Below, piece after piece: positions 1 to 64,000 of a stretch of 64,000 nucleotides of DNA. Positions within the stretch are counted from its first letter, which is position 1. Every line of letters begins with the position of its first letter. The stretch comes from an uncultured Verrucomicrobiae bacterium. GTDB taxonomy: Bacteria > Verrucomicrobiota > Verrucomicrobiia > Chthoniobacterales > UBA10450. Below the pieces are notes generated by a model. That model had not been told where the DNA came from. It saw nothing but the letters and a program-made list of their open reading frames with translations, and did no database searches. The DNA lies in contig CAVWPA010000003.1 in assembly GCA_963756875.1 (NCBI GenBank), positions 1,632,001 through 1,696,000 of the forward strand. Direction: 5' to 3'. A program made the position numbers and the translations under genes.

Positions 1-219
1 ACCGGTCCGGTTTGGGAAAAGGAATCGTTTGATCGATTGATTCGATCAGAACCGGATTTACAGGAAAAATTTCGATACATTTGCAGAAATGCGTGGGACT
101 CCGGGATTGTCGGACCTTCGGAAGATTATCCCTGGTTGTGGACACAAGATGGGTCTTCGACGAGGGCGTCGAAGACGGCACGCGAGGCGCGTGCGCTCCC
201 CGATCCAGCAAGCGCGTAA
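1..219 (+). mobile_element. REP-associated tyrosine transposase (RAYT, IS200/Y1-like), 3' part only
   Basis: Frame 1 from base 1 reads TGPVWEKESFDRLIRSEPDLQEKFRYICRNAWDSGIVGPSEDYPWLW, matching the RAYT C-terminal pattern W..E.FD..IR...Y...N....G.V....Y.W. The ORF runs into a REP hairpin. Confidence 0.8.
151..203. repeat. REP-like double hairpin at the end of the first RAYT
   Basis: gtcttcgacg-aggg-cgtcgaagac followed by gcacgcg-agg-cgcgtgc. Confidence 0.7.
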
Positions 220-222
220 CCT

Positions 223-1185
223 ATGGACTGGATCCGTATTCATTATGAGCGCGTCATTCTCGGCGCGGCGGCGGTCTTGTTGTTTTTTTGTGCGATCTCG
301 ATCTGGCACAGTGCCGCCGGGTTCGGCGTGAATTTCTCCGTGCTGCCGGTCGGGCTTCCGCCGAGGAACGCCGCGCCACCGCCTGAAGCTCTCAAGCTCG
401 CGGCGGCGGTGGAAAAGCTCAACCAACCGCCGCAATGGACCTTTGGCGGCAGGTCCGGGCTGTTCGTTCCGGAAAAGCATTTCATTGGGGCGAATGGTCT
501 GCCAGCCACATTGAAGACAACGCAGGTCCATCCGCCGGTGCCTAACGAGTGGTTGGAGCAGTTCAACCTTCCCATCGCCGACTCGGACGTTCTCGATCAG
601 GATCCCGATGGCGACGGGTTCACCAATCTCGATGAGTGGGAAGGCCACACCAACCCGATCGACAAAAATTCGCATCCCGATTACGTCGCCAAACTGAAAT
701 TGAAGTCGTTCAGCCAGGAACCGTTTCGGCTGGTCTTCGATTCGTGGGTGAACGGGTCGAACGGTGCGACGTTCGGGATCAATACGATCGATTTGAAACA
801 GCCGACGCAGTTTTTGAAGATCGGCGATACGATTGCGGGGACGAGATTCAAGATTGTTGGGTTCAAGGAGAAGTACGAGCCGAACCAGTACGGCACCGAT
901 GTCGATGTCAGTGAATTGACTCTGCAACACGAAGAGACGGGAGAGAAGTTGACCTTGGTGAAGGAAAAAGTGGCGGTTTCGCCCGAATCGGTGGCGACCT
1001 TTGTTTATTCCTGGCCGGCGGGCGGAAAGGCGGAGCAGTTCCAGGTCAGAAAAGACCAGGAATTTTCATTGAAACCGCAGGAGGAAATCAAGTATAAGCT
1101 CGTGGACGTCCAGCCCACCAAGGCCGAGATCGTGAACACGCAGAAACCAAACCAGCGAATCGAAATCGGTTTGCTTACCCCTTAA
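223..1185 (+). CDS. Amuc_1099-family pilus-like system protein
   Basis: N-terminal TM segment, DPDGDGFTNLDEW Ca-binding-like motif, lies directly upstream of a secretin as in the Akkermansia Amuc_1098-1102 locus. Confidence 0.75.
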   Translation: MDWIRIHYERVILGAAAVLLFFCAISIWHSAAGFGVNFSVLPVGLPPRNAAPPPEALKLAAAVEKLNQPPQWTFGGRSGLFVPEKHFIGANGLPATLKTTQVHPPVPNEWLEQFNLPIADSDVLDQDPDGDGFTNLDEWEGHTNPIDKNSHPDYVAKLKLKSFSQEPFRLVFDSWVNGSNGATFGINTIDLKQPTQFLKIGDTIAGTRFKIVGFKEKYEPNQYGTDVDVSELTLQHEETGEKLTLVKEKVAVSPESVATFVYSWPAGGKAEQFQVRKDQEFSLKPQEEIKYKLVDVQPTKAEIVNTQKPNQRIEIGLLTP

Positions 1186-1194
1186 CCGTTCTCC

Positions 1195-3950
1195 ATGACG
1201 AAGAATCCGCAGAAGTCCTCCGCGCGCAGAAACACGCTCATATATCCTGTAGCCACGCCCCTGTGGGGCGTCTGTTCGAGCGAGGGCGACGGCGCGCAGC
1301 GCCGTGGCTACAGCGTGCGCAATTGTGCGACGGTGATTACCGCGCTCGCCGCCGTTACTCTGTCAGTTGTTTCTGTGAGCTTCGCGCAAAATGTGGATCG
1401 TATCGAGACCAAGGAAGTTCAGCGGCGCGAAGCTGCGATCCCACAGGGCGCCGAAGCGCTGGCGGCGGGCCAGGTGGCGATGAAGGAAAGGAATTATGCC
1501 GTCGCGCACGAGCAATTTCGAACGGCGGTGGCGTTTTTGCCCGGAAACGGGCACGAAGACGCGGTGAACGGTTTTTGCGACAGCGGCGTCAAGCTGGCGG
1601 AGGAGAAAATTGCGGAAGGAAGATACGCCGAAGCGGAGTCAATCGTGCGTGATATTTTGGCCGATCGTTACAATCCCAATTGCAGGCCTGCGCTCGAGCT
1701 TCTCGCTCATTTGGAGACGCCCGGCTACTTCAATAAAACGATGGGGCCGAAGTTCATCGCCAAGGTTGAGGAGGTGAAACAGCTTCTGACCGATGCCGAA
1801 GGATATTACCAATCCGGCCGTTACGATTTGGCGTTCAAGAAATACGAGCAAGTGCTGGCGCTCGATCCGTACAACACGGCCGCCCGTCACGGCGAAGAAA
1901 AAATCGACAATACCAAATATCAGTACAACAAGGAGGCCTACAACGAAACACGGGCGCGCGAGCTTTGGAAGGTGGAGAAAGGCTGGGAAGAACCGGTCAA
2001 GCAATATGGGAAAAACGTCGGCCCGCTGGCGGAATCATTCCAAAGATCAAGCGCCGGCACGGCCCAGATCACGAACAAACTTAACTCGATCATCATTCCG
2101 CACATCGAGTTTCGGGACGCGAGCATTCGCGAAGCGATAGATTTTCTCCGTCAACAGGCGGCTGCCAATGACACGTCAACTGAGGGGAAAAAGGGAGTCG
2201 ATATCGTGCTGCGTTTGACGCCGATGGGTCAGGGTGCGGCGCCGGCCGCGGTTCAGCCAGCATCCCCCGCAATGGAAACTGCGCCGGCGGCGGGCGGCCC
2301 CGAAGGGGCTGCGGCCACTCCTATTCCCCTGGCGCCGGTCGTGGCGCCGTCCGTGGTTGCTGCTCCGCCGATTTCACCGGCGAACGCTCGAATCACGATC
2401 ACGTTAAACCAGATTCCACTGGGTGAAGCGCTGCGTTACATCGCCAGCCAGGCCGGGCTGAAGGTCAAAGTCGATCCGTACGCGGTTTCGATCATTCCAC
2501 TGAACGAGCAGAGTAACGATTTGGTCACGAAAGAATACCGGGTTCCGCCCGGTTTCATTACGACTACCGTGAACGCCGGGGCATCCATCATTGAATGCGC
2601 CGGCAACGCGCGTCGGTGCCGGAGGGGCCGGCACAGGCGCCGGAACCGTTGAATCCACCGGAGGCCAGCCGCTTGTGAATCGCGAGGGAGCCAAGGAGTT
2701 TCTGCAGAGCCAGGGCGTGCCATTTCCGCCGGGAGCCAGCGCCAATTTTCTTCCACAAAGCAGCCGCCTGATTGTCCGTAACACGGAGGACAACCTGGAG
2801 CTGGTCGATGCGCTGGTGGAACAGGCGAACGTCTCTGGGCCGAAGCAGGTCGAGATCGAATCAAAATTTATCGAGATCACACAGACCAATTTGAAGGAGC
2901 TCGGCATGGATTGGCTGCTTCAGCCATTCAATATACCGGTAACCTAATGTTTAGCGGCGGAACTTCTGGAAACGGGGTCCCTGTGAACCCGGTCGAATTT
3001 CCTTTCACAGTTGTCGAACGCAGCCGGCACTCGGATTCCCATCGGTCAGCAACCTGTAACTGCCGGCAATCGGAGCGGCAGACTTCGCCATTACGCAGGA
3101 TGCGATTGATTCGCTGCTCGCGGGGACGACGGGACAAAAGAATACCGCGCCCGGAATCTTTGGCCTCAGTGGGACTATCGGAAACGCTACATTCCAGGCT
3201 GTGCTGCGCGGATTAAACCAGAAAAAAGGCATAGACTTGCTTTCAGCGCCCAGCGTAACGACAAAAAGCGGTCAGCGTGCTGTTATTGAGATTGTCCGTG
3301 AGTTTCGTTATCCGACGCAGTTCCAACCACCGCAAATTCCGCAGACGGTTGGTAGCACCAACGGAGCCAGTCGGAGGGGCAGCATCGATTCCAGTCACAC
3401 CCACTACGCCGACGGCCTTCGAAACGAGGAATACGGGCGTTACACTGGAAGTCGAACCGGTGGTGGGACCGGACGGGACTACGATCGATCTTAATCTCGT
3501 TCCACAGGTGGTCGAATTCGAAGGCTTCATCAATTATGGCAGTCCGATTCTTGCCCCTGCATCATTTACGGTTAATCCGCTTGGGAACGTCTTTACCCAG
3601 CCTCGACTAATAACGCCGAATGTGATCAATCAGCCGATCTTCAGCTCGCGCAAGGTGACAACTAGTGTGAGCGTCTGGGATGGACAGACCGTCGTGCTTG
3701 GCGGTCTGATGCGCGAAGACGTACAAAAAATCGAGGACCGCACGCCGATTATCGGAGACATTCCGCTTTGTCGGTCGCCTTTTCCGCACAAATGCCGACC
3801 AGCACATCAAGACGCAACCTCGTGATTTTTGTGACCGCGCATCTGGTGAACCCAGCCGGTCAGCCGATTAATCAGCCCGGCGAAGAAGAAGAAGAACAGG
3901 AAGCGGTGACGCCTCCGATGTTGCCGGAACTGCCGGCGTACAAAAAGTAA
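1195..3950 (+). CDS. pilQ: Type IV pilus/T2SS secretin with TPR N-terminus (Amuc_1098/PilQ-GspD-like), split by about 5 frameshifts
   Basis: Successive ORF fragments give the TPR region, QVEIESKFIEI, LLSAPSVTTKSGQRAVIEI, TGVTLEVEPVV, VSVWDGQTVVLGGL and NLVIFVTAHLV, which are secretin-domain motifs. Confidence 0.85.
1247..1313. repeat. GTAG-type REP doublet (TGTAGCCAC...GTGGCTACA) in the 5' end of the secretin ORF
   Basis: ctgtagccacgcccctgtggggcgt...gacggcgcgcagcgccgtggctacag. The same family occurs at 13836-13912 and 56612-56679. Confidence 0.85.
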
Positions 3951-3963
3951 GGGGAACTGTAAC

Positions 3964-4305
3964 ATGACAAAGGTATTTATTAGGCTAATTGCGGTTTGCG
4001 CTCTTTTAACCGTGTCGATGCCTCCGTTGGCGCAAGCCAGGGGCAGGAAGAAACGCACTCCAGCGCCGACGCCGCATGCGATCGTGATCGCAAGGATTGG
4101 CGCAAACTCCATTACGGTAACGGACGAAAACACGACAAAAACCGTGACGGTGACACAGTTCACCGAAATTACTGTCAACGGACGGCGTGCTACCTTCGCC
4201 GATCTCAAGCCGGGCATGGTTGTCAGTCTGACCCTTTCCAGTCCGACCCAGGCCAGCCGGATCACTGCTACGGACGCCCCTGCGGGCGGCAGCACGAAAA
4301 AATAG
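3964..4305 (+). CDS. Small secreted beta-rich protein (DUF5666/OB-fold-like)
   Basis: Signal peptide, then ITVNGRRATFADLKPGMVVSL. Confidence 0.65.
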   Translation: MTKVFIRLIAVCALLTVSMPPLAQARGRKKRTPAPTPHAIVIARIGANSITVTDENTTKTVTVTQFTEITVNGRRATFADLKPGMVVSLTLSSPTQASRITATDAPAGGSTKK

Positions 4306-4466
4306 AACTCCTTCTTCGATCTCATTCGCTGAGCTGGGCAATCTCAGTATGGGCGATGGCCTCGATTGTGCCGCCCTGAGGGGTATCTGTTGCCAATGGT
4401 CAGCGAAGTTTTTGCTGGAGCTGAAGATAGGCCCATGAATAATGACCGCCGAAGCATGGAGGCGTC

Positions 4467-5129
4467 ATGCAGGAACCCAGTGTAGCAATTTCTCTTCTAC
4501 TGGCGGCGTTCTTGTCGCCCGCCTCTTGCTCGAAGAACGCCAGACAGGCAGCTGAGCAGGCAAATCCGACACCGATGCCACCATTGGCTACACAAAGCCC
4601 AACACCTAGTCGAAATCCGAGATCAAGCTCGACTCCAGTGGCAACTCCATCAGAGCATCATCGTCTTGCTCCATCGGGCGTTTTGTATCTTATCCAGCGC
4701 GCTTCATTGACGACAAACTCGGGCGTGATTGGTTTTTCGCCAGGGACACGCGTGCGCTTAGTCGAAGACAAGGGCGAGACGATAGTTGTGACGGACGGCA
4801 CGGTGAAAATCGAGGTGCCCGCCGACATTTTGACCGACGATCCTGATATTGCGACGTTTGCGGCGAGGCAGGACGCGCAAGCGCAGCAGGCCCTGGCAAC
4901 GTATTTAGCAAACCAGGAGGCAATTGACCAAGCGGCGCGCGAAAAGCGAAACGAAACATTCGATCGGGAGCAGCATGAAGCAGCCGTAAGTCGGCAATCA
5001 GCCGCGGTTGCAGCCAAGGGAAGCAATCCTTTGAGTCGTGGGGCGTATCATCAAACCTACTCCTTATCCTTACTATTACCCACACCGGTGGATCTATTAT
5101 TCTCCGTCACCATGATTCGCGCGCTGTAA
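4467..5129 (+). CDS. Hypothetical lipoprotein; C-terminus possibly frameshifted
   Basis: GGAGG RBS, signal peptide ending PASC, Pro/Ser/Thr linker. An alternative frame near 5060 reads PYPYYYPHRWIYYSPSP. Confidence 0.6.
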   Translation: MQEPSVAISLLLAAFLSPASCSKNARQAAEQANPTPMPPLATQSPTPSRNPRSSSTPVATPSEHHRLAPSGVLYLIQRASLTTNSGVIGFSPGTRVRLVEDKGETIVVTDGTVKIEVPADILTDDPDIATFAARQDAQAQQALATYLANQEAIDQAAREKRNETFDREQHEAAVSRQSAAVAAKGSNPLSRGAYHQTYSLSLLLPTPVDLLFSVTMIRAL

Positions 5130-5242
5130 CTACCCGATCCAAGCGAGCCGAGTCACTGCCACCGACGCACCCGCCGGGCGCGCGACAAAGAACTAGATCC
5201 GTCCTTCGCGTCACCTGGGCGTGCGATTTGGCGACGCCTGAT

Positions 5243-7962
5243 TCATTTGATTTTATAAACTACCGACACGATCGAACTGTCAGGAATGCCGGGTTTAACC
5301 GCTTTTGCTTTAACGGTTTTGGTTCCCTTCTGTTTGATCGTGAAGGGACCCGTGAACATGTTCGACGACGTTGTCGGATTCATTCCGTTCGTCGTGTAAT
5401 AAATCGTCGCGCCCGGAGTTCCCGTCGCAATGTTGATCGTCACTTTCTTTTTGTATGTTCCGGCTTTCGGCGCGATAACGGGAACCAATACCCCTGCGGG
5501 GTTGGCGGTATAGGTATAATCTTGCGGAGGATTATACCACGTGCCGCTTACCAGAGACCAAAGGCGAACGTAGAGTGTGCTACGATCCGTTGGCAGGTTC
5601 GAAACCGTCCAGGAATGGCCGCCGGTTTGACTGGAGCTGAAGATATCTGATGCGCCTGTGTTGTTGCCGACAAACAGCATGTACGCGGTGGCATTGCCGA
5701 CACTCCAGCTGAAGCTAACCGTCGCAGAATTTAGCGTCGATCCAGGGGCCGGGCTGCTGATCACACCGTAGGGAGTCGTGTATGTCGGCGGAGTAGCGGA
5801 AGGAAGAGGAGTCGGTGTCGGCGTTGGCGTAGGAGAGGGCGTTGGACTTGGAGTCGCAGATCCGACTGCGCAAAATTCTGTTGCCGGTTCTCGATTGGCC
5901 GTCCGGATTTATAATCGTTACGTCGTACGTGGTGTTTGCTGCGGCGGTCGTGTTTAGGTTGAGAGAAACCTGGGTTGGATTCTGATAGGTGATAGAGTTC
6001 ACAGTAACGCTGCCGCTCGCTCCGCCGGTTACCGAGGCAGCGATACGGTTCTGGAAGCCGGAGCCGGGATCGAAAAACCCTGACCCTGAAACAGAAATTC
6101 CTGTGATCGTGACATTCGCTGAAGGTTGACCGAGAGGCACGCTCGAGCTGGCTCCGCCGGGAGTTGCGGGTGGCGGCGCAAGGAGCTTTGCTACTCGGAC
6201 GGCGTAGTTGTCTGTCCCGTTACAATACTCCTGGATCGTCCAAATGGTCATGTCATCCGTGGGATCCAGGCTTGTAAATGAGTAATCCCCCCAGCGCCGA
6301 GCACCGCTGCTGCCTGGATCGCCGGCCGGATTGTATGATGAGCTGCTGGCAGAAAAGAGTGTTGGTAGCCCCGAGTAACTTGCCATGACCCCCATTGGGT
6401 CGCTAAACACGCGCCCATTAGTTGCCGCATCGATCCGGTAGGGACTGCCAGCGGTACGAAAGCCAAGCACAGCATGTCCCTGCCCGGATACCATGGCGGA
6501 AGGCATCCAATATTGCCGGGCATCCGAAAGATTCGCCGCGCTGTCAAAAACCGTACCCGATTCTGAACAACAGTGGGCTATCCCGACCCGACCGGCACAC
6601 TTAGTTCATACCAGCGAACTGCGTCTCGCCGCTGCGGATCGACACTCGATGACACACCTGAGCCGGACACCGCGATGGTGTGAGCGGTCCACAAGCGACC
6701 ATTCCGGATATGCGCGGCAAAAAGGCGGTCATCGATCGCGTCGAGCTGGCCGTTTGTGCCGCCCGTGTTTCCAAGATGGTTTACCGAAATCGGATACGCC
6801 GTGGAGTTAACTGTGATGGGGATATTTGCAGAGATTGACGGCGTGGTGCCTGGGTTGCTGACGCGCCGAAGAACCAATCTACCGAAAGCCATGTCGCTTG
6901 GGCCAATAACATACCCTTCGGTTGACGAGGGATCGAAATTATCTACTCCACGTGGGCTGTCCGGTCCCTCGCCTCCGGAAATTAGTCCACGAAACGCCGT
7001 TACGACAATCGGGCCCCCGTTTAAGATCGAACTCTTTCGGATGACGAATAGGGACGTGTTCACGAAGATACCGCTCGTGGTGAACATGTTCCCACCGATG
7101 TACAGCGCGTTGTTATCCACTCCTAATGAATCGTAGTCGAGCAATTCCCCGGTGTTCGCTCCGTCGACTGTATCTTGCTGGACGTAATACAGCGTCCAAA
7201 CCGTATCTCCGTTGACGGTTCCATTGCTCGCTGCATCCGATACAGCGATAAGAATTCGATTCGGAATATCGCCAATACTTGTCTCTGAAGTGCTAGGCAC
7301 ATCAATCATTGTTAAAATCCAACGATTGGTCAGGCGGTCGTACCGGATCTGCGGATCGGAAGTGAAATTTATGGCGGCTGACTTGCTCGGAGTCATCACG
7401 TTCGCAAAAAAATCATCAGGGCTAACATTTAGCACACCGTCCGCTGCACTCGTCGTTTTGTTGAAGCTCCGGAGCCTTCCATTCACGAACACAATGAACT
7501 GCGATGGACCAACGGCGCCCATCGAGTCATGGGAAACGCGCTAGTCTTGGCCGGCCCCGTCACTCCGTCGAAACTCGTGTCAACGGTTTGTGGCCATCGA
7601 GGGCCTGTGGCAACTTCCTCCTGTCCACGCCTCAACTGTTCTGTCTTTCCGTCCGGAGATTGTGACGCAAACTGTGCATTGGGATCTTGCGGGCGATTTT
7701 TACGCCCGGGAATTTCCAGTTCACGTTTCAAATAGAGATGCCGAGGCGCCGTGTGGGCGATTGATTCGACGATGATCTGCGCTGTCGTTCTCTGAATGCC
7801 GAGGTCGCCTATGAATGGGCGACCGATAACATCAGCACCAGAAACGGTTTTGGTTTCGGTTTGACCAAAAGCAAACCAACTGCCGGTTGAAATGGCGACA
7901 GCGCATGTCGCGACAGCAACAGATCTTTTCCAGTTACGCAGATGAGGACGAGCGTGATTCAT
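5243..7962 (-). CDS. Large secreted multidomain protein (repeat-rich core, Ig-like domains, PT linker, C-terminal chitobiase/Fn3-associated domain), split by about 3 frameshifts
   Basis: ORFs 7483-7962, 6578-7522, 5715-6506 and 5243-5764 are collinear. Motifs: MGAVGPSQF, RWGDYS, TPSPTPSPTPTP linker, TPGATIYYTTNGMNPT. Confidence 0.75.
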
Positions 7963-8051
7963 TCGATGGAGGGATTAGGCCGAAAAGCGGGGAATGATCG
8001 CAGGAATATCTTTTCGCACAAGTCTTTTGTCGGTCGGGGATCGTTTAGGAA

Positions 8052-8630
8052 CTACCTCGCCGCTGGCGAGCTGTTCCTTGCGACCGTGCTCAGATCGCTA
8101 ATGCTGCCGTCCGCAAAGACGAGGAGATTCCCGTTGCCGTGGACATCGCCGACCTCCGCAAACCACGGCTGGCGTGGCCACCTGTGCGGGGTTATCGGCT
8201 TGTCATCGAAAGCGCTCGCGACGTAGTCGACCCGCACATTCTGCGGGTCTGACAGGTCCGGATTCCCCAGAAGATTCTGGATAGTTGGGCAAATCCATGT
8301 CTTTTGTGTCGGGCCAAAGGGAGCGAGCGCATTAATCCAGCGGCGCGCATAATCCTGCTCTCCAGAATCAGAATCCTCCTCGCCAATCTGCGGCCAGCTA
8401 CCGTTCTGCTGCACATAAAGATCCGCCGCCACGTACAGATTTCGCAGATTAGCCATGCATTGCACACGCTGTGCGCGCGCACGCAGCGTCGAGACGACAG
8501 GAAATAATAGCGTGGCCAGTATGCCGATAATGACGGCTACAATTAGAATCTCGAGTAACGTTACTCCTCTACCATTAGATTTTTCAAAGCGTCCCCCCCA
8601 AACACGCACGCCATTGAGCTTGGCTTTCAA
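8052..8630 (-). CDS. Prepilin-type N-terminal methylation protein with H-X9-DG C-terminal motif (DUF1559-like)
   Basis: RG|VTLLEILIVAVIIGILATLL, C..NLR.L, and HGNGNLLVFADG. Confidence 0.85.
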   Translation of the reverse strand: MKAKLNGVRVWGGRFEKSNGRGVTLLEILIVAVIIGILATLLFPVVSTLRARAQRVQCMANLRNLYVAADLYVQQNGSWPQIGEEDSDSGEQDYARRWINALAPFGPTQKTWICPTIQNLLGNPDLSDPQNVRVDYVASAFDDKPITPHRWPRQPWFAEVGDVHGNGNLLVFADGSISDLSTVARNSSPAAR

Positions 8631-9235
8631 GTAGTGCTGGAAGACTGCCGGAATCCGCGAACTTTATAGATGATCGGGCCACCGCTTTCTCCAGCAGGAT
8701 CAGGATCATGTCCATCGTTTCGAATATTTTTGTAAGTCAGGGAACCCCTACCAATAATCCTGCTTGTCCCAGATGAGCTCGATCGTGTTACGATGCTTGT
8801 CTTTCTGAACTTCCCGTTCGCCTCATAGTAGGATTGAATGGATTCGGAGCTTCCGGTGGAACTAGAACCTGAAGAGATAATTTGCTGGAATTGCGCATTA
8901 ATTACCCCGCTCAAGCGCCCACCATCAGGGTCAGCAGAAGCCTGAATCTGTCCGGAATAAAATATTCCGTTTCGAAACACAACGGCGTCGCCAATTCCGA
9001 GACCTGTTCGAGGAATTTTTAATGTGAAAAGGACAAGCGAGTCATCTGGAGGCAGCGTGACTGGTGGTGGGCCGGGGTCGACAACAACGACTAAGGGCAC
9101 AAGGACGCCGGCATATGTTCCGACAACCGCCACCTGTCCTCCGCCGGACCACGGGCCACCGCTGATGGCAAACGTTTGGGAGGCTGTGAAAACGAGACAC
9201 ATCAGGCAGCCGAGGAGGCTTTTCATGGCGTTCAC
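8627..9235 (-). CDS. Hypothetical secreted protein
   Basis: Signal peptide MKSLLGCLMCLVFTASQTFA; overlaps the prepilin gene by 4 bp. Confidence 0.7.
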   Translation of the reverse strand: MNAMKSLLGCLMCLVFTASQTFAISGGPWSGGGQVAVVGTYAGVLVPLVVVVDPGPPPVTLPPDDSLVLFTLKIPRTGLGIGDAVVFRNGIFYSGQIQASADPDGGRLSGVINAQFQQIISSGSSSTGSSESIQSYYEANGKFRKTSIVTRSSSSGTSRIIGRGSLTYKNIRNDGHDPDPAGESGGPIIYKVRGFRQSSSTT

Positions 9236-9366
9236 TTAAGAAAAATGCTTTGCGCGCGTCAATCCAAAACTTCTGAATCTCGGATCACCGCGGCCGACGT
9301 GCCCGCCGGCGAAAAGCCAAAAAGTAATCGAGGGCGGGCGCATCGCCTGCCGTCTCTTGGTTCGGA

Positions 9367-9435
9367 AAATTGTAGGGCAACCGCATCGGTTGCCGGGGTT
9401 TTGGTTGGCAAGCGGAGCGCTTGCCCTACAACGGC
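9367..9435. repeat. REP doublet, left flank of RAYT (69-bp exact direct repeat of 9966-10034)
   Basis: aaattgtagggcaaccgcatcggttgcc...ggcaagcggagcgcttgccctacaacggc; a further REP lies at about 9496-9520. Confidence 0.9.
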
Positions 9436-9530
9436 AACGGTACGATTGGCAGTGGGGAAATTGCGTGGCGACCGCGTCGATTGCCGTTTTTTCGTTGTAG
9501 GGCAGGCGCGCCGCCTGCCAATCTAAACAA

Positions 9531-9974
9531 ATGGGACATCCTCCCAGGATTCCTGTTTGGCTGCGCTGGGAACAATCGGTGATTTATTTCGTCACCATTT
9601 GTGTAGCGAATCGCAAACCCGTCCTCGCGAACGAAAACGCCTTCATCGCGTTCAAAAATGCTGTGGCAAAGCTGCATTATTGGACCGTCCTCGCCGCGAT
9701 CCTGATGCCGGATCATCTTCACGTCATCGCCGTGCCCACAGCAGATCGCGAGGCTAAAATCGGGAATTTCGCAGCCGGAATTAAGCGTTGGATGCGCCAG
9801 GAATTGAACGCCTCCTGGAAATGGCAACCGGGCTGTTTCGATCGCCTTTTGCGATCGAACGAATCGCTTCACGGTAAATGGTTGTATGTTGAAGAGAACC
9901 CGGTGCGCGCCGGTCTGGTGAAGCATTGGCAGGATTGGCCTTATCGTTACGAGTTTAACGATCCCAAATTGTAG
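9531..9974 (+). mobile_element. REP-associated tyrosine transposase (RAYT)
   Basis: YFVTIC, HUH motif MPDHLH, WQPGCFDRLLR, YVEENPVRAGLV; flanked by REPs. Confidence 0.92.
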
Positions 9975-10034
9975 GGCAACCGCATCGGTTGCCGGGGTTT
10001 TGGTTGGCAAGCGGAGCGCTTGCCCTACAACGGC
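9966..10034. repeat. REP doublet, right flank of RAYT
   Basis: Identical to 9367-9435; contains the RAYT stop codon. Confidence 0.9.
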
Positions 10035-10104
10035 TGCGACGATTGCATCCGTGATTTGGTGCTTGAATCTTCCATGATGTTGGACCTTGGTGCTTTAAAT
10101 TAGA

Positions 10105-10704
10105 ATGCCTGCCATCGGAATCACGGGCGGAATTTCCACGGGCAAATCCACGTTTTGCCAGGTCCTGCGGGAGATGATGCCCACGGCGAAATTTTTCGAT
10201 GCCGATCAAGCGGCACACCAGCTGGTCGATCTTGACCCTCAGGTAAAAAAAGAAATCGCCTCCGAGTTCGGCGCGGAACTCTTTTCGCGCGAAGGGGACT
10301 TGAATCGGAGGGCGTTAGGGGCGATAATATTCCGAGACGCTGCCAAAAGACAGGCGCTCGAGCAAATTCTCCATCCGCGGATTCGCCGGCAATGGAGTGC
10401 CGAAGCGGAAACGCATCGCAAATCGCACGACTTTTTCTTCGCAGATATCCCACTTCTTTATGAAACCGGTGGCGAAACACTGTGCGACCGAGTGGCGGTG
10501 GTAGCTTGTTCGCCAGCCAATCAGGTCGCCAGGCTGCGTAAACGCCGCGCCGTGGAGCGGGAGACCGCCGAGGAAATGATCAAATCACAAATGCCGCTGG
10601 AACAAAAAATATCCCGTGCCGATCACGTCGTTTGGAACAACGGCGACCGGGGGCTGCTCAAACAACAGGTGGAGCTATTGATCGCGCTCTGGCGAAGGCA
10701 ATGA
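10105..10704 (+). CDS. coaE: Dephospho-CoA kinase
   Basis: IGITGGISTGKS, DAD, LEQILHPRI, DIPLLYE. Confidence 0.95.
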   Translation: MPAIGITGGISTGKSTFCQVLREMMPTAKFFDADQAAHQLVDLDPQVKKEIASEFGAELFSREGDLNRRALGAIIFRDAAKRQALEQILHPRIRRQWSAEAETHRKSHDFFFADIPLLYETGGETLCDRVAVVACSPANQVARLRKRRAVERETAEEMIKSQMPLEQKISRADHVVWNNGDRGLLKQQVELLIALWRRQ

Positions 10705-10727
10705 ATGTGCGCGCAGGCGAGAAACAC

Positions 10728-10781
10728 TGGTAGAGCGCGCTCGCCGAGCGCGCCGGACGGCCCGGCGGTCCGTCCCTACCA
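10728..10781. repeat. TGGTAG...CTACCA REP doublet
   Basis: tggtagagcgcgctcgccgagcgcgc / ggacggcccggcggtccgtccctacca; similar architecture at 59887-59940. Confidence 0.75.
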
Positions 10782-10792
10782 AGAATTTTGAA

Positions 10793-12591
10793 ATGGACGA
10801 AAATATAAAAGATCAGGAATTCTCGGACGCTCCTGTGGAGCCAGAGAAAACGCGTGCGGATTCAAACAATGCAGCCGACACGGCTGCCGCTAAAGAAGAG
10901 GGGGCTGTAGAGGCAGGCGTGCCGCCTGCGGGGAAGACGAAAGGAAATGCAGCCGATACGGCTGCCGCTAAAGAAGAGGGGACTGTAGAGGCAGGCGTGT
11001 CGCCTGCGGGGAAGACGAAAGGAAATGCAGCCGACACGGCTGCCGCTACAGAAGAGGGGGCTGTAGAGGCAGGCGTGTCGCCTGCGGGGAAGACGAAAGG
11101 AATGCAGCCGACACGGCTGCCGCTACAGAAGAGGGGACTGTAGAGGCAGGCGTGTCGCCTGCGGATACTGGTTCCCCGAAGGCTTTCGGTGGCATTAGAG
11201 AAAAGGATGCAGCAGAGGCGACGGAGCCAACTGTAGAGGCAGGCGTGTCGCCTGCAGGGAAAACCGAACGCAACGCAGCCGGCACGGCTGCCACTACAGA
11301 AGAAGGGGAGGAGCAACCGCGTGAAATGGCGCGCGCACTGGATCTGAACGAGTTGCAGGCGCTTTCGCCCAAGGCTCTTGATTCGGTGACGCGTGAGTTT
11401 GGTCTGCACCTTTTTCCCACACGCTCGCGTCATCATCGCATCCTCGATCTCGCACGCGCGGCATTGGGCCGCGGTTCGATCGTCACCGCCGAGGGTTTTC
11501 TCGATCAGGCCGACGATTCTTCCGTTGGTTTTTTGCGCTGGCCGAAATTGAATTTTCTGCCGGTGCCAGAGGATGTTTGCGTCCCGCGCGCCGTGATCCA
11601 GCGATTTCATTTGCGGCCGGCGCAGCGCGTTGCCGGCACACTTCGCCTCCCGCGCGATCGCGAGAAAGGTCTTGTTCTGGATGAAGTCACCACGATTGAA
11701 GGCCAGCCGGCGGAGCAATGGACGGAGCCGGCGGACTTCGAAAAACTGACGCCGCAATTTCCGCAGGGACGCATCATGCTGGAAAATACCAAGACGGGCT
11801 CGATCAGCGCGCGCGCGGTCGATCTTCTTGCGCCGCTGGGGCGCGGCCAGCGCGGCTTGATCGTGGCGCCGCCGCGCGTTGGCAAAACGATTTTGCTAAA
11901 GGAAATCGCCAAGGCGATTCGAGTGAATCATCCGGACATCATTCTGATTCTGCTTTTGGTGGACGAGCGCCCGGAAGAAGTGACCGATCTCGAGCGCGAG
12001 GTCGATTGCGAGATTTACCATTCCAATTTCGATGAAAGCGTGCAGCGGCACGTGCAGGTGGCGGAGCTGGTGCTGGAACGCGCCAAGCGCCTGGTGGAAA
12101 TGAAACGCGATGTGGTCATTCTGCTTGATAGCCTCACGCGGTTGTCGCGCGGTTACAATAATCTGCAACCGAGCAAGGGGCGCATCATGTCGGGCGGAGT
12201 GGAAGCCAAGGCGTTGATTAAGCCGAAGAAATTTTTTGGCTCGGCGCGCAATGTCGAAGAAGGCGGCAGCCTGACCATCCTTGCGACGGCGCTTATCGAA
12301 ACCGGCAGTCGCATGGACCAGTTGATCTTCGAGGAATTTAAAGGCACGGGGAACATGGAGTTGCATCTCGACCGCGCGCTGCAGGAGAAACGGTTGTATC
12401 CGGCGATCCACCCTTTGCAATCGGCGACGCGCCGCGAGGACCTGCTTTATCACCCCGAGGAATGGGAACGCGTCCAGTTGTTGCGCAAAGGGATGGCGGC
12501 GCTGCCGCCAATCGAAGCGATGGAGAAATTGATCGAGAATCTCGAAGTCACGAAAACGAACGCGGAGCTGTTGTTGAGCGGTTTGAAATGA
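10793..12591 (+). CDS. rho: Transcription termination factor Rho with a repeat-derived N-terminal extension; one frameshift at about 11100
   Basis: [62 protein letters not shown]. Restoring one A in the third repeat joins ORF 10793-11143 to ORF 11152-12591. Confidence 0.95.
10868..11300 (+). repeat. Tandem 78-bp REP-doublet array inside rho
   Basis: Units start at 10868, 10946, 11024 and 11101, plus one spaced copy at about 11231-11300. Each holds gcagccgacacggctgc and gtagaggcaggcgtgtcgcctgc hairpins. Confidence 0.95.
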
Positions 12592-12596
12592 GAGCA

Positions 12597-12727
12597 AAAG
12601 CTCCAAGCACCAAGTTCCAAGCACCAGAGAAGTACCAATCCTCAATCTCCAAAAGCTGGATGCGTGTTCATTTGAGGATTGGAGCTTGGAATTTCACTGG
12701 ATGTTGGTGCCTGGGATTTGGAGCTTC
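12597..12727. repeat. Heptamer-periodic palindromic intergenic element
   Basis: aagctccaagcaccaagttccaagcacca...tggtgcctgggatttggagctt; related copies at about 32365-32505 and 10052-10097. Confidence 0.75.
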
Positions 12728-12733
12728 CGCCGC

Positions 12734-13795
12734 GTGATCACTTCAGCGTGCCAACTTGCGGATTTGATTGCGCAGATCACGCCGTGTGATCGTGTTGCGG
12801 TCGATACCGAAGCGGACAGCCTTCACAGTTATCGGGAAAAGCTTTGCCTGCTGCAGATCAGCCTGCCGGCGGCGGGGTCAGGCGTCGATTTTATTGTCGA
12901 TCCGTTGTCGGAAGTCGATCTTGCGCCTCTTGCCCGGCTGCTGGCGGAAAGGGAGATTGTGTTGCACGGCGCGGATTACGATCTCCGATTGTTGCGGCGA
13001 GGCCTCAACTTTGTCGCGAAACGAATCTTCGACACTGTTATTGCGGCCCGTTTAATTGGGATCCGGCAGTTCAGCCTGGCTGCACTGGTCGAGCGTTATT
13101 TTGACGTCAAACTTGCCAAGGGCTCCCAGAAAGCGAATTGGGCGCAGCGTCCGTTGCCTGCGCGGATGGAAGAATACGCCCGCAACGACACGCATTATTT
13201 GTTGCCACTGGCCGATCGTTTGGTAAGCGAACTGGATCGGCTCGAGCGGCTGGAATGGTTTCGTCAATCATGTCAGCGCGCAATCGAGCAAGCTGCGGTA
13301 GATCGCGTGCGAGATGTCGACGAAGCGTGGCGCATTTCTGGGGCGGGCGCGTTGCGCGGACGGGCGGGAGCGGTGTTGCGGGCGCTTTGGAACTGGCGCG
13401 AAAAAGAGGCGGAAGCCGCAGACCGTCCATCCTTTCACGTTTTGCACAACCGCGAATTGTTGAGCTCGGCTGAAAAATTCGCGGACAGCGAAGTGCCCGA
13501 CTACAAACATTTTTCGTTTCGTCGCCGGCAGGCATTCCGCGAAGCGGGCGAACAGGCGCTCAGTTTGCCGGAAGAAGAGTGGCCGGTTTGGCGAAAGGCT
13601 TCGAGAAAACGATCGAGCCCGGCGATTGGGCGACGCGTCGAAGAGTTGAGGCACCATCGGGAGCGCGTGGCAAAGCAGCTTGATCTGGAACCGAGTTTTA
13701 TTGCTCCGAAGGCTGCGCTGGAAGCGGTTGCGGCGGATGAAACGCCCGCCGGCGATCTACTGGTGCCGTGGCAGCGGCAACTGCTTGGGGTTTAG
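12734..13795 (+). CDS. rnd: Ribonuclease D (DEDDy exonuclease + HRDC)
   Basis: AVDTEADSLHSY, HGADYD, FDT.IAA, NWAQRPL, YARNDTHYL; GTG start at 12734 preferred. Confidence 0.9.
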   Translation: MITSACQLADLIAQITPCDRVAVDTEADSLHSYREKLCLLQISLPAAGSGVDFIVDPLSEVDLAPLARLLAEREIVLHGADYDLRLLRRGLNFVAKRIFDTVIAARLIGIRQFSLAALVERYFDVKLAKGSQKANWAQRPLPARMEEYARNDTHYLLPLADRLVSELDRLERLEWFRQSCQRAIEQAAVDRVRDVDEAWRISGAGALRGRAGAVLRALWNWREKEAEAADRPSFHVLHNRELLSSAEKFADSEVPDYKHFSFRRRQAFREAGEQALSLPEEEWPVWRKASRKRSSPAIGRRVEELRHHRERVAKQLDLEPSFIAPKAALEAVAADETPAGDLLVPWQRQLLGV

Positions 13796-13804
13796 AGGCG
13801 GATT

Positions 13805-13949
13805 GGCTTTGTTGAAAACCTGTTTCGAGGCATTGTGTAGCCACCGGCCTATGGCCGGTCTTTTCCGGGAAGTTGCGCTCGCAGAGGACGGCCCCGCAGG
13901 GCCGTGGCTACAAAGAACGCGCTTTTGATCGTAGCTTTTCAACAGAGCC
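13805..13949. mobile_element. MITE with IS903-like TIRs, 9-bp TSD and REP cargo
   Basis: TIRs ggctttgttgaaaacc / gcttttcaacagagcc; direct repeat aggcggatt at 13796-13804 and 13950-13958. Confidence 0.85.
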
Positions 13950-14179
13950 AGGCGGATTCTACAGAAGGAGGGCCGCGGCTCCGCAGCTGCGCGGCTATCA
14001 AATAAGCGAGATCGTACGGCGGCCGGCTCGATTCCCTGCCTCCTGACAGGATGAAAGCGCTTGACTGGAGGGGCGCGCAGCCGCCATAACTGGCGGTCTC
14101 GGATGGTTTCCCTGAAGGGTCTATGAGCATTAAGATTCGAGCCGTTTTGGCGGCATCCGGCGGATAAGAATGGAGTAAT

Positions 14180-17100
14180 ATGAATCGCAAACTCACAAGC
14201 CATGTCTCATGGAGTGCCATAATGTGCGCGTGCGCGATCGCAGCGCCTGCGCTGACATCGGTTGAAGGAGCGGCGTTGAAAGCAGCGCACGTCTCACGAG
14301 TGATTCAGGATGTAAAACTGCTCGCTCCTTCTGCGGCGCCCCGCCCCGCCGCGATCGACGATCCGGTGAAAGAAGGAACGGCTGTGCGGACCGGCATCCA
14401 GTCGCGCGCGGAGCTCACTTTCGCAGACCTGACCATCACGCGGCTTGGCGAAAACACGGTCTTCAATTTTGGAGCGAACGCCCGTGAGTTGGACCTGGCT
14501 ACTGGGTCGGTGCTTGTTCAGGTGCCATCAAAAGCACCGCCGGCCCGAATTACAACAGCGGCAGTGACGGCTGCCATCAGTGGTGGGACCGCCATGTTTG
14601 CGACAGGTCCTCCGATAAAATTCATGGTTTTGGAAGGAACCGGAACTTTTTATCCGAAAGGTCATCCGGAAGAAGCCATCACTCTGCACGGGGGAGAAAT
14701 GATGATGTTCACTCCTGACGGTCACATGGTTGGGCCGATGACATTCGATGTGAAAAAGGTCATGGAAACGTCGCACTTGATTATCGATTTTCCCGACCTC
14801 CCAAACCTGCCGTTGATTTTGGACGTGATGAATGGGCAAACATCAATTTCGATCGCGGGTCCGAGTCCCGCGCCCCAAAAGGACATCGTCGATCTGGTTG
14901 ATCAAACCAACAACGCGTCGTCATCGCCGCCGCCCGGGCCTCCACCATCGGGCACACCGGGCAAATTTGGGCCGCCATCGACGATTGGGTCACCGGTTCC
15001 GTATGTCATTACTTCGGGAACGCAGATTCAAACCGATCCGGTGATTACCACAAACGGCGTGACCAATTACGGGACGATTTATCAAGGCTCGGGGATCGAT
15101 GGTCCGTTTTCAGCCTGGGCGTTTGGTTCGACATCATCTTTTGACACGACCAGCGGATTCGATGGCCAGATCACCCATTCGGGCGCGGTCTTCAAGTTCG
15201 CCTCGCTTTCTCTGGCGGGCGATCCGATGATCGACACAACGAGCGGCGAAACGGGCCTTGGCCTGATCGGTGTGAACAGCGTCATTTCCGGTTCCGGCGG
15301 GATGCTGACCTTTCCCGGGATCGAGGGGTTGCTGATTGCAACAGAAGCCGGGTCGATCAATCTCGGATCGGGAATTTCGTTTAATGGCCCGACCGATTTG
15401 AATTTCTACGCACGCGGCTCCACCAGCGATCTCACGCTGGGCTCGGATGCGACGTCGTCGGGCAACATTCGCCTTTATGCCGGACGCGATATCCAGGTCA
15501 ACAGCGCCATAAGCACTCCGACTTTCACTGCATTTTCCGGCGGCGATTTCTTCGCCAACGCATCGGGGACGAACATCATGGCCGACAACATCGACGTCGA
15601 ATCTCTTTCGAACATCACCATCGATGCATCCAAGGTTCCCGATCCGGTGAGCGTGGGCGGCGCGATTATTTTCAACGCGGCGGACACGGTGAACCTCGCT
15701 CTATACGGCGGCGGCAATTTCGGGTGGGACTCGCTCAATATTCAGGGCACGACAGTGAACCTTACGAATCCGGCGCCGACGACGTTCAATTTCTCGAACT
15801 CCAGCAGCGTGACGGTGACCGCCGGCACAGGTGGGATTAACGCGTCGAACATCGAGTTTTTTGGAGACAATCTTACGCTCGATTCTACTGCAAACATCGA
15901 CATTTACTCCGCGACGACGCCGTTGGACATGAATAACAATCCGGCGATCTCCGGCTCGATCACCGCGAACGGGAATATCGATGCTGCGGGAGAGATTGAT
16001 ACCGGGATATTGCACGCGGACGGCAACATCACCGGTGGTGGCGCGCTGAAGGCGGGAGACATCAGCGCCAACGGCAACATCATGGCGGACAGCGACATTT
16101 TCGCCTACGGCGGCTCGATCACGGCGGATGGAGATATCATTTCGACCAGCGGCAGCATTGAGCTTCAGCAAAACCCGCCCGGCACGTTCGGTAACATTAC
16201 TGCCGGTGGAGATATTAGCGCGGCCGGCGGAATATTTACACCGGGCGACCCGGTGATAGTGATGGCGGACGGGTCGATCACAGCTCCGGGTGTGATTACC
16301 GGTACGCTTCAGGCCGGGACCGATATCACAATCGACAATTCGGGCGGCGGTTTTGGCTTCGGCATCGTGGCCAACCATGTCAGCGCCGGCGGCACGCTTT
16401 ACCTGATCAATTCGCCCACGATCTCACCCAACAACGGCGGCTCGGGCGGGAATGACGGAGAGACGCTCGACGACTTCAGCATGACGGTGGGATCGATTTC
16501 CAGCACGGGACCGACTTTTGCCGTCCTTTCGTCCAACGGCGGCGATGCGGATTCGAACTTTGTTGATTCGAATCCGGGCAACGGCGGCAATATCACGCTC
16601 ATGATTACGGCCGGCGGCCTCAACGTTGGCGAACCGCTCACCTATGGTGTGATCAGTTTGACGGATCTCGAGTCGATTCAGGCAAACGGAGGGGCCTACA
16701 ATGCGAGCGGTCCGTTCGGCGGTGGTAACGGCGGCACGATCAACATTACCGCTGCCGGCGACGTGACGATCGATTCTACGCAAGATGGTTCGCCGACAAT
16801 CTTCGCCAGCTCTGGCATTGTTTCCGACGATACGACTCAGTTCGCGGGTAATGGCGGCACGGTGAACATTACTTCCACCGGCGGCGCGGTCGCGGTCGAG
16901 GGCTCGATCGAGGTATCTTCAGAAGATTCTGCTCATCGACCCGAAGACCCGTTTGGAAGAGAAAGCGCCAGCGGCGGAACGATTGACCTGCAAAGCAACC
17001 TTACTACTGGCATCGGTATTACCGTGGGAGCGAATGGCTCACTGCTCTCCTACCTGAGTTTGGACGCCCTTAATGCGGATGGCGCGCCTGGCTCGATTAC

Positions 17101-19480
17101 ACTCTCCACCATGGGAGCCGACATCGTCGTGAACGGCACGGTGCGCGCTGATTTTGGCACAATTACCATCGATCAAGATGATCCGGTGGCGGCGACTCCC
17201 ACGATCACGCTCGACGGCGCCACATTGCAGGGAGCCAGGCTCAATATTAATGGAAGCGGCGATCTCACCATAGGGCCGAACTACAGCACCGCGATCAATG
17301 TTTACAGCGACAGCACGTGGAATGTGTCGCATGACATTACGATTAATGCTGCGAATACGAGCTTTGCGTATGCTTTCACGCTGAATGCCACGGCGGGCAA
17401 CGCGATTAATTTCACTGGCGGAAGTTCTGGCTCCCCTGCGACGCTCACGTTGCCGCTCTCAGGCGACACGACTTTCCAAGCCGGGACCGGAGGTATCAAC
17501 GCGCAATACGTCGATATCCAATTTGCTGGCGCGGCATTGAATCTTGTGTCGGGCGGCGACATTACCGCGAATTCCATCGCTTTTACTGATTACTATGCTC
17601 GTGGAAGCGTGAACGCCGTGGGCGCGCTGACGGTCACCAACGATCTCAACAGTGGCGATGTTAGCGCGGCAAGCATCGATGCCGGAGGCGACTCTTTAAC
17701 GGGTTCGCTAACGAGTAGTAGCACGATCAATATTGGTGGAAGAATGGGCTCCTTCGGCACGGTGACGGCGAATGGCGCCATAACCGCGGGCACGGTGGCT
17801 GTGCCGACGATTGTCGATCCCAACGGCGTTCTCACCGTCGGAAGTGGCGGTATTAAACCATTTGTCTTTAGCACCGATCCGAGTTTCCCCGCGCAGGGTG
17901 CTAAGGCACCGCATGTTTTCACTGTGGATTCGATTGTTTCGCCTAACGGAATTGATCTTAGTGGCAATCAATTTGGCGGTATCGACGGCTACTCTTCGGG
18001 CGGGATACTCACTTTGAACGTGAACTCAGCGACTTTCGATCCATCAAGCGGGATTGGCATTGTGAACTTTAACGGCGCAGACGCCGGCGCGACCGATTTC
18101 AGCGGAAATGTGTTTACAACAGTTGGTGGAGATGGCGGAACTTTCATTGCGAATGCCGCCGGGGATATCACAGTTACTTCGGATTCGCCCATTACGGCGA
18201 CGACAGGGGAGATCGACCCGAATCTTTCCAATGCAACCGACTCGGGGGCGGGCGGGACGGTCGAACTGAACTCTACAAACGGGACGGTGTCGGTCGATTC
18301 GAGCATCCAGGTTTCTTCAGCAGAGCCGACATCGACAGTTGCGCCGTTCCGATCGAGCTCAAGTGGCGGCAACATCAGCCTCACCAGCGGCAAGACATCC
18401 GGCGTTGCCATCAACCTCACGAGTTCCGCACAACTGCTCGCTCTGTTGAGCAACACGGCCGCCCTCAGTTCGGGAGGCAACATTACAATCGTGGCGACCA
18501 ATGCTGCAAACAACGGCACGAGCACGAGCAGCATCGACATCGACAACACGTACGGCCAGATCAGAGCCGATCGCGGCACGGTCGAGATTCGTCACGATGG
18601 CGATGGCGGCCTGATCAATCTCACCAACTCGAATATCAGCGCCGACATCGTAAAGATCGGCGCGCTTGGAAATGATGGAACGCTGACAATCGGCGGCGGC
18701 ACGATTTCGGCCGATTCGATGTTGAAGCTTTATGCGGGCAGCAGCAATGGTTCCATCGATTTTGTTTCGGACGTCACGCTGAACAGCTCAAGCACGGCGG
18801 CAATTATCGCTGCGAACACGGTAACCATTGAAAACGGCGTGACCGTCACAATCGTCGGACTGGCTGCAATGGTTTACACGAACAATGCCAATTATGCCCC
18901 GCTGGATGCGTTGGGAAATCCAGAAGGCGGAACCAACCTGACCAGTACGGGTCGATTCGGCGGCTCCGGCGCAATTACCAACTCTCTCCCAGCGCCGCTG
19001 TTTGATGATCCTCCTGGAAACTTGCCTATTACCCGCACCGCGAGTGCACCTGCCAATGCTCAGAATGTTTCCAGTGCGAAGGTCACATCATCGGGCGTTC
19101 GTGGTGGAGCTGGCGGGACCGGGCGATTGCAACCCGAAGGCCCCATTAGGCGGAGTGGAAGAAGTGGCGATCTTGTGGCCACCAACGCGAAGAGCGCGGG
19201 CACCGCGATCAATGTTGCCAACTCGGGACAGTTGCTTTCCATGCTCGACGAGGCTGCTCCCGGTCCTGGCGGCAAAATTACGATTGCGCCTTCAAAGAGC
19301 ACCAGGAATGGAGGGAATTCCGCTCGCAGCGGGGTCAGTCGTCGCGTGACGGCCGATGGCAACGCGGCGGACGCCCGGCGCATGCGCGATCGGCGGGTGA
19401 TTCAACCAACCACCAACACTTTCAGCGGCGCGGGGGACAATAACGCGCGGCGCCTCGCCAGCGCACCCGGACTCCATTAG
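14180..19480 (+). CDS. Secreted FecR-domain protein with very long Gly/Asn/Thr-rich beta-helix-like passenger (1766 aa)
   Basis: Signal peptide; FecR motif EGTAVRTGIQSRAELTFADLTITRLGENT; Pro linker; haemagglutinin-like ITA.GDI repeats. Confidence 0.85.
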   Translation: MNRKLTSHVSWSAIMCACAIAAPALTSVEGAALKAAHVSRVIQDVKLLAPSAAPRPAAIDDPVKEGTAVRTGIQSRAELTFADLTITRLGENTVFNFGANARELDLATGSVLVQVPSKAPPARITTAAVTAAISGGTAMFATGPPIKFMVLEGTGTFYPKGHPEEAITLHGGEMMMFTPDGHMVGPMTFDVKKVMETSHLIIDFPDLPNLPLILDVMNGQTSISIAGPSPAPQKDIVDLVDQTNNASSSPPPGPPPSGTPGKFGPPSTIGSPVPYVITSGTQIQTDPVITTNGVTNYGTIYQGSGIDGPFSAWAFGSTSSFDTTSGFDGQITHSGAVFKFASLSLAGDPMIDTTSGETGLGLIGVNSVISGSGGMLTFPGIEGLLIATEAGSINLGSGISFNGPTDLNFYARGSTSDLTLGSDATSSGNIRLYAGRDIQVNSAISTPTFTAFSGGDFFANASGTNIMADNIDVESLSNITIDASKVPDPVSVGGAIIFNAADTVNLALYGGGNFGWDSLNIQGTTVNLTNPAPTTFNFSNSSSVTVTAGTGGINASNIEFFGDNLTLDSTANIDIYSATTPLDMNNNPAISGSITANGNIDAAGEIDTGILHADGNITGGGALKAGDISANGNIMADSDIFAYGGSITADGDIISTSGSIELQQNPPGTFGNITAGGDISAAGGIFTPGDPVIVMADGSITAPGVITGTLQAGTDITIDNSGGGFGFGIVANHVSAGGTLYLINSPTISPNNGGSGGNDGETLDDFSMTVGSISSTGPTFAVLSSNGGDADSNFVDSNPGNGGNITLMITAGGLNVGEPLTYGVISLTDLESIQANGGAYNASGPFGGGNGGTINITAAGDVTIDSTQDGSPTIFASSGIVSDDTTQFAGNGGTVNITSTGGAVAVEGSIEVSSEDSAHRPEDPFGRESASGGTIDLQSNLTTGIGITVGANGSLLSYLSLDALNADGAPGSITLSTMGADIVVNGTVRADFGTITIDQDDPVAATPTITLDGATLQGARLNINGSGDLTIGPNYSTAINVYSDSTWNVSHDITINAANTSFAYAFTLNATAGNAINFTGGSSGSPATLTLPLSGDTTFQAGTGGINAQYVDIQFAGAALNLVSGGDITANSIAFTDYYARGSVNAVGALTVTNDLNSGDVSAASIDAGGDSLTGSLTSSSTINIGGRMGSFGTVTANGAITAGTVAVPTIVDPNGVLTVGSGGIKPFVFSTDPSFPAQGAKAPHVFTVDSIVSPNGIDLSGNQFGGIDGYSSGGILTLNVNSATFDPSSGIGIVNFNGADAGATDFSGNVFTTVGGDGGTFIANAAGDITVTSDSPITATTGEIDPNLSNATDSGAGGTVELNSTNGTVSVDSSIQVSSAEPTSTVAPFRSSSSGGNISLTSGKTSGVAINLTSSAQLLALLSNTAALSSGGNITIVATNAANNGTSTSSIDIDNTYGQIRADRGTVEIRHDGDGGLINLTNSNISADIVKIGALGNDGTLTIGGGTISADSMLKLYAGSSNGSIDFVSDVTLNSSSTAAIIAANTVTIENGVTVTIVGLAAMVYTNNANYAPLDALGNPEGGTNLTSTGRFGGSGAITNSLPAPLFDDPPGNLPITRTASAPANAQNVSSAKVTSSGVRGGAGGTGRLQPEGPIRRSGRSGDLVATNAKSAGTAINVANSGQLLSMLDEAAPGPGGKITIAPSKSTRNGGNSARSGVSRRVTADGNAADARRMRDRRVIQPTTNTFSGAGDNNARRLASAPGLH

Positions 19481-19643
19481 CTTCATTCTGCAAACCAGGC
19501 TCCATTGGGGCGCGCCTTGCGAGCCCAAACTCGGCGCAGGATGGCCACATCTGGCGGCTGAACGTTGTAAAAGCTTGACCTGCCCAAGGCAAGGCCTCAA
19601 AAACGGCGCTTGGAACGCCCTGGGATAGGGGTCTCAGGCAATT

Positions 19644-20525
19644 ATGAGTCGCAACCTTCATCTTGTCGTCCTGGTATCGCTCGCCGCGCTGCCTGCGAGC
19701 AGGTTGAACGCCGCTTCGTCCGTAGAAGCCCGTGTCACGCAAATTTCCAAAACCGTGCAGTTGCTGGCTCCGAAAACCGCCGCGCGTTCAGCATCTCTGA
19801 GCGACAATGTGAGAGAGGGAACCACCGTTCGGACGGTAGGCGACTCGAGCGTTGAGCTAACCTTTTTCGACGGAACGATTGTGCGGCTCGCGGCCAATAC
19901 CGCTTTTAGTTTTGAACGCGGCACACACGATTTGAATCTGGGCGCGGGCGCGGTGTTGGTTCAGGCCTCGGAAGGAGCGAGAGGTGCCAGGATTCACGCC
20001 GGCGACGCCGCAGCTGCAATTACAGGGACAACCGTCATGTGCGAGTATCACGCCGGGGTTTGTAAATTTCTGGTTCTTGAGGGCACTGGCCGATTCTATC
20101 GCCCGGGACATCTCGGCGATTCGGTCCTGGTTAGGCCCGGGCAAATGGTGATCGGCAAACCGAGCGATCCAGTGAGCGATCCGGTAGACTTCGATATCGG
20201 CCGGTTCGTAAGAACCAGCCGGTTGATTATTAATCATCGGCCGCTGCCCAGCGAGCAGTTGATCGCGGCCGAAACTCGGAAACAACAGCGCGAGAAATCC
20301 AAAAAGACTTTGATCGACACTAACCTGGTGATTTTCGGAGGCGGAACTCTGGTGTCGATTACAAAACCCACGCAGACGAATGGTGCTGGTGCGAAGCCGG
20401 GACCGAACGGAATTCCGGCCTCGACCGATCTCGGAAGCGTCCAAACGCCGCCTTCCTTATCGAATCCGGCATCAAATCCGAGTGGATTGAATGCGGTTGA
20501 TCAGGCAGCAGATAGCCGGCGGTAG
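19644..20525 (+). CDS. Secreted FecR-domain protein, no passenger
   Basis: Signal peptide; EGTTVRTVGDSSVELTFFDGTIVRLAANT. Confidence 0.85.
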   Translation: MSRNLHLVVLVSLAALPASRLNAASSVEARVTQISKTVQLLAPKTAARSASLSDNVREGTTVRTVGDSSVELTFFDGTIVRLAANTAFSFERGTHDLNLGAGAVLVQASEGARGARIHAGDAAAAITGTTVMCEYHAGVCKFLVLEGTGRFYRPGHLGDSVLVRPGQMVIGKPSDPVSDPVDFDIGRFVRTSRLIINHRPLPSEQLIAAETRKQQREKSKKTLIDTNLVIFGGGTLVSITKPTQTNGAGAKPGPNGIPASTDLGSVQTPPSLSNPASNPSGLNAVDQAADSRR

Positions 20526-20528
20526 AAT

Positions 20529-22562
20529 ATGAAATATCCTGGAACGAATGCCTTGACCGCTCTGTCCGTGGTTCTTGCTTTTCCGGCTATGGCGCCCACC
20601 GCGAGCGCCGTTCAATTTAGGGCTGCGCGCGTGACGCAAATAATCAAGGACGTGAAACTGCTTCCCAGGCAGACGAGGCCGCGGGCAGCGTCTGTGAACG
20701 ACGAAGTGAGCGCCGGCACTGCCGTGCGCACCGGAGTGGATTCCCGCACGGAGCTGACCTTCACCGATCTGACCATTACGCGCCTTGGCGCGAACACGAT
20801 TTTCAGCTTTAACGAAGGAACTCGCCGCATCGATCTTGGCGGCGGGGCCGTGCTCGTGCAGGTCCCGCGGGGTGAGGCTGAAATGAAGATCAGCACCGCG
20901 GCTGTTACAGCCGGCATTAGCGGCGGCACGGCTCTCTTCGAGTGGAACAAGGGGTTTCCGGCAAAACTGCTCCTCCTTGAAGGTATCGGCCGCTTTTATC
21001 CCACAGGCCACCCCGATCAAGCCGTAATCGTTCATGGCGGAGAAATGGTGATGATGACCATAAACGGGCAAATCACCCGGGCGACAAAATTCAATGCGGC
21101 CCTGGTTTATAAGACGGCGAAGCTGATCACGAGTTTTCCCAAGCTTCCGAACGCCGATTTGATCATGGCGGTGATCGACCAACAGCAGGCCGAAATGTCC
21201 GAAGGGCCTTCGAACCCGCCCCCGAGCAATCCCATTGATACGACCGACCAGGCGATCGTGGCAAATCCGGCATTGGCAGGGTCGACGAAATTCGGGCCGC
21301 CTTCGGCGATCAAATCGCCGAACCCGTACCTCATCACAAGTGGTACGATGATTAATACCGATCCCATGATTACTACGAATGGCGTAACCAATCTCGGGAA
21401 AATTTATCGCGGCGCCTCTTTAGACGGTCCGTTAGCCACCTGGCTTGGCAGCACACCATCGGCCTTCGACAGCGTCAAATTTTTTGACAGTACCAACGGC
21501 GGGTTTAATCCTAGTGGTAACTCCCTTCCACTCCCGGGTTTCCTGTTCGCGGGGCTGCAACTGGATGGAGACCCGGCGGTTTCCAACTCCAGCGGCTACC
21601 CACTTCTAGGGCTTGTCAGCCAAAATGGGATCACGTCTTCTCCATCGGGGACCGTTTTTACGTTCGGCGGCATGCAGCAAGTCGCTCTAGTTACTCTCAA
21701 TGGCTCGATCGATCTGTCCGGGATCAGCTTCGCCAATTTCGGCCAGCTTTATATCTATGCTCGCGGCACGGGCTCAAATCTCACGCTGGCCGCGCCAATT
21801 TCCATTGATAAAGTTCAGCTCAGGGCAGAAGGAGATATCCAGCTAAACTCTTCTGTCACGACGTTCGGCACCGTTCATGACAAACGCGGATTTAAGGCCC
21901 TGGCGGGCAACAATCTTGTAGTCGGCTCGACCGTCACCACGAACGGCGGGGGGATCACTCTCCAGTCTCTGGGCGGCATAACCGTCAGCAATAGCGGCCA
22001 ACTTTTGTCCTTGCTCGATGCCATGGGAAACGGTGGTCAAGTCGTGATCATCGCCAGCGGCAGCGACACGCCCATCAACGTCAGCGGAACGATTCAGGCT
22101 GATCAGGGCGAGGTGGATATCCGTCAGACCGGCGTCGCGGGGCAAACGACTCTGAACAATGCGATGATCCACGGCGACGTTGTTAAAATATCGGCGCTTG
22201 GCGCGAACGGAGTGCTCAACATCGGCAGCGGTAACATGATTAACGCCGATTCGGTGATTAAACTCTACGCCCCGGGAAGCAACGGCACTCTCAACTTTAT
22301 GTCGAGCGTGACACTGAGCAGCCCGTCGAATATTCTTGCCGCCAACAGGATCACTATCGCCCCAACCGCTGTTGTTACGATCAACAGTGCGAGCAAGGCT
22401 GACATTTACACGAATATGCCGGACTACAATTTCATGCCTCAGCCCGGTTACAACGGCCCCCCTCCCAATGCGTCCAACGGCAGCTTCGACGGCGTGGGCG
22501 CGAACGATCCGCAACCGCTCGCAAATGCGCCGCCGCTCGGTGGTCCGGGGATGGGGCCATGA
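20529..22562 (+). CDS. Secreted FecR-domain protein with short beta-helix-like passenger (677 aa)
   Basis: Signal peptide ending ASA; GTAVRTGVDSRTELTFTDLTITRLGANT; shares N- and C-cap modules with its paralogues. Confidence 0.85.
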   Translation: MKYPGTNALTALSVVLAFPAMAPTASAVQFRAARVTQIIKDVKLLPRQTRPRAASVNDEVSAGTAVRTGVDSRTELTFTDLTITRLGANTIFSFNEGTRRIDLGGGAVLVQVPRGEAEMKISTAAVTAGISGGTALFEWNKGFPAKLLLLEGIGRFYPTGHPDQAVIVHGGEMVMMTINGQITRATKFNAALVYKTAKLITSFPKLPNADLIMAVIDQQQAEMSEGPSNPPPSNPIDTTDQAIVANPALAGSTKFGPPSAIKSPNPYLITSGTMINTDPMITTNGVTNLGKIYRGASLDGPLATWLGSTPSAFDSVKFFDSTNGGFNPSGNSLPLPGFLFAGLQLDGDPAVSNSSGYPLLGLVSQNGITSSPSGTVFTFGGMQQVALVTLNGSIDLSGISFANFGQLYIYARGTGSNLTLAAPISIDKVQLRAEGDIQLNSSVTTFGTVHDKRGFKALAGNNLVVGSTVTTNGGGITLQSLGGITVSNSGQLLSLLDAMGNGGQVVIIASGSDTPINVSGTIQADQGEVDIRQTGVAGQTTLNNAMIHGDVVKISALGANGVLNIGSGNMINADSVIKLYAPGSNGTLNFMSSVTLSSPSNILAANRITIAPTAVVTINSASKADIYTNMPDYNFMPQPGYNGPPPNASNGSFDGVGANDPQPLANAPPLGGPGMGP

Positions 22563-22595
22563 ACTTATTCTGGAAATGAAGCGAACATTCCCTTT

Positions 22596-23567
22596 ATGAT
22601 ATTAGACGTGACGCATCGGCCCCACTTTCATCGGAAGGCGTTTTTAACGGCTTTGTGCCTGCTGCTTTCTTTCACCCTGGCAAAATCCAGCTTGGCGCAG
22701 ACTGTTCAGGCGGACCAGGCCGAATTGGCGCGCAGCCAGACGGCGCTTGCTCCAAATGTTTCACCGAGTGGCATTGTGAACGGCCGTGCCGTATCGAGCC
22801 CTAACGATTCCGACCTCGGCGAGCAGCAGATTCTCAAGCGGGTGGAGGAGTATGAGCCTTTCACGGCATCAGTCGCGGTGCCGATTTATTACACCTCCAA
22901 TGTGGCGTTGACGAATAGCGGCGAGCGTAGCGATCTCATTACCGCGCCAGTGGGTTCTGTAGTCTACCAGCCGCGCATCACCAAGACGCTCTACGGGCTC
23001 GTCGATGTAAGGCAGCAATTGTTTTACTACAATCAGTATCCCGCGTTCGATTTTGGGAGCATGGATGTCGAAGCGGGTCTGATTTATTTGCTGCCGCAGT
23101 TTCACAACCTCATCTTGCGCGCCGAGTACGACTTCAATCGTCTGACTTCGTCCGACCGCGTGTTGGATGAATTTTACCAGAATCATTCCGTTATCGTGAA
23201 CGCCGAGGTCCCATTCCGCATATCTCGGGCGGCGCAAGTCTCGTTAGGCGGCGATGCCAACATCAGCGTGGCAGCGGATCATCAGGCGCCAAGAAGAAAC
23301 GATTACGACGGTTACGCCAGTTGCTCGGTGTTGCTCACCCGCTCGCTTTCCATTGGTGGCGCCGCTCGCGTGGTTGTGCGTAACTATCACCAGAATAATC
23401 GCACGGACGTAAGCGAAATCGTTTCGGCGACTGCCAGTCTGCGACTGACAAACTGGTGGACTGTGAGCGCGATCGGCACTTTTGCGCGCAGCGATTCAAA
23501 TCACGATGTCTTCGATTACAGCGTGGTGAATGCGGGCGGCGCACTCGCGTTGACAGCGAAGTTCTAG
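22596..23567 (+). CDS. Outer-membrane beta-barrel protein
   Basis: Signal peptide ending SLA; amphipathic strands rich in Tyr/Phe; C-terminal ALALTAKF beta-signal. Confidence 0.75.
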   Translation: MILDVTHRPHFHRKAFLTALCLLLSFTLAKSSLAQTVQADQAELARSQTALAPNVSPSGIVNGRAVSSPNDSDLGEQQILKRVEEYEPFTASVAVPIYYTSNVALTNSGERSDLITAPVGSVVYQPRITKTLYGLVDVRQQLFYYNQYPAFDFGSMDVEAGLIYLLPQFHNLILRAEYDFNRLTSSDRVLDEFYQNHSVIVNAEVPFRISRAAQVSLGGDANISVAADHQAPRRNDYDGYASCSVLLTRSLSIGGAARVVVRNYHQNNRTDVSEIVSATASLRLTNWWTVSAIGTFARSDSNHDVFDYSVVNAGGALALTAKF

Positions 23568-23572
23568 CCGAT

Positions 23573-26500
23573 ATGCGGCGGGCACGTGGTCATCATACCC
23601 AGACCGGTTTTGCATTGTCGTGCGGGGTGTGGCTGTTGTTGTCCCTGATTGTGCCTGCTTCATCGGCAATGGCCGCGGGGCTGAAACAGGCGACTGTCAC
23701 GCGAATTATTCAAGACGTGCAATTGCTTCCGAGCGAGGCATCGCCCAGGCCGGCAGTCGTAAACGACATTGTGCGTCAGAAAACGGCGGTGCGAACCGGC
23801 GCGGACTCCCGCACTGAGCTTACATTTACCGACCGGACACTCACGCGACTCGGAGCAAATACGCTTTTTAGCTTCAACGAGGGCACGCGCAGCATCGATC
23901 TCGGGGGCGGCGCTATGCTTTTAAGCGTGCCGAAAGGCGCCGCCACGACAAGGATCATGACCGCCGGGGTAAGCGCTGGAATCAGCGGAGGCACGGCATT
24001 GGGCGAGTATCATCGCGATGCGTACAGCAAGTTTATCGTTCTGGAAGGCGTTGCGCGGATCTACCTGAGACATCGCCTGGGTGAATCGCTGCTTCTTCAT
24101 GCCGGGCAGATGATTATTCTGAAGCCGGATGCGAAGCATCTGCCTGACCCGGTGGATATCGATCTGGGCCGGTTGATGAAAACATGTCTGCTCATTGTGG
24201 GGTTTCCGCCGTTGCACAACGAACCGTTGATCGCGGACGCAATTCAGCAGCAGAACCAGGAGAAAGCCAAAGGAACGCTTTACGACACCAACATGGTCAT
24301 CGTCGGCAATGGGACACTGGTTTCATTGGTCGATCCGACGTTTCTCGATCTCCTCGACCAGGCAATCAATAATGGGCCCGGCCCGGGCGGCGGCGGTGTG
24401 GTGATTCCGGAATTTGGTCCGCTCAATACAATTACCTCGCCGAATCCATACGTCATCACATCCGGCACGAAAATCAGAACCGCGCCGACGATTACCACCG
24501 GAGGCATCACTCAGGGTGGGAAAATTTATCGTGGAAATATGATCGATGGGTTCGCCTCCGACTACTTCTTCGGATCGAGCTCCAACTTTGACTTCGCGAG
24601 TGAATTCAATGGAGTCGGGGAAGGCGCAAACGGCGATCTCCCGATGGCAACGTTCAGATTTACGTCGCTGCAAATCACAGGGAATCCGACGATCAAAGTG
24701 CCGAGTGGCGGCGCGACCAATCTTACTTTGATCAGCGAAGGCAATATCACATCGGGTGCGCCCGGTGGGACACTCACGCTCAATGGCATGAATGCGGTCT
24801 TACTTGCCACGCAGAACGGATCCATCAATCTGGGACCGCAGCTGACCTTCTCGAATTTTAACTTCCTGTCGCTCTACGCCCGCGGCGCGGGTTCGAACGT
24901 GACGATCGCCTCGCCTGTTTTGAATCTGTCAGGCGTATCGTTGACCGCGGAAGGTTCTGTCACAGTAAACGGCAATGAGACTGTGCAGAGCTTTCAGGCT
25001 TTTACCGGTGTTGATTTTCTCGGCGGTACCGGGCATGTCATTGCCGCCAGCGACATTGGCATCATGACAGGCAACAATCTCGATTTCACGACCGCGAATT
25101 TCGCAGTGACTACAGGCACACCGAGCGTCTTCTTGCTAGCTACTGGAAATGCGAATCTCGATATTCGAAACGATCAAAGCATATTTGCAAATGCCAGTTT
25201 CATTTTCGTCGATGGCGTCGCCGAGAACTATACCGCCGATGCGGGCGGAACGACGTTGATGTTTAATCCTACGGCGCAGGTGCAGTTCTTTGCTGAAGCA
25301 GGTGGTATTCAGGCTCTGGAAACCACGTTTCTTCAAACCAGCAACATGATGCAGTTTACCTCCACCGGTGACATCGATGTTAACTCGATCGTCGGTGCCG
25401 ATATCATTCGTTCCACCGCCGGCAGCATCCACAGCTCGGAGCCGTTGTCAGCCAATACGATCGCGGCCGCAGCAGCCATCACTTCTGCAGCCGACCTGAC
25501 CGCTGTTAACTCCATCACGGCAGGGACGATAATCAGCGTCACAGATAATTTGATTTCGCCGAGCGTTCAGGCCGGCGGGAACATCACTGCGGGCCTCGTC
25601 GAAGTTCAAAACATTAATCCCAACAACGCTCTACCGAGCAATACGACCCTGACAGCCGGGGGCGGCGGTATCATTCCGTTTCCCGGAGCGGGCGGTTCGG
25701 GTTTACAGCACACTTTCAATCTGACGACCATTGTCTCGCCACAAGGAATCGATTTTACTGGAAGCCATTTCGGGCCTGGGGCCAACGGCGGCGTGCTGAC
25801 GATTAATGCGCAAACGCAGGACTTTTCCTCGGCGGGTATCAACGGCGCGAACTTCAATGGCGCGGACGCGCCGACCATCGCGAACCCGGCCGGCAGCGGC
25901 GGCAGCCTGACAGTAAACACGGCCAACGCTCTTACGGTGAATGGCGTTGATATCACCGCTACCACGGGGATCATCGATACCAATAGCACGCCCTCTGGCG
26001 CGGGAGGGAGCGTCAGCTTGAATTCACAGAGCGGACAGGTGAGCCTCACCAATACTCGTATTCAGGTCTCATCCAGCGACCCGATGGGAACAGCGAACCG
26101 CCGTTCCAGTGGAAATGGCGGCAATATCAACATCTCCAGCGCCGCCACAACCGGCACGGCCATTCTCATCGACAATAGCGCGCAATTGTTGTCCCTGCTC
26201 GAAAATACCGCGCCGGGTCCGTCCGGATTGATCACGATTTCCGCCAGCGGCGCGAACAGTAGCATTCAAGCCGGTGGACAGATTGAAGCGGACAGCGGCA
26301 GTCCCACCACTGCTGCGCACGGCATCGACATTCGTCACACGGGCGCCGCCGGCCAGATCACCCTGACGAACGTGAACGCACACGCCGACATCATTAAGGT
26401 GGCGGCGCTGGGCAACAACGGCACGCTCACCATTAGTGGCGGAATGTTGAGTGCCGACACAACCTTAAAACTTTATGCGCCCGGCAGTAACGGGCAGATT

Positions 26501-26764
26501 GTTTTTGTGGCTGATTGCACGATCGCAGGAGGTAATGCCAATATCCTCGCTGCAAACAGTGTGACGATAAACACTGGCGTTACCGTCACGACGCAGGGAC
26601 ACGCCGCCGATGTGTATGTCAACCAGACTAGCGGCATCCCAAACGCCAATTACACTGGTTTCGGCGGAAACGCCTCGACAACCGGTACCTTTGCCGGGCT
26701 TGGCGCCACCAATCCGCAAATGCTTAGCGCGGCGCCGGTCCTTGGGCCACCAGGCGGTCCATGA
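23573..26764 (+). CDS. Secreted FecR-domain protein with beta-helix-like passenger (about 1063 aa)
   Basis: ATG at 23573 precedes a signal peptide ending AMA; TAVRTGADSRTELTFTDRTLTRLGANT; shared caps. Confidence 0.85.
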   Translation: MRRARGHHTQTGFALSCGVWLLLSLIVPASSAMAAGLKQATVTRIIQDVQLLPSEASPRPAVVNDIVRQKTAVRTGADSRTELTFTDRTLTRLGANTLFSFNEGTRSIDLGGGAMLLSVPKGAATTRIMTAGVSAGISGGTALGEYHRDAYSKFIVLEGVARIYLRHRLGESLLLHAGQMIILKPDAKHLPDPVDIDLGRLMKTCLLIVGFPPLHNEPLIADAIQQQNQEKAKGTLYDTNMVIVGNGTLVSLVDPTFLDLLDQAINNGPGPGGGGVVIPEFGPLNTITSPNPYVITSGTKIRTAPTITTGGITQGGKIYRGNMIDGFASDYFFGSSSNFDFASEFNGVGEGANGDLPMATFRFTSLQITGNPTIKVPSGGATNLTLISEGNITSGAPGGTLTLNGMNAVLLATQNGSINLGPQLTFSNFNFLSLYARGAGSNVTIASPVLNLSGVSLTAEGSVTVNGNETVQSFQAFTGVDFLGGTGHVIAASDIGIMTGNNLDFTTANFAVTTGTPSVFLLATGNANLDIRNDQSIFANASFIFVDGVAENYTADAGGTTLMFNPTAQVQFFAEAGGIQALETTFLQTSNMMQFTSTGDIDVNSIVGADIIRSTAGSIHSSEPLSANTIAAAAAITSAADLTAVNSITAGTIISVTDNLISPSVQAGGNITAGLVEVQNINPNNALPSNTTLTAGGGGIIPFPGAGGSGLQHTFNLTTIVSPQGIDFTGSHFGPGANGGVLTINAQTQDFSSAGINGANFNGADAPTIANPAGSGGSLTVNTANALTVNGVDITATTGIIDTNSTPSGAGGSVSLNSQSGQVSLTNTRIQVSSSDPMGTANRRSSGNGGNINISSAATTGTAILIDNSAQLLSLLENTAPGPSGLITISASGANSSIQAGGQIEADSGSPTTAAHGIDIRHTGAAGQITLTNVNAHADIIKVAALGNNGTLTISGGMLSADTTLKLYAPGSNGQIVFVADCTIAGGNANILAANSVTINTGVTVTTQGHAADVYVNQTSGIPNANYTGFGGNASTTGTFAGLGATNPQMLSAAPVLGPPGGP

Positions 26765-27597
26765 ATCGAGTATCGTATCGACAAGAAATAATTATCATGA
26801 AGAAACTGCTTTCACATCGAATAACTCCCATCGCGATTGCGTTCGCCTTTGCTGCTGCGATTTCGGTCGCCACTTTTGTTTTTGCGGCGGAAAAAAAAGA
26901 AGCCCGCGTCACAGAGGTAATCCGCGAAGTGCGCTTGCTTACGCCACGCGGCGGACCGCGCCCGGCTGCCGTGAATGAGAGCCTCCACGAGGGAACCGCC
27001 GTGCGCACCGGCAGGGATTCCCGCGCCGAGCTCACTTTTTCCGATCAAACCCTTGCCCGCCTTGGCGAGAACACTATTTTCAGTTTGGCAGGGGGATCCC
27101 GAACTTACAATCTGGGTGGCGGAGCTATCCTGATGTCCGCGCCGAACGGTACCGGCGCCGTCAGAATTGCTTCCCCGGTGGCGACGGCCGCCGTAACAGG
27201 TTTTACGGTCATGTTTGAGGAGCACAAAAATGGCTGGAGCAAATTCATCGTTTTACATGGACAAGGCAGAGTCTCGTTCAAAGGAATTCCAGGCCGCCCT
27301 TGCCGGTTGCACACCGGCCAGATGATCGTCTGGCCTCCGCATCCCGTCAGATGTCCGGACGTGCTGAATATCGATCTCTCGAAATTGTTGCGGGGAAACC
27401 TGGTCAAAGGCTTTAGGCGGCCGTTACCGGAGCTTGCTCTTATTTTTGGCCGATATACAAAACCAGCAGACTTCGCCGCCGCCGGGTGGTTTTGTCGATC
27501 CGACAAATCAGGATGCGCTCGATCTGAACGCCAACGTGATTCCACCATCTCCGCCGCCGAGACCGCCGCATGGGGAGTGAGGCCCCCTAGGGAGTAG
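26761..27597 (+). CDS. Secreted FecR-domain protein, no passenger; probable +1 frameshift at about 27445 (corrected stop about 27580)
   Basis: EGTAVRTGRDSRAELTFSDQTLARLGENT. The alternative frame gives LADIQNQQTSPPPGGFVDPTNQD, resembling the paralogue linkers. Confidence 0.8.
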   Translation: MNRVSYRQEIIIMKKLLSHRITPIAIAFAFAAAISVATFVFAAEKKEARVTEVIREVRLLTPRGGPRPAAVNESLHEGTAVRTGRDSRAELTFSDQTLARLGENTIFSLAGGSRTYNLGGGAILMSAPNGTGAVRIASPVATAAVTGFTVMFEEHKNGWSKFIVLHGQGRVSFKGIPGRPCRLHTGQMIVWPPHPVRCPDVLNIDLSKLLRGNLVKGFRRPLPELALIFGRYTKPADFAAAGWFCRSDKSGCARSERQRDSTISAAETAAWGVRPPRE

Positions 27598-27651
27598 TAG
27601 CTCTTTGGATACCAGCGACTCTGCGCTGCGGCGGCGTTTCGGCCCCCCGAG

Positions 27652-28560
27652 TTATCGCCGATGCCTGTCTTCGAGATATCCCGCACCCAGCGCGATTCCT
27701 GCCAGCAAGAGCGACGCCGCTGTCGCCAAGGGAACGGGATCGAAAGGCGCGGGCGGAAGATCGACAATTCCATTTTCATCCGTGCGCGCCGGCCTTCGCG
27801 CGTAACGGCCTCGTCGTGGCGGACGAATTGTTTCTGAGAAGAACTGCATTCTGTCCGGCAAATTCGAGTCGGTAATCGGTATCCCGTGTCCGCAGCCGGC
27901 CACATTCGGCCGCAAATTTGCCAGCTCTTTAACGGAGGACCGCGCCAATTCCCAGTCGGTGGTGAACGGTCGGGGTGGTGGAGACAATCGCTGCCTTCCG
28001 GTAACCAGCGCGCTCCAGGAATCCATGTTTACGGTGGTAAAAGCGTCGCCGGCGAGAAGGACGCGGTCCGAGCTTCGAAACAATACGATGTGCCCGGGAG
28101 AATGACCGGGCGTGGCAAGCCATTGCCAGTTGCTTGTTCCCGGGACCTTACCGGCTTGCAACTCGCGAACGCGGCCGGTCAGATTGCGGGGCTGCGCCAC
28201 AAAAAACCGCGAAAGAAACGCGAGCGCGCCGCCAACTGTTGGATCGGCCGGCGGATAAGGCGCCTTCCCGGTCAGGAACGGCATTTCCAGGCGATGCGCA
28301 TAAATCGGCACATCCCATGTTTCGGACAGCGTCAACGCTGAACCGGCGTGGTCCATGTGCCCGTGTGTCAGAACGATCGCCTCCGGTCTCGAGCCGGTGC
28401 CGAAGCGGGCCTCGGCTGCTCCCAGGATTTCTTTTGCCGAGCCTGGCAGCGCAGCGTCGAGCAGTACCCATTTTCCTCCGGGGCGCCCAATGAAATAGAC
28501 ATTAGCAAAGCTTACTGGCAGCCAGCCGACATCAGGCGCGATCCGGGTAATGGGTTTCAT
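27652..28560 (-). CDS. MBL-fold metallo-hydrolase
   Basis: LTHGHMDHAG, TPGHSPGH, LLAGDA, GHG. Confidence 0.92.
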   Translation of the reverse strand: MKPITRIAPDVGWLPVSFANVYFIGRPGGKWVLLDAALPGSAKEILGAAEARFGTGSRPEAIVLTHGHMDHAGSALTLSETWDVPIYAHRLEMPFLTGKAPYPPADPTVGGALAFLSRFFVAQPRNLTGRVRELQAGKVPGTSNWQWLATPGHSPGHIVLFRSSDRVLLAGDAFTTVNMDSWSALVTGRQRLSPPPRPFTTDWELARSSVKELANLRPNVAGCGHGIPITDSNLPDRMQFFSETIRPPRRGRYARRPARTDENGIVDLPPAPFDPVPLATAASLLLAGIALGAGYLEDRHRR

Positions 28561-28619
28561 GATTTTGAGAGGCAGTGATCGCTTTCTGCAATCATTAGAT
28601 CTCTAAATCGCCAGTTTTT

Positions 28620-29300
28620 TCAGGGAATGGTTAAACTCTGCCCCACTTTCAGGTCATCGGGATCATCGATGCTTTTGCGGTTGGCGTCGAGGATCTCTTT
28701 CCAGTGCGCGGACGACTTATAGAACTTCCTCGAAATCGACGCGAGCGTGTCTCCCCGTTTTACGACGTAAGTCCGGCCAGGCTTCTTTTTGGTTTTTCCA
28801 GAATGGGAATGTCCTCCGGGCGATTTTTCGGCGGCGGCGTTGTGAGCTTTTGACCACCGCTCTTCGAGCTGTTTGCGGAGATTCAGATTCTCGTTCCGTA
28901 AACGTGTGGCTTCCGCCCGCGTCAGGACCGAATCGCCGGACGAACTGGTAGCCAGCGCGAGCTCGTCGCGTTTTACGAATCCTTTAACTTCGCCGGCGCG
29001 TTTGCCATTTGGATTGAGCGTCAGATACCGCTTGAAGTGGTGAAGTGCATCGAGGGGATCGTTCATCTTGTCGTCGTAGATCAAGGCGAGCTTATAATGG
29101 ATGTCCGCCGAATCCGGTGTTCCGTCGAGCGCCGCCTCGTAAAGATTGATCGCCCATAGAAAATCGCCCTGTGCTGATTTCGCGTCCGCTTCCTTGACCA
29201 GCTGGGTGTTGCGCGGCGTGATCATTCGATCGCAGCCGGCGAGCCAAAACAGCGACAGGATCGGCAGCCAAAAGCAGAACTTGTCAACGCACCTCAACAT
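28620..29300 (-). CDS. TPR + LysM lipoprotein
   Basis: LAGC lipobox, TPR helices, YVVKRGDTLASISRKFY...LKVGQSLTIP. Confidence 0.9.
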   Translation of the reverse strand: MLRCVDKFCFWLPILSLFWLAGCDRMITPRNTQLVKEADAKSAQGDFLWAINLYEAALDGTPDSADIHYKLALIYDDKMNDPLDALHHFKRYLTLNPNGKRAGEVKGFVKRDELALATSSSGDSVLTRAEATRLRNENLNLRKQLEERWSKAHNAAAEKSPGGHSHSGKTKKKPGRTYVVKRGDTLASISRKFYKSSAHWKEILDANRKSIDDPDDLKVGQSLTIP

Positions 29301-29348
29301 CGCAGTGATTGTTTTAACAACGCCGGCCCATTTGAAAAAGGCGAAACA

Positions 29349-29758
29349 TTAGAAGCCGTCTCATAAATAGGGATGGCCGCGTGGCTGTTGTTTTTTGGTT
29401 TGAACAAGGCGCGACGAGGAAGGATATCCGAATGGATCTGCGACCGAGGAGCAACGCAGCTCAAGCCGAAAAGCGACGCCACCCAAGGGGCAAGAGCACT
29501 TTAGGGTGCCTGGCGACGTTGCTCGCTCCTTACAGACCGCAACGGGTATGCTCGTCGCTTGCGCCCTGCCAGACGCCCTAAATTGCTCTTGCGAGGCCAA
29601 CCCATATTTACGAGATGGCTTAGCACTGTTGAAAAGCTTAGCCGGAGCGGGATTCCTGTGGTGGCAGCCGTGCCGGCTGCGTTACGTTTTGCAGGCGACA
29701 CGCCTGCCTCTACAGAGTTACGATAAGAGGCTTTTCAACAGAGCTAGATGGCTTCTAG
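29349..29758. mobile_element. Structured non-autonomous element (MITE) whose right TIR is interrupted by a second MITE
   Basis: Left end ttagaagccgtctcataaata; reconstituted right end tatttacgagatggcttctag; long internal inverted repeats (gcaagagcactttaggg...ccctaaattgctcttgc). Confidence 0.7.
29622..29745. mobile_element. MITE with IS903-like TIRs, 9-bp TSD and REP cargo
   Basis: TIRs agcactgttgaaaagc / gcttttcaacagagct; direct repeat agatggctt at 29613-29621 and 29746-29754. Confidence 0.85.
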
Positions 29759-29931
29759 GAGATCGCCGCCCCGATTATCGCCCTGGCAAACCGACTTTCT
29801 GTATGATGACTGTGAGCAGCAGTCTGAAATAGATATGCGGGGCGTACGCGCCGCCTGCCGCGCCATAGCGAAGCGGCGGCGGGTCGGCGCCCATTAATAT
29901 TTGGGAGACGACGGCGTGTGTCCCTCCAACT

Positions 29932-31077
29932 CTAGTATTTTTGCACTGTCGGATCGATTTCGTCGGTCCATGCGTCGATTCCGCCGGTGAGATTGAAAAC
30001 GTTGGTGAATCCGGCGCGCCGCAACAATTCGACTGCTCGCGCGCTGCGCATCCCGGTGTGGCAGTGAAGGATCGTTTGAGCGTTCCGCTCAATTTCGTCC
30101 AAACGGCTGCTCAATTCTCCCAACGGGATCAGGCTCGAGCCATCGATCCGGGCGATTTCGTATTCGAACGGTTCGCGCACATCAACCAACTGGATCTTTT
30201 CCTGCGCGTCGAATTTCCGCTTTAATTCCTGCACGGAAATCGCAGGCACTTCTGCAGTTGCCTGGCAAAACTGTTCGTAGTCGATGGGCGACGTGATTGT
30301 TGGGTTTTCGCCGCAAACGGGACATTGGGGATCGCGACGCACATTGAATTCGCGAAACTTCATTTTTAATGCGTCGAAGTTCAGGAACCGTCCGACCAGT
30401 GGTTCACCGATTCCCAAAACGAGTTTGATCGCTTCGATTGCCTGGACCAGTCCGATAATTCCCGGCAGCACGCCGAGTACGCCGGCTTGCGCACAATTCG
30501 GAACGCTCTCCGGCGGCGGCGGATCGGGAAACAAGCAGCGGTAACAGGGGCCTCCAAGGTGTGGCGCGAACACAGTGCTTTGGCCGTCAAACCGAAACAC
30601 CGCCCCGTAAATGTTCGGTTTGCGCTCAAAAACGCACACATCGTTCGATAAGTAACGCGTCGGAAAATTGTCCGAGCCGTCCACTACCACGTCGTAATTG
30701 GCGACGAGGCTGGAGGCGTTCCTTGCCGAGAACTGGCAATCGTGCAGCTCGATTTCAACGTTCGGGTTCGTGTCGTGCAACCGGTCGCGCGCCGAGTCCA
30801 GTTTTTTCCGGCCAACATCTTTTGTTCCGTGCAGAATCTGGCGCTGCAAATTCGAGGAATCGACGTTATCAAAATCGACGATTCCAATCGTGCCGACACC
30901 GGCGGCGGCGAGATACAACGCCGCAGGCGAGCCCAGGCCTCCGGCGCCGATGCACAGGACCCGCGCGGCCTTCAGACGTCGCTGTCCCTCCATGCCCACT
31001 TCAGGCATGATCAGGTGGCGCGAGTAACGGATTCGTTCCTCCTGGCTCAGAGATTCCGTGTCGGGACGATTGCGCAT
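29932..31077 (-). CDS. moeB: Molybdopterin-synthase adenylyltransferase MoeB/MoeZ (ThiF + rhodanese)
   Basis: RYSRH, GAGGLG, SNLQRQ, CYRC, CPVC, DVREPFE, CHTGMRS. Confidence 0.93.
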   Translation of the reverse strand: MRNRPDTESLSQEERIRYSRHLIMPEVGMEGQRRLKAARVLCIGAGGLGSPAALYLAAAGVGTIGIVDFDNVDSSNLQRQILHGTKDVGRKKLDSARDRLHDTNPNVEIELHDCQFSARNASSLVANYDVVVDGSDNFPTRYLSNDVCVFERKPNIYGAVFRFDGQSTVFAPHLGGPCYRCLFPDPPPPESVPNCAQAGVLGVLPGIIGLVQAIEAIKLVLGIGEPLVGRFLNFDALKMKFREFNVRRDPQCPVCGENPTITSPIDYEQFCQATAEVPAISVQELKRKFDAQEKIQLVDVREPFEYEIARIDGSSLIPLGELSSRLDEIERNAQTILHCHTGMRSARAVELLRRAGFTNVFNLTGGIDAWTDEIDPTVQKY

Positions 31078-31109
31078 ATAATCAATAGTTTAGCACGCCT
31101 TTGAAGCGT

Positions 31110-31195
31110 TTGGAGGGCGTCCGCGCAGCTTGCCCTGAGCCCGCCGAACGGGGCGCCCACAAATATTGGGACACGACGGCGCGTGTCCCTCCAGG
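31110..31195. repeat. TGGAGGG...CCCTCCA REP-like element; related copy at about 29835-29930 on the other side of moeB
   Basis: aatattgggacacgacggcgcgtgtccctcca vs aatatttgggagacgacggcgtgtgtccctcca. Confidence 0.7.
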
Positions 31196-31196
31196 A

Positions 31197-31472
31197 TTAT
31201 TTTGACTTCACCAGGCCCCAGTTCATTCCAATGATGCGGTTGTTGTCGAACGGTTTCAACGATTTCGGAAACAGAAGATAGCTTGCACGTTTGCGTTCCT
31301 TGAATCCAACAATGCCAAACTCTGTTCCGGCCTCGCTCTTCTGGACTGTCATCACGCGATTTTTTTTGATCTGCGATTGCAATTGCCGATCCTGGGCCGG
31401 TTTTTGCCACAGCGTATAGACTTCAGGTTTGCCGCATTTCTCTACGACTTGAGTAAAGCGCGCTGTTTTCAC
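31197..31472 (-). CDS. Small basic hypothetical protein
   Basis: GTG start at 31472 avoids overlap with SRP RNA; KTARFTQVVEKCGKPEVYTLW... Confidence 0.6.
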   Translation of the reverse strand: MKTARFTQVVEKCGKPEVYTLWQKPAQDRQLQSQIKKNRVMTVQKSEAGTEFGIVGFKERKRASYLLFPKSLKPFDNNRIIGMNWGLVKSK

Positions 31473-31555
31473 CGTTAAAAGTCTCACGTTGTAGTTAACC
31501 GGCCTGCGGCCGGGTTGGACCGCGCACAACGCGGTGGCTGCAGCCGCAAAAAAAG

Positions 31556-31651
31556 TCCGCCAGAGAACTACGGCAAGGAGGATCAAACTACCGTTGCTGC
31601 ATTCCTGCCCTGGCGGGGTTCGTCAGTCCTCAATCCATAGCCCCTGACGGA
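31556..31651 (-). ncRNA. ffs: Signal recognition particle RNA (4.5S)
   Basis: Minus strand forms one long hairpin (ccgtcaggggctatgg...ccgtagttctctggcgg) with domain IV CAGG-GCA-GGAA-TGC-AGCA, followed by a T-run. Confidence 0.9.
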
Positions 31652-31798
31652 GGCGAAAAGTTCATCGCAAGATGGGCGTTGTGCAATTGAAATGAGGAAT
31701 TAAGAGAAGCCGCTGCTCCAGCCTGTGGAAAATTTCGCTTCTGTAGCGCCAGGATCTGCGCATTGTCCGCGTTGACACGTCACCTCACTTCTGATTGC

Positions 31799-32041
31799 AT
31801 GGCCGTCGTGAAATGGCTGGCTGTTCTATTGCTGATGGCCTTTGTGGTCGTTACGAATTCGTGCACGACACTTGTAAACCGGCGTGACCTTTATAGTCCC
31901 GAGCCGGCACCGAACTCGCGCGAAACAATGCAACGAATGGCGGGAAACGGGCCCGCGGCGGCAACAACGACGACGACAACCACCACCATAACGGCGCCAA
32001 TCGACGGAAGCACGCCGCCGCCACCGGATTTTCGGTACTAG
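31799..32041 (+). CDS. Small lipoprotein
   Basis: Hydrophobic signal ending TNSC; Thr/Pro-rich tail. Confidence 0.65.
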   Translation: MAVVKWLAVLLLMAFVVVTNSCTTLVNRRDLYSPEPAPNSRETMQRMAGNGPAAATTTTTTTTITAPIDGSTPPPPDFRY

Positions 32042-32086
32042 GGCGCGGACTGTAGCGGCGGTCTATGACCGCCGCATTATCGTTTT

Positions 32087-32296
32087 TTAACCAAACGGGA
32101 GGTTCGCTTTGACCCGCGCTTCGTCCGTTTTATGAACGCGCGCCATCTTACTTAAGTGACGTTTCCTTTTTGCGCTCTTGGCCGAAAGCAGATGGCGCCG
32201 GGACGATTGCGCGCGCAACACTTTGCCGCGGGCGGTGATCTTAAATCGTTTGGCGACAGCCTTTCGTGTCTTACTGCGAGAGATGGCTTTGGGCAT
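32087..32296 (-). CDS. rpmI: 50S ribosomal protein L35
   Basis: MPK...KTRKAVAKRFKITARGKVLR...RHLLSAKSAKRKRHL. Confidence 0.95.
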   Translation of the reverse strand: MPKAISRSKTRKAVAKRFKITARGKVLRAQSSRRHLLSAKSAKRKRHLSKMARVHKTDEARVKANLPFG

Positions 32297-32534
32297 GGGA
32301 AGCGGAAGATAATCGCAGCCGCCGCGAGCACAAATTCTTTTGTGGCCGTGTGTCCGGCGGCTGCGAAAGCACCAAATTCCAAGAACCAGGGTCCAGAGAA
32401 GCACCAATTCCCAAGCTCCAAACCCAACCGCGAATCCCTTCGTGATTTTGGGATTTGAAGTTTGGAGTTTCCCTGGAGGTTGCTGCTTAAAATTTGGGAT
32501 TTCCAGTCGCCGCGTCTTATGCACAGATTGTTGT

Positions 32535-33815
32535 ATGCAAGAATCGCAGGCGGCTGTTCCTCATGTGGTCATCGTTGGCGCCGGATTTGGCGGCCTTCAG
32601 GCTGCAAAAAAACTGGTGTGTGAAGAAGTGAGCCTGACGATAATCGACCGCACGAATTACCACCTTTTTCAACCGCTGCTTTATCAGGTGGCCACGGCTG
32701 CGCTTTCACCAGCGGACATCGCGGGCCCGATACGTGCCATTTTGAGCAAATGCGAAAATACGGAGGTAATTCTCGCTGAGGTCGAATCGGTCGATGCCGA
32801 TGCGCGGAAGGTAAAAATGGCTGATGGCGAGATTGCCTACGATTTCCTGATTATCGCAACTGGCGCGCGACATTCTTACTTCGGTCATCCGGAATGGGAA
32901 AAACTGGCGCCGGGACTGAAAAGTTTGGAAGACGCGATAGAAATCCGGCGACGCATCCTGCTGGCGTTTGAATATGCGGAAAAGATCATCGACGAAGCGG
33001 CGCGCAAAGCCGCCATGACATTTGTGATCATTGGCGGCGGTCCGACCGGTGTGGAAATGGCTGGTGCGATTGCCGAGATCTCGCGCTACACCCTGGCAAA
33101 AGATTTTCGTCACATCGATCCGTCGCAAGCGCGCGTCATCCTGGTGGAAGGCCATCCGCGCGTGCTTGCGGCGTTTCCCGAAGACCTGCAGATCAGCGCG
33201 ATGAAACAACTCGGCGATCTGGGCGTGGAAGTTCGAACCGGCACTCACGCGAGCAATGTGACGGAGGAGGGCGTTCAGGCCGGCGAAGAATTTATCCCCT
33301 GTCATGTCAAAATTTGGGCCGCAGGAAACAACGCCTCCTTTGTGGGGAAAGCTTTTGGCAGCCTGGTCGATCGTGTTGGGCGTGTGATCGTGAATGAAGA
33401 TCTTACTGTTGCCGGTCATCCCGAAGTCCAGGTTATCGGGGATCTCGCGAATTTTTCGCATCAAACAGGCGAGCCGCTGCCCGGCCTGTCGCCAGTGGCG
33501 ATGCAGCAGGGACGCCACGCCGCCCGCAACGTTTTGGCGATGATTAATGGCCGCAAACCGGAGCGTTTCCGGTATTGGGACAAAGGCACGATGGCTACCA
33601 TTGGTCGCAACAAAGCGGTCGCCGATTTGCGTTTCGTCCATCTCAGCCGGCTACCGGCGTGGCTGGCATGGTTGTTCGTGCACATCATTTTTCTGGTCGG
33701 TTTTCGTAACCGTCTTCTGGTACTCTTTCAATGGGCCTGGGCTTATCTCTCGTTCAACAAGGGCGCCCGTCTGATTACGCGAAATTTCCAATCCGAACAA
33801 CGCCCGCCGGCGTGA
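32535..33815 (+). CDS. ndh: Type II NADH dehydrogenase
   Basis: VVIVGAGFGG, FQPLLYQVAT, GGGPTGVEMAG, AMQQG, DKGTMATIGR. Confidence 0.92.
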   Translation: MQESQAAVPHVVIVGAGFGGLQAAKKLVCEEVSLTIIDRTNYHLFQPLLYQVATAALSPADIAGPIRAILSKCENTEVILAEVESVDADARKVKMADGEIAYDFLIIATGARHSYFGHPEWEKLAPGLKSLEDAIEIRRRILLAFEYAEKIIDEAARKAAMTFVIIGGGPTGVEMAGAIAEISRYTLAKDFRHIDPSQARVILVEGHPRVLAAFPEDLQISAMKQLGDLGVEVRTGTHASNVTEEGVQAGEEFIPCHVKIWAAGNNASFVGKAFGSLVDRVGRVIVNEDLTVAGHPEVQVIGDLANFSHQTGEPLPGLSPVAMQQGRHAARNVLAMINGRKPERFRYWDKGTMATIGRNKAVADLRFVHLSRLPAWLAWLFVHIIFLVGFRNRLLVLFQWAWAYLSFNKGARLITRNFQSEQRPPA

Positions 33816-33845
33816 GGATGATTAACGAACCTCCAAGTCGTTAAA

Positions 33846-34778
33846 ATGGGAAACGGTTTTCGAATCGCAGTGGTCGGTTCGGGCGCGATTGGAAGCTATT
33901 ACGGCGCAAAGCTCGCGCATGCGGGGAGCGATGTGCATTTCCTGATGCGCGGTGATCTTGATGAAATCAAGCGCAGCGGGCTTCAGATTCGCGGCAGAGG
34001 TGAGAATTTCCGCGTGGGAAAAGTAAATTGTTATCATTCGGCTTCCGAAATAGGCCCGTGCGATTTGGTTTTGATCGCTCTGAAAGCCACAGCTAACGCC
34101 GATCTGGTCGATCTTATTCCGCCATTGCTTCGCGAGCGAACGATGTTGCTAACGTTGCAGAACGGCCTCGGTAACGAGGAATTTCTCGCACACCGCTTCG
34201 GAGCGGAACGCGTTCTGGGCGGCCTTTGTTTTATTTGCCTCAGTCGGACCTCGCAAACGACGGTGGAGCGTTACGACTACGGACATATCGTTCTGGGTGA
34301 GTTTGAACGACCACCGCAATCGCGGACGTACCAGGTCGCGGCCGAATTTCAGCGGGGCGGCGTGGAATGTACGGTGGCCGGGAATCTCGCGCTGGAACGC
34401 TGGCGTAAACTTGTCTGGAATATCCCATTTAATGGGCTGTCGATTTTGGCAGGCGGGATCGATACCGGAGACATTTTGGCTAACGACAATCTGCGGCGGA
34501 TAACGAGGGCGTTGATGGATGAGGTTATTATGGCTGCCAACAAGTGCGGTTATGCGTTGCCTTCCAGTGAGACGGAAGAGCAGATCGAACGCACAGAAAT
34601 GATGGATGGTTACAAACCGTCAACGCTGCGCGATTGGGAAGCGGGGCGGCCGCTCGAGATCGACGCGGTCTGGGGCGAGCCGCTGCGACGCGCCGTTGCG
34701 GCAGGGGCGCAGATGCCCCGATTGGAAATGGTTTATGCGCTTCTCAAAGTGCTCGATGAGGGCGGGCGAAGGAAATGA
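33846..34778 (+). CDS. panE: 2-dehydropantoate 2-reductase
   Basis: GSGAIG, LQNGLGNEE, WRKLVWNIPFN, PLEIDA. Confidence 0.92.
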   Translation: MGNGFRIAVVGSGAIGSYYGAKLAHAGSDVHFLMRGDLDEIKRSGLQIRGRGENFRVGKVNCYHSASEIGPCDLVLIALKATANADLVDLIPPLLRERTMLLTLQNGLGNEEFLAHRFGAERVLGGLCFICLSRTSQTTVERYDYGHIVLGEFERPPQSRTYQVAAEFQRGGVECTVAGNLALERWRKLVWNIPFNGLSILAGGIDTGDILANDNLRRITRALMDEVIMAANKCGYALPSSETEEQIERTEMMDGYKPSTLRDWEAGRPLEIDAVWGEPLRRAVAAGAQMPRLEMVYALLKVLDEGGRRK

Positions 34779-35230
34779 GCGAGAGTCAGGCTTGCATAAC
34801 CACTCCGGAATTCGCGGTGCGAAATTTGCAACGCACCGCGCGAATCAACGTCCGCGATCTGGAAGACTTCGCGCGGCGAGCGGCACGCTTTTGTCTGCAA
34901 TTGTGCAAACATCGACAGACCGAACTGACGAAACTTCGCGAGATTTCAATTTTACTTGTGTCCGATCGCCGCATGGCCTCGTTGCATCGGCGATTCCTTC
35001 ACCAATTGGGGCCGACGGACGTCCTCACATTTCAGCACGGGGAAATTTTCATTAGCGTAGAAATGGCCCGCCGCCATGCACGACGATTTGGGACTTCGCT
35101 CGGCAGGGAGCTGCGACTCTACGTGGTCCACGGCCTCCTGCACCTGCATGGGTTCGACGATCGAAATGAAATTGAAGCGCGAAAGATGAGCGCGATGCAG
35201 AAGCGGATTCTCAACCGCGCAGCTGTTTGA
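34775..35230 (+). CDS. ybeY: rRNA maturation endoribonuclease YbeY
   Basis: PTDVLTF, GEIFIS, HGLLHLHGFD. Confidence 0.92.
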   Translation: MSESQACITTPEFAVRNLQRTARINVRDLEDFARRAARFCLQLCKHRQTELTKLREISILLVSDRRMASLHRRFLHQLGPTDVLTFQHGEIFISVEMARRHARRFGTSLGRELRLYVVHGLLHLHGFDDRNEIEARKMSAMQKRILNRAAV

Positions 35231-35260
35231 ACTGCTTGCCCGCTGTGTTAGCGTTTCTCC

Positions 35261-35641
35261 ATGAGTGGGCAGCCACGTTGGGGTGGGACGGCGATTGCAG
35301 AGAGCGAAAGGCCACCAAGTGCAACAGCCGTTTCCGATGAAAAAGCCAGCCCTTCAACGATCGAAGAGCCGACGATTGAAAAAGAAACGCGCGGCGAAGA
35401 ACAGTTGGATGTTCCCTGGCAGGTGGTGGTGCACAACGATCCAATTAACCTCATGACTTACGTGACAATGGTTTTCCAACGCGTGTTTGGGTACCCGCGC
35501 GAAAAAGCCGAGCGCCACATGCTGGAGGTACACCAGCAAGGGCGCTCAATTTTGTGGTGCGGCATGCGCGAACGGGCGGAGTTATACGTGCAGCAACTTC
35601 ACGGCTATCTCCTGCTGGCTACGCTCGAAAAAACCGGGTGA
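35261..35641 (+). CDS. clpS: Clp protease adaptor ClpS
   Basis: WQVVVHNDPINLMTYV, MLEVHQQG. Confidence 0.92.
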   Translation: MSGQPRWGGTAIAESERPPSATAVSDEKASPSTIEEPTIEKETRGEEQLDVPWQVVVHNDPINLMTYVTMVFQRVFGYPREKAERHMLEVHQQGRSILWCGMRERAELYVQQLHGYLLLATLEKTG

Positions 35642-35642
35642 T

Positions 35643-36146
35643 ATGGAAATTTGCCGGCGAGGTGACCAATTGGAGATATCCGACCTCGACCCGTTCCTGG
35701 CCGAATTGCTGCGACAAATCCCGGCAAGCACCGATCCAGGTGGCGTGCCCGCGGCCAAGGAGCGGCTTTTTAGTTCTCCTGCCGATACGAGCCAAAAGGA
35801 GGCGTGCCGGGAATGGAAACTTTACGTCGAACCGGAATTGCGCCGTCTTTTCCAAAGCGCAACAGAAACAGTGTCCGGCGATCTCGAACAACTGGATGGC
35901 AAGGAGAAATCAGCGGGCCACTGTACGCTCCGGATTCCCACGGAGCATGCCGATGCCTGGCTAAATGCCCTGAATCAGGCGAGACTGGTGATTGCAGCCA
36001 GATGCAATTTTACTGAGGGCGAGTTGTGCGATCACTATCGCTCGCCCATCGGCTCGAGGCGGGATCTGAGTTTGTTTCAGGTAAATTTCTACGGCTTTTT
36101 GCAGGAGTTTATTCTGCGGGAAGTGGCCTGCGGCGGTGAGCTGTAG
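35643..36146 (+). CDS. DUF2017-like protein
   Basis: Follows clpS; ERLF..P, W..YVEPEL, ADAWLNALNQARL. Confidence 0.75.
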   Translation: MEICRRGDQLEISDLDPFLAELLRQIPASTDPGGVPAAKERLFSSPADTSQKEACREWKLYVEPELRRLFQSATETVSGDLEQLDGKEKSAGHCTLRIPTEHADAWLNALNQARLVIAARCNFTEGELCDHYRSPIGSRRDLSLFQVNFYGFLQEFILREVACGGEL

Positions 36147-36274
36147 CCGCCGCACTTTGTCCGGGGCGTTTGCCCCGCATGGCGACGGAGCGCCGCAGCC
36201 GCAAGGTTGCGACATTACAGCTAGCTGCTCGATTAGCGCTGCTGCTGTTGCTTGCGATCTTTGACCATCGCCAT

Positions 36275-36375
36275 TGCGGATCGTCTGCCTCGGCGTCGTT
36301 GCGAAGGACGCGCAAGATGAGAGCTTTCAGGATCCCGCTATAACGGTCATAAAGCTGAGAAAGCGGTTCGCGGGT
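36275..36375 (-). pseudogene. ECF sigma factor region-2 remnant
   Basis: LSQLYDRYSGILKALILRVLRNDAEADD, after which similarity is lost. Confidence 0.55.
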
Positions 36376-36534
36376 TCTCCTTCGATAAACCTTGACCATT
36401 AAAGTAATTCCCCAATACGATCCGATTCATAACGCGAATCACAGCGCACGTGCGCTGCGCGGCCGGCAGAGGAGGGGAAGCGGTTTTGCGCAGGCCGGCG
36501 TTGAAGCTAAAAACTCACGAAAGGAAAATTAACA

Positions 36535-37194
36535 ATGAAATCAATTATTTGCCTAACGATAGGAATCGCACTGAGCTGTCTGGTATCGGCCTTTGCGCAG
36601 GAGGAATCGCCGTCTCCGTCAGGAGAAGAGGGCGCGTCCGCCACCGTGGAAGAAACCTCGACGGCGACTGCGACGCCGGAGAGCACGCCGACAGCAACGC
36701 CTCAGGAAAAGAAGGCTGCTAGTTCGCCAGCGGCCCAAAAGAAAGAGGCGCCTGCTGCTCAGAAGAAAGAATCGGTCGCTGCACATGGGAAGGTTGCCGC
36801 GAAACCGGCAAAGAAAATGAGCGTGGAAGCCGCTTTGAAAGAGATGGAGAACAATTGGGAAGCCGCTTATGGCGCTCATAACGCCTCTGTCCCTCAATCC
36901 TTGATGGCGGACGATTTCGTCGGCGTCTACTGGAATGGCAAGGTCATGAAGAAGTCCAATGTTATTTCGGAGATGAAAAGGGACAAGGACACCTATAAAT
37001 CTGCCGTGAACGAGAAGCTGGCCGTGCGTCAATATGGACCAAACGTGGCGGTGGTTATTGGAACAGCACGTGAGAAAGGGACTGGTAAGGACGGCAAAGC
37101 GTTCGATCGCACATTTCGATTTACCGATACCTGGGTCGAGCGGCATGGCCATTGGCAGTGCGTTTCCAGTCAGGTCATGAAACTTCGCGGATAG
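36535..37194 (+). CDS. Secreted NTF2-like (DUF4440) protein
   Basis: Signal peptide, low-complexity linker, LMADDF, RFTDTWVERHGHWQCV. Confidence 0.85.
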   Translation: MKSIICLTIGIALSCLVSAFAQEESPSPSGEEGASATVEETSTATATPESTPTATPQEKKAASSPAAQKKEAPAAQKKESVAAHGKVAAKPAKKMSVEAALKEMENNWEAAYGAHNASVPQSLMADDFVGVYWNGKVMKKSNVISEMKRDKDTYKSAVNEKLAVRQYGPNVAVVIGTAREKGTGKDGKAFDRTFRFTDTWVERHGHWQCVSSQVMKLRG

Positions 37195-37218
37195 TCGCAC
37201 AAACATCTGATTTATTGC

Positions 37219-37257
37219 GGGAGCGGCCATGCTCGCGTGGCCGCTCCTTCTTTTTTT
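37219..37257 (+). terminator. Rho-independent terminator
   Basis: ggagcggcca-loop-tggccgctcc followed by ttcttttttt. Confidence 0.8.
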
Positions 37258-37395
37258 GCCGAATTGCAATCCGGGGTTTCAGCCCATTTTCCAGCGGGAA
37301 AGGCCGGGAGCCGCGGCGCGTGTGCTCCGATTGACCCCGGGCTTCTCGAAACGCCGTCATTGCGCGGAACGCGTTGTGCGGCAAAGGTTACCCGC

Positions 37396-40300
37396 ATGCC
37401 TGCAGGTAGTGAATCAGGAAGTGATCCTCTTTGGTACAAGGACGCGATCATCTACGAGCTGCACGTTAAGACCTTCCACGATAGCGATGGCGACGGGATG
37501 GGCGATTTCCGCGGCCTGATCGAGAAACTTGATTACCTGCAGGAGCTCGGCATCACCGCTATCTGGCTCCTGCCGTTTTATCCGTCGCCGCTGCGCGATG
37601 ACGGTTATGACATCGCCGATTATTTCAATGTTAATCCAAACTACGGCACACTGGAGGATTTCCGTGCATTTCTCACTGCGGCCCACGGGCGCGGTCTGCG
37701 CGTAATCACCGAGTTGGTGATCAATCACACGTCCGATCAAAACCCCTGGTTCCAAAAATCGCGAAGAGCGCCGGCCGGTTCGAAAGAGCGCGAGTTCTAT
37801 GTCTGGAGCGACACGCCGGAAAAATATCCGGATGCACGCATCATTTTCAAAGACTTCGAAACATCGAATTGGGCCTGGGATCCGCTTGCCAAAGCATACT
37901 ACTGGCACCGTTTCTATTCGCATCAGCCGGATTTGAATTTCGACAACCCGGCCGTTCACGAAGCGGTCCAAAAAGTTCTCGATTTCTGGCTCAGCATGGG
38001 CGTCGACGGCCTCCGGCTCGACGCCATCCCTTACCTTTACGAGCGGGAAGGAACGAATTGCGAAAATCTGCCCGAGACGCACGCGTTTCTCAAAAAACTG
38101 CGCGCGCATGTCGACAAGAAATTTCCGGGGCGCATGCTGCTGGCCGAAGCCAACCAATGGCCTGAAGACGCGGTTCTCTACTTCGGAAATGGGGATGAGT
38201 CGCACATGAATTTCCATTTCCCGCTCATGCCCCGGATGTTCATGTCGTTGCAGATGGAGGACCGATTCCCCATCATGGACATCCTCGATCAGACGCCGCC
38301 GATCCCGGATAACTGCCAGTGGGCCATGTTCCTGCGCAATCACGATGAATTAACCTTGGAGATGGTGACCGATGAGGAACGCGATTACATGTGGCGCGTT
38401 TACGCGAATGATCCACACGCGCGGATTAATCTCGGCATTCGCCGCCGGCTGGCGCCTTTGGTTGCCAATAACCGGCGCAAAATCGAGCTGCTCAACACGA
38501 TGCTTCTCTCTTTGCCGGGCGCGCCGATCATTTACTACGGAGATGAGATCGGCATGGGCGATAACATTTATCTCGGCGACCGCAACGGTTGCCGCACGCC
38601 GATGCAATGGAGCCCCGATCGCAACGCCGGCTTTTCAAAAGCCAATCCACAGCAGCTTCACCTGCCGATCATCATTGACTCCGAATATCATTACGAAGCG
38701 ATCAACGTCGAAAATCAGCAAAAGAATCTCTCCTCATTGCTTTGGTGGATGCGGCGCATCATTGCGATGCGCAAAAATTTCAAATCATTTTCCCGCGGCT
38801 CGCTCGAATTCCTTTATCCGGAGAACCCAAGGATTCTCGCGTTTCTCAGACGGTATGAGAATGAGACGATGATCGTGGTCGTTAATCTTTCGCGCTTCTC
38901 CCAATCGACCGATCTCAATCTCGCTCGCTATGCGGGCTGCAGGCTGATGGAAGTTTTTAGTCAGAACTACTTTCCGCGAATCAAAAAGACGCCCTATCCA
39001 ATTATGCTCGGTCCCCACACGTGTTATTGGTTCGCGGTGCGGTCCCAGCCTGCCGTAGGGCGTGCCGCGCAGAAGAAGCATGTTCCGACGATCGAGGCAG
39101 AGCCGAAACTCGAAGCCCTGCTCGCGAATGAGGTCTGTGCCACTCTGGAGCGAAAAATTCTGCCAGCCTATATTCAAAGCTGTCGATGGTTCGGCTCCAA
39201 AGCGCGGGGGCTCCGCCAGGTGCACGTCGCTGAACGTTGCCCCATTTCAGCCGAGACAGGCGCCGCCCAGATTTGGTTTCTCCAAACGGCGTATTTGGAC
39301 GGCCCTGTCGAGACTTACGCATTCCCCGTCCAAATCACCGCCGGCGACGCCGCGCGGGCGATCATGCAGAGGGCGCCCGGCGCAATCATCGCGCGTTTCA
39401 GCGGGTCGGAGGAAACGGTTTTGCACGACGCGCTTTGGGATTCCAGTTTCCGGGCACAGTTGTTCCGTGCGATCGCCCGCGGCGAGAACCTGAAGGGGCA
39501 GTTCGGCGTGTTGAATGGAAAGCCGGGCAGCGCGCTTTCTGAGGACGGAGCTGCCCAGATTCCTTCTTCGCAGGTATTGCGCGCGGAGCAGAGCAATTCG
39601 TCGATGCTGTTCGAGAACAAATATTTTCTGAAACTCTATCGCAAGCTCGAGGACGGCATGAACCCCGATGTCGAAATCACCCGGTTCCTTACCGAGCGCG
39701 CAAATTTTCCCAATGTGCCGACGTTTCAAGGCGCCCTCGAATATCGCCGCGCAAAATCGCAGCCGACCGTCGTGTGTCTAATGCAGGGCGCGGTCACTGC
39801 GGAAGCCGATGCCTGGACGCTGACTCTCGATGCTGTGGGTCGCTATTACGAGCGCGTACTCGGGCGCAAAGCCGACCTGCAGAACCAAGTCGCTCCATTG
39901 GGTGCGCTCCTGGATGAGTTGATCGGCGGCATCTATCCTGAGAAAGCCAGTTTGCTTGGGCAACGCACCGGTGAATTGCATCGCGCCCTGGCCTCCGTCG
40001 AAGACGATCGGGCATTTGCTCCGGAACCGTTTAACGCCATGTCGCAACGCTCCGCCTATCAAAATATGCGGGCACTTCTACGGCGCAACTTTGACCTGTT
40101 GCAAAAGAAGATTTCCGACTTGCCGGAAACGTTTCGCAACGAAGCGAAACAGGTCCTGGCCTCGGAGAACGATATCCACCAGTGGGAGAAACGTTTGCTA
40201 AATCGAAAGACGAATGCCGCGAAGATTCGCACCCACGGCGATTATCATCTCGGGCAGGTTCTGTACACCGGGAAGGACTTCATCATTCTCGATTTCGAAG

Positions 40301-40677
40301 GCGAGCCCGCCCGCCCGTTGAGCGAGCGGACATTGAAACGCTCCGCCTTGCGCGATGTTGCAGGGATGATGCGATCGTTCCAGTACGTCGCCTACAGTGC
40401 CCTTTGGCAGCCGACGATGCGCACGGAGGATGTCCCGTTTCTCGAACGATGGGCCGATCTCTGGTATCGGCAAATCAGCAGCATCTTCCTGCAGAGTTAC
40501 TTGAAAACGACCGCCGGAGCGGTGTTCATCCCACAAAACAGCGAAGATCTGCAGATCCTTCTGGAAGCTTATCTGCTCGATAAGGCGGTTTACGAAATTG
40601 GCTACGAATTAAACAATCGGCCCGATTGGGTCGTCATCCCGGTTCGTGGTATCAAACACATCTTAAAACTGGCGTAG
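37396..40677 (+). CDS. treS: Trehalose synthase TreS fused to maltokinase (Pep2/Mak)
   Basis: WYKDAIIYE, SPLRDDGYDI, GLRLDA, FLRNHDELTLEMV; C-terminal EQSNSS, HGDYHLGQV, DFEGEP. Confidence 0.95.
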   Translation: MPAGSESGSDPLWYKDAIIYELHVKTFHDSDGDGMGDFRGLIEKLDYLQELGITAIWLLPFYPSPLRDDGYDIADYFNVNPNYGTLEDFRAFLTAAHGRGLRVITELVINHTSDQNPWFQKSRRAPAGSKEREFYVWSDTPEKYPDARIIFKDFETSNWAWDPLAKAYYWHRFYSHQPDLNFDNPAVHEAVQKVLDFWLSMGVDGLRLDAIPYLYEREGTNCENLPETHAFLKKLRAHVDKKFPGRMLLAEANQWPEDAVLYFGNGDESHMNFHFPLMPRMFMSLQMEDRFPIMDILDQTPPIPDNCQWAMFLRNHDELTLEMVTDEERDYMWRVYANDPHARINLGIRRRLAPLVANNRRKIELLNTMLLSLPGAPIIYYGDEIGMGDNIYLGDRNGCRTPMQWSPDRNAGFSKANPQQLHLPIIIDSEYHYEAINVENQQKNLSSLLWWMRRIIAMRKNFKSFSRGSLEFLYPENPRILAFLRRYENETMIVVVNLSRFSQSTDLNLARYAGCRLMEVFSQNYFPRIKKTPYPIMLGPHTCYWFAVRSQPAVGRAAQKKHVPTIEAEPKLEALLANEVCATLERKILPAYIQSCRWFGSKARGLRQVHVAERCPISAETGAAQIWFLQTAYLDGPVETYAFPVQITAGDAARAIMQRAPGAIIARFSGSEETVLHDALWDSSFRAQLFRAIARGENLKGQFGVLNGKPGSALSEDGAAQIPSSQVLRAEQSNSSMLFENKYFLKLYRKLEDGMNPDVEITRFLTERANFPNVPTFQGALEYRRAKSQPTVVCLMQGAVTAEADAWTLTLDAVGRYYERVLGRKADLQNQVAPLGALLDELIGGIYPEKASLLGQRTGELHRALASVEDDRAFAPEPFNAMSQRSAYQNMRALLRRNFDLLQKKISDLPETFRNEAKQVLASENDIHQWEKRLLNRKTNAAKIRTHGDYHLGQVLYTGKDFIILDFEGEPARPLSERTLKRSALRDVAGMMRSFQYVAYSALWQPTMRTEDVPFLERWADLWYRQISSIFLQSYLKTTAGAVFIPQNSEDLQILLEAYLLDKAVYEIGYELNNRPDWVVIPVRGIKHILKLA

Positions 40678-40707
40678 AGTTGAGAGACAGGAGAGCGTTG
40701 CCTTCTT

Positions 40708-40827
40708 CTGTAGCGGCGCTCTATGAGCGTCGCACTATTCTTTTCCCAACGATCAACTGCTCTCGCGCGTTCACTTACTCGAAAGGACGAAGAGCAACCA
40801 TGCGACGGTCATAGACCGCCGCTACAG
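40708..40827. repeat. TGTAGCGGCG REP doublet between convergent genes
   Basis: tgtagcggcgctctatgagcgtcgc...gcgacggtcatagaccgccgctaca; family also at 32051, 56512 and 58985-59077. Confidence 0.85.
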
Positions 40828-40834
40828 CGAATCA

Positions 40835-43663
40835 TCACCGCGGCGTAATACCTTCGGCAAGATCGACGTGAAATGTTTGTTTCACTTTGGTTGTGCCGAA
40901 AGTTAACTCCGCGTTGTAATCGCCAGCCGGCAAAAGCCTCTTCGGATTTTCGCCCCCGTACTCAATGCTCAGGTCCTTGGTCGGAAGCAGATCCCAGGTC
41001 AGTCGCGTGAAACCCGGCGTCCCGGGAGCCTTCAGATTGGCCACCGGTTCTCCTGTCGATTTTGTAATGGAAATCTTGATCTCGTCGCCGGCGAACTCCT
41101 TGACCCAAACCGTAAAGATTGCTCCCTCGGGGGGATTCTTGCCGCGATAAACGCCCTTGCCATTCCAATCCGCAAACCCGGGATCGAGATAACGGCCTGT
41201 AACCGGGCGCACGCTAAACAAATGTGCAGGTTCGGCGGCGATCTTTGGCGTGAATTCGCGAAACGGGACCGAGTCATCGAGGATCGCGAGGCTGCGGCCG
41301 TGCGTGGCGATGACCAGATCGGACGTGCGCGGCTGAATCTGAATGTCATCAACCTGCACGGCGGGAATATCGCCGATTCGGACCCAGTGCGTGCCCTGAT
41401 CAAATGACGCAAACAGCCCAAAGTGAGTTCCCGCATAAAGCAGCTTCGGATTCACCAGATCTTCGCGCACGACTTCAACCGGGCCATCCGCCGGCAGATC
41501 GCCGGTGACCGATTGCCATGTTTTGCCCAAATCGGCGGTGCGCAAAATCATTGGATGGTCGTCTCCGGATCGAAAGGCGCTTGTCGCGACATACGCCACG
41601 TTTGGGTCGATATGCGAAGGCTCGATCCGCTCGATCCATTGTCCGCGCGCGGGTTCCGGCAGATTGTTTGTCAGCTCGGTCCACTTACCGCCCTCATTCT
41701 GCGTAATCCAAAGCCGTCCATCGTCTGTGCCTGCCCAGAGTTCGCCGGCGCGCTTTGGCGACTCGGCAAGCGAAAACACAACTCCGTAATTTTCCGCGCC
41801 GCTCCCGGCGGCAGTTGTGCGAGACGGATTATTGTGCGTCAGGTCCGGGCTAATCACGGAATATTTTTCGGCTCGATCCGTCAGGCGGAAGACATAATTG
41901 CCGCCCAGGTAAATCACGCCGGGCTTATGCTGGCTCATGATCATCGGCGAATTCCAATTGAACCGATACCTTGGCTGACCTTCCGGCGGTTCGGGGCGCA
42001 AGCGGCGAATTTCGCCATTGCGCAGATTGATCCGGTGCACTTCGCCTTCCTGGCTCTCCGCGTAGAAGGTGTCGTGATCGGTTGGATCGAACAGCACATA
42101 GAAGCCGTCGCCGCCGGCAAGGGCGGTCCAGTCGCAGTTGCGAATCTCTTCCTTGCTTGGAACACCGCTCGGCCCCACCCAGTTTTCGTTGTCCTGAAGT
42201 CCACCGGCGATGCGGAAATACGGCTTCGTGTCGTCCAGCGAAATTCGATAATATTCTCCGGCGGGGATGCGGTTGAGATGCTCCCAATTCTTGCCACCGG
42301 CAAAGCTTTGATAGACGCCGCCGTCACATCCGAGCAATAGCCGCTGACACACGCGCGGTTTGGGCGGTTTGCTTTTGTCCTCCGGCTTTGGCGGGTTCGA
42401 TGCCGGAACTGTTCCCGGTTGAATGACGAACGTATGGCAATCCGGGTGCACTTTTTCGGAGAGATCTTCCCGGAAATTCTTTCCGCCGTCGTCGGAAACG
42501 AGCAGAGCGAATTCGAGCAGGTACACCCGCTGATCGTTCTCCGGATCGATGCGGATCTGACTGAAGTAAAATGGTCGTGGGTCAATTGCGCTTATCCGCG
42601 TCCATTTTTCGCCGCCATCTTCGGAGCGAAACACCCCGCCGCTTTTGCTGCGAAGATCCGTTAGCACGCTTGAGCCGCCTTCATAACTTTGCACCACGGC
42701 CATGACGATCTTCGGCTTGCTTTCGCAGACAGCGAGGCCGATGCGACCGGTTTGCGGTGGCAAGCCGCCTCCAAGTTTTTTCCAACTTGCTCCGCCGTTC
42801 GTGCTCTTGAAAATTCCGCCGGCATCCGCTCCACCTGTCACCTGAGGTCCCGAGGCAAAGCTCCAGGCGGTTCGCCGCCGCGCGTACAACGCTGCGTAAA
42901 CGATTTGTGGGTTAGCGGGATCAAGTGCCACGTCGCAACACCCGGTCTGCGCGTCGTGCGGTGCAGGCGCATGTAAAATGAGCTTCCAGGTTTTGCCGCC
43001 ATCGGTGGTCTTGAAAAGCCCGCGCTCCCCGCCGTCCTGCCACAAATCGCCGCTCGCAGCGACATATGCTGTTTCCGGCTTCTTGGGATCGACAACAATT
43101 CGCCCAATGGCCCGGCTATCTTTTAATCCAACGTTTTTCCAGGTTTGTCCGCCATCCGTGGAGCAATAGACGCCATCGCCCCAGCCGGATGTATTGCGAT
43201 CGTTGGCTTCACCGGTCCCGACCCAGATCACACGCGAATCCGAAGGAGCAACAGCGATGGCACCGATTGAAAGGTCCGGTTGCTTGTCGAAGATTGGATC
43301 GAATGTAATGCCGTTATCGCTCGTTTTGAAAAGTCCGCCATGCGCCAGGCCAACGTAAAAGACATACGGATTGTGCGGATCAAGCGCAATGGCCGGGACG
43401 CGGCCGCCCATTACCGCCGGTCCAATCGAGCGCGCCTTGAGATTCTTGAATAAAACGTCGCTGAGCGGCGGAGCGGTCTCGGAGGGCGCCGGCGTGACGG
43501 CAGAAGGCAACGGCGGAGTCGTGCTTTGTGGTGAGGCCGGGCTTTGCGAGGCGGCAGAAGGCGAGGCTTTGGCGCGGTGCAGTGGATCTTCCTGGGCCAA
43601 CAGAAGAACAGCTCCGCAAATTGAAAGCAGTGAAACGAAGACAACTGAAAATCGAGCGATCAT
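40835..43663 (-). CDS. Secreted VPS10/sortilin-like BNR-repeat beta-propeller protein
   Basis: RSIGPAVMGGR; repeated S/T.DGG.TW Asp-boxes; DLVIATHGRS. Confidence 0.9.
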   Translation of the reverse strand: MIARFSVVFVSLLSICGAVLLLAQEDPLHRAKASPSAASQSPASPQSTTPPLPSAVTPAPSETAPPLSDVLFKNLKARSIGPAVMGGRVPAIALDPHNPYVFYVGLAHGGLFKTSDNGITFDPIFDKQPDLSIGAIAVAPSDSRVIWVGTGEANDRNTSGWGDGVYCSTDGGQTWKNVGLKDSRAIGRIVVDPKKPETAYVAASGDLWQDGGERGLFKTTDGGKTWKLILHAPAPHDAQTGCCDVALDPANPQIVYAALYARRRTAWSFASGPQVTGGADAGGIFKSTNGGASWKKLGGGLPPQTGRIGLAVCESKPKIVMAVVQSYEGGSSVLTDLRSKSGGVFRSEDGGEKWTRISAIDPRPFYFSQIRIDPENDQRVYLLEFALLVSDDGGKNFREDLSEKVHPDCHTFVIQPGTVPASNPPKPEDKSKPPKPRVCQRLLLGCDGGVYQSFAGGKNWEHLNRIPAGEYYRISLDDTKPYFRIAGGLQDNENWVGPSGVPSKEEIRNCDWTALAGGDGFYVLFDPTDHDTFYAESQEGEVHRINLRNGEIRRLRPEPPEGQPRYRFNWNSPMIMSQHKPGVIYLGGNYVFRLTDRAEKYSVISPDLTHNNPSRTTAAGSGAENYGVVFSLAESPKRAGELWAGTDDGRLWITQNEGGKWTELTNNLPEPARGQWIERIEPSHIDPNVAYVATSAFRSGDDHPMILRTADLGKTWQSVTGDLPADGPVEVVREDLVNPKLLYAGTHFGLFASFDQGTHWVRIGDIPAVQVDDIQIQPRTSDLVIATHGRSLAILDDSVPFREFTPKIAAEPAHLFSVRPVTGRYLDPGFADWNGKGVYRGKNPPEGAIFTVWVKEFAGDEIKISITKSTGEPVANLKAPGTPGFTRLTWDLLPTKDLSIEYGGENPKRLLPAGDYNAELTFGTTKVKQTFHVDLAEGITPR

Positions 43664-43757
43664 GGCCGATTACCCTAGCGGAACGTTCACGGATTGGCCA
43701 TGCCTGAATTTGTTACGGCTCCTTTGCGCCGCAATAATCCTGCGTATTGTCGCGGTT

Positions 43758-44534
43758 ATGACAGCACAAGTTTTGGCTGGGAAAACGGGGGTTGTATTCG
43801 GCGTGGCGAACAAACGCAGCATCGCGTGGGCGATCGCGAAGGCGTGGGCCGCGGCGGGTGCGCGACTAATTTTCAATTATCAAGGCGAACGACTAAAGGA
43901 AAACATCGAGGAACTGGTGGGCGAGTTTGGCGAAAAGACGCCATTTTTTCCGTGCGACGTTTCGAGCGACGAAGAGATCAAGACTTTCTTTGCTAAGGTA
44001 AAAGGTGAGACCGATCGCGTCGATCTGATGCTGCATTCGCTTGCGTTTGCTCCGAAGGAAGCGCTGGAAGGCGATTTTGTGAGCACCACGCGCGAGGCAT
44101 TTCGTGTCGCACAGGACATCAGCGCCTACTCCCTGGTCGCGCTCGCGCGGGAAGTCGCGCCGTTGATGACTAATGGCGGGAGCATCGTCGCGATGACTTA
44201 TTACGGCTCCGAGAAAGTCGTTCCGCATTACAACGTGATGGGCGTCGCCAAGGCCAGCCTCGAAGCGAGCACGCGTTATCTCGCCTACGATCTCGGCCCC
44301 AAAAAAATCCGCGTGAATTGCATTTCGGCCGGCCCCGTAAACACGCTGGCCGCGCGTGGCATCAGCGGATTTATGTCGATGTTGAAGCATTATCAGGAAC
44401 GCGCGCCGCTGCGTCGCAGTTGCGACCCTGCGGAGTTGGGTGAGACCGGTGTGTTCTTGGCAAGCGACGGCGCTGCCGCGATCACCGGCCAGGTAATTTA
44501 CGTCGATGGCGGCTATCAAATCATGGGTCTGTGA
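43758..44534 (+). CDS. fabI: Enoyl-ACP reductase
   Basis: GVANKRSIAWAIA, YNVMGVAKASLE, ISAGPVNTLAA. Confidence 0.96.
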   Translation: MTAQVLAGKTGVVFGVANKRSIAWAIAKAWAAAGARLIFNYQGERLKENIEELVGEFGEKTPFFPCDVSSDEEIKTFFAKVKGETDRVDLMLHSLAFAPKEALEGDFVSTTREAFRVAQDISAYSLVALAREVAPLMTNGGSIVAMTYYGSEKVVPHYNVMGVAKASLEASTRYLAYDLGPKKIRVNCISAGPVNTLAARGISGFMSMLKHYQERAPLRRSCDPAELGETGVFLASDGAAAITGQVIYVDGGYQIMGL

Positions 44535-44542
44535 TCAGAATC

Positions 44543-44641
44543 TCCCGCTCCTGATCGTGCTCATGCTCCTGATCATGATCGAAAGTCAAAGGAAGACGTC
44601 ACGACCCAGGTTAAGATCACGTTCGCGAGCATGAGCACGAG
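44543..44641. repeat. Hexamer-periodic inverted repeat
   Basis: cgtgctcatgctc (about 44556) and its reverse complement gagcatgagcacg (about 44627). Confidence 0.6.
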
Positions 44642-44664
44642 TACCTGCGGACGAACTGCGGAAA

Positions 44665-46029
44665 TTGTTAGGCGTTGAGGCCGTAGCTGACGACGCGGAA
44701 ACGCTTGCGGCCCACAGTGGAGACAAATGGTTTGCGGCGGAGACGCCTGAAGTCGTGGTCTTTGCAAAATCGACCGGTGACGTCTCAAAACTGCTCGACT
44801 TCGCGGCACGCAAGAAAATTCCCATCACAGCGCGGGGGGCTGGCTATGGCTACGTGGGCGGATGCGTGCCGGTGCGAAAAGGGATTTCGCTTTCGCTCAT
44901 GCGCATGAACCGCATTAAGGAAATTAATTTCGCAGACGCGATCGCGATTGTCGAACCAGGCGTGATCACGGCCGACCTGAAGGCGGCGGCGCGCCGGGAG
45001 AAGTTATTTTATCCGCCGGATCCCGCGAGCATGAAGGATTGCAGCATCGGAGGCAACGTCGCGACCAACGCGGGAGGGCCGCGTTGTTTGAAATACGGTG
45101 TGACACGCAATTACGTCATCGGCCTCGAAGTCGTGCTCGCCAACGGCCAGGTCCTGCGGACAGGCGGACGGGTTCACAAGGATAAGACGGGCTTCAACCT
45201 CATCGGTTTGTTTGTCGGTTCGGAAGGAATGCTCGGGGTCGTGACGGAGATTACCTTTCGCCTGCTTCCGCTTCCGCCGGCACGCGCGACGTTGTCCGCC
45301 GGATTTGCCAGGACTGCGCAGGCCGCCGCTGCCGTGCAGGAAATTTTCGCGGCCGGCTTTTTGCCGGCGTCTCTCGAAATTGCGGATCACTTCACGCTCA
45401 AGGCAGCCAGAAAAGGTCTCGGCAAAGCGATCGTCCCGCCGGGCAGCGCGCATCTTCTGGTGGATGTTGATGGGCAAGAGGAAAGCGTGCGAAGCGAAGC
45501 AGCTGCAATTCGCGATTTACTTGCGAAAAAGAATCCTGCCACGCTCGAACTGGCCACCGGTGAAGTCGAGTGCGAAAAGCTCTGGGCGCTGCGGCGTGAG
45601 TTCAGCAACGCCCTGCGTGCTACGGGCCTGACAAAATTGAACCAGGATGTAGTTGTGCCCCGGGGTCGCATTGTCGATCTCATCGAGTTCGCCGAAAAGC
45701 TGCAGGCAAAACATGGCTTTCCGATCGCCTGCTTTGGTCACGCCGGCGACGGGAACATCCACGTCAATATCATGACGAATGATTATTCCGATGCGCGGGT
45801 ACGCGAACGGGTCGATGCCGCGTTGGATGAGCTTTTCGCGCAAGTACTGGCATGGGGCGGGGTGATTACAGGCGAGCACGGCATCGGCCTGGCGAAAAAG
45901 CGGTGGTGGCCTGAAGCGACCAGCGAGGTTGTGCGCGATTTGCATCGTAAGCTCAAACAGGCGCTCGATCCCGACGGAATCCTGAATCCGGGAAAATTTG
46001 TTGGCCCGGAAAACTTGAGGGTTGACTAA
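44665..46029 (+). CDS. FAD-linked oxidase (GlcD/D-lactate dehydrogenase family); start uncertain
   Basis: YPPDPAS, IGGNVATNAGG, GSEGMLG, GHAGDGNIH, GEHGIG. Confidence 0.9.
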   Translation: MLGVEAVADDAETLAAHSGDKWFAAETPEVVVFAKSTGDVSKLLDFAARKKIPITARGAGYGYVGGCVPVRKGISLSLMRMNRIKEINFADAIAIVEPGVITADLKAAARREKLFYPPDPASMKDCSIGGNVATNAGGPRCLKYGVTRNYVIGLEVVLANGQVLRTGGRVHKDKTGFNLIGLFVGSEGMLGVVTEITFRLLPLPPARATLSAGFARTAQAAAAVQEIFAAGFLPASLEIADHFTLKAARKGLGKAIVPPGSAHLLVDVDGQEESVRSEAAAIRDLLAKKNPATLELATGEVECEKLWALRREFSNALRATGLTKLNQDVVVPRGRIVDLIEFAEKLQAKHGFPIACFGHAGDGNIHVNIMTNDYSDARVRERVDAALDELFAQVLAWGGVITGEHGIGLAKKRWWPEATSEVVRDLHRKLKQALDPDGILNPGKFVGPENLRVD

Positions 46030-46185
46030 ACGGAATTCGCAGGCAGATTGTCCCCTCTTTTACAGGAACTTGCTTGCTGAAAGTTCGGTCGATTTACACG
46101 CGTCTGCGTGATCGAAAGTCGAATTGAATTATTAAGTGAGACGTTACGTCTAACTGGCAGCTCCTGTCGCTGTTACCCCCTAACC

Positions 46186-47049
46186 ATGAAATCAGGAACC
46201 ATTACTCACACCATAGCAGTTTTGCTCTCATCGATCTCCGCGTTGTTTGTCCACTCGGCAGAAGCGAAAGCCGAGCCGGCCCGGATGAAGGTCAGTAAAA
46301 GCTTCGAGAGCCCGCGGGATGGCCTGTTGGTCAATCTTGCATCGCTGGTATTCGCGCCGCGGCATCTCAAATCGGGTCCGCCGGCGCCGAGTGCGAACTA
46401 CCCGTGGAAACAGCATATTGTTACGACGGTTTTCTGGATTGGGGAGACTCCGAGCGGAAATAATCCAGTGCCGAACCGCTCAAGTTCGTGGGACAAAAAC
46501 TGGGCACGGAGCTACGGAGGCTTGGACGATCCAAATCGGGCACATCGGGAGGACTATATTCCGGTCAAATTCACGCCGCGACAGAATCCGTTTTACTGCG
46601 CGCTGCCTTACAACGACAAGGCGACCAACGGCCATCGGCCGGAAGCCCCGCGGGTGATTCCCTGGTACAGGGAAGCGTATCAAGGCCCCGGCGTGTCGGT
46701 GTGCAAGGATCGCTGGATCGCCATCCACAAGGGCGATCGGACGGTTTATGCCCAATGGGAAGATGCCGGCCCGTTTCGCACAGATCATTGGCAGTATGTC
46801 TTCGGTAACGAACGTCCCAAACCGAATCTGAATAGAGGAGCGGGGCTCGACGTTTCTCCGGCCGTGCGCGACTATCTGGGCCTGGAGGAGACGGACGTAA
46901 CGGACTGGAAATTCGTTGATTTTAAGGATGTGCCGTACGGTCCGTGGTCGAAGTTTGGTGAAAACAACACTTTCGTTATCAAGGAGCGAAGGGGCCGCTC
47001 CGTTGTGGCACAGGCCACCAGCAGCAGCCCTTCTGAGGTGCTGCGGTAA
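46186..47049 (+). CDS. Secreted hypothetical protein, possible double-psi beta-barrel (RlpA/expansin-like) domain
   Basis: Signal peptide; EDAGP and GLDVSPAV motifs. Confidence 0.65.
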   Translation: MKSGTITHTIAVLLSSISALFVHSAEAKAEPARMKVSKSFESPRDGLLVNLASLVFAPRHLKSGPPAPSANYPWKQHIVTTVFWIGETPSGNNPVPNRSSSWDKNWARSYGGLDDPNRAHREDYIPVKFTPRQNPFYCALPYNDKATNGHRPEAPRVIPWYREAYQGPGVSVCKDRWIAIHKGDRTVYAQWEDAGPFRTDHWQYVFGNERPKPNLNRGAGLDVSPAVRDYLGLEETDVTDWKFVDFKDVPYGPWSKFGENNTFVIKERRGRSVVAQATSSSPSEVLR

Positions 47050-47087
47050 CCAGATTCAACGACGTCGGACCGTCGGCGTCATTCTCG

Positions 47088-47354
47088 TCACCGCGTTGAG
47101 GCCGCCGCGGCAGGATTGCCGTCCTGATTCGGCCGCTCTTCGCTAACGCGCGAAAACACGAAAAAGAAGGCCAAAAGCGCGCCGACAATCACGACGAATA
47201 GAAAGAGAAAGCTCCCGGCACGAACCGCTCGATAGCGTGCGCCGGCCCGGTCCCACTCCGCACGCTTCTCACTTAGCTCTGCTTCGAGAAGCCGGCTGAG
47301 CTGCTCCGGGTCGTTTTCTGTTAATTCAGGCTTGCCGGAACCGTTCGGCATCAT
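47088..47354 (-). CDS. Small single-pass membrane protein
   Basis: Charged helix followed by FLFLFVVIVGALLAFFFVF. Confidence 0.65.
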   Translation of the reverse strand: MMPNGSGKPELTENDPEQLSRLLEAELSEKRAEWDRAGARYRAVRAGSFLFLFVVIVGALLAFFFVFSRVSEERPNQDGNPAAAASTR

Positions 47355-47376
47355 TCAAACATCAACTGCAAATAAT

Positions 47377-48051
47377 ATGCCGGGACGCAGGAAAACAGCA
47401 GCCTACGTAGCGCCGATGCTGACTTTCATCGGTTTGCTCCTGCTTAATGTCGTCCTGAAAGAGATCGGCGGCCCCTTCTGGCTACGCTTTCCCGAGTATT
47501 GGATTTATCCGGCGCAAACGATTCTATGCGGCGTTCTGCTCATTTGGTTTCGCCGCGAATACGACTTTCATCGGTTGCGTCACGTTGTTTTCGCTCTTGT
47601 CGCCGGCGCGATTGTTTTTGTTCTGTGGATTTCGCCCCAGCAATTCCTTGGATTTGCAGAACGCACGATGGGATTCGATCCCGATTTTTTGTCCAGCAAA
47701 CCCTCCGTTTACTGGTTTACCGTCATTTTTCGTTTTCTCCGCCTGGCCGTCGTCGTCCCATTTGTCGAAGAGGTTTTTTGGCGCGGGTTCCTGCTGCGTT
47801 TCCTCATCGATGAAGATTTCGAACGCGTCGAGTTTGGAGCGTTTTCCTGGCCCTCCTTCATCGTCGTCACCCTCGCTTTTGGCTTTTCGCATTCGGTGAA
47901 GGACTGGGTCGCCGCGTTAATTACGGGTGCCATTTACAACGTAGTGGCCTACCGGACAAAAAGTCTCGCTTCCTGCGTCGTGACCCACGCCATTACGAAC
48001 CTGTTGCTCGGCCTTTGGATTATGAAAACCAAAGAGTGGGGGTTCTGGTAG
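47377..48051 (+). CDS. CAAX prenyl protease-related (CPBP) intramembrane protease
   Basis: EEVFWRGF, FGFSH, HAITN. Confidence 0.88.
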   Translation: MPGRRKTAAYVAPMLTFIGLLLLNVVLKEIGGPFWLRFPEYWIYPAQTILCGVLLIWFRREYDFHRLRHVVFALVAGAIVFVLWISPQQFLGFAERTMGFDPDFLSSKPSVYWFTVIFRFLRLAVVVPFVEEVFWRGFLLRFLIDEDFERVEFGAFSWPSFIVVTLAFGFSHSVKDWVAALITGAIYNVVAYRTKSLASCVVTHAITNLLLGLWIMKTKEWGFW

Positions 48052-48137
48052 GTCTCGGGGGGGGCGGTGGTCATAAACGGGGCTCATAGCGGGCGCCCTT
48101 CCGGCGATGGCATCGACCGTGCTGCTAAAAGGGGCAG

Positions 48138-48290
48138 ATGCATGCGACTTTTATTCAGAAAGTGATGATTTGTGCAATCGCCGGGTTTTTTGCGGCCACA
48201 GTGATCGAGTGGGGAAAAGTATTCATTGAAGGCGCTGACGACTCGCTCAACAAGGGGTACAAACATCGCACCATCATGAGTGGTCCTTAG
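48138..48290 (+). CDS. Putative 50-aa membrane microprotein (not in the ORF track)
   Basis: aaaagggg upstream; MHATFIQKVMICAIAGFFAATVIEWGKVFIEGADDSLNKGYKHRTIMSGP. Confidence 0.45.
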   Translation: MHATFIQKVMICAIAGFFAATVIEWGKVFIEGADDSLNKGYKHRTIMSGP

Positions 48291-48572
48291 GATCCTCCTG
48301 GTTCTGTTGTAACGCACGGGTTCGGTGCCCGCGGGTGAGCGCGGCCCAGGGTGGCAGCTCCTCGAGTCTTCTCATTGCGCGAAAGGGATTGCCGCGTGCG
48401 CGCCTGCGCTTAATCTGCATGGAACATTGGCACAAACGTGTTGTGCCAACTTTACGGCGGGAGGCCCCGGGCCGCGAGGAGGCGAGCGGGTCCAGGGAAG
48501 CCGGGCGGCTAGTTTGATACATTTTTCGCCTGAACATCACCCCTCTTGCCGGATATATATTAACCCAGCAGC

Positions 48573-50225
48573 ATGAAAGTCGGCTTCGCTCAGCTCAATA
48601 CCACGGTCGGCGATTTACGCGGCAATTTTGAGAAAATTCTCCAGGCATACAATCGTCTTGCCGCCGGCGGCGCGGATCTGGTTCTTACTCCTGAGCTCGC
48701 CATCACCGGCTATCCGCCGCAGGACCTGGTCTTCAAATCGCGCTTCGTTCCAGAGAACCTTCAAGTTTTGGAACAGCTTCATGGCCGGATCGGAAACGTC
48801 CCTCTGCTGGTCGGGTTCGTGGATAGGAATGAAGGACGTGGTAAACCGTTTCATAATGCAGCCGCTTTGCTCGAAGCGGGCCGACCGATCCGCAAAACGT
48901 ATAAGTCGTTGTTGCCAACTTACGATGTTTTTGATGAAGACCGTTACTTCGAACCGCCCTCTCGAGTCGAGCCGTTCGCCATCTGCGGAAAGAAAGTCGG
49001 CATAACGATCTGTGAAGATATTTGGACGGAACATTACCTGCCCCGGCCGTTTTACGACGTCGAGCCAACGCGAAGTTTGATCGAACAGGGCGCGGAATTG
49101 ATCGTCAACCTGAGTGCGTCGCCATTTTCTCTGCATAAGCCGGCGATTCGCCATGAAATGGTGGGCGGCCTGGCGCGAACTTATCAACGTCCGATTTTTT
49201 ACTGCAACGCGGTTGGCGGCAACGATCAGCTGGTTTTTGATGGGAACTCCATCGCAGTGGATTCGTCAGGTGGCTTGATCGCGCAGCTGCGTGGTTTTCG
49301 AGAAGACGAGGCGATCATCGACACGGAGGCAACCGGCACCGCGAAATTCCGCGATGGGACGCTGCCGGAAGAGATCTTCGATGCGCTTTCGCTAGGCCTT
49401 CGCGATTATCTGCGGAAGTGCAATTTCAAGTCCGCGGTGCTCGGTTTAAGCGGTGGCGTCGATTCGGCCGTGGTTGCGGTCGTCGCCGTTCAGGCTCTCG
49501 GCGCCGAGAATGTTCTTGGTGTCTGCATGCCGAGCCAGTATTCCTCGCGTGGCAGTATCGATGACGCTCTGGCTCTCGCCCACAATCTGGGCATCAAGTG
49601 CCTGCAAATCCCGATTGCGGACACATTCAATGCAGTCCGGTCGCAATTTAAGGAAATTTTTGCAGGGTTGCCCGAAAATGAGACGGAGGAAAATATTCAA
49701 CCGCGCCTGCGCGCGCTGACGCTAATGGCGCTCTCGAACAAGTTCGGCCACCTGGTCTTGTCCACGGGCAACAAAAGCGAACTGGCAGTCGGTTATTGCA
49801 CGATTTACGGGGACATGGCGGGCGGCCTTGCTGTGATCAGCGACGTGCCCAAGACGATGATCTACCAGCTGGCGCGCTGGATTAATTCCGGCTACGCGTC
49901 GCGAACGGGCCGCAAGGGCGAGATCATTCCAAGATCTACCATTGAAAAGCCGCCCAGCGCGGAGTTGAAGCCAAACCAAAAGGACCAGGATACACTGCCG
50001 CCGTACGAGATCCTGGACGAGATTTTGCGTCTATATATTGAAGAAAATCTGAGTGCTCGCGACATTGTTGCACACGGATTCGACGAGAAGACGGTGCGCT
50101 GGGTGCAGCGCCGGGTCGATCTCAACGAATACAAGCGCGAGCAAGCCGCCCTCGGGCTGAAAGTGACCACGCGCGCTTTCGGTCTCGGCCGCCGGATGCC
50201 GATTGCCCAAAAGTACATCGGTTAG
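48573..50225 (+). CDS. nadE: Glutamine-dependent NAD+ synthetase
   Basis: Nitrilase domain (PEL, K, ICEDIW) plus LGLSGGVDS, TGNKSE, KPPSAEL. Confidence 0.96.
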   Translation: MKVGFAQLNTTVGDLRGNFEKILQAYNRLAAGGADLVLTPELAITGYPPQDLVFKSRFVPENLQVLEQLHGRIGNVPLLVGFVDRNEGRGKPFHNAAALLEAGRPIRKTYKSLLPTYDVFDEDRYFEPPSRVEPFAICGKKVGITICEDIWTEHYLPRPFYDVEPTRSLIEQGAELIVNLSASPFSLHKPAIRHEMVGGLARTYQRPIFYCNAVGGNDQLVFDGNSIAVDSSGGLIAQLRGFREDEAIIDTEATGTAKFRDGTLPEEIFDALSLGLRDYLRKCNFKSAVLGLSGGVDSAVVAVVAVQALGAENVLGVCMPSQYSSRGSIDDALALAHNLGIKCLQIPIADTFNAVRSQFKEIFAGLPENETEENIQPRLRALTLMALSNKFGHLVLSTGNKSELAVGYCTIYGDMAGGLAVISDVPKTMIYQLARWINSGYASRTGRKGEIIPRSTIEKPPSAELKPNQKDQDTLPPYEILDEILRLYIEENLSARDIVAHGFDEKTVRWVQRRVDLNEYKREQAALGLKVTTRAFGLGRRMPIAQKYIG

Positions 50226-50269
50226 GGCAGAGGCGGTGGCTCTTTAACGCTGGCCCGGGCTGGAGGATG

Positions 50270-50342
50270 TGCACCGTGTTGGAATCGAACCAACAACCCA
50301 GTGATTAAGAGTCACTTGCTCTGCCAATTGAGCTAACGGTGC
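50270..50342 (-). tRNA. tRNA-Lys (CTT), CCA not encoded
   Basis: GCACCGTTAGCTCAATTGGCAGAGCAAGTGACTCTTAATCACTGGGTTGTTGGTTCGATTCCAACACGGTGCA. Confidence 0.96.
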
Positions 50343-50350
50343 ATGATCAA

Positions 50351-50388
50351 TTGCGGATTTCAGATCGCGGATTGCGGATTGCGGATTG
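50351..50388. repeat. 7-bp tandem repeat (TTGCGGA-like)
   Basis: ttgcgga tttcaga tcgcgga ttgcgga ttgcgga ttg. Confidence 0.75.
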
Positions 50389-50442
50389 GGACACTGCCAG
50401 GAAAGTCTGGCTGCAACTGCCCGGATTCGCAAACTTTCAAAC

Positions 50443-50616
50443 CTACGCTTGCGTGTGGCGCGCGTAGTGCAGCTCGACGCCTTTTGGCAAAAGTCGCTTC
50501 CGGCCGCGTTGACGCCGGCGCGCAAGAGTGGCTCGGCCGCCCTTGGTTTTCATTCGCGCACGGAACCCGTGCTGGCGTTTGCGCGTGCGTTTCGATGGCT
50601 GATAGGTGCGTTTCAT
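50443..50616 (-). CDS. rpmH: 50S ribosomal protein L34 (57 aa; missed by the ORF track)
   Basis: [42 protein letters not shown]. Confidence 0.97.
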
Positions 50617-50655
50617 AGGCCTGGAAACCGAATTCGGTGCGGTTTTGGAGCGGTT

Positions 50656-50683
50656 ACAGTAGGGATGAGCAAAGCGTTGTCAA
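50656..50683 (-). promoter_or_regulatory. Sigma70-type promoter for rpmH/tRNA-Lys
   Basis: TTGACA-N16-TACTGT on the minus strand, 40 bp upstream of the rpmH ATG. Confidence 0.6.
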
Positions 50684-50747
50684 TTTTCCATGGCTGGGCG
50701 ACTGTTGATCTTCGAATTGCCACTGGTCGCCGTTTTTGAGATAACAA

Positions 50748-51245
50748 ATGCCGACGATGAGCGAAACAATCGTGATCGAGCCCGCAACCGAGATGGACTT
50801 GGACGAACTGTCCGAGATGCTCGGAGGCTTGTTCTCTCAGGAAAGCGATTTTCGCCCGGACAAAGAGAAGCAGCTCCGGGGCTTGCGGTTAATTTTCGAG
50901 CAGCCAAGCCGTGGTCGTGTCTTCGTTCTACGGCGAGACGGCGTAATTGTCGGCATGATCAATTTGCTTTTCACCATTAGCACGGCCGAGGGCGGCTTTG
51001 TCATTCTGCTCGAAGATCTGGTCGTTCATCAGCAGTTTCAGGGGCACGGCTACGGGTCGAAACTCCTCAAGCACGCCATTGAGTTCGCGAAGCAAAAGAA
51101 TTTTCTTCGCATTACTTTATTGACGGACCGGCCCGAAAACCTGGCGCAGGAATTCTTCCGGCGTCACGGCTTTGTTGAATCTTCAATGATCCCGATGCGG
51201 CTGTTGATTACGCCGGAAGGCGGGCAGCCTCAGGCAGGCTCATAG
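50748..51245 (+). CDS. GNAT N-acetyltransferase
   Basis: LEDLVVHQQFQGHGYGSKLL, AQEFFRRHGF. Confidence 0.9.
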   Translation: MPTMSETIVIEPATEMDLDELSEMLGGLFSQESDFRPDKEKQLRGLRLIFEQPSRGRVFVLRRDGVIVGMINLLFTISTAEGGFVILLEDLVVHQQFQGHGYGSKLLKHAIEFAKQKNFLRITLLTDRPENLAQEFFRRHGFVESSMIPMRLLITPEGGQPQAGS

Positions 51246-51288
51246 CGTCCAAGCGGGGCGTGGCTACAGTATTATGAGAGCGCGACGT

Positions 51289-53952
51289 CTACTTCTTGTT
51301 GGCCGCATGCCCGTCCGTCCGGGCTATCACTTGCGAGGCGAGCCGGCGCTTGAATTCGGCGCGAAATTCCACTTCGTCCACCGCTTTGGCCACATCTTTC
51401 GCGCTCGTAGCCGGCAGATGAGCCTTTGCGTAGGTCTTTAGTTCGCTGGCGCGTGCCGGGTCGGAAAAGAAAACGAACAAGCCTGGCGCGTAACGGTCTG
51501 CGCCGACGGCGTCAGTCTTTGCCAGCAACGCTTTCATGTTCGCCTGCGCGAATTTCCACGCTAACTCGGGATGTTCGCTGTCTCGAGCAACTTTGCCGAC
51601 AACAAACAACGCGCGGCTGGTAGGCAGTTCGTCCGTCAGCGAGATCGGCAGAGTTTTTGCAATAAGTTTGGGGTCCCGGGCTGCTGCGAGCGCGTCATAA
51701 TAATTCTGTTTTTCTTCGCTGCTGGTGGTTTTCAAACCGAGCTCGCGCAAGGCTTCCCAGGTTGCTTCATCCGCATTGTGCCCAACAACCCATAAAACCG
51801 ACGCCCGCAAATCGGGGACGAGCGAGGTCGGATCAACAACGAACTTTTCAAATCGTTCCTTACAGCCGCTGACGATATTGTGATCGTCCAGATCGCCCAG
51901 GGCGGTAATCAAGCTGGCGCGCAGGAGGGCCGCGCGTGGAGTTTCATCCCGCTTCGGCTCCCATCCGAGCTGATCAAAGCTTGGGCGCAAAACGGAACGC
52001 GCGTACGTTTGGAATTTTTCGCGAGCTGGATTCCCAATCAGCAGCCGATTAATGTAATCGAACACGTTAATAATTTGCTCGCGCTCTGCGAGCTCATTCC
52101 CGGCGGGTAATTTTGCCACGAGTCCGAGATACGTTGCGAGCGAGAGACGGTTCGCCTGAACAAGGGCCCAAACGTCTCCCAGAAGATTGACACGGTCCGC
52201 TACGCTTAAGTTCGGCAGCGCGTCGAGTAGTAATTTCCAGGAAGCTTGATCGTATTGAACACGATAATTTCCTGCGCCGTCGACATTCAGTTTTAATGCG
52301 CGATCCGACGGGATTTCAGTAAGAGTGTCGGTCTTGGCGGTCATCAGACGGCTTTGCGGTTGGCCGTCGCCAACCACGAAATAGGTGAGGGGGATCTTCC
52401 ATTGCAAAGCAGGCGCGTTCGGAAAATGCACCGTGAACCTTTCCTGCGAGAGCGAAACGTCCTTGCCGTGGCGCTTGACTTTTACCAATGGAAATCCGGG
52501 CTGTTGCGTCCAGCCGGTAGCGATATCAGCGACCGGCTTTCCCGAGGCGGCAGCCAGGGCGTCCCACAGGTCTGCTGTTGTCGTGTTTGAGTATTTGTGC
52601 GCGGCTATGTAGCGCCGGATGCCGTCGCGGAAGGTGTCTTCGCCGAGAAAACTCTCCAACATGAGCAGGAATGCCTGGCCTTTGCGATAGGTGATGTCGT
52701 CGAAAGCGCTGTTTGCCTCCGCCTCGTTTGCCACCGGTTGCTGAATCGGGTGGGTCGTCGATCTGGCATCGCCTTCCATTTCCAATTCCTTGGAAATTCC
52801 GGTCCGCCGTGTCGGGTCGCGGGGAATGTTCTTCTGGAGCCAGACTTCCCATTGCGGATTGAAGTGTGCCGTGCACTTGGTGCCCATCCACGATGCGAAG
52901 CCTTCGTTGAGCCAAAGGTTGTCCCACCAGGCCATGGTCACCAGGTCGCCGAACCATTGGTGCGCGGTTTCGTGCGCGATCACTTCAAAAATGCGTTGGC
53001 GCGTCGCCGCGGAAGACTTTTCCGGATCGAAAAGCAATGCCGATTCGAAGTAGGTAATGCCGCCCCAGTTTTCCATCGCGCCGCCGAATCCGCCCGGAAT
53101 GGCGATTTGATCCAGCTTCGGAAGCGGATAAGGGACGCCAAAGTAATCGTTGTAATATTTCAGGATTTGAGCGGTGCTTTCGAGCGCGTAATGGCCCGAC
53201 TCGGCTTTGCCCTTGGTAGCGATGACGCGAATCTGTGTGCCGGCCGCTTTCTTTTCGATCAAATCCAGCTCACCAGCGACGAGAACGTTTAAGTAACTCG
53301 CCATCGACGGGGTCATGGCAAAGCGCACTTCTTTTCCATGCTCGGTCTTCTTCTCGGATTCGACCGGCATATTTGAAATGGCGGTCCAGTTTTCAGGGAC
53401 TACGGCGGTCAGCTGAAAGCGCGCGCGAAAACTCGGTTCGTCCCAGCATGGGAAAAATCGGCGCGCATCCGTCGCCTCGAACTGAGTGCCAAGCGCGATC
53501 TTCCTGACCCCGGTCGTCTGGTCCTGGTAATGCATGTAGAATAGACCGCGTCCCTGCTCATTGATTTTTCCGGAAAAATCGAGCGCGAGAGTATGGGCGC
53601 CGGCCGAAAGGGGAGCGGCGAGCGAGATCGTGAGAAGCTCGCGTTTGTTATCGCTTTTAATGGCGCTTTTGGAGACCGGCTTGCCATCGACGGATGCATT
53701 TGCGATCTCGATCTCGCAGGCATTTAGCACCAGATTCCGAACTGGAGCGTGTGCATCGAGCTGGACATTCTCCGTTCCAGTGAAGGTCAGCTTCTCGATG
53801 TCGGGCACCACCCTGACCGAATATTCCACCGGCACGACTTGTTTCGGCAACTTTCCCGGCGTTTTCTCGAAGTTAAACGGTTTCTCTGCTCGCATGTTTG
53901 CCGGGACGATAAGGAAAATAAGCGAAAGAGAAAAAAGATTTAGAAAACGCAC
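51289..53952 (-). CDS. pepN: M1-family aminopeptidase with ERAP1-like C-terminus, secreted
   Basis: TQFE, FPCWDEP, GAMENWG, HETAHQWFG...WLNEGFA. Confidence 0.93.
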   Translation of the reverse strand: MRFLNLFSLSLIFLIVPANMRAEKPFNFEKTPGKLPKQVVPVEYSVRVVPDIEKLTFTGTENVQLDAHAPVRNLVLNACEIEIANASVDGKPVSKSAIKSDNKRELLTISLAAPLSAGAHTLALDFSGKINEQGRGLFYMHYQDQTTGVRKIALGTQFEATDARRFFPCWDEPSFRARFQLTAVVPENWTAISNMPVESEKKTEHGKEVRFAMTPSMASYLNVLVAGELDLIEKKAAGTQIRVIATKGKAESGHYALESTAQILKYYNDYFGVPYPLPKLDQIAIPGGFGGAMENWGGITYFESALLFDPEKSSAATRQRIFEVIAHETAHQWFGDLVTMAWWDNLWLNEGFASWMGTKCTAHFNPQWEVWLQKNIPRDPTRRTGISKELEMEGDARSTTHPIQQPVANEAEANSAFDDITYRKGQAFLLMLESFLGEDTFRDGIRRYIAAHKYSNTTTADLWDALAAASGKPVADIATGWTQQPGFPLVKVKRHGKDVSLSQERFTVHFPNAPALQWKIPLTYFVVGDGQPQSRLMTAKTDTLTEIPSDRALKLNVDGAGNYRVQYDQASWKLLLDALPNLSVADRVNLLGDVWALVQANRLSLATYLGLVAKLPAGNELAEREQIINVFDYINRLLIGNPAREKFQTYARSVLRPSFDQLGWEPKRDETPRAALLRASLITALGDLDDHNIVSGCKERFEKFVVDPTSLVPDLRASVLWVVGHNADEATWEALRELGLKTTSSEEKQNYYDALAAARDPKLIAKTLPISLTDELPTSRALFVVGKVARDSEHPELAWKFAQANMKALLAKTDAVGADRYAPGLFVFFSDPARASELKTYAKAHLPATSAKDVAKAVDEVEFRAEFKRRLASQVIARTDGHAANKK

Positions 53953-54081
53953 GCGTCCATTAAACAGTGTGTGTGGAATTTTGCAGCCGGAAAAGGATTC
54001 CCTTTTTGCATCACGCAGATTCTGTAGAGGCCGCCGAAGCGGACGCAGCAGCGCGACGTCTCTACCACGACCCCGGCGCGG

Positions 54082-54636
54082 TTAAGGCAGGAGATCTCGA
54101 ATCGCGCGGGACATGTGGTGCCAGGCATCGGCAAAGTCGTGGGTTTCATGGCGCGCATGACGATGGCGGCTCGAAGCCCCTGCGCTTTTCCCGCCATCGA
54201 TCATGAGCACGAGCAATAACTGACCGTCGCCGATGAGTGGTCCTTTGATCACGAGAGGGCTTTGTTTGCCGAGCTTTGTGTCCCACTCCAGAAGAAGTTC
54301 GTTTTTCTTGTAAAGCTTGAGATTCAACAGGTAGCCGGACTTCTCCTCGCCGCGCGCATCGACATGCAAGGAAAAGTACTTGCTCGATGCCAGCCAGTCT
54401 TCTTCACCTGTTTTTAATCTTTTCCGAGATTGGCCGATGATCTGGAACTGATTGTAACCAAACAGGTCCTTTAGCGTTTGCTCGATGGGAACGAGCTCCG
54501 GCGGGACTGGTGCGGGATGCTCAACATTGTGAGCAATGATCAAGCCGCTCCAAACGCTTTGCGCGGCCCTGGCGGCAGGCGCCACGTTCACCGCTAACGC
54601 GAGCAGAGCAGTGACGTAGAGAGCGCCATTTCGCAT
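54082..54636 (-). CDS. Secreted hypothetical protein in the ECF operon
   Basis: Signal peptide ending ARA; 6 bp downstream of the anti-sigma gene. Confidence 0.7.
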   Translation of the reverse strand: MRNGALYVTALLALAVNVAPAARAAQSVWSGLIIAHNVEHPAPVPPELVPIEQTLKDLFGYNQFQIIGQSRKRLKTGEEDWLASSKYFSLHVDARGEEKSGYLLNLKLYKKNELLLEWDTKLGKQSPLVIKGPLIGDGQLLLVLMIDGGKSAGASSRHRHARHETHDFADAWHHMSRAIRDLLP

Positions 54637-54642
54637 GGGGCG

Positions 54643-55155
54643 TTATTTTGCTGCGTAATCGGCAGGCAACGACTGCAATCCCTCGACCCACAGCACGGTA
54701 ACCTTGTCGTTCTTTGTCTCGAACACCGTCGTTGTGGCATTTGGACTGACGACCGGGTCCACTTTGGCGTTGAGAATCTGCGTAAGATATGGCGATGGCT
54801 TGTCAGGGGCTGCCTCGCGCATCACGAAAAACGTGAAGACGGCAAAAATGGCGAGGGAAGTCGCACCGGCCCAGGCCATTCTGGGAAGGCTCCACCATCT
54901 TGCTCTTCCCGCTGGTCGACCCTGCGCGGCAGTGGCGCAAGCGATGCGTTCGTGCAGTTGATGACTAAAAAATTCTTCATTCTGCAGCACCTGCGCGCCC
55001 AGTTCCTTCTTCAACAATGCGCCAAGCTTCTGCGCATCCCGCTTCTCAGCGTCAGCCGCAGCCTTGTCCTGCATCGAAGCCTCAAACTCGATGAGTTCCT
55101 TGCCTGCTAACTGGCCGTCCAGCCAGGCAGTCCACTTTTCTTCAAACGTTTTCAT
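54643..55155 (-). CDS. Anti-sigma factor (single TM)
   Basis: AWLDGQL N-terminus, TM helix, overlaps the sigma gene. Confidence 0.8.
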   Translation of the reverse strand: MKTFEEKWTAWLDGQLAGKELIEFEASMQDKAAADAEKRDAQKLGALLKKELGAQVLQNEEFFSHQLHERIACATAAQGRPAGRARWWSLPRMAWAGATSLAIFAVFTFFVMREAAPDKPSPYLTQILNAKVDPVVSPNATTTVFETKNDKVTVLWVEGLQSLPADYAAK

Positions 55156-55753
55156 AAACGTCTCTCAGTAGATTTTGTAATTTCTTCCGAGCATAAAAAA
55201 GGCGCGACATCACGGTGCCAATCGAGCAATCGAGGGTCTCCGCAATCTCGTGATATTGCATTCCCTCGATTTCCTTCATCAGGATGACTGCGCGGTGCTC
55301 GGGCGACAGTTGTGAAATTGCCTGGTCGATCCGAGCCCGGATTTCAGCTCGTTCCATGTGCTGATGGGGCAGGGGGTCGTCCTTTGGAACGGTCCGGGAA
55401 GCCGGATCGATTTCCGTTAATTGGATGGCATCGTCAAACTCAGTGCCCGCACCTTTCACCTGTTTCTTTCGCAACCAATCGATCGTCACGTTCATCACGA
55501 TCCGGTAAATCCAGGTGTAAAAAGAAGAACGTCCGCGGAAACGTTTGATCGACTTCCAGGCTTTGACAAAACTCTCCTGCGCCAGGTCCCAGGCGTCCTG
55601 CTCGTTATGGACCATATTATAAATCATGGCGAAAACTCGGGTTCGGTAGCGGACTACGAGCTCGTCGAATGCCTCAGTCTGGCCGGCCTTACATCGCCTC
55701 ACCAATTCCAGCTCTGGTACATCGGGTTGAGCCAGAGTCGCTTCCGTTTGCAT
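55142..55753 (-). CDS. ECF RNA polymerase sigma factor (RpoE-like); start probably near 55713
   Basis: DAWDLAQESF, FYTWIYRI, EIAETLDCSIGTVMSRLFYAR. Confidence 0.93.
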   Translation of the reverse strand: MQTEATLAQPDVPELELVRRCKAGQTEAFDELVVRYRTRVFAMIYNMVHNEQDAWDLAQESFVKAWKSIKRFRGRSSFYTWIYRIVMNVTIDWLRKKQVKGAGTEFDDAIQLTEIDPASRTVPKDDPLPHQHMERAEIRARIDQAISQLSPEHRAVILMKEIEGMQYHEIAETLDCSIGTVMSRLFYARKKLQNLLRDVYENV

Positions 55754-56460
55754 AATTGGACGGAATCGACAGCGATTTCATTCAACTCCGGAAACCGCCG
55801 GAGCCGAAGCGGCGTCGCCATTCGCCGCGATATTCTCCCATCAGCGAGATGATGCCATCTCGGACCTGAAAAAGGCGTTGCTGGAGGGTGGAGTACCTGG
55901 GCGATGACGATCAGCTTGTCGGAGAGGAGTTTAGCGGCAGCGTCCATAGATACCGTAATCGCCTTCAAGGCCCGTTTTAAATACGCGATCGTCATTCCGA
56001 TCTCATCGACATCGTCGTCGCTTAACGCAGCGGCCAGTTTTGCGCTGGCCAGCGCGGCATGAGTAGCCAACTTGACCGCCGACGGCTCATTTTGCAGCGA
56101 CGGATCCTGGTCGAAGAGCTTGTCGATCCACACCGTGAGGGCAAAAGCCGAACGATAAAGATTATGGTCTTCGAAAGTCGAAGTCACCCAGTTCTTTTGC
56201 TCCTCGTCAGCCGATTCGTCTTCATCATTCGAGCGCCAGTCTTCCTTCATCAAGGCATCGACTTCTTCGCTCCAGTCCTTGCTATCGGTTACCTGGGACC
56301 AACCCATTTCGCGGGCGATGATTTCGTCCCGCTGCGGATCGTCCAGATATTTTTCCAGCAGCTCCATGTATTTCTCCGTCTTCTGGTCCTGCTGTTGGAG
56401 AAAGCGCTCCCAATCGTATTCGTCCCACACTTTTTCGGGATCGCGATCGAAGTCGGGCAT
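55699..56460 (-). CDS. Acidic hypothetical protein; C-terminus probably frameshifted near 55890
   Basis: WDEYDWERFL, IAYLKRALKA; the tail composition changes abruptly and overlaps the sigma gene. Confidence 0.7.
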   Translation of the reverse strand: MPDFDRDPEKVWDEYDWERFLQQQDQKTEKYMELLEKYLDDPQRDEIIAREMGWSQVTDSKDWSEEVDALMKEDWRSNDEDESADEEQKNWVTSTFEDHNLYRSAFALTVWIDKLFDQDPSLQNEPSAVKLATHAALASAKLAAALSDDDVDEIGMTIAYLKRALKAITVSMDAAAKLLSDKLIVIAQVLHPPATPFSGPRWHHLADGRISRRMATPLRLRRFPELNEIAVDSVQLCKRKRLWLNPMYQSWNW

Positions 56461-56673
56461 AACCCGACTAAAGGCAACTTCTCCGTGCGCGCAAAAGGTT
56501 TTGTCTTGTATTGTAGCGGCGGTCTATGACCGTCGATCTTTCCGACGCATGGCGTCGGGATTTCGAATTTGCAGGTGGCGTCTAGCCGATTCCCGCGCTC
56601 ACAGAGGTCTCCTGTAGCCACCGCCCTGTGGGCGGTTTTCCAGCGCGTTGAATGACGGCCCACAGGGCCGTGG

Positions 56674-57756
56674 CTACAGCGCACGCGCTTCTTCGCGCTT
56701 GGTTTGTAATCGCAATTGGCCGCAGGCGGCATCGATATCGTGCCCTTTTTCGCGGCGAAGCGTGGCTGGAACTTTGCCTGCGCGCAGGATCGACAGGAAT
56801 TTTTCCTGGCGATTTCGCGAGGGACGCGTCCATGGCAGACCGTGCACGGTGTTGTAGGGAATCAAATTTACCTTTGCCGAGAGCCGCCGCGCATGTCTCG
56901 CGAGCAGATGCGCCTGATCGTCGGAATCGTTTACGCCTTCGATCAAAATGTATTCGAAGGTAAGCCGCTGCTTCTTTTTGCTGTTGAAATACCCGCACGC
57001 CGCAAACAACGTATCGAGATTGTAGCGTCGGTTGACCGGCATGATCTGATTGCGTACTGCGTCGGTTGCGCCATGAAGCGAAACTGCGAGGCGGATTTGG
57101 AGTGGTTGATCGGCGAGCTTGCGAATCTGTGGCACGAGGCCACTGGTGGAGACCGTAATGTGCCGGGCGCCAATGCCCAGTCCCCATGGTGCGTTGATAA
57201 TGCAAATCGCACGAATCAGGTTGTCGAAATTGGCGAGTGGCTCACCCATTCCCATGAAAACGATGTTGTCGATCTTCTCCTCGCACTCTCGTTCGACCGC
57301 GATAATCTGATCGACAATTTCGTTCGCGCGCAGGTTGCGTATGAATCCTTCCAGGCCGCTTGCGCAAAATTTGCAGCCATAAGCGCAGCCTACCTGGGTT
57401 GAGACGCAAATGGTGCGGCGATCCGATTTTTCTCCGTAAAGCGCCGGGGAGGCCGGGATCAAGACTGATTCGATCAGATTTCCGTCGCCGAGCCTGAAGA
57501 GAAACTTGCGCGTTGTGTCTCGCGACCCCAGGACGCGAACGACATCGATTTTGGTGAAGGGAAATTCGTGGGCGAGCCGTAGACGCAAATCGCGCGATAG
57601 ATCGCTCATTTCGTCAAACGATTTTGCCCGTTTGCGATAAAGCCAGTCCGTGATTTGGCGGGCGCGATAAGCCGGCTCGCCGAGTTTGTGAAGCGTTTTC
57701 TGCAATTCATCAAACTCCAGAGACTTGATGTCGGTCTTTTCCGGTCTCGTCGCCAC
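56674..57756 (-). CDS. rlmN: Dual-specificity RNA methyltransferase RlmN
   Basis: CVSTQVGCAYGCKFC, MGMGEP, IDAACGQL. Confidence 0.96.
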   Translation of the reverse strand: MATRPEKTDIKSLEFDELQKTLHKLGEPAYRARQITDWLYRKRAKSFDEMSDLSRDLRLRLAHEFPFTKIDVVRVLGSRDTTRKFLFRLGDGNLIESVLIPASPALYGEKSDRRTICVSTQVGCAYGCKFCASGLEGFIRNLRANEIVDQIIAVERECEEKIDNIVFMGMGEPLANFDNLIRAICIINAPWGLGIGARHITVSTSGLVPQIRKLADQPLQIRLAVSLHGATDAVRNQIMPVNRRYNLDTLFAACGYFNSKKKQRLTFEYILIEGVNDSDDQAHLLARHARRLSAKVNLIPYNTVHGLPWTRPSRNRQEKFLSILRAGKVPATLRREKGHDIDAACGQLRLQTKREEARAL

Positions 57757-57982
57757 GCTGCAGCTTAGGGGCGCGGCGGTCCTGCTTCAAACGTGCGGCT
57801 ACTCAGCTTGGGAGGGATGGGCGCAAAGCCCCCCCACCCGGCGCTTTGCGTCGAGGAAGAGGATCGAGGTGAGGGCTGGCTATCCAAGATTGCAACTGAA
57901 GATTGACCGACACGACCCAAACCCGCACCGGCACTGGTTTTTCAGTGGAGAAATGCCAAATGATGATTACCTTTGGCGAACG

Positions 57983-58171
57983 ATGAGACATCTTCTTGTC
58001 CGTGTTATTTTGCTTGCTGCCTTTGCAGTTCTCCTTGGAGCCTGCGCTTCGACGGAATCAGGAACCGTCACCGAGGATTCGGCTGGAACTGTTCCCGGGG
58101 AAAGGGCTGGGGAAGGCACTATAACGCCTGGCATGTCTGCGACCGGTCCAAGCGCGAGCGTTGGCTGGTAG
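57983..58171 (+). CDS. Small lipoprotein
   Basis: MRHLLVRVILLAAFAVLLGAC lipobox. Confidence 0.75.
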   Translation: MRHLLVRVILLAAFAVLLGACASTESGTVTEDSAGTVPGERAGEGTITPGMSATGPSASVGW

Positions 58172-58261
58172 TTCGAAGACGGCGGCGTTCCTGCTTTCGT
58201 CCCGCGCGGGCGCGCCAATTTCTGCTTGATCGCCCGGTAAGACCGGGAACTATCTGCGCCG

Positions 58262-59002
58262 ATGCAAAAATCGCGGACGCCGCTCATGATTGGCTGGGAA
58301 GCAGCGCGCGCGAACGCCGCGCCCGCCCTGATTATTCAGGCGGCGATGCTGGGACTGCTGGTCGCATTCTACGCGAGTCCTGCAGCTTCGGATGCGCTGA
58401 ACAGATTGGCTGAATTGAAGCGCACGCTCGGCTGGCCGTTTGTATTCCTGGCATCGATCACGGCCGGTGCGCTCATCCCCGAGATTTTTCTGATTTTGTT
58501 TTTCCAGAGTGGGAAGCCCGGACTGCAAAATCTCCGAAACCTGATGTTTACGATTCCGATTTGGGGCTTTGACGGGACGCTTGTCGATCTGTTGTACCGC
58601 GGCGAAGCGGCCTTATTGGGCGATGTCGTGACCTTGCCGGTGGTGGTTGCAAAAATCTGTATCGATCAGTTCGGTTACAACGTCCTTTTCGCCGCGCCCT
58701 TTGGCGTGCTTGCTTACGAATGGAAAAACAGCGGAATTTCCACACGCCCCGTGCGCGACCTTTTTACCTGGCAACATTACCGCGACAAAATCGTCCCGAC
58801 ATTGCTCGCGACGTGGGCGGTTTGGATTCCGCTCATGGCGATCATTTATTCTCTGCCTCTGGTCCTCCAATTTGTGCTCTTCGGGCTCGCGCTCTCGTTT
58901 TGGGTCCTCCTTTTGACCTACATGACGAACCGATTTGCGGGAAAAGTCGAAGCCGATGCGCCGCTGGCGCCGGCGACCACGGATTGTAGCGGCGGTCTAT
59001 GA
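58262..59002 (+). CDS. Integral membrane protein (Mpv17/PMP22-like)
   Basis: Several TM helices; KICIDQ, WAVWIP. Confidence 0.7.
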   Translation: MQKSRTPLMIGWEAARANAAPALIIQAAMLGLLVAFYASPAASDALNRLAELKRTLGWPFVFLASITAGALIPEIFLILFFQSGKPGLQNLRNLMFTIPIWGFDGTLVDLLYRGEAALLGDVVTLPVVVAKICIDQFGYNVLFAAPFGVLAYEWKNSGISTRPVRDLFTWQHYRDKIVPTLLATWAVWIPLMAIIYSLPLVLQFVLFGLALSFWVLLLTYMTNRFAGKVEADAPLAPATTDCSGGL

Positions 59003-59071
59003 CCGTCGGATGAAATTAAGTGCGAGGCTCATCCGCCTCCGTCAGAATACGGCGCGACAGGTAGAGCGCCG

Positions 59072-59848
59072 CTACAGGAGAAAGTGTCTCAGCGATTCAT
59101 GAACACCTGCGCCGTGTTCGCGTTCGGCAACGTAACCACCGGCGTCACGAACGGCTTCTTTCACTTCAGGAATTGCGTTGCCCGGGCATGACGGCATCGC
59201 TGCCGATTTTCCATTTAACATGGAGATATCGTTGTGATGATCGCCGGCGGCGAAAATGTTTTCGCGCGGGATGTCGATCAGGCGCGCGAGCTCGCCCAAA
59301 GCGGCGCCTTTGTGGTAATCCGAGTGACAAAATCGAAGGTAAACCGTGTTGCGCTGGTAATTGAACTTGGGATGCTTCACGCGCGCCTGCTCAATGAATT
59401 CAGTAATCCGCTTCATCTCTTCGTCGTTTTCGGCGATCAGACCTTCCAGACCCGCGGAATGATAAATCAGACGCGCCTTTGTCTCTTGCGTCACGAAGTC
59501 GACCACCTCCGCGAGAACAGATTGAGCGGAGTGAAAAAGAGCAGTGTGCTCGCGCTCGCACCGCTCATTCCAATCGCCGAAAGGCTCCCACTTTTCGCCA
59601 TTTTCGCCGGGCCGGAAAACATGTCGCTCGCTGGTGAGAATGAAATCAGGGTGAATCGGAAACGAAAAATCGCTCAGGCCGGATTCGAGAAGATCGACCG
59701 AACGGCCGGTATTGATGGCGAAGAGAGCGCCGTCGCGCTGCAATTCGCCAATGAACTCCAGGCAAGGCGCGTTCAGCACCGGCTCGCTCACGCGCGAAAC
59801 GAGGGTGCCGTCAAAATCGATGCTGAGAAGCCGGATGTTTGTGGACAT
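59072..59848 (-). CDS. HAD-superfamily (Cof/IIB) hydrolase
   Basis: DFDGTL, TGR, KG.AL, GDHHNDISM. Confidence 0.92.
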   Translation of the reverse strand: MSTNIRLLSIDFDGTLVSRVSEPVLNAPCLEFIGELQRDGALFAINTGRSVDLLESGLSDFSFPIHPDFILTSERHVFRPGENGEKWEPFGDWNERCEREHTALFHSAQSVLAEVVDFVTQETKARLIYHSAGLEGLIAENDEEMKRITEFIEQARVKHPKFNYQRNTVYLRFCHSDYHKGAALGELARLIDIPRENIFAAGDHHNDISMLNGKSAAMPSCPGNAIPEVKEAVRDAGGYVAEREHGAGVHESLRHFLL

Positions 59849-60014
59849 CGAACTGGCTAATTTAGAAATCCATCGGGTGAATGCAATGGTAGGGATGCCG
59901 CGCTGCGGCGTCCGGACAGCGCAGCGCGCTGTCCCTACCAGCGCCTCCCGGCGCTAGATGGAAATCATGAGCGCCTGGACAAGGCAGGACGCCGTTTCTA
60001 CCTTAACGTTGAGA

Positions 60015-60305
60015 ATGAAATCGGCTTATGAACTGGCGATGGAGCGGTTGCAGAAGAACCAGCCGAGCGTTGCGTTGACGGAAGAACAGAAAAAGCAGCT
60101 CGCGGAGATTGATTCCACGTTCAAGGCAAAGATCGCGGAACGGGAGCTTTTTCTGAAGGACGAAATCCGAAAGGCGCAGGTTGGTGGTAAATTGGAGGAG
60201 ACGGAAGCGTTGGAAAAACAGCTCGTCTCGGAGATTCGCCGATTAAACGGAGATTGCGAGGCGAAGAAGGAGAAGGTAAGGGCGAATTTCGGGAAGAAAT
60301 TGTAG
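60015..60305 (+). CDS. Small coiled-coil hypothetical protein
   Basis: MKSAYELAMERL...KIAERE. Confidence 0.75.
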   Translation: MKSAYELAMERLQKNQPSVALTEEQKKQLAEIDSTFKAKIAERELFLKDEIRKAQVGGKLEETEALEKQLVSEIRRLNGDCEAKKEKVRANFGKKL

Positions 60306-60417
60306 GGCAAGCGCTCCGCTTGCCTGTTTCGTAGAGCGACAGGCGGTGCGCCTGCCCTACAACGGCTGCCGGGGTTGCACATCCGCGCAGCGCTTCCCAG
60401 AGGGAAGCGGCTACAGT
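60301..60417. repeat. REP cluster of the family flanking the RAYT at 9531
   Basis: tgtagggcaagcgctccgcttgcc...caggcggtgcgcctgccctacaacggc. Confidence 0.85.
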
Positions 60418-60457
60418 TTTAGCGGCGCCGGTGGAACGCGCAGTCCCTTGCGCGTTG

Positions 60458-61450
60458 CTAATTGACTGGCGGCGAGGCTGCCACTTGTTTTGGCATCGCC
60501 CTCGGAGAGGCCGATCCATCTGCCCCCCGCTTCGGCAAGTCGGGATCGAGGAAGCCAAGCATGTGCGCACGCTTGATCGTGCGGACGCCTTCCTTTTTTT
60601 GCAGCTCAGTGATGCTCCGGCGAAACGTTTCCATCTTGATCCAATGCACTTTCGGCCGGAAATGGTGCTCGGCGTGGTAGCCGTTGTAGAAAAAGAGCCA
60701 ATTATAAATTTTGCCGTAGCTGCTTACGCCCCATGCAATCGGTTTGTCCGGATTCGCGCCGTAATGCCGGTAGTAGCCGTTCAGATAACTAAAGCAGTGA
60801 CCAAGATAAAAGAACGGCAGGAAAAAGAGCATGAAACGCCAGTTGATGAAGTGGATTGGATTCGTGGGTACGATCAGCGCCATCGTAAGAAGGGCCGTCA
60901 CAAACGCGGCAAGTTCGGCGTTGCCCCATAGCAATTCCGTGCGGCCGCGCTTGGCCAGTTCGCGCTTGATCACGCCGGGATTATCGCGAAAGAAGCCCAG
61001 GAAAACATAAGCCCAGGGATTCTCGGCTTCGCCGTCATGGCCGTGGCGGTAGATCGACAACCAGTCGATAGTATCGCCATTCTCATCCTGCCGGTCCGAA
61101 TTGCCCTTATGATGCTGCATGTGAACGACATCGTAGTAGGTCTGCGAAAAACAACAGGCGATCGACTGGGTAATTCCGAACAAGTGGTTGAGGAGCGTGG
61201 AGCGGAAGAACGGGTTATGAATGAAATTATGACCCACGCCGTTGATGTTGGCGTTGACCATCAGGGAATAGATGAATCCGAGGATCAGCATTATCCAGAG
61301 GGGCGCGTGGGGGAAAAGGAAGTAGAGGCCGAACAAATAGACGAGATGAAACAGGCCGGCCAGGGCGGGGACCGCGTCCCAGCGGGTATGGGCAAAAAGC
61401 CTGGAATTCGTCGTCGGGCGCTCAACTGGAATAACGTCGGCGGCAGTCAT
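60458..61450 (-). CDS. Fatty acid desaturase family protein
   Basis: Three His boxes HNFIH, HMQHH and HAEHH with TM segments. Confidence 0.88.
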   Translation of the reverse strand: MTAADVIPVERPTTNSRLFAHTRWDAVPALAGLFHLVYLFGLYFLFPHAPLWIMLILGFIYSLMVNANINGVGHNFIHNPFFRSTLLNHLFGITQSIACCFSQTYYDVVHMQHHKGNSDRQDENGDTIDWLSIYRHGHDGEAENPWAYVFLGFFRDNPGVIKRELAKRGRTELLWGNAELAAFVTALLTMALIVPTNPIHFINWRFMLFFLPFFYLGHCFSYLNGYYRHYGANPDKPIAWGVSSYGKIYNWLFFYNGYHAEHHFRPKVHWIKMETFRRSITELQKKEGVRTIKRAHMLGFLDPDLPKRGADGSASPRAMPKQVAASPPVN

Positions 61451-61554
61451 AAGCTAGGGGATCAGAAGCGAGAAATTAATCGCGGAAAAAACGGGTCTTG
61501 GCAAGTTTTGAAGATTGCCAACGTCATTCGCGCACGCCTAAGTTAGCTGCCCAA

Positions 61555-62520
61555 ATGTTTGCGCGTCAGCCCGAAATGAAGGTCTTTAGCGGCTCAGCGA
61601 ACCTCGAGCTCGCGAAACGCATCTGTAATTATATCGGCGTCGCGCTCGGAGAAGCGACGATCAGCTCGTTTCCCGACGGCGAGACCTACGTCAAGATCGA
61701 GGAAAACATCCGCGGTCGCGACGTTTTTATTATTCAGCCGACCTGTCCGCCAACGAATCAACATTTGATGGAGCTGCTCATCATGGTGGATGCCGCCCGG
61801 CGCGCCAGTGCGGACCGGATCACGGCTGTTATTCCGTTTTTTGGGTATGCCCGGCAGGACCGTAAAGACCAGCCGCGCGTCCCGATTACCGCGAAACTGG
61901 TGGCCAATCTTCTCGTGGCGTCCGGTGTGCACCGGGTGCTGACGATGGATTTGCATGCGCAGCAGGTGCAGGGGTTTTTCGACATCCCGGTGGATCACCT
62001 CTATTCGCTACCGGTTTTGATCAAATACCTTCGTCAGCGGCTTACTCGAAAGACAGTGGTCGTTTCCCCGGACGTGGGCGGGTTGAAAATGGCCTCGGCG
62101 TATTCGCACGCTTTAGGGGCAGGCCTGGCGATCGTGGCGAAGCAGCGCAAGAGCGCCACCGAAACGGAAGCGCTCTACCTGATTGGCGATGTTGAGGACT
62201 CCGACGTGCTCCTGGTGGACGACCTTACCGAGACAGCTGGCACATTGACATCGGCGGCGGAACTGCTGCGAAAACGCGGTGCCCTGAAGATTTATGCGGG
62301 TGTTTCGCACGCCGTTCTGGTCGACGTTGCGATTCCGCGGTTGCAAAAGTCGAAAATCGAGGAATTAATTACTACGAACAGCACGCCTGTGCGGCCGGTG
62401 GAAGGGTTTAAAACCACGGTGCTTTGCGTCTCCGAGATGCTCGGGGAGGGGATGAAGCGGATTCACAACGCTGAATCTGTGTCGTCGCTGTTCAAGATCG
62501 ACGAGGAAGCAAATGGCTAA
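61555..62520 (+). CDS. prs: Ribose-phosphate pyrophosphokinase
   Basis: FPDGE, GYARQDRK, DLHAQQ, SPDVGG, VDDLTETAGT. Confidence 0.96.
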   Translation: MFARQPEMKVFSGSANLELAKRICNYIGVALGEATISSFPDGETYVKIEENIRGRDVFIIQPTCPPTNQHLMELLIMVDAARRASADRITAVIPFFGYARQDRKDQPRVPITAKLVANLLVASGVHRVLTMDLHAQQVQGFFDIPVDHLYSLPVLIKYLRQRLTRKTVVVSPDVGGLKMASAYSHALGAGLAIVAKQRKSATETEALYLIGDVEDSDVLLVDDLTETAGTLTSAAELLRKRGALKIYAGVSHAVLVDVAIPRLQKSKIEELITTNSTPVRPVEGFKTTVLCVSEMLGEGMKRIHNAESVSSLFKIDEEANG

Positions 62521-63235
62521 ACAAGTTAAACTTAAGGCGGAACCCCGCACCGCGACCGGACGCTCGGCTGTGCGCAAATTGAAGGCGCGCGGCATTGTTC
62601 CGGCAATCATTTATGGTGGTAAGGAAAAAGCGCAATCGCTGCAACTTTCCGCCCGCGACATCAACGTGATGCTCAGTCATGCGTCGGGTGAGAACATTTT
62701 GGTTGAGCTCGAGATTGATGGGGAGAAAGCGAAACGAACCGCGCTGGTTCAGGAAGTCCAGCATTCGCCTCTGGGCGGCGATGTGATGCACGTCGATTTT
62801 CACGCTGTCTCGATGGATGAAACCATTGAGGCCGATGTGCCATTGGAGCCGACCGGCACGGCTACCGGGGTGAAGAATTTCGGAGGCTTGCTCGAACAGA
62901 ATTTACGTGTCCTTTCCGTGGAGTGTCTGCCGGCAGATCTGCCCGACCGGATCACCGTCGATATCTCTGCGCTCAATATCGGCGATTCCATTCATGTGCG
63001 GGACATTCCATTGCCGCCTCGGGTCACTTTAAAGGTGCACCCGGATCTGACCGCGTTCTCCGTTGTCGCGCCAGTGGTGGAAGAGGAGCCGGTTGCCGCT
63101 GCGACCGAAGCTGTGGCTGCCGGGCCGGAAGTGATCAAGGAAAAGAAGGAAGAGGGCGAGGCTGCCGCACCGGGAGCGAAAGAGGGTTCTTCCAAAGAAA
63201 AAGCTGCTCCGAAGGAAAAAGAGCAGAAGAAATAA
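62513..63235 (+). CDS. rplY: 50S ribosomal protein L25/Ctc
   Basis: VPAIIYG, HVDF, LNIGDSIHVRD. Confidence 0.95.
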   Translation: MAKQVKLKAEPRTATGRSAVRKLKARGIVPAIIYGGKEKAQSLQLSARDINVMLSHASGENILVELEIDGEKAKRTALVQEVQHSPLGGDVMHVDFHAVSMDETIEADVPLEPTGTATGVKNFGGLLEQNLRVLSVECLPADLPDRITVDISALNIGDSIHVRDIPLPPRVTLKVHPDLTAFSVVAPVVEEEPVAAATEAVAAGPEVIKEKKEEGEAAAPGAKEGSSKEKAAPKEKEQKK

Positions 63236-63283
63236 TTGGAACTGCGCTGGTGGCTCGCTCGCTCCGCGACGCGATGTTAAGCA

Positions 63284-63874
63284 ATGGCGGAGGCCACAAA
63301 TTCATCGGCGCAGGTTCGCCTGGTTGCAGGTTTGGGTAATCCCGGCCCGGAGTACGCTGCGGCCCGCCACAACGTTGGCTTTCTGGTCGTGGACCGGCTC
63401 GCGGCACAACTGGGAGTAACCTGGCAAAAATCGGCGAAGTGGGGAGCGGTTACTGCAAAGTCGGGAAATGCCCTTCTCATTAAGCCAATGACTTATATGA
63501 ACCGCAGCGGCGAACCCCTGCGAGCGGTAGCGGATTTTTACAAGATCGGGCCCTCGGAAATTCTTGTTGTGCTGGACGACCTCGCATTGCCGCTGGGGCG
63601 CGTCCGGCTGCGCGCCGAAGGCGGTACAGGTGGTCACAACGGCATGGAATCGATTCTGGCTCATTTTGGCACGGAACAGGTGCCGCGACTGCGTATCGGG
63701 ATCGGGGCCGCGCCGCGCGAAGGAGCGACAGATTACGTGCTGGGTCAGTTTTTCGATGAAGAGAAGCCGCTGGTCAGGTCCGCGGTCGATCGCGCGGTCG
63801 AGGCGGTGAAATGCGCGATTGACAAAGGCCTTGTTTCCGCGATGAACACTTTCAACAAAACCGAAGAAACATGA
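63284..63874 (+). CDS. pth: Peptidyl-tRNA hydrolase
   Basis: GLGNPG, RHNVGF, KPMTYMNRSG, GGHNG, RLRIGIG. Confidence 0.96.
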   Translation: MAEATNSSAQVRLVAGLGNPGPEYAAARHNVGFLVVDRLAAQLGVTWQKSAKWGAVTAKSGNALLIKPMTYMNRSGEPLRAVADFYKIGPSEILVVLDDLALPLGRVRLRAEGGTGGHNGMESILAHFGTEQVPRLRIGIGAAPREGATDYVLGQFFDEEKPLVRSAVDRAVEAVKCAIDKGLVSAMNTFNKTEET

Positions 63875-64000
63875 AAAATCGCTACGAAGCGCTAATCGTC
63901 CTTAACACGCAGGGCAAGGAAGAGACGGTCAAGGACATTGTCGACCGACTCGAATCCGAGTTTCAAAAAGAAGGCGCCGAGATCGAGCTGATCCAAAAGA
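63871..64000 (+). CDS. rpsF: 30S ribosomal protein S6, 5' part
   Basis: MKNRYEALIVLNTQGKEETVKDIVDRLESEFQKEGA; follows pth. Confidence 0.85.
   Translation, partial: MKNRYEALIVLNTQGKEETVKDIVDRLESEFQKEGAEIELIQK

Follow-up and report, generated by a model that had tools for sequence, protein, structure and literature searches.

CHASE2 is a common sensor domain. To our knowledge, the reception of signals by CHASE2 proteins is barely understood, and the best-studied case is NsrA-CyaK of S. meliloti. One publication describes that CHASE2 cyclases respond to plant uL2 via the outer-membrane barrel NsrA (PMC13001267), and another that a CHASE2 cyclase, an outer-membrane protein bearing a FecR domain, and a TPR protein cluster together in Campylobacterota (PMC9239204). 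This arrangement of FecR domain, outer-membrane protein and CHASE2 is already known and little studied; the locus presented here differs in the split into two polypeptides, the expansion to five FecR genes and the beta-helices. The original prediction had taken the locus for a candidate undescribed system, which is partly contradicted, as the core pair belongs to the arrangement in print. In the literature searched, with subscription journals outside it, neither a FecR-headed beta-helix protein nor a pair of FecR protein and BBP2-type barrel was described, and the T11SS cargo paper PMC12282271 makes no mention of the features sought.

The locus is a cluster of six genes (g1 to g6, Table 1) from a soil Verrucomicrobia bacterium with a genome of 2.69 Mb (87.6% complete), situated in a stretch of 64,000 nucleotides that was analyzed as a whole and is called the window below. 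In S. meliloti, the gene that lies just upstream of cyaK and overlaps it, which we take to be nsrA, is described in its database record only as 'FecR domain-containing protein'. Its product has FecR and TPR parts, and the head of this protein aligns to the window's family (hhalign 96.3%, E 1.7e-9). Common to NsrA-CyaK and the window cluster is an exported FecR domain tied to an outer-membrane protein, and 19 of the 42 relatives of the window cluster have a CHASE2 neighbor. In contrast to NsrA-CyaK, head and barrel in the window are separate polypeptides with a predicted peptide-docking interface, and no relation was detected between the small 12-stranded barrel and the C-terminal portion of the S. 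meliloti protein (hhalign 0.2%). The window cluster also lacks a TPR and an adjacent CHASE2 gene, but contains five FecR genes, three of them with beta-helices.

With FecA-FecR and PupB-PupR (PDB 6OVK, 6OVM) the window proteins share the FecR fold and, here by prediction, the binding of the FecR domain by an N-terminal periplasmic extension of the barrel. However, they have no anti-sigma domain, TM helix or FecR_C/STN-like subdomain, the extension of g4 is a short peptide instead of an STN domain, and the cluster contains neither an ECF sigma factor nor a 22-stranded TonB-dependent transducer.

Two-partner secretion (type Vb) likewise pairs a large exported Gly/Asn/Thr-rich protein with a barrel encoded beside it, and the helix of g3 superposes on the secretion domains of HMW1, EtpA and HxuA. 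The window helix proteins, however, carry a folded FecR domain as head and no TPS domain recognized by Pfam, and g4 has 12 strands and no POTRA domain, whereas TpsB is a 16-stranded Omp85 protein with two POTRA domains. A 12-stranded barrel with short loops and a segment ahead of strand 1 is shared with autotransporters and inverse autotransporters (EstA, NalP, Hbp, EspP, intimin/invasin) and with FapF, and in the model proposed below the order of periplasmic domain, barrel, linker and C-terminal passenger would resemble type Ve. Unlike in autotransporters, barrel and passenger are encoded by separate genes in the window and no Pfam Autotransporter match was obtained; unlike FapF, g4 is not accompanied by amyloid-type substrates. 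Slam/T11SS proteins (SlipAM, DUF560) are also small dedicated barrels beside putative surface cargo, but the window barrel has no periplasmic TPR and 12 strands instead of 14, and its putative cargo proteins are not lipoproteins.

Results

Organization of the gene cluster

All six genes point in one direction, with intergenic gaps of 163, 3, 33, 5 and -4 bp, as the original prediction had described and as the ORF coordinates reproduce. It had further proposed five proteins in which a FecR domain comes right after a signal peptide, extension of three of these into long repeats, and a barrel-like protein of 323 amino acids ending in Phe in the middle of the cluster. Each of these features was recovered: PF04773 scored above the cut-off of 24 bits in all five proteins, with a domain start at residue 61-81 and behind a signal-peptide-like N-terminus, the extensions of g1, g3 and g5 are beta-helical, and g4 ends in TAKF and was modelled with 12 strands. 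The cluster is flanked by coaE, rho and rnd upstream and by genes for an MBL hydrolase and a TPR-LysM protein and moeB/thiF downstream, in agreement with the earlier observation that neither a sigma factor nor a TonB-dependent receptor is encoded next to it.

Table 1. Features of the cluster, with positions in the window and PF04773 scores.
Feature	Position	Strand	Length	PF04773 (bits)	Description
g1	14180..19480	+	1766 aa	34.5	signal peptide, FecR-type head (~35-240), Pro-rich linker, long beta-helix, C-terminal module, basic tail
g2	19644..20525	+	293 aa	41.9	signal peptide, FecR-type head, Pro-rich tail (FecR-only)
g3	20529..22562	+	677 aa	34.6	signal peptide, FecR-type head, linker, TpsA-like beta-helix, conserved C-terminal module
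g4	22596..23567	+	323 aa		signal peptide, periplasmic N-terminal extension, 12-stranded outer-membrane barrel (model), terminal Phe
g4 conserved N-terminal peptide	22797..22853	+			residues 68-86; predicted docking site for FecR head
g5	23573..26764	+	1063 aa	36.6	signal peptide, FecR-type head, short Gly/Pro linker, beta-helix, conserved C-terminal module
g6	26761..27597	+	278 aa	33.0	signal peptide, FecR-type head (FecR-only)

The open frame of g5 begins with GTG at 23456, and the signal peptide is obtained from the ATG at 23573. The ATG of g6 overlaps the stop codon of g5; an alternative ATG at 26797 would yield 266 aa. Matches from promoter and terminator scans were near shuffle level (12 vs 7.1 +/- 2.4 and 21 vs 17.1 +/- 4.8, respectively), and among public sequencing runs one DNA run (share 0.07) and no RNA run was found for the source organism. 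The cluster was found in 15 of 15 sampled genomes of a small-genome soil Chthoniobacterales family. Within this family, g2 and g6 each form an orthogroup of their own, g6 is always the final gene of the cluster, and the g1 orthologue in genome G101 comprises 1819 aa.

FecR-type heads of exported proteins

The five heads are paralogues with 41-51% identity across 149-215 residues, and they account for five of the six FecR matches in the whole genome; in g1 the match spans residues 69-153. All five N-termini begin with an n-region of basic character and also show 12 hydrophobic residues in a row (window mean on the Kyte-Doolittle scale, 2.1-2.6) and an AxA-like site, from which we infer that the signal peptides are cleaved, and hydropathy revealed no TM-like window past residue 60 in any of the five proteins. 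In 39 aligned homologues, the FecR head begins about 5 residues past the signal-peptide site. The modelled head (g3 residues 61-189) folds like the periplasmic domain of PupR (Foldseek E 9e-6; Z 15, rmsd 2.4, 127 aligned residues), and profile searches against PDB sequences with the family alignments returned nothing meaningful. NCBIfam yielded sub-threshold matches alone, namely to Leptospira Lsa19, Lsa33 and LipL45, the LapA retention module and the PEP-CTERM outer-membrane protein TIGR03016. The LapA and PEP-CTERM leads were dropped. No PEP-CTERM or other sorting motif was recognized in the tails; the C-termini of g3 and g5 read APPLGGPGxGP.

A 12-stranded barrel predicted to dock a FecR head

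The model of g4 (pLDDT 79.5) contains 12 strands over residues 89-322. About 55 residues lie outside the barrel, which bears out the earlier statement that a POTRA region is not evident. Residues 25-65, the region bearing on whether the pore is plugged, were modelled with pLDDT below 50. The fold resembles autotransporter translocators (overall Z 16.7-20.3), with EstA (Z 20.3, rmsd 3.5, 236 aligned residues), AaaA (19.7), NalP (18.8) and Hbp (17.7), as well as COG4313 (Z 19.9) and FapF (Z 17.4), and a profile search detected no sequence similarity of g4 to any solved barrel in the PDB. No Pfam Autotransporter or intimin barrel family was found in the six window proteins or in 49 barrel relatives, none of which matched SlipAM (PF04575) at E up to 1. 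BBP2_2 (PF10082) was matched weakly by 37 of the 49 relatives (best E 1.5e-7) and not by g4 itself at E up to 1, and several database relatives of g4 bear a precomputed PF10082 label; g4 may be a divergent BBP2_2 relative. As a mere lead, one ESM Atlas cluster (score 0.97, rank 23) mixes SlipAM and BBP2_2.

The most conserved non-barrel stretch of the family, with the consensus SPNDxDLGEQxILKR, lies ahead of the first strand. Among 49 sequences, G75 is invariant and P69, D71, D73, Q77 and L80 are conserved in at least 90%. Modelling of barrel and FecR domains, as the original prediction had suggested, placed the head of g5 on this stretch with an ipSAE of 0.76 (runs 0.76, 0.75 and 0.84), compared with 0.00 for the best of three controls. 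Among solved complexes, 116 of 157 attained this ipSAE mark, compared with 2 of 215 mismatched pairs, counts that hold roughly because our own alignments were used; at least 22% of the contacts are common to the docking runs, and the partner pLDDT is at least 65. The predicted interface comprises residues 71-86 and the periplasmic turn residue 246 of g4, and residues 194-207 and 227-250 of g5, with an expected error below 1.1 A. A memory effect is an unlikely source of the score because neither chain resembles any solved structure by sequence. Since the second contact stretch, TLYDTNMVIVGNGTLV, occurs in g5 and g2 while g1, g3 and g6 have gaps at this place, and the complex was predicted with g5 alone, the five heads need not all bind alike.

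TpsA-like beta-helices

A high content of G, S, T, A, N and I marks the long tails (G 14-15%, N 8-9%, T 8-12%, I 7-8%). For g3, all 865 homologues are named merely 'FecR', and the structure model (pLDDT 81) contains a helix at residues 266-627. Its four best fold matches are secreted TpsA proteins, HMW1 (Z 27.1, rmsd 2.3, 275 aligned residues), EtpA (Z 25.5 and 23.9) and HxuA (Z 21.9), which score 3.8-9 Z units above the periplasmic beta-helix AlgG (Z 18.1; NosD, Z 18.0). The resemblance lies in the fold alone, as the family alignment gave no profile match to solved TpsA proteins. The ESM Atlas scores for the helix part were all below 0.8 and serve as leads only. The beta-helix of g1 contains an internal duplication, and the conserved C-terminal module was recognized at residues 1391-1616 of g1 (E 2.1e-98) and in g5 (E 1.5e-107).

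Among the best 150 matches to the helix and C-terminal module, 66 have a FecR head, and the module occurs there solely together with such a head or in fragments truncated at the N-terminus; the 42 matches that lack a head and comprise at least 600 aa include no member of a TPS, autotransporter or other export family. The absence of a recognizable TPS domain, as asserted before, agrees with the lack of a Pfam match to PF05860 at E up to 0.1 in the window proteins. The genome (87.6% complete) likewise yielded no TPS domain, in a search whose control rang in 0 of 14 genomes, and no TpsB (ShlB, PF03865), where the weak control rang in 1 of 14. With the helix-bearing members, a TpsA-like beta-helix behind a FecR head would be described for the first time.

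Conservation of the pair and its CHASE2 neighbors

The proposed co-occurrence of barrel and FecR proteins was borne out by a survey of related loci within Verrucomicrobiota, in 38 of 42 of which a FecR-headed gene lies directly downstream of the barrel (37 of 41 distinct non-self loci plus locus L073; same strand, start of the FecR-head ORF less than 600 bp downstream). In the window, this syntenic partner position is occupied by g5. A locus search with the g4 protein returned 3 loci, all from MAGs named 'Chthoniobacterales bacterium'. The trees of barrel and partner mirror one another, and the two genes appear to be an old co-inherited unit of Chthoniobacterales and a few other Verrucomicrobiota. 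Many relatives have, as sole partner of the barrel, a FecR-only protein whose tail is Pro-rich; five genomes of this kind contain no beta-helix homologue anywhere. The core unit can work without a passenger, judging from these helix-less pairs.

A CHASE2 cyclase or kinase adjoins the pair in 19 of the 42 related loci, and most of the other families, apart from that of the window, have the pair next to a CHASE2 cyclase or histidine kinase. This adjacency in the relatives was absent from the original prediction. According to the tree and the locus counts, proximity to CHASE2 sensors is the original setting of the pair and also its most common one. Across the order, CHASE2 was found in 67 of 68 barrel-positive and 33 of 83 barrel-negative genomes, counts that overstate the association since related genomes are non-independent. 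A 1075-aa 'fusion' frame in genome G138 was rejected as an artefact, being a stop-free frame opposite a CHASE2 cyclase gene. No CHASE2 gene was found in the window, and within the window's family CHASE2 occurred within 10 kb in 0 of 10 loci and within 1.5 kb in 0 of 14. The source genome has a single CHASE2 cyclase, about 450 kb from the cluster, without other FecR proteins as possible partner. The window cluster appears to be an expanded offshoot in which the linkage to CHASE2 was lost. Six genomes of the family also hold a separate CHASE2-linked barrel copy, which raises the possibility that the expanded cluster has left signaling altogether.

Discussion

Because the relatives of the pair adjoin CHASE2 signaling enzymes, the cluster is probably a surface-sensing or display device and not an iron regulator. 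We tentatively read the six genes as encoding an outer-membrane-anchored complex, as opposed to an iron or sigma regulator, and give this reading as a whole slightly less than an even chance. In the families with a CHASE2 neighbor, the pair would serve as the envelope arm of an NsrA-CyaK-like signaling triad with CHASE2, but divided between two polypeptides. In the family of the window, duplication of the unit would have gone along with its uncoupling from CHASE2 and with multiplication of the FecR genes to five in the cluster and six in the genome. The periplasmic N-terminal peptide of g4 would dock the FecR heads of all five neighbors, and the heads would remain periplasmic, on the barrel. 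By analogy to autotransporters and inverse autotransporters, we infer that the linker may thread the barrel and that the helix is exported through it and retained on the cell surface, where it would act as an adhesin or sensor arm. Paralogues of the FecR-only type might compete for, or regulate, the docking peptide, and occupancy or strain may reach the single unlinked CHASE2 cyclase of the genome. A far-reaching and unlikely form of this reading is a split device for adhesion and signaling, similar to an inverse autotransporter, in which the head sits on the barrel peptide, the linker passes through the barrel, ligand or pull on the surface-exposed helix acts on the CHASE2 cyclase and the FecR-only proteins are gain-setting competitors. 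If it were true, the cell would read surface contact as a cyclic-nucleotide signal.

It is rather unlikely, though a serious option, that the cluster is a dedicated system for export and surface display without any signaling, with the head as targeting or retention domain, the barrel as translocator and the FecR-only proteins as adaptors or plugs. The 12-stranded barrel closest to autotransporter translocators and FapF, the TpsA-like helix and the predicted barrel-head docking would all fit, as would the absence of CHASE2 near the main clusters of the window's family and the coexistence of CHASE2-linked barrel copies in six of its genomes, as expected of diverged paralogous systems. The failure to find TpsB and a TPS domain in the genome points the same way, but the controls were weak. 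Export alone is also difficult to reconcile with the ancestral context beside CHASE2 sensors and with the many pairs that lack any passenger. From the original view of export or display, the rejection of an anti-sigma function, the conserved unit, the predicted docking and the TPS-like fold stood, whereas the link of the core pair to signaling and its frequent lack of a passenger spoke against it. An assembly located entirely in the periplasm, in which the barrel is an anchor or sensor pore and FecR proteins and helices hang from Pro-rich tethers below the outer membrane, as a scaffold or ligand-binding array feeding CHASE2 or another partner, seems unlikely to us. Its attraction is that the predicted docking site, peptide and turn residue 246 alike, is periplasmic, that periplasmic beta-helices such as AlgG and NosD exist and that FecR-only partners carry nothing to export. 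Moreover, the S. meliloti cyaK neighbor is a single chain with the FecR domain on the N-terminal side of its TPR and barrel parts, which implies a periplasmic FecR domain. However, the best helix folds are all secreted TpsA proteins, the closest folds of the barrel are protein translocators, and proteins that measure 1000-2200 aa and have PT linkers that can exceed 100 residues would be unusual for the periplasm.

That the FecR proteins are canonical anti-sigma factors, with sigma factor and TonB-dependent transducer encoded elsewhere, is extremely improbable and refuted as far as sequence can tell, in line with the original prediction. PF04773 was indeed matched above cut-off in all five proteins, and an ECF sigma gene lies 27.5 kb off on the opposite strand (55142-55753). 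However, the head directly follows the signal-peptide-like N-terminus, with no cytoplasmic anti-sigma domain or TM helix, and FecR_C (PF16344) and STN (PF07660) are absent from the genome (87.6% complete; controls ring in 4 of 14 and 5 of 14 genomes). Neither sigma factor nor TonB receptor is encoded beside the cluster or by the neighboring genes scanned in eleven related loci of 20 kb.

The predicted docking of a FecR head onto the N-terminal peptide of the barrel suggests that binding between barrel extension and FecR domain, known from iron signaling, is more general. For CHASE2 systems, the family offers a simple split version with a testable predicted interface, a barrel peptide of 16-19 residues and a FecR head. 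If the helices cross the membrane via a separate 12-stranded barrel, they would represent a new route of surface display. Given its presence in all sampled genomes of the family, the cluster is likely to be important in the contact of these abundant and mostly uncultured bacteria with their environment.

Architecture of the cluster

The six genes g1 to g6 share one orientation, with intergenic distances of 163, 3, 33, 5 and -4 bp, and are bordered by housekeeping genes on either side (coaE, rho and rnd versus genes for an MBL hydrolase, a TPR-LysM protein and thiF/moeB). This layout, including the five FecR domains, was borne out throughout as described in the original prediction: Pfam FecR (PF04773) scored 33.0–41.9 bits (cut-off 24) in g1, g2, g3, g5 and g6, i.e. 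in all proteins except the barrel g4. The five heads are 41–51% identical to each other and can be aligned over approximately 200 residues. Of six FecR matches in the own genome (2.69 Mb, 87.6% complete), five fall into the cluster. The sixth paralogue has the same head and stands alone among housekeeping genes, but its Pro/Gly-rich, strongly basic tail and a candidate lipobox-like site (VFAGC) distinguish it from the cluster members.

Coordinates of the cluster genes and of further features (window positions unless a locus is named)
Feature	Position	Strand	Length or remark
g1, FecR head and helix	14180-19480	+	1766 aa
g2, FecR-only	19644-20525	+	293 aa
g3, FecR head and helix	20529-22562	+	677 aa
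g4, barrel	22596-23567	+	323 aa
g5, FecR head and helix	23573-26764	+	1063 aa
g6, FecR-only	26761-27597	+	278 aa
ECF sigma factor gene	55142-55753	-	Sigma70_r2, r4_2 and ECF
Sixth FecR-head paralogue	L069 6054-7043 (own genome, G000:C3 ~1767 kb)	-	329 aa
Stop-free frame in L073	2753-5950	-	1065 aa; true barrel gene begins within

All six N-termini proceed from a basic to a hydrophobic stretch and an AxA-like site, and no TM-like segment was seen further along any of the proteins. Because of these N-termini and because the conserved head begins a few residues past the AxA-like site in 39 aligned homologues, we infer that the proteins carry cleavable signal peptides. As far as sequence can tell, a function of the FecR proteins as anti-sigma factors was ruled out, in agreement with the earlier view that they are not canonical, since the cytoplasmic anti-sigma domain, the TM helix and the FecR_C subdomain are all absent. 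FecR_C (PF16344) and STN (PF07660) had no match in the own genome (87.6% complete) in searches whose controls gave matches, and the closest ECF sigma gene is 27.5 kb away, on the strand opposite to the cluster.

The barrel and its FecR partner

The barrel g4 itself had no match in Pfam, BBP2_2 (PF10082) was matched weakly by 37 of 49 relatives (best E 1.5e-7), and the names of its 1279 database relatives are no more specific than 'Chthoniobacterales bacterium'. AlphaFold2 with the 49-sequence alignment predicted a 12-stranded barrel comprising residues 89–322 (pLDDT 79.5, pTM 0.71), preceded by a low-confidence region at residues 25–65. The closest structures were 12-stranded barrels, with Foldseek concordant, and included both autotransporter translocators (EstA, Z 20.3; AaaA, 19.7; NalP, 18.8; Hbp, 17.7) and other barrels (COG4313 channel, Z 19.9; FapF, 17.4; KdgM, 17.2; NanC, 16.7). 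A search of PDB sequences with the barrel profile found no solved chain with sequence similarity to g4. Among the non-strand regions of the family, conservation is highest in an N-terminal peptide (consensus SPNDxDLGEQxILKR), in which G75 is invariant and P69, D71, D73, Q77 and L80 are each present in at least 90% of the sequences.

Of 151 genomes sampled from the order, 68 contain the barrel, including all 15 of the window's family, and beyond the order strong matches occurred in only three sampled genomes of the phylum. A same-strand FecR-head ORF begins within the 600 bp that follow the barrel in 37 of 41 distinct non-self loci. Counting locus L073, the pair that the original prediction had proposed to survey is kept in 38 of 42 loci. 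Among the exceptions, L007 and L010 from one genus (compare L035) have a FecR-helix gene directly upstream of the barrel, and in L017 (= L043) and L018 (= L041), which belong to a different genus, no FecR gene lies within 10 kb. The tree of the barrels and that of the partners fall into the same groups. The heads in the window's family form four orthogroups (g5 type, g2 type, g1/g3 type and g6 type), and other families have just one partner. The barrel of L073 (G138:C15) was also considered as a piece of a giant fusion protein, which was rejected: the long frame merely lies opposite a CHASE2-cyclase gene, a case illustrating that open-frame lengths can mislead in GC-rich genomes.

Multimer modelling of barrel and FecR domain, likewise proposed beforehand, was performed with g4 residues 35–323 (barrel alignment A1) and the head and linker of g5, residues 35–345 (partner alignment A2). 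The head docked on the barrel with ipSAE values of 0.76, 0.75 and 0.84 (median 0.76) versus 0.00 for the best of three controls; among solved complexes, 116 of 157 attained this mark, as did 2 of 215 mismatched pairs, counts that are only approximate here because our own alignments were used. Contact agreement between runs was at least 22% and partner pLDDT at least 65. On the side of g4, the confident interface consists of residues 71–86 (DSDLGEQQILKRVEEY) of the conserved N-terminal peptide and residue 246, which the strand order of the model places in a periplasmic turn; on the side of g5, it consists of residues 194–207 and 227–250. The second g5 stretch is also present in g2 and gapped in g1, g3 and g6. 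The corresponding head region of g3 modelled alone (residues 186–252) was of low confidence and may fold only upon binding. The prediction thus supports binding of the g5 head to the barrel.

Beta-helices behind the FecR heads

In the model of g3 (pLDDT 81), head residues 32–176 resemble PupR as well as the periplasmic domain of a Bacteroidales anti-sigma protein (Foldseek E between 9e-6 and 8e-5; Z 15), and residues 255–660 form a right-handed beta-helix at high confidence. Its top fold matches are TpsA secretion domains, namely HMW1 (Z 27.1, rmsd 2.3, 275 aligned residues), EtpA (Z 25.5 and 23.9) and HxuA (Z 21.9). By sequence, Pfam detected no TPS domain in the cluster proteins, as had been noted for these passengers before, a profile search gave no match to solved TpsA proteins, and TPS and ShlB had no match in the own genome in a search with weak controls. 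A C-terminal module of approximately 210 residues is common to g1, g3 and g5. With the profile of helix and C-terminal module, no more than 689 representatives were recovered from 1.84 billion proteins at E ≤1e-3, and 66 of the best 150 hits contain the FecR head (residues 1–49). The helix module appears to occur solely behind a FecR head, because the other 84 look N-terminally truncated and none of 42 head-less helix proteins of at least 600 aa matched an export family, TPS and autotransporter families included (E ≤1e-4). The linker between head and helix has approximately 15 residues in the window's g5 and more than 100 in orthologues, where it consists of near-perfect PT, PTA or PTPS repeats (L012/L037, L006, L014, L015, L046; A2 columns 400–520). 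FecR-only partners commonly have PPKPPK-type C-terminal tails.

Association with CHASE2 sensors and possible function

Outside the window's family, the pair mostly adjoins a CHASE2 sensor gene, usually in divergent transcription: a CHASE2-cyclase in L046, L047, L048, L050 and L073 and a CHASE2-histidine kinase in L049. With our own CHASE2 profile, such a gene was detected in at least 19 of 42 distinct related loci, a lower bound because the flanks cover only 1.5 kb for most loci. CHASE2 was present in 67 of 68 barrel-positive versus 33 of 83 barrel-negative genomes of the order, which are related and not independent, and in one genus barrel and CHASE2 occur in the same 6 of 15 genomes. In the window's family, no CHASE2 gene was detected near any of 14 main loci (10 of them viewed at ±10 kb). 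In the barrel tree, these loci form a single clade nested among CHASE2-linked barrels, and six genomes of the family contain an additional, divergent copy of the barrel that adjoins a CHASE2 gene (e.g. L067). The own genome has one CHASE2-cyclase in the pheST-murC interval approximately 450 kb away, with no adjoining barrel or FecR gene. Most CHASE2-linked partners are FecR-only proteins with a Pro-rich tail, and five genomes with such a partner lack a helix homologue; in L046 and L055, a helix-bearing partner lies beside CHASE2.

On pSymB of S. meliloti, the gene that overlaps cyaK at its start, presumably nsrA, encodes a FecR + TPR protein of 1197 aa. The head of this protein aligns with the present FecR-head family (hhalign 96.3%, E 1.7e-9), whereas its C-terminal part does not align with the g4-type barrel (hhalign 0.2%). 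PMC13001267 (citing Garnerone 2018) names NsrA as the outer-membrane barrel via which CHASE2 cyclases of S. meliloti respond to plant uL2, and PMC5192318 and PMC5498481 mention further exported FecR proteins adjoining CHASE2 sensors. No description of FecR-headed beta-helices or of a FecR + BBP2-type barrel pair was found in the literature searched.

The cluster was rejected as a member of TPS, autotransporter, Slam and anti-sigma families because it lacks defining features of each, and we file it as a new form of the poorly understood CHASE2/FecR/outer-membrane-protein arrangement. In our reading, the FecR heads would remain periplasmic, the Pro-rich linker would thread the 12-stranded barrel and the helix would be displayed outside the cell. 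FecR-only paralogues might act as competitors or regulators, and the expanded cluster may still signal to the unlinked CHASE2 cyclase. One main rival is a pure export system, as put forward in the original prediction: the conserved unit, the predicted docking and the TpsA-like fold speak for export, but the ties of the wider family to CHASE2 sensors argue against export as the whole function. The other main rival is an all-periplasmic assembly, which would also place the helices in the periplasm; the lower-ranking fold matches of the g3 helix comprise the autotransporter Vag8 (Z 20.6) as well as two periplasmic proteins, AlgG and NosD (approximately 18).

Other genes in the window

Behind the ECF sigma gene lie two small ORFs without Pfam family, at 54643-55155 (-), overlapping it by 14 bp, and at 54082-54636 (-); they could encode its anti-sigma partner. 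At 1195-3825 (+), a 485-aa TPR protein precedes short ORFs in differing frames (2591-2947, 2911-3216 and 3277-3825), the last with a partial Secretin domain (PF00263, profile positions 48–148 of 169), and the region may represent a secretin gene split by frameshifts or assembly errors. A series of small ORFs at 5243-10010 (-), on the upstream side of the cluster, has the appearance of a gene set for a pilus or a type-II-secretion-like system, with an N-terminal methylation (pseudopilin) motif at 8052-8630 (-) and chitobiase C-terminal and Fn3-associated domains at 5243-5764 (-). The 1146-aa product of 37237-40677 (+), in which an alpha-amylase-family catalytic domain is fused to a maltokinase N-cap and an APH kinase domain, is reminiscent of TreS-Mak fusions in the trehalose-to-glucan pathway.
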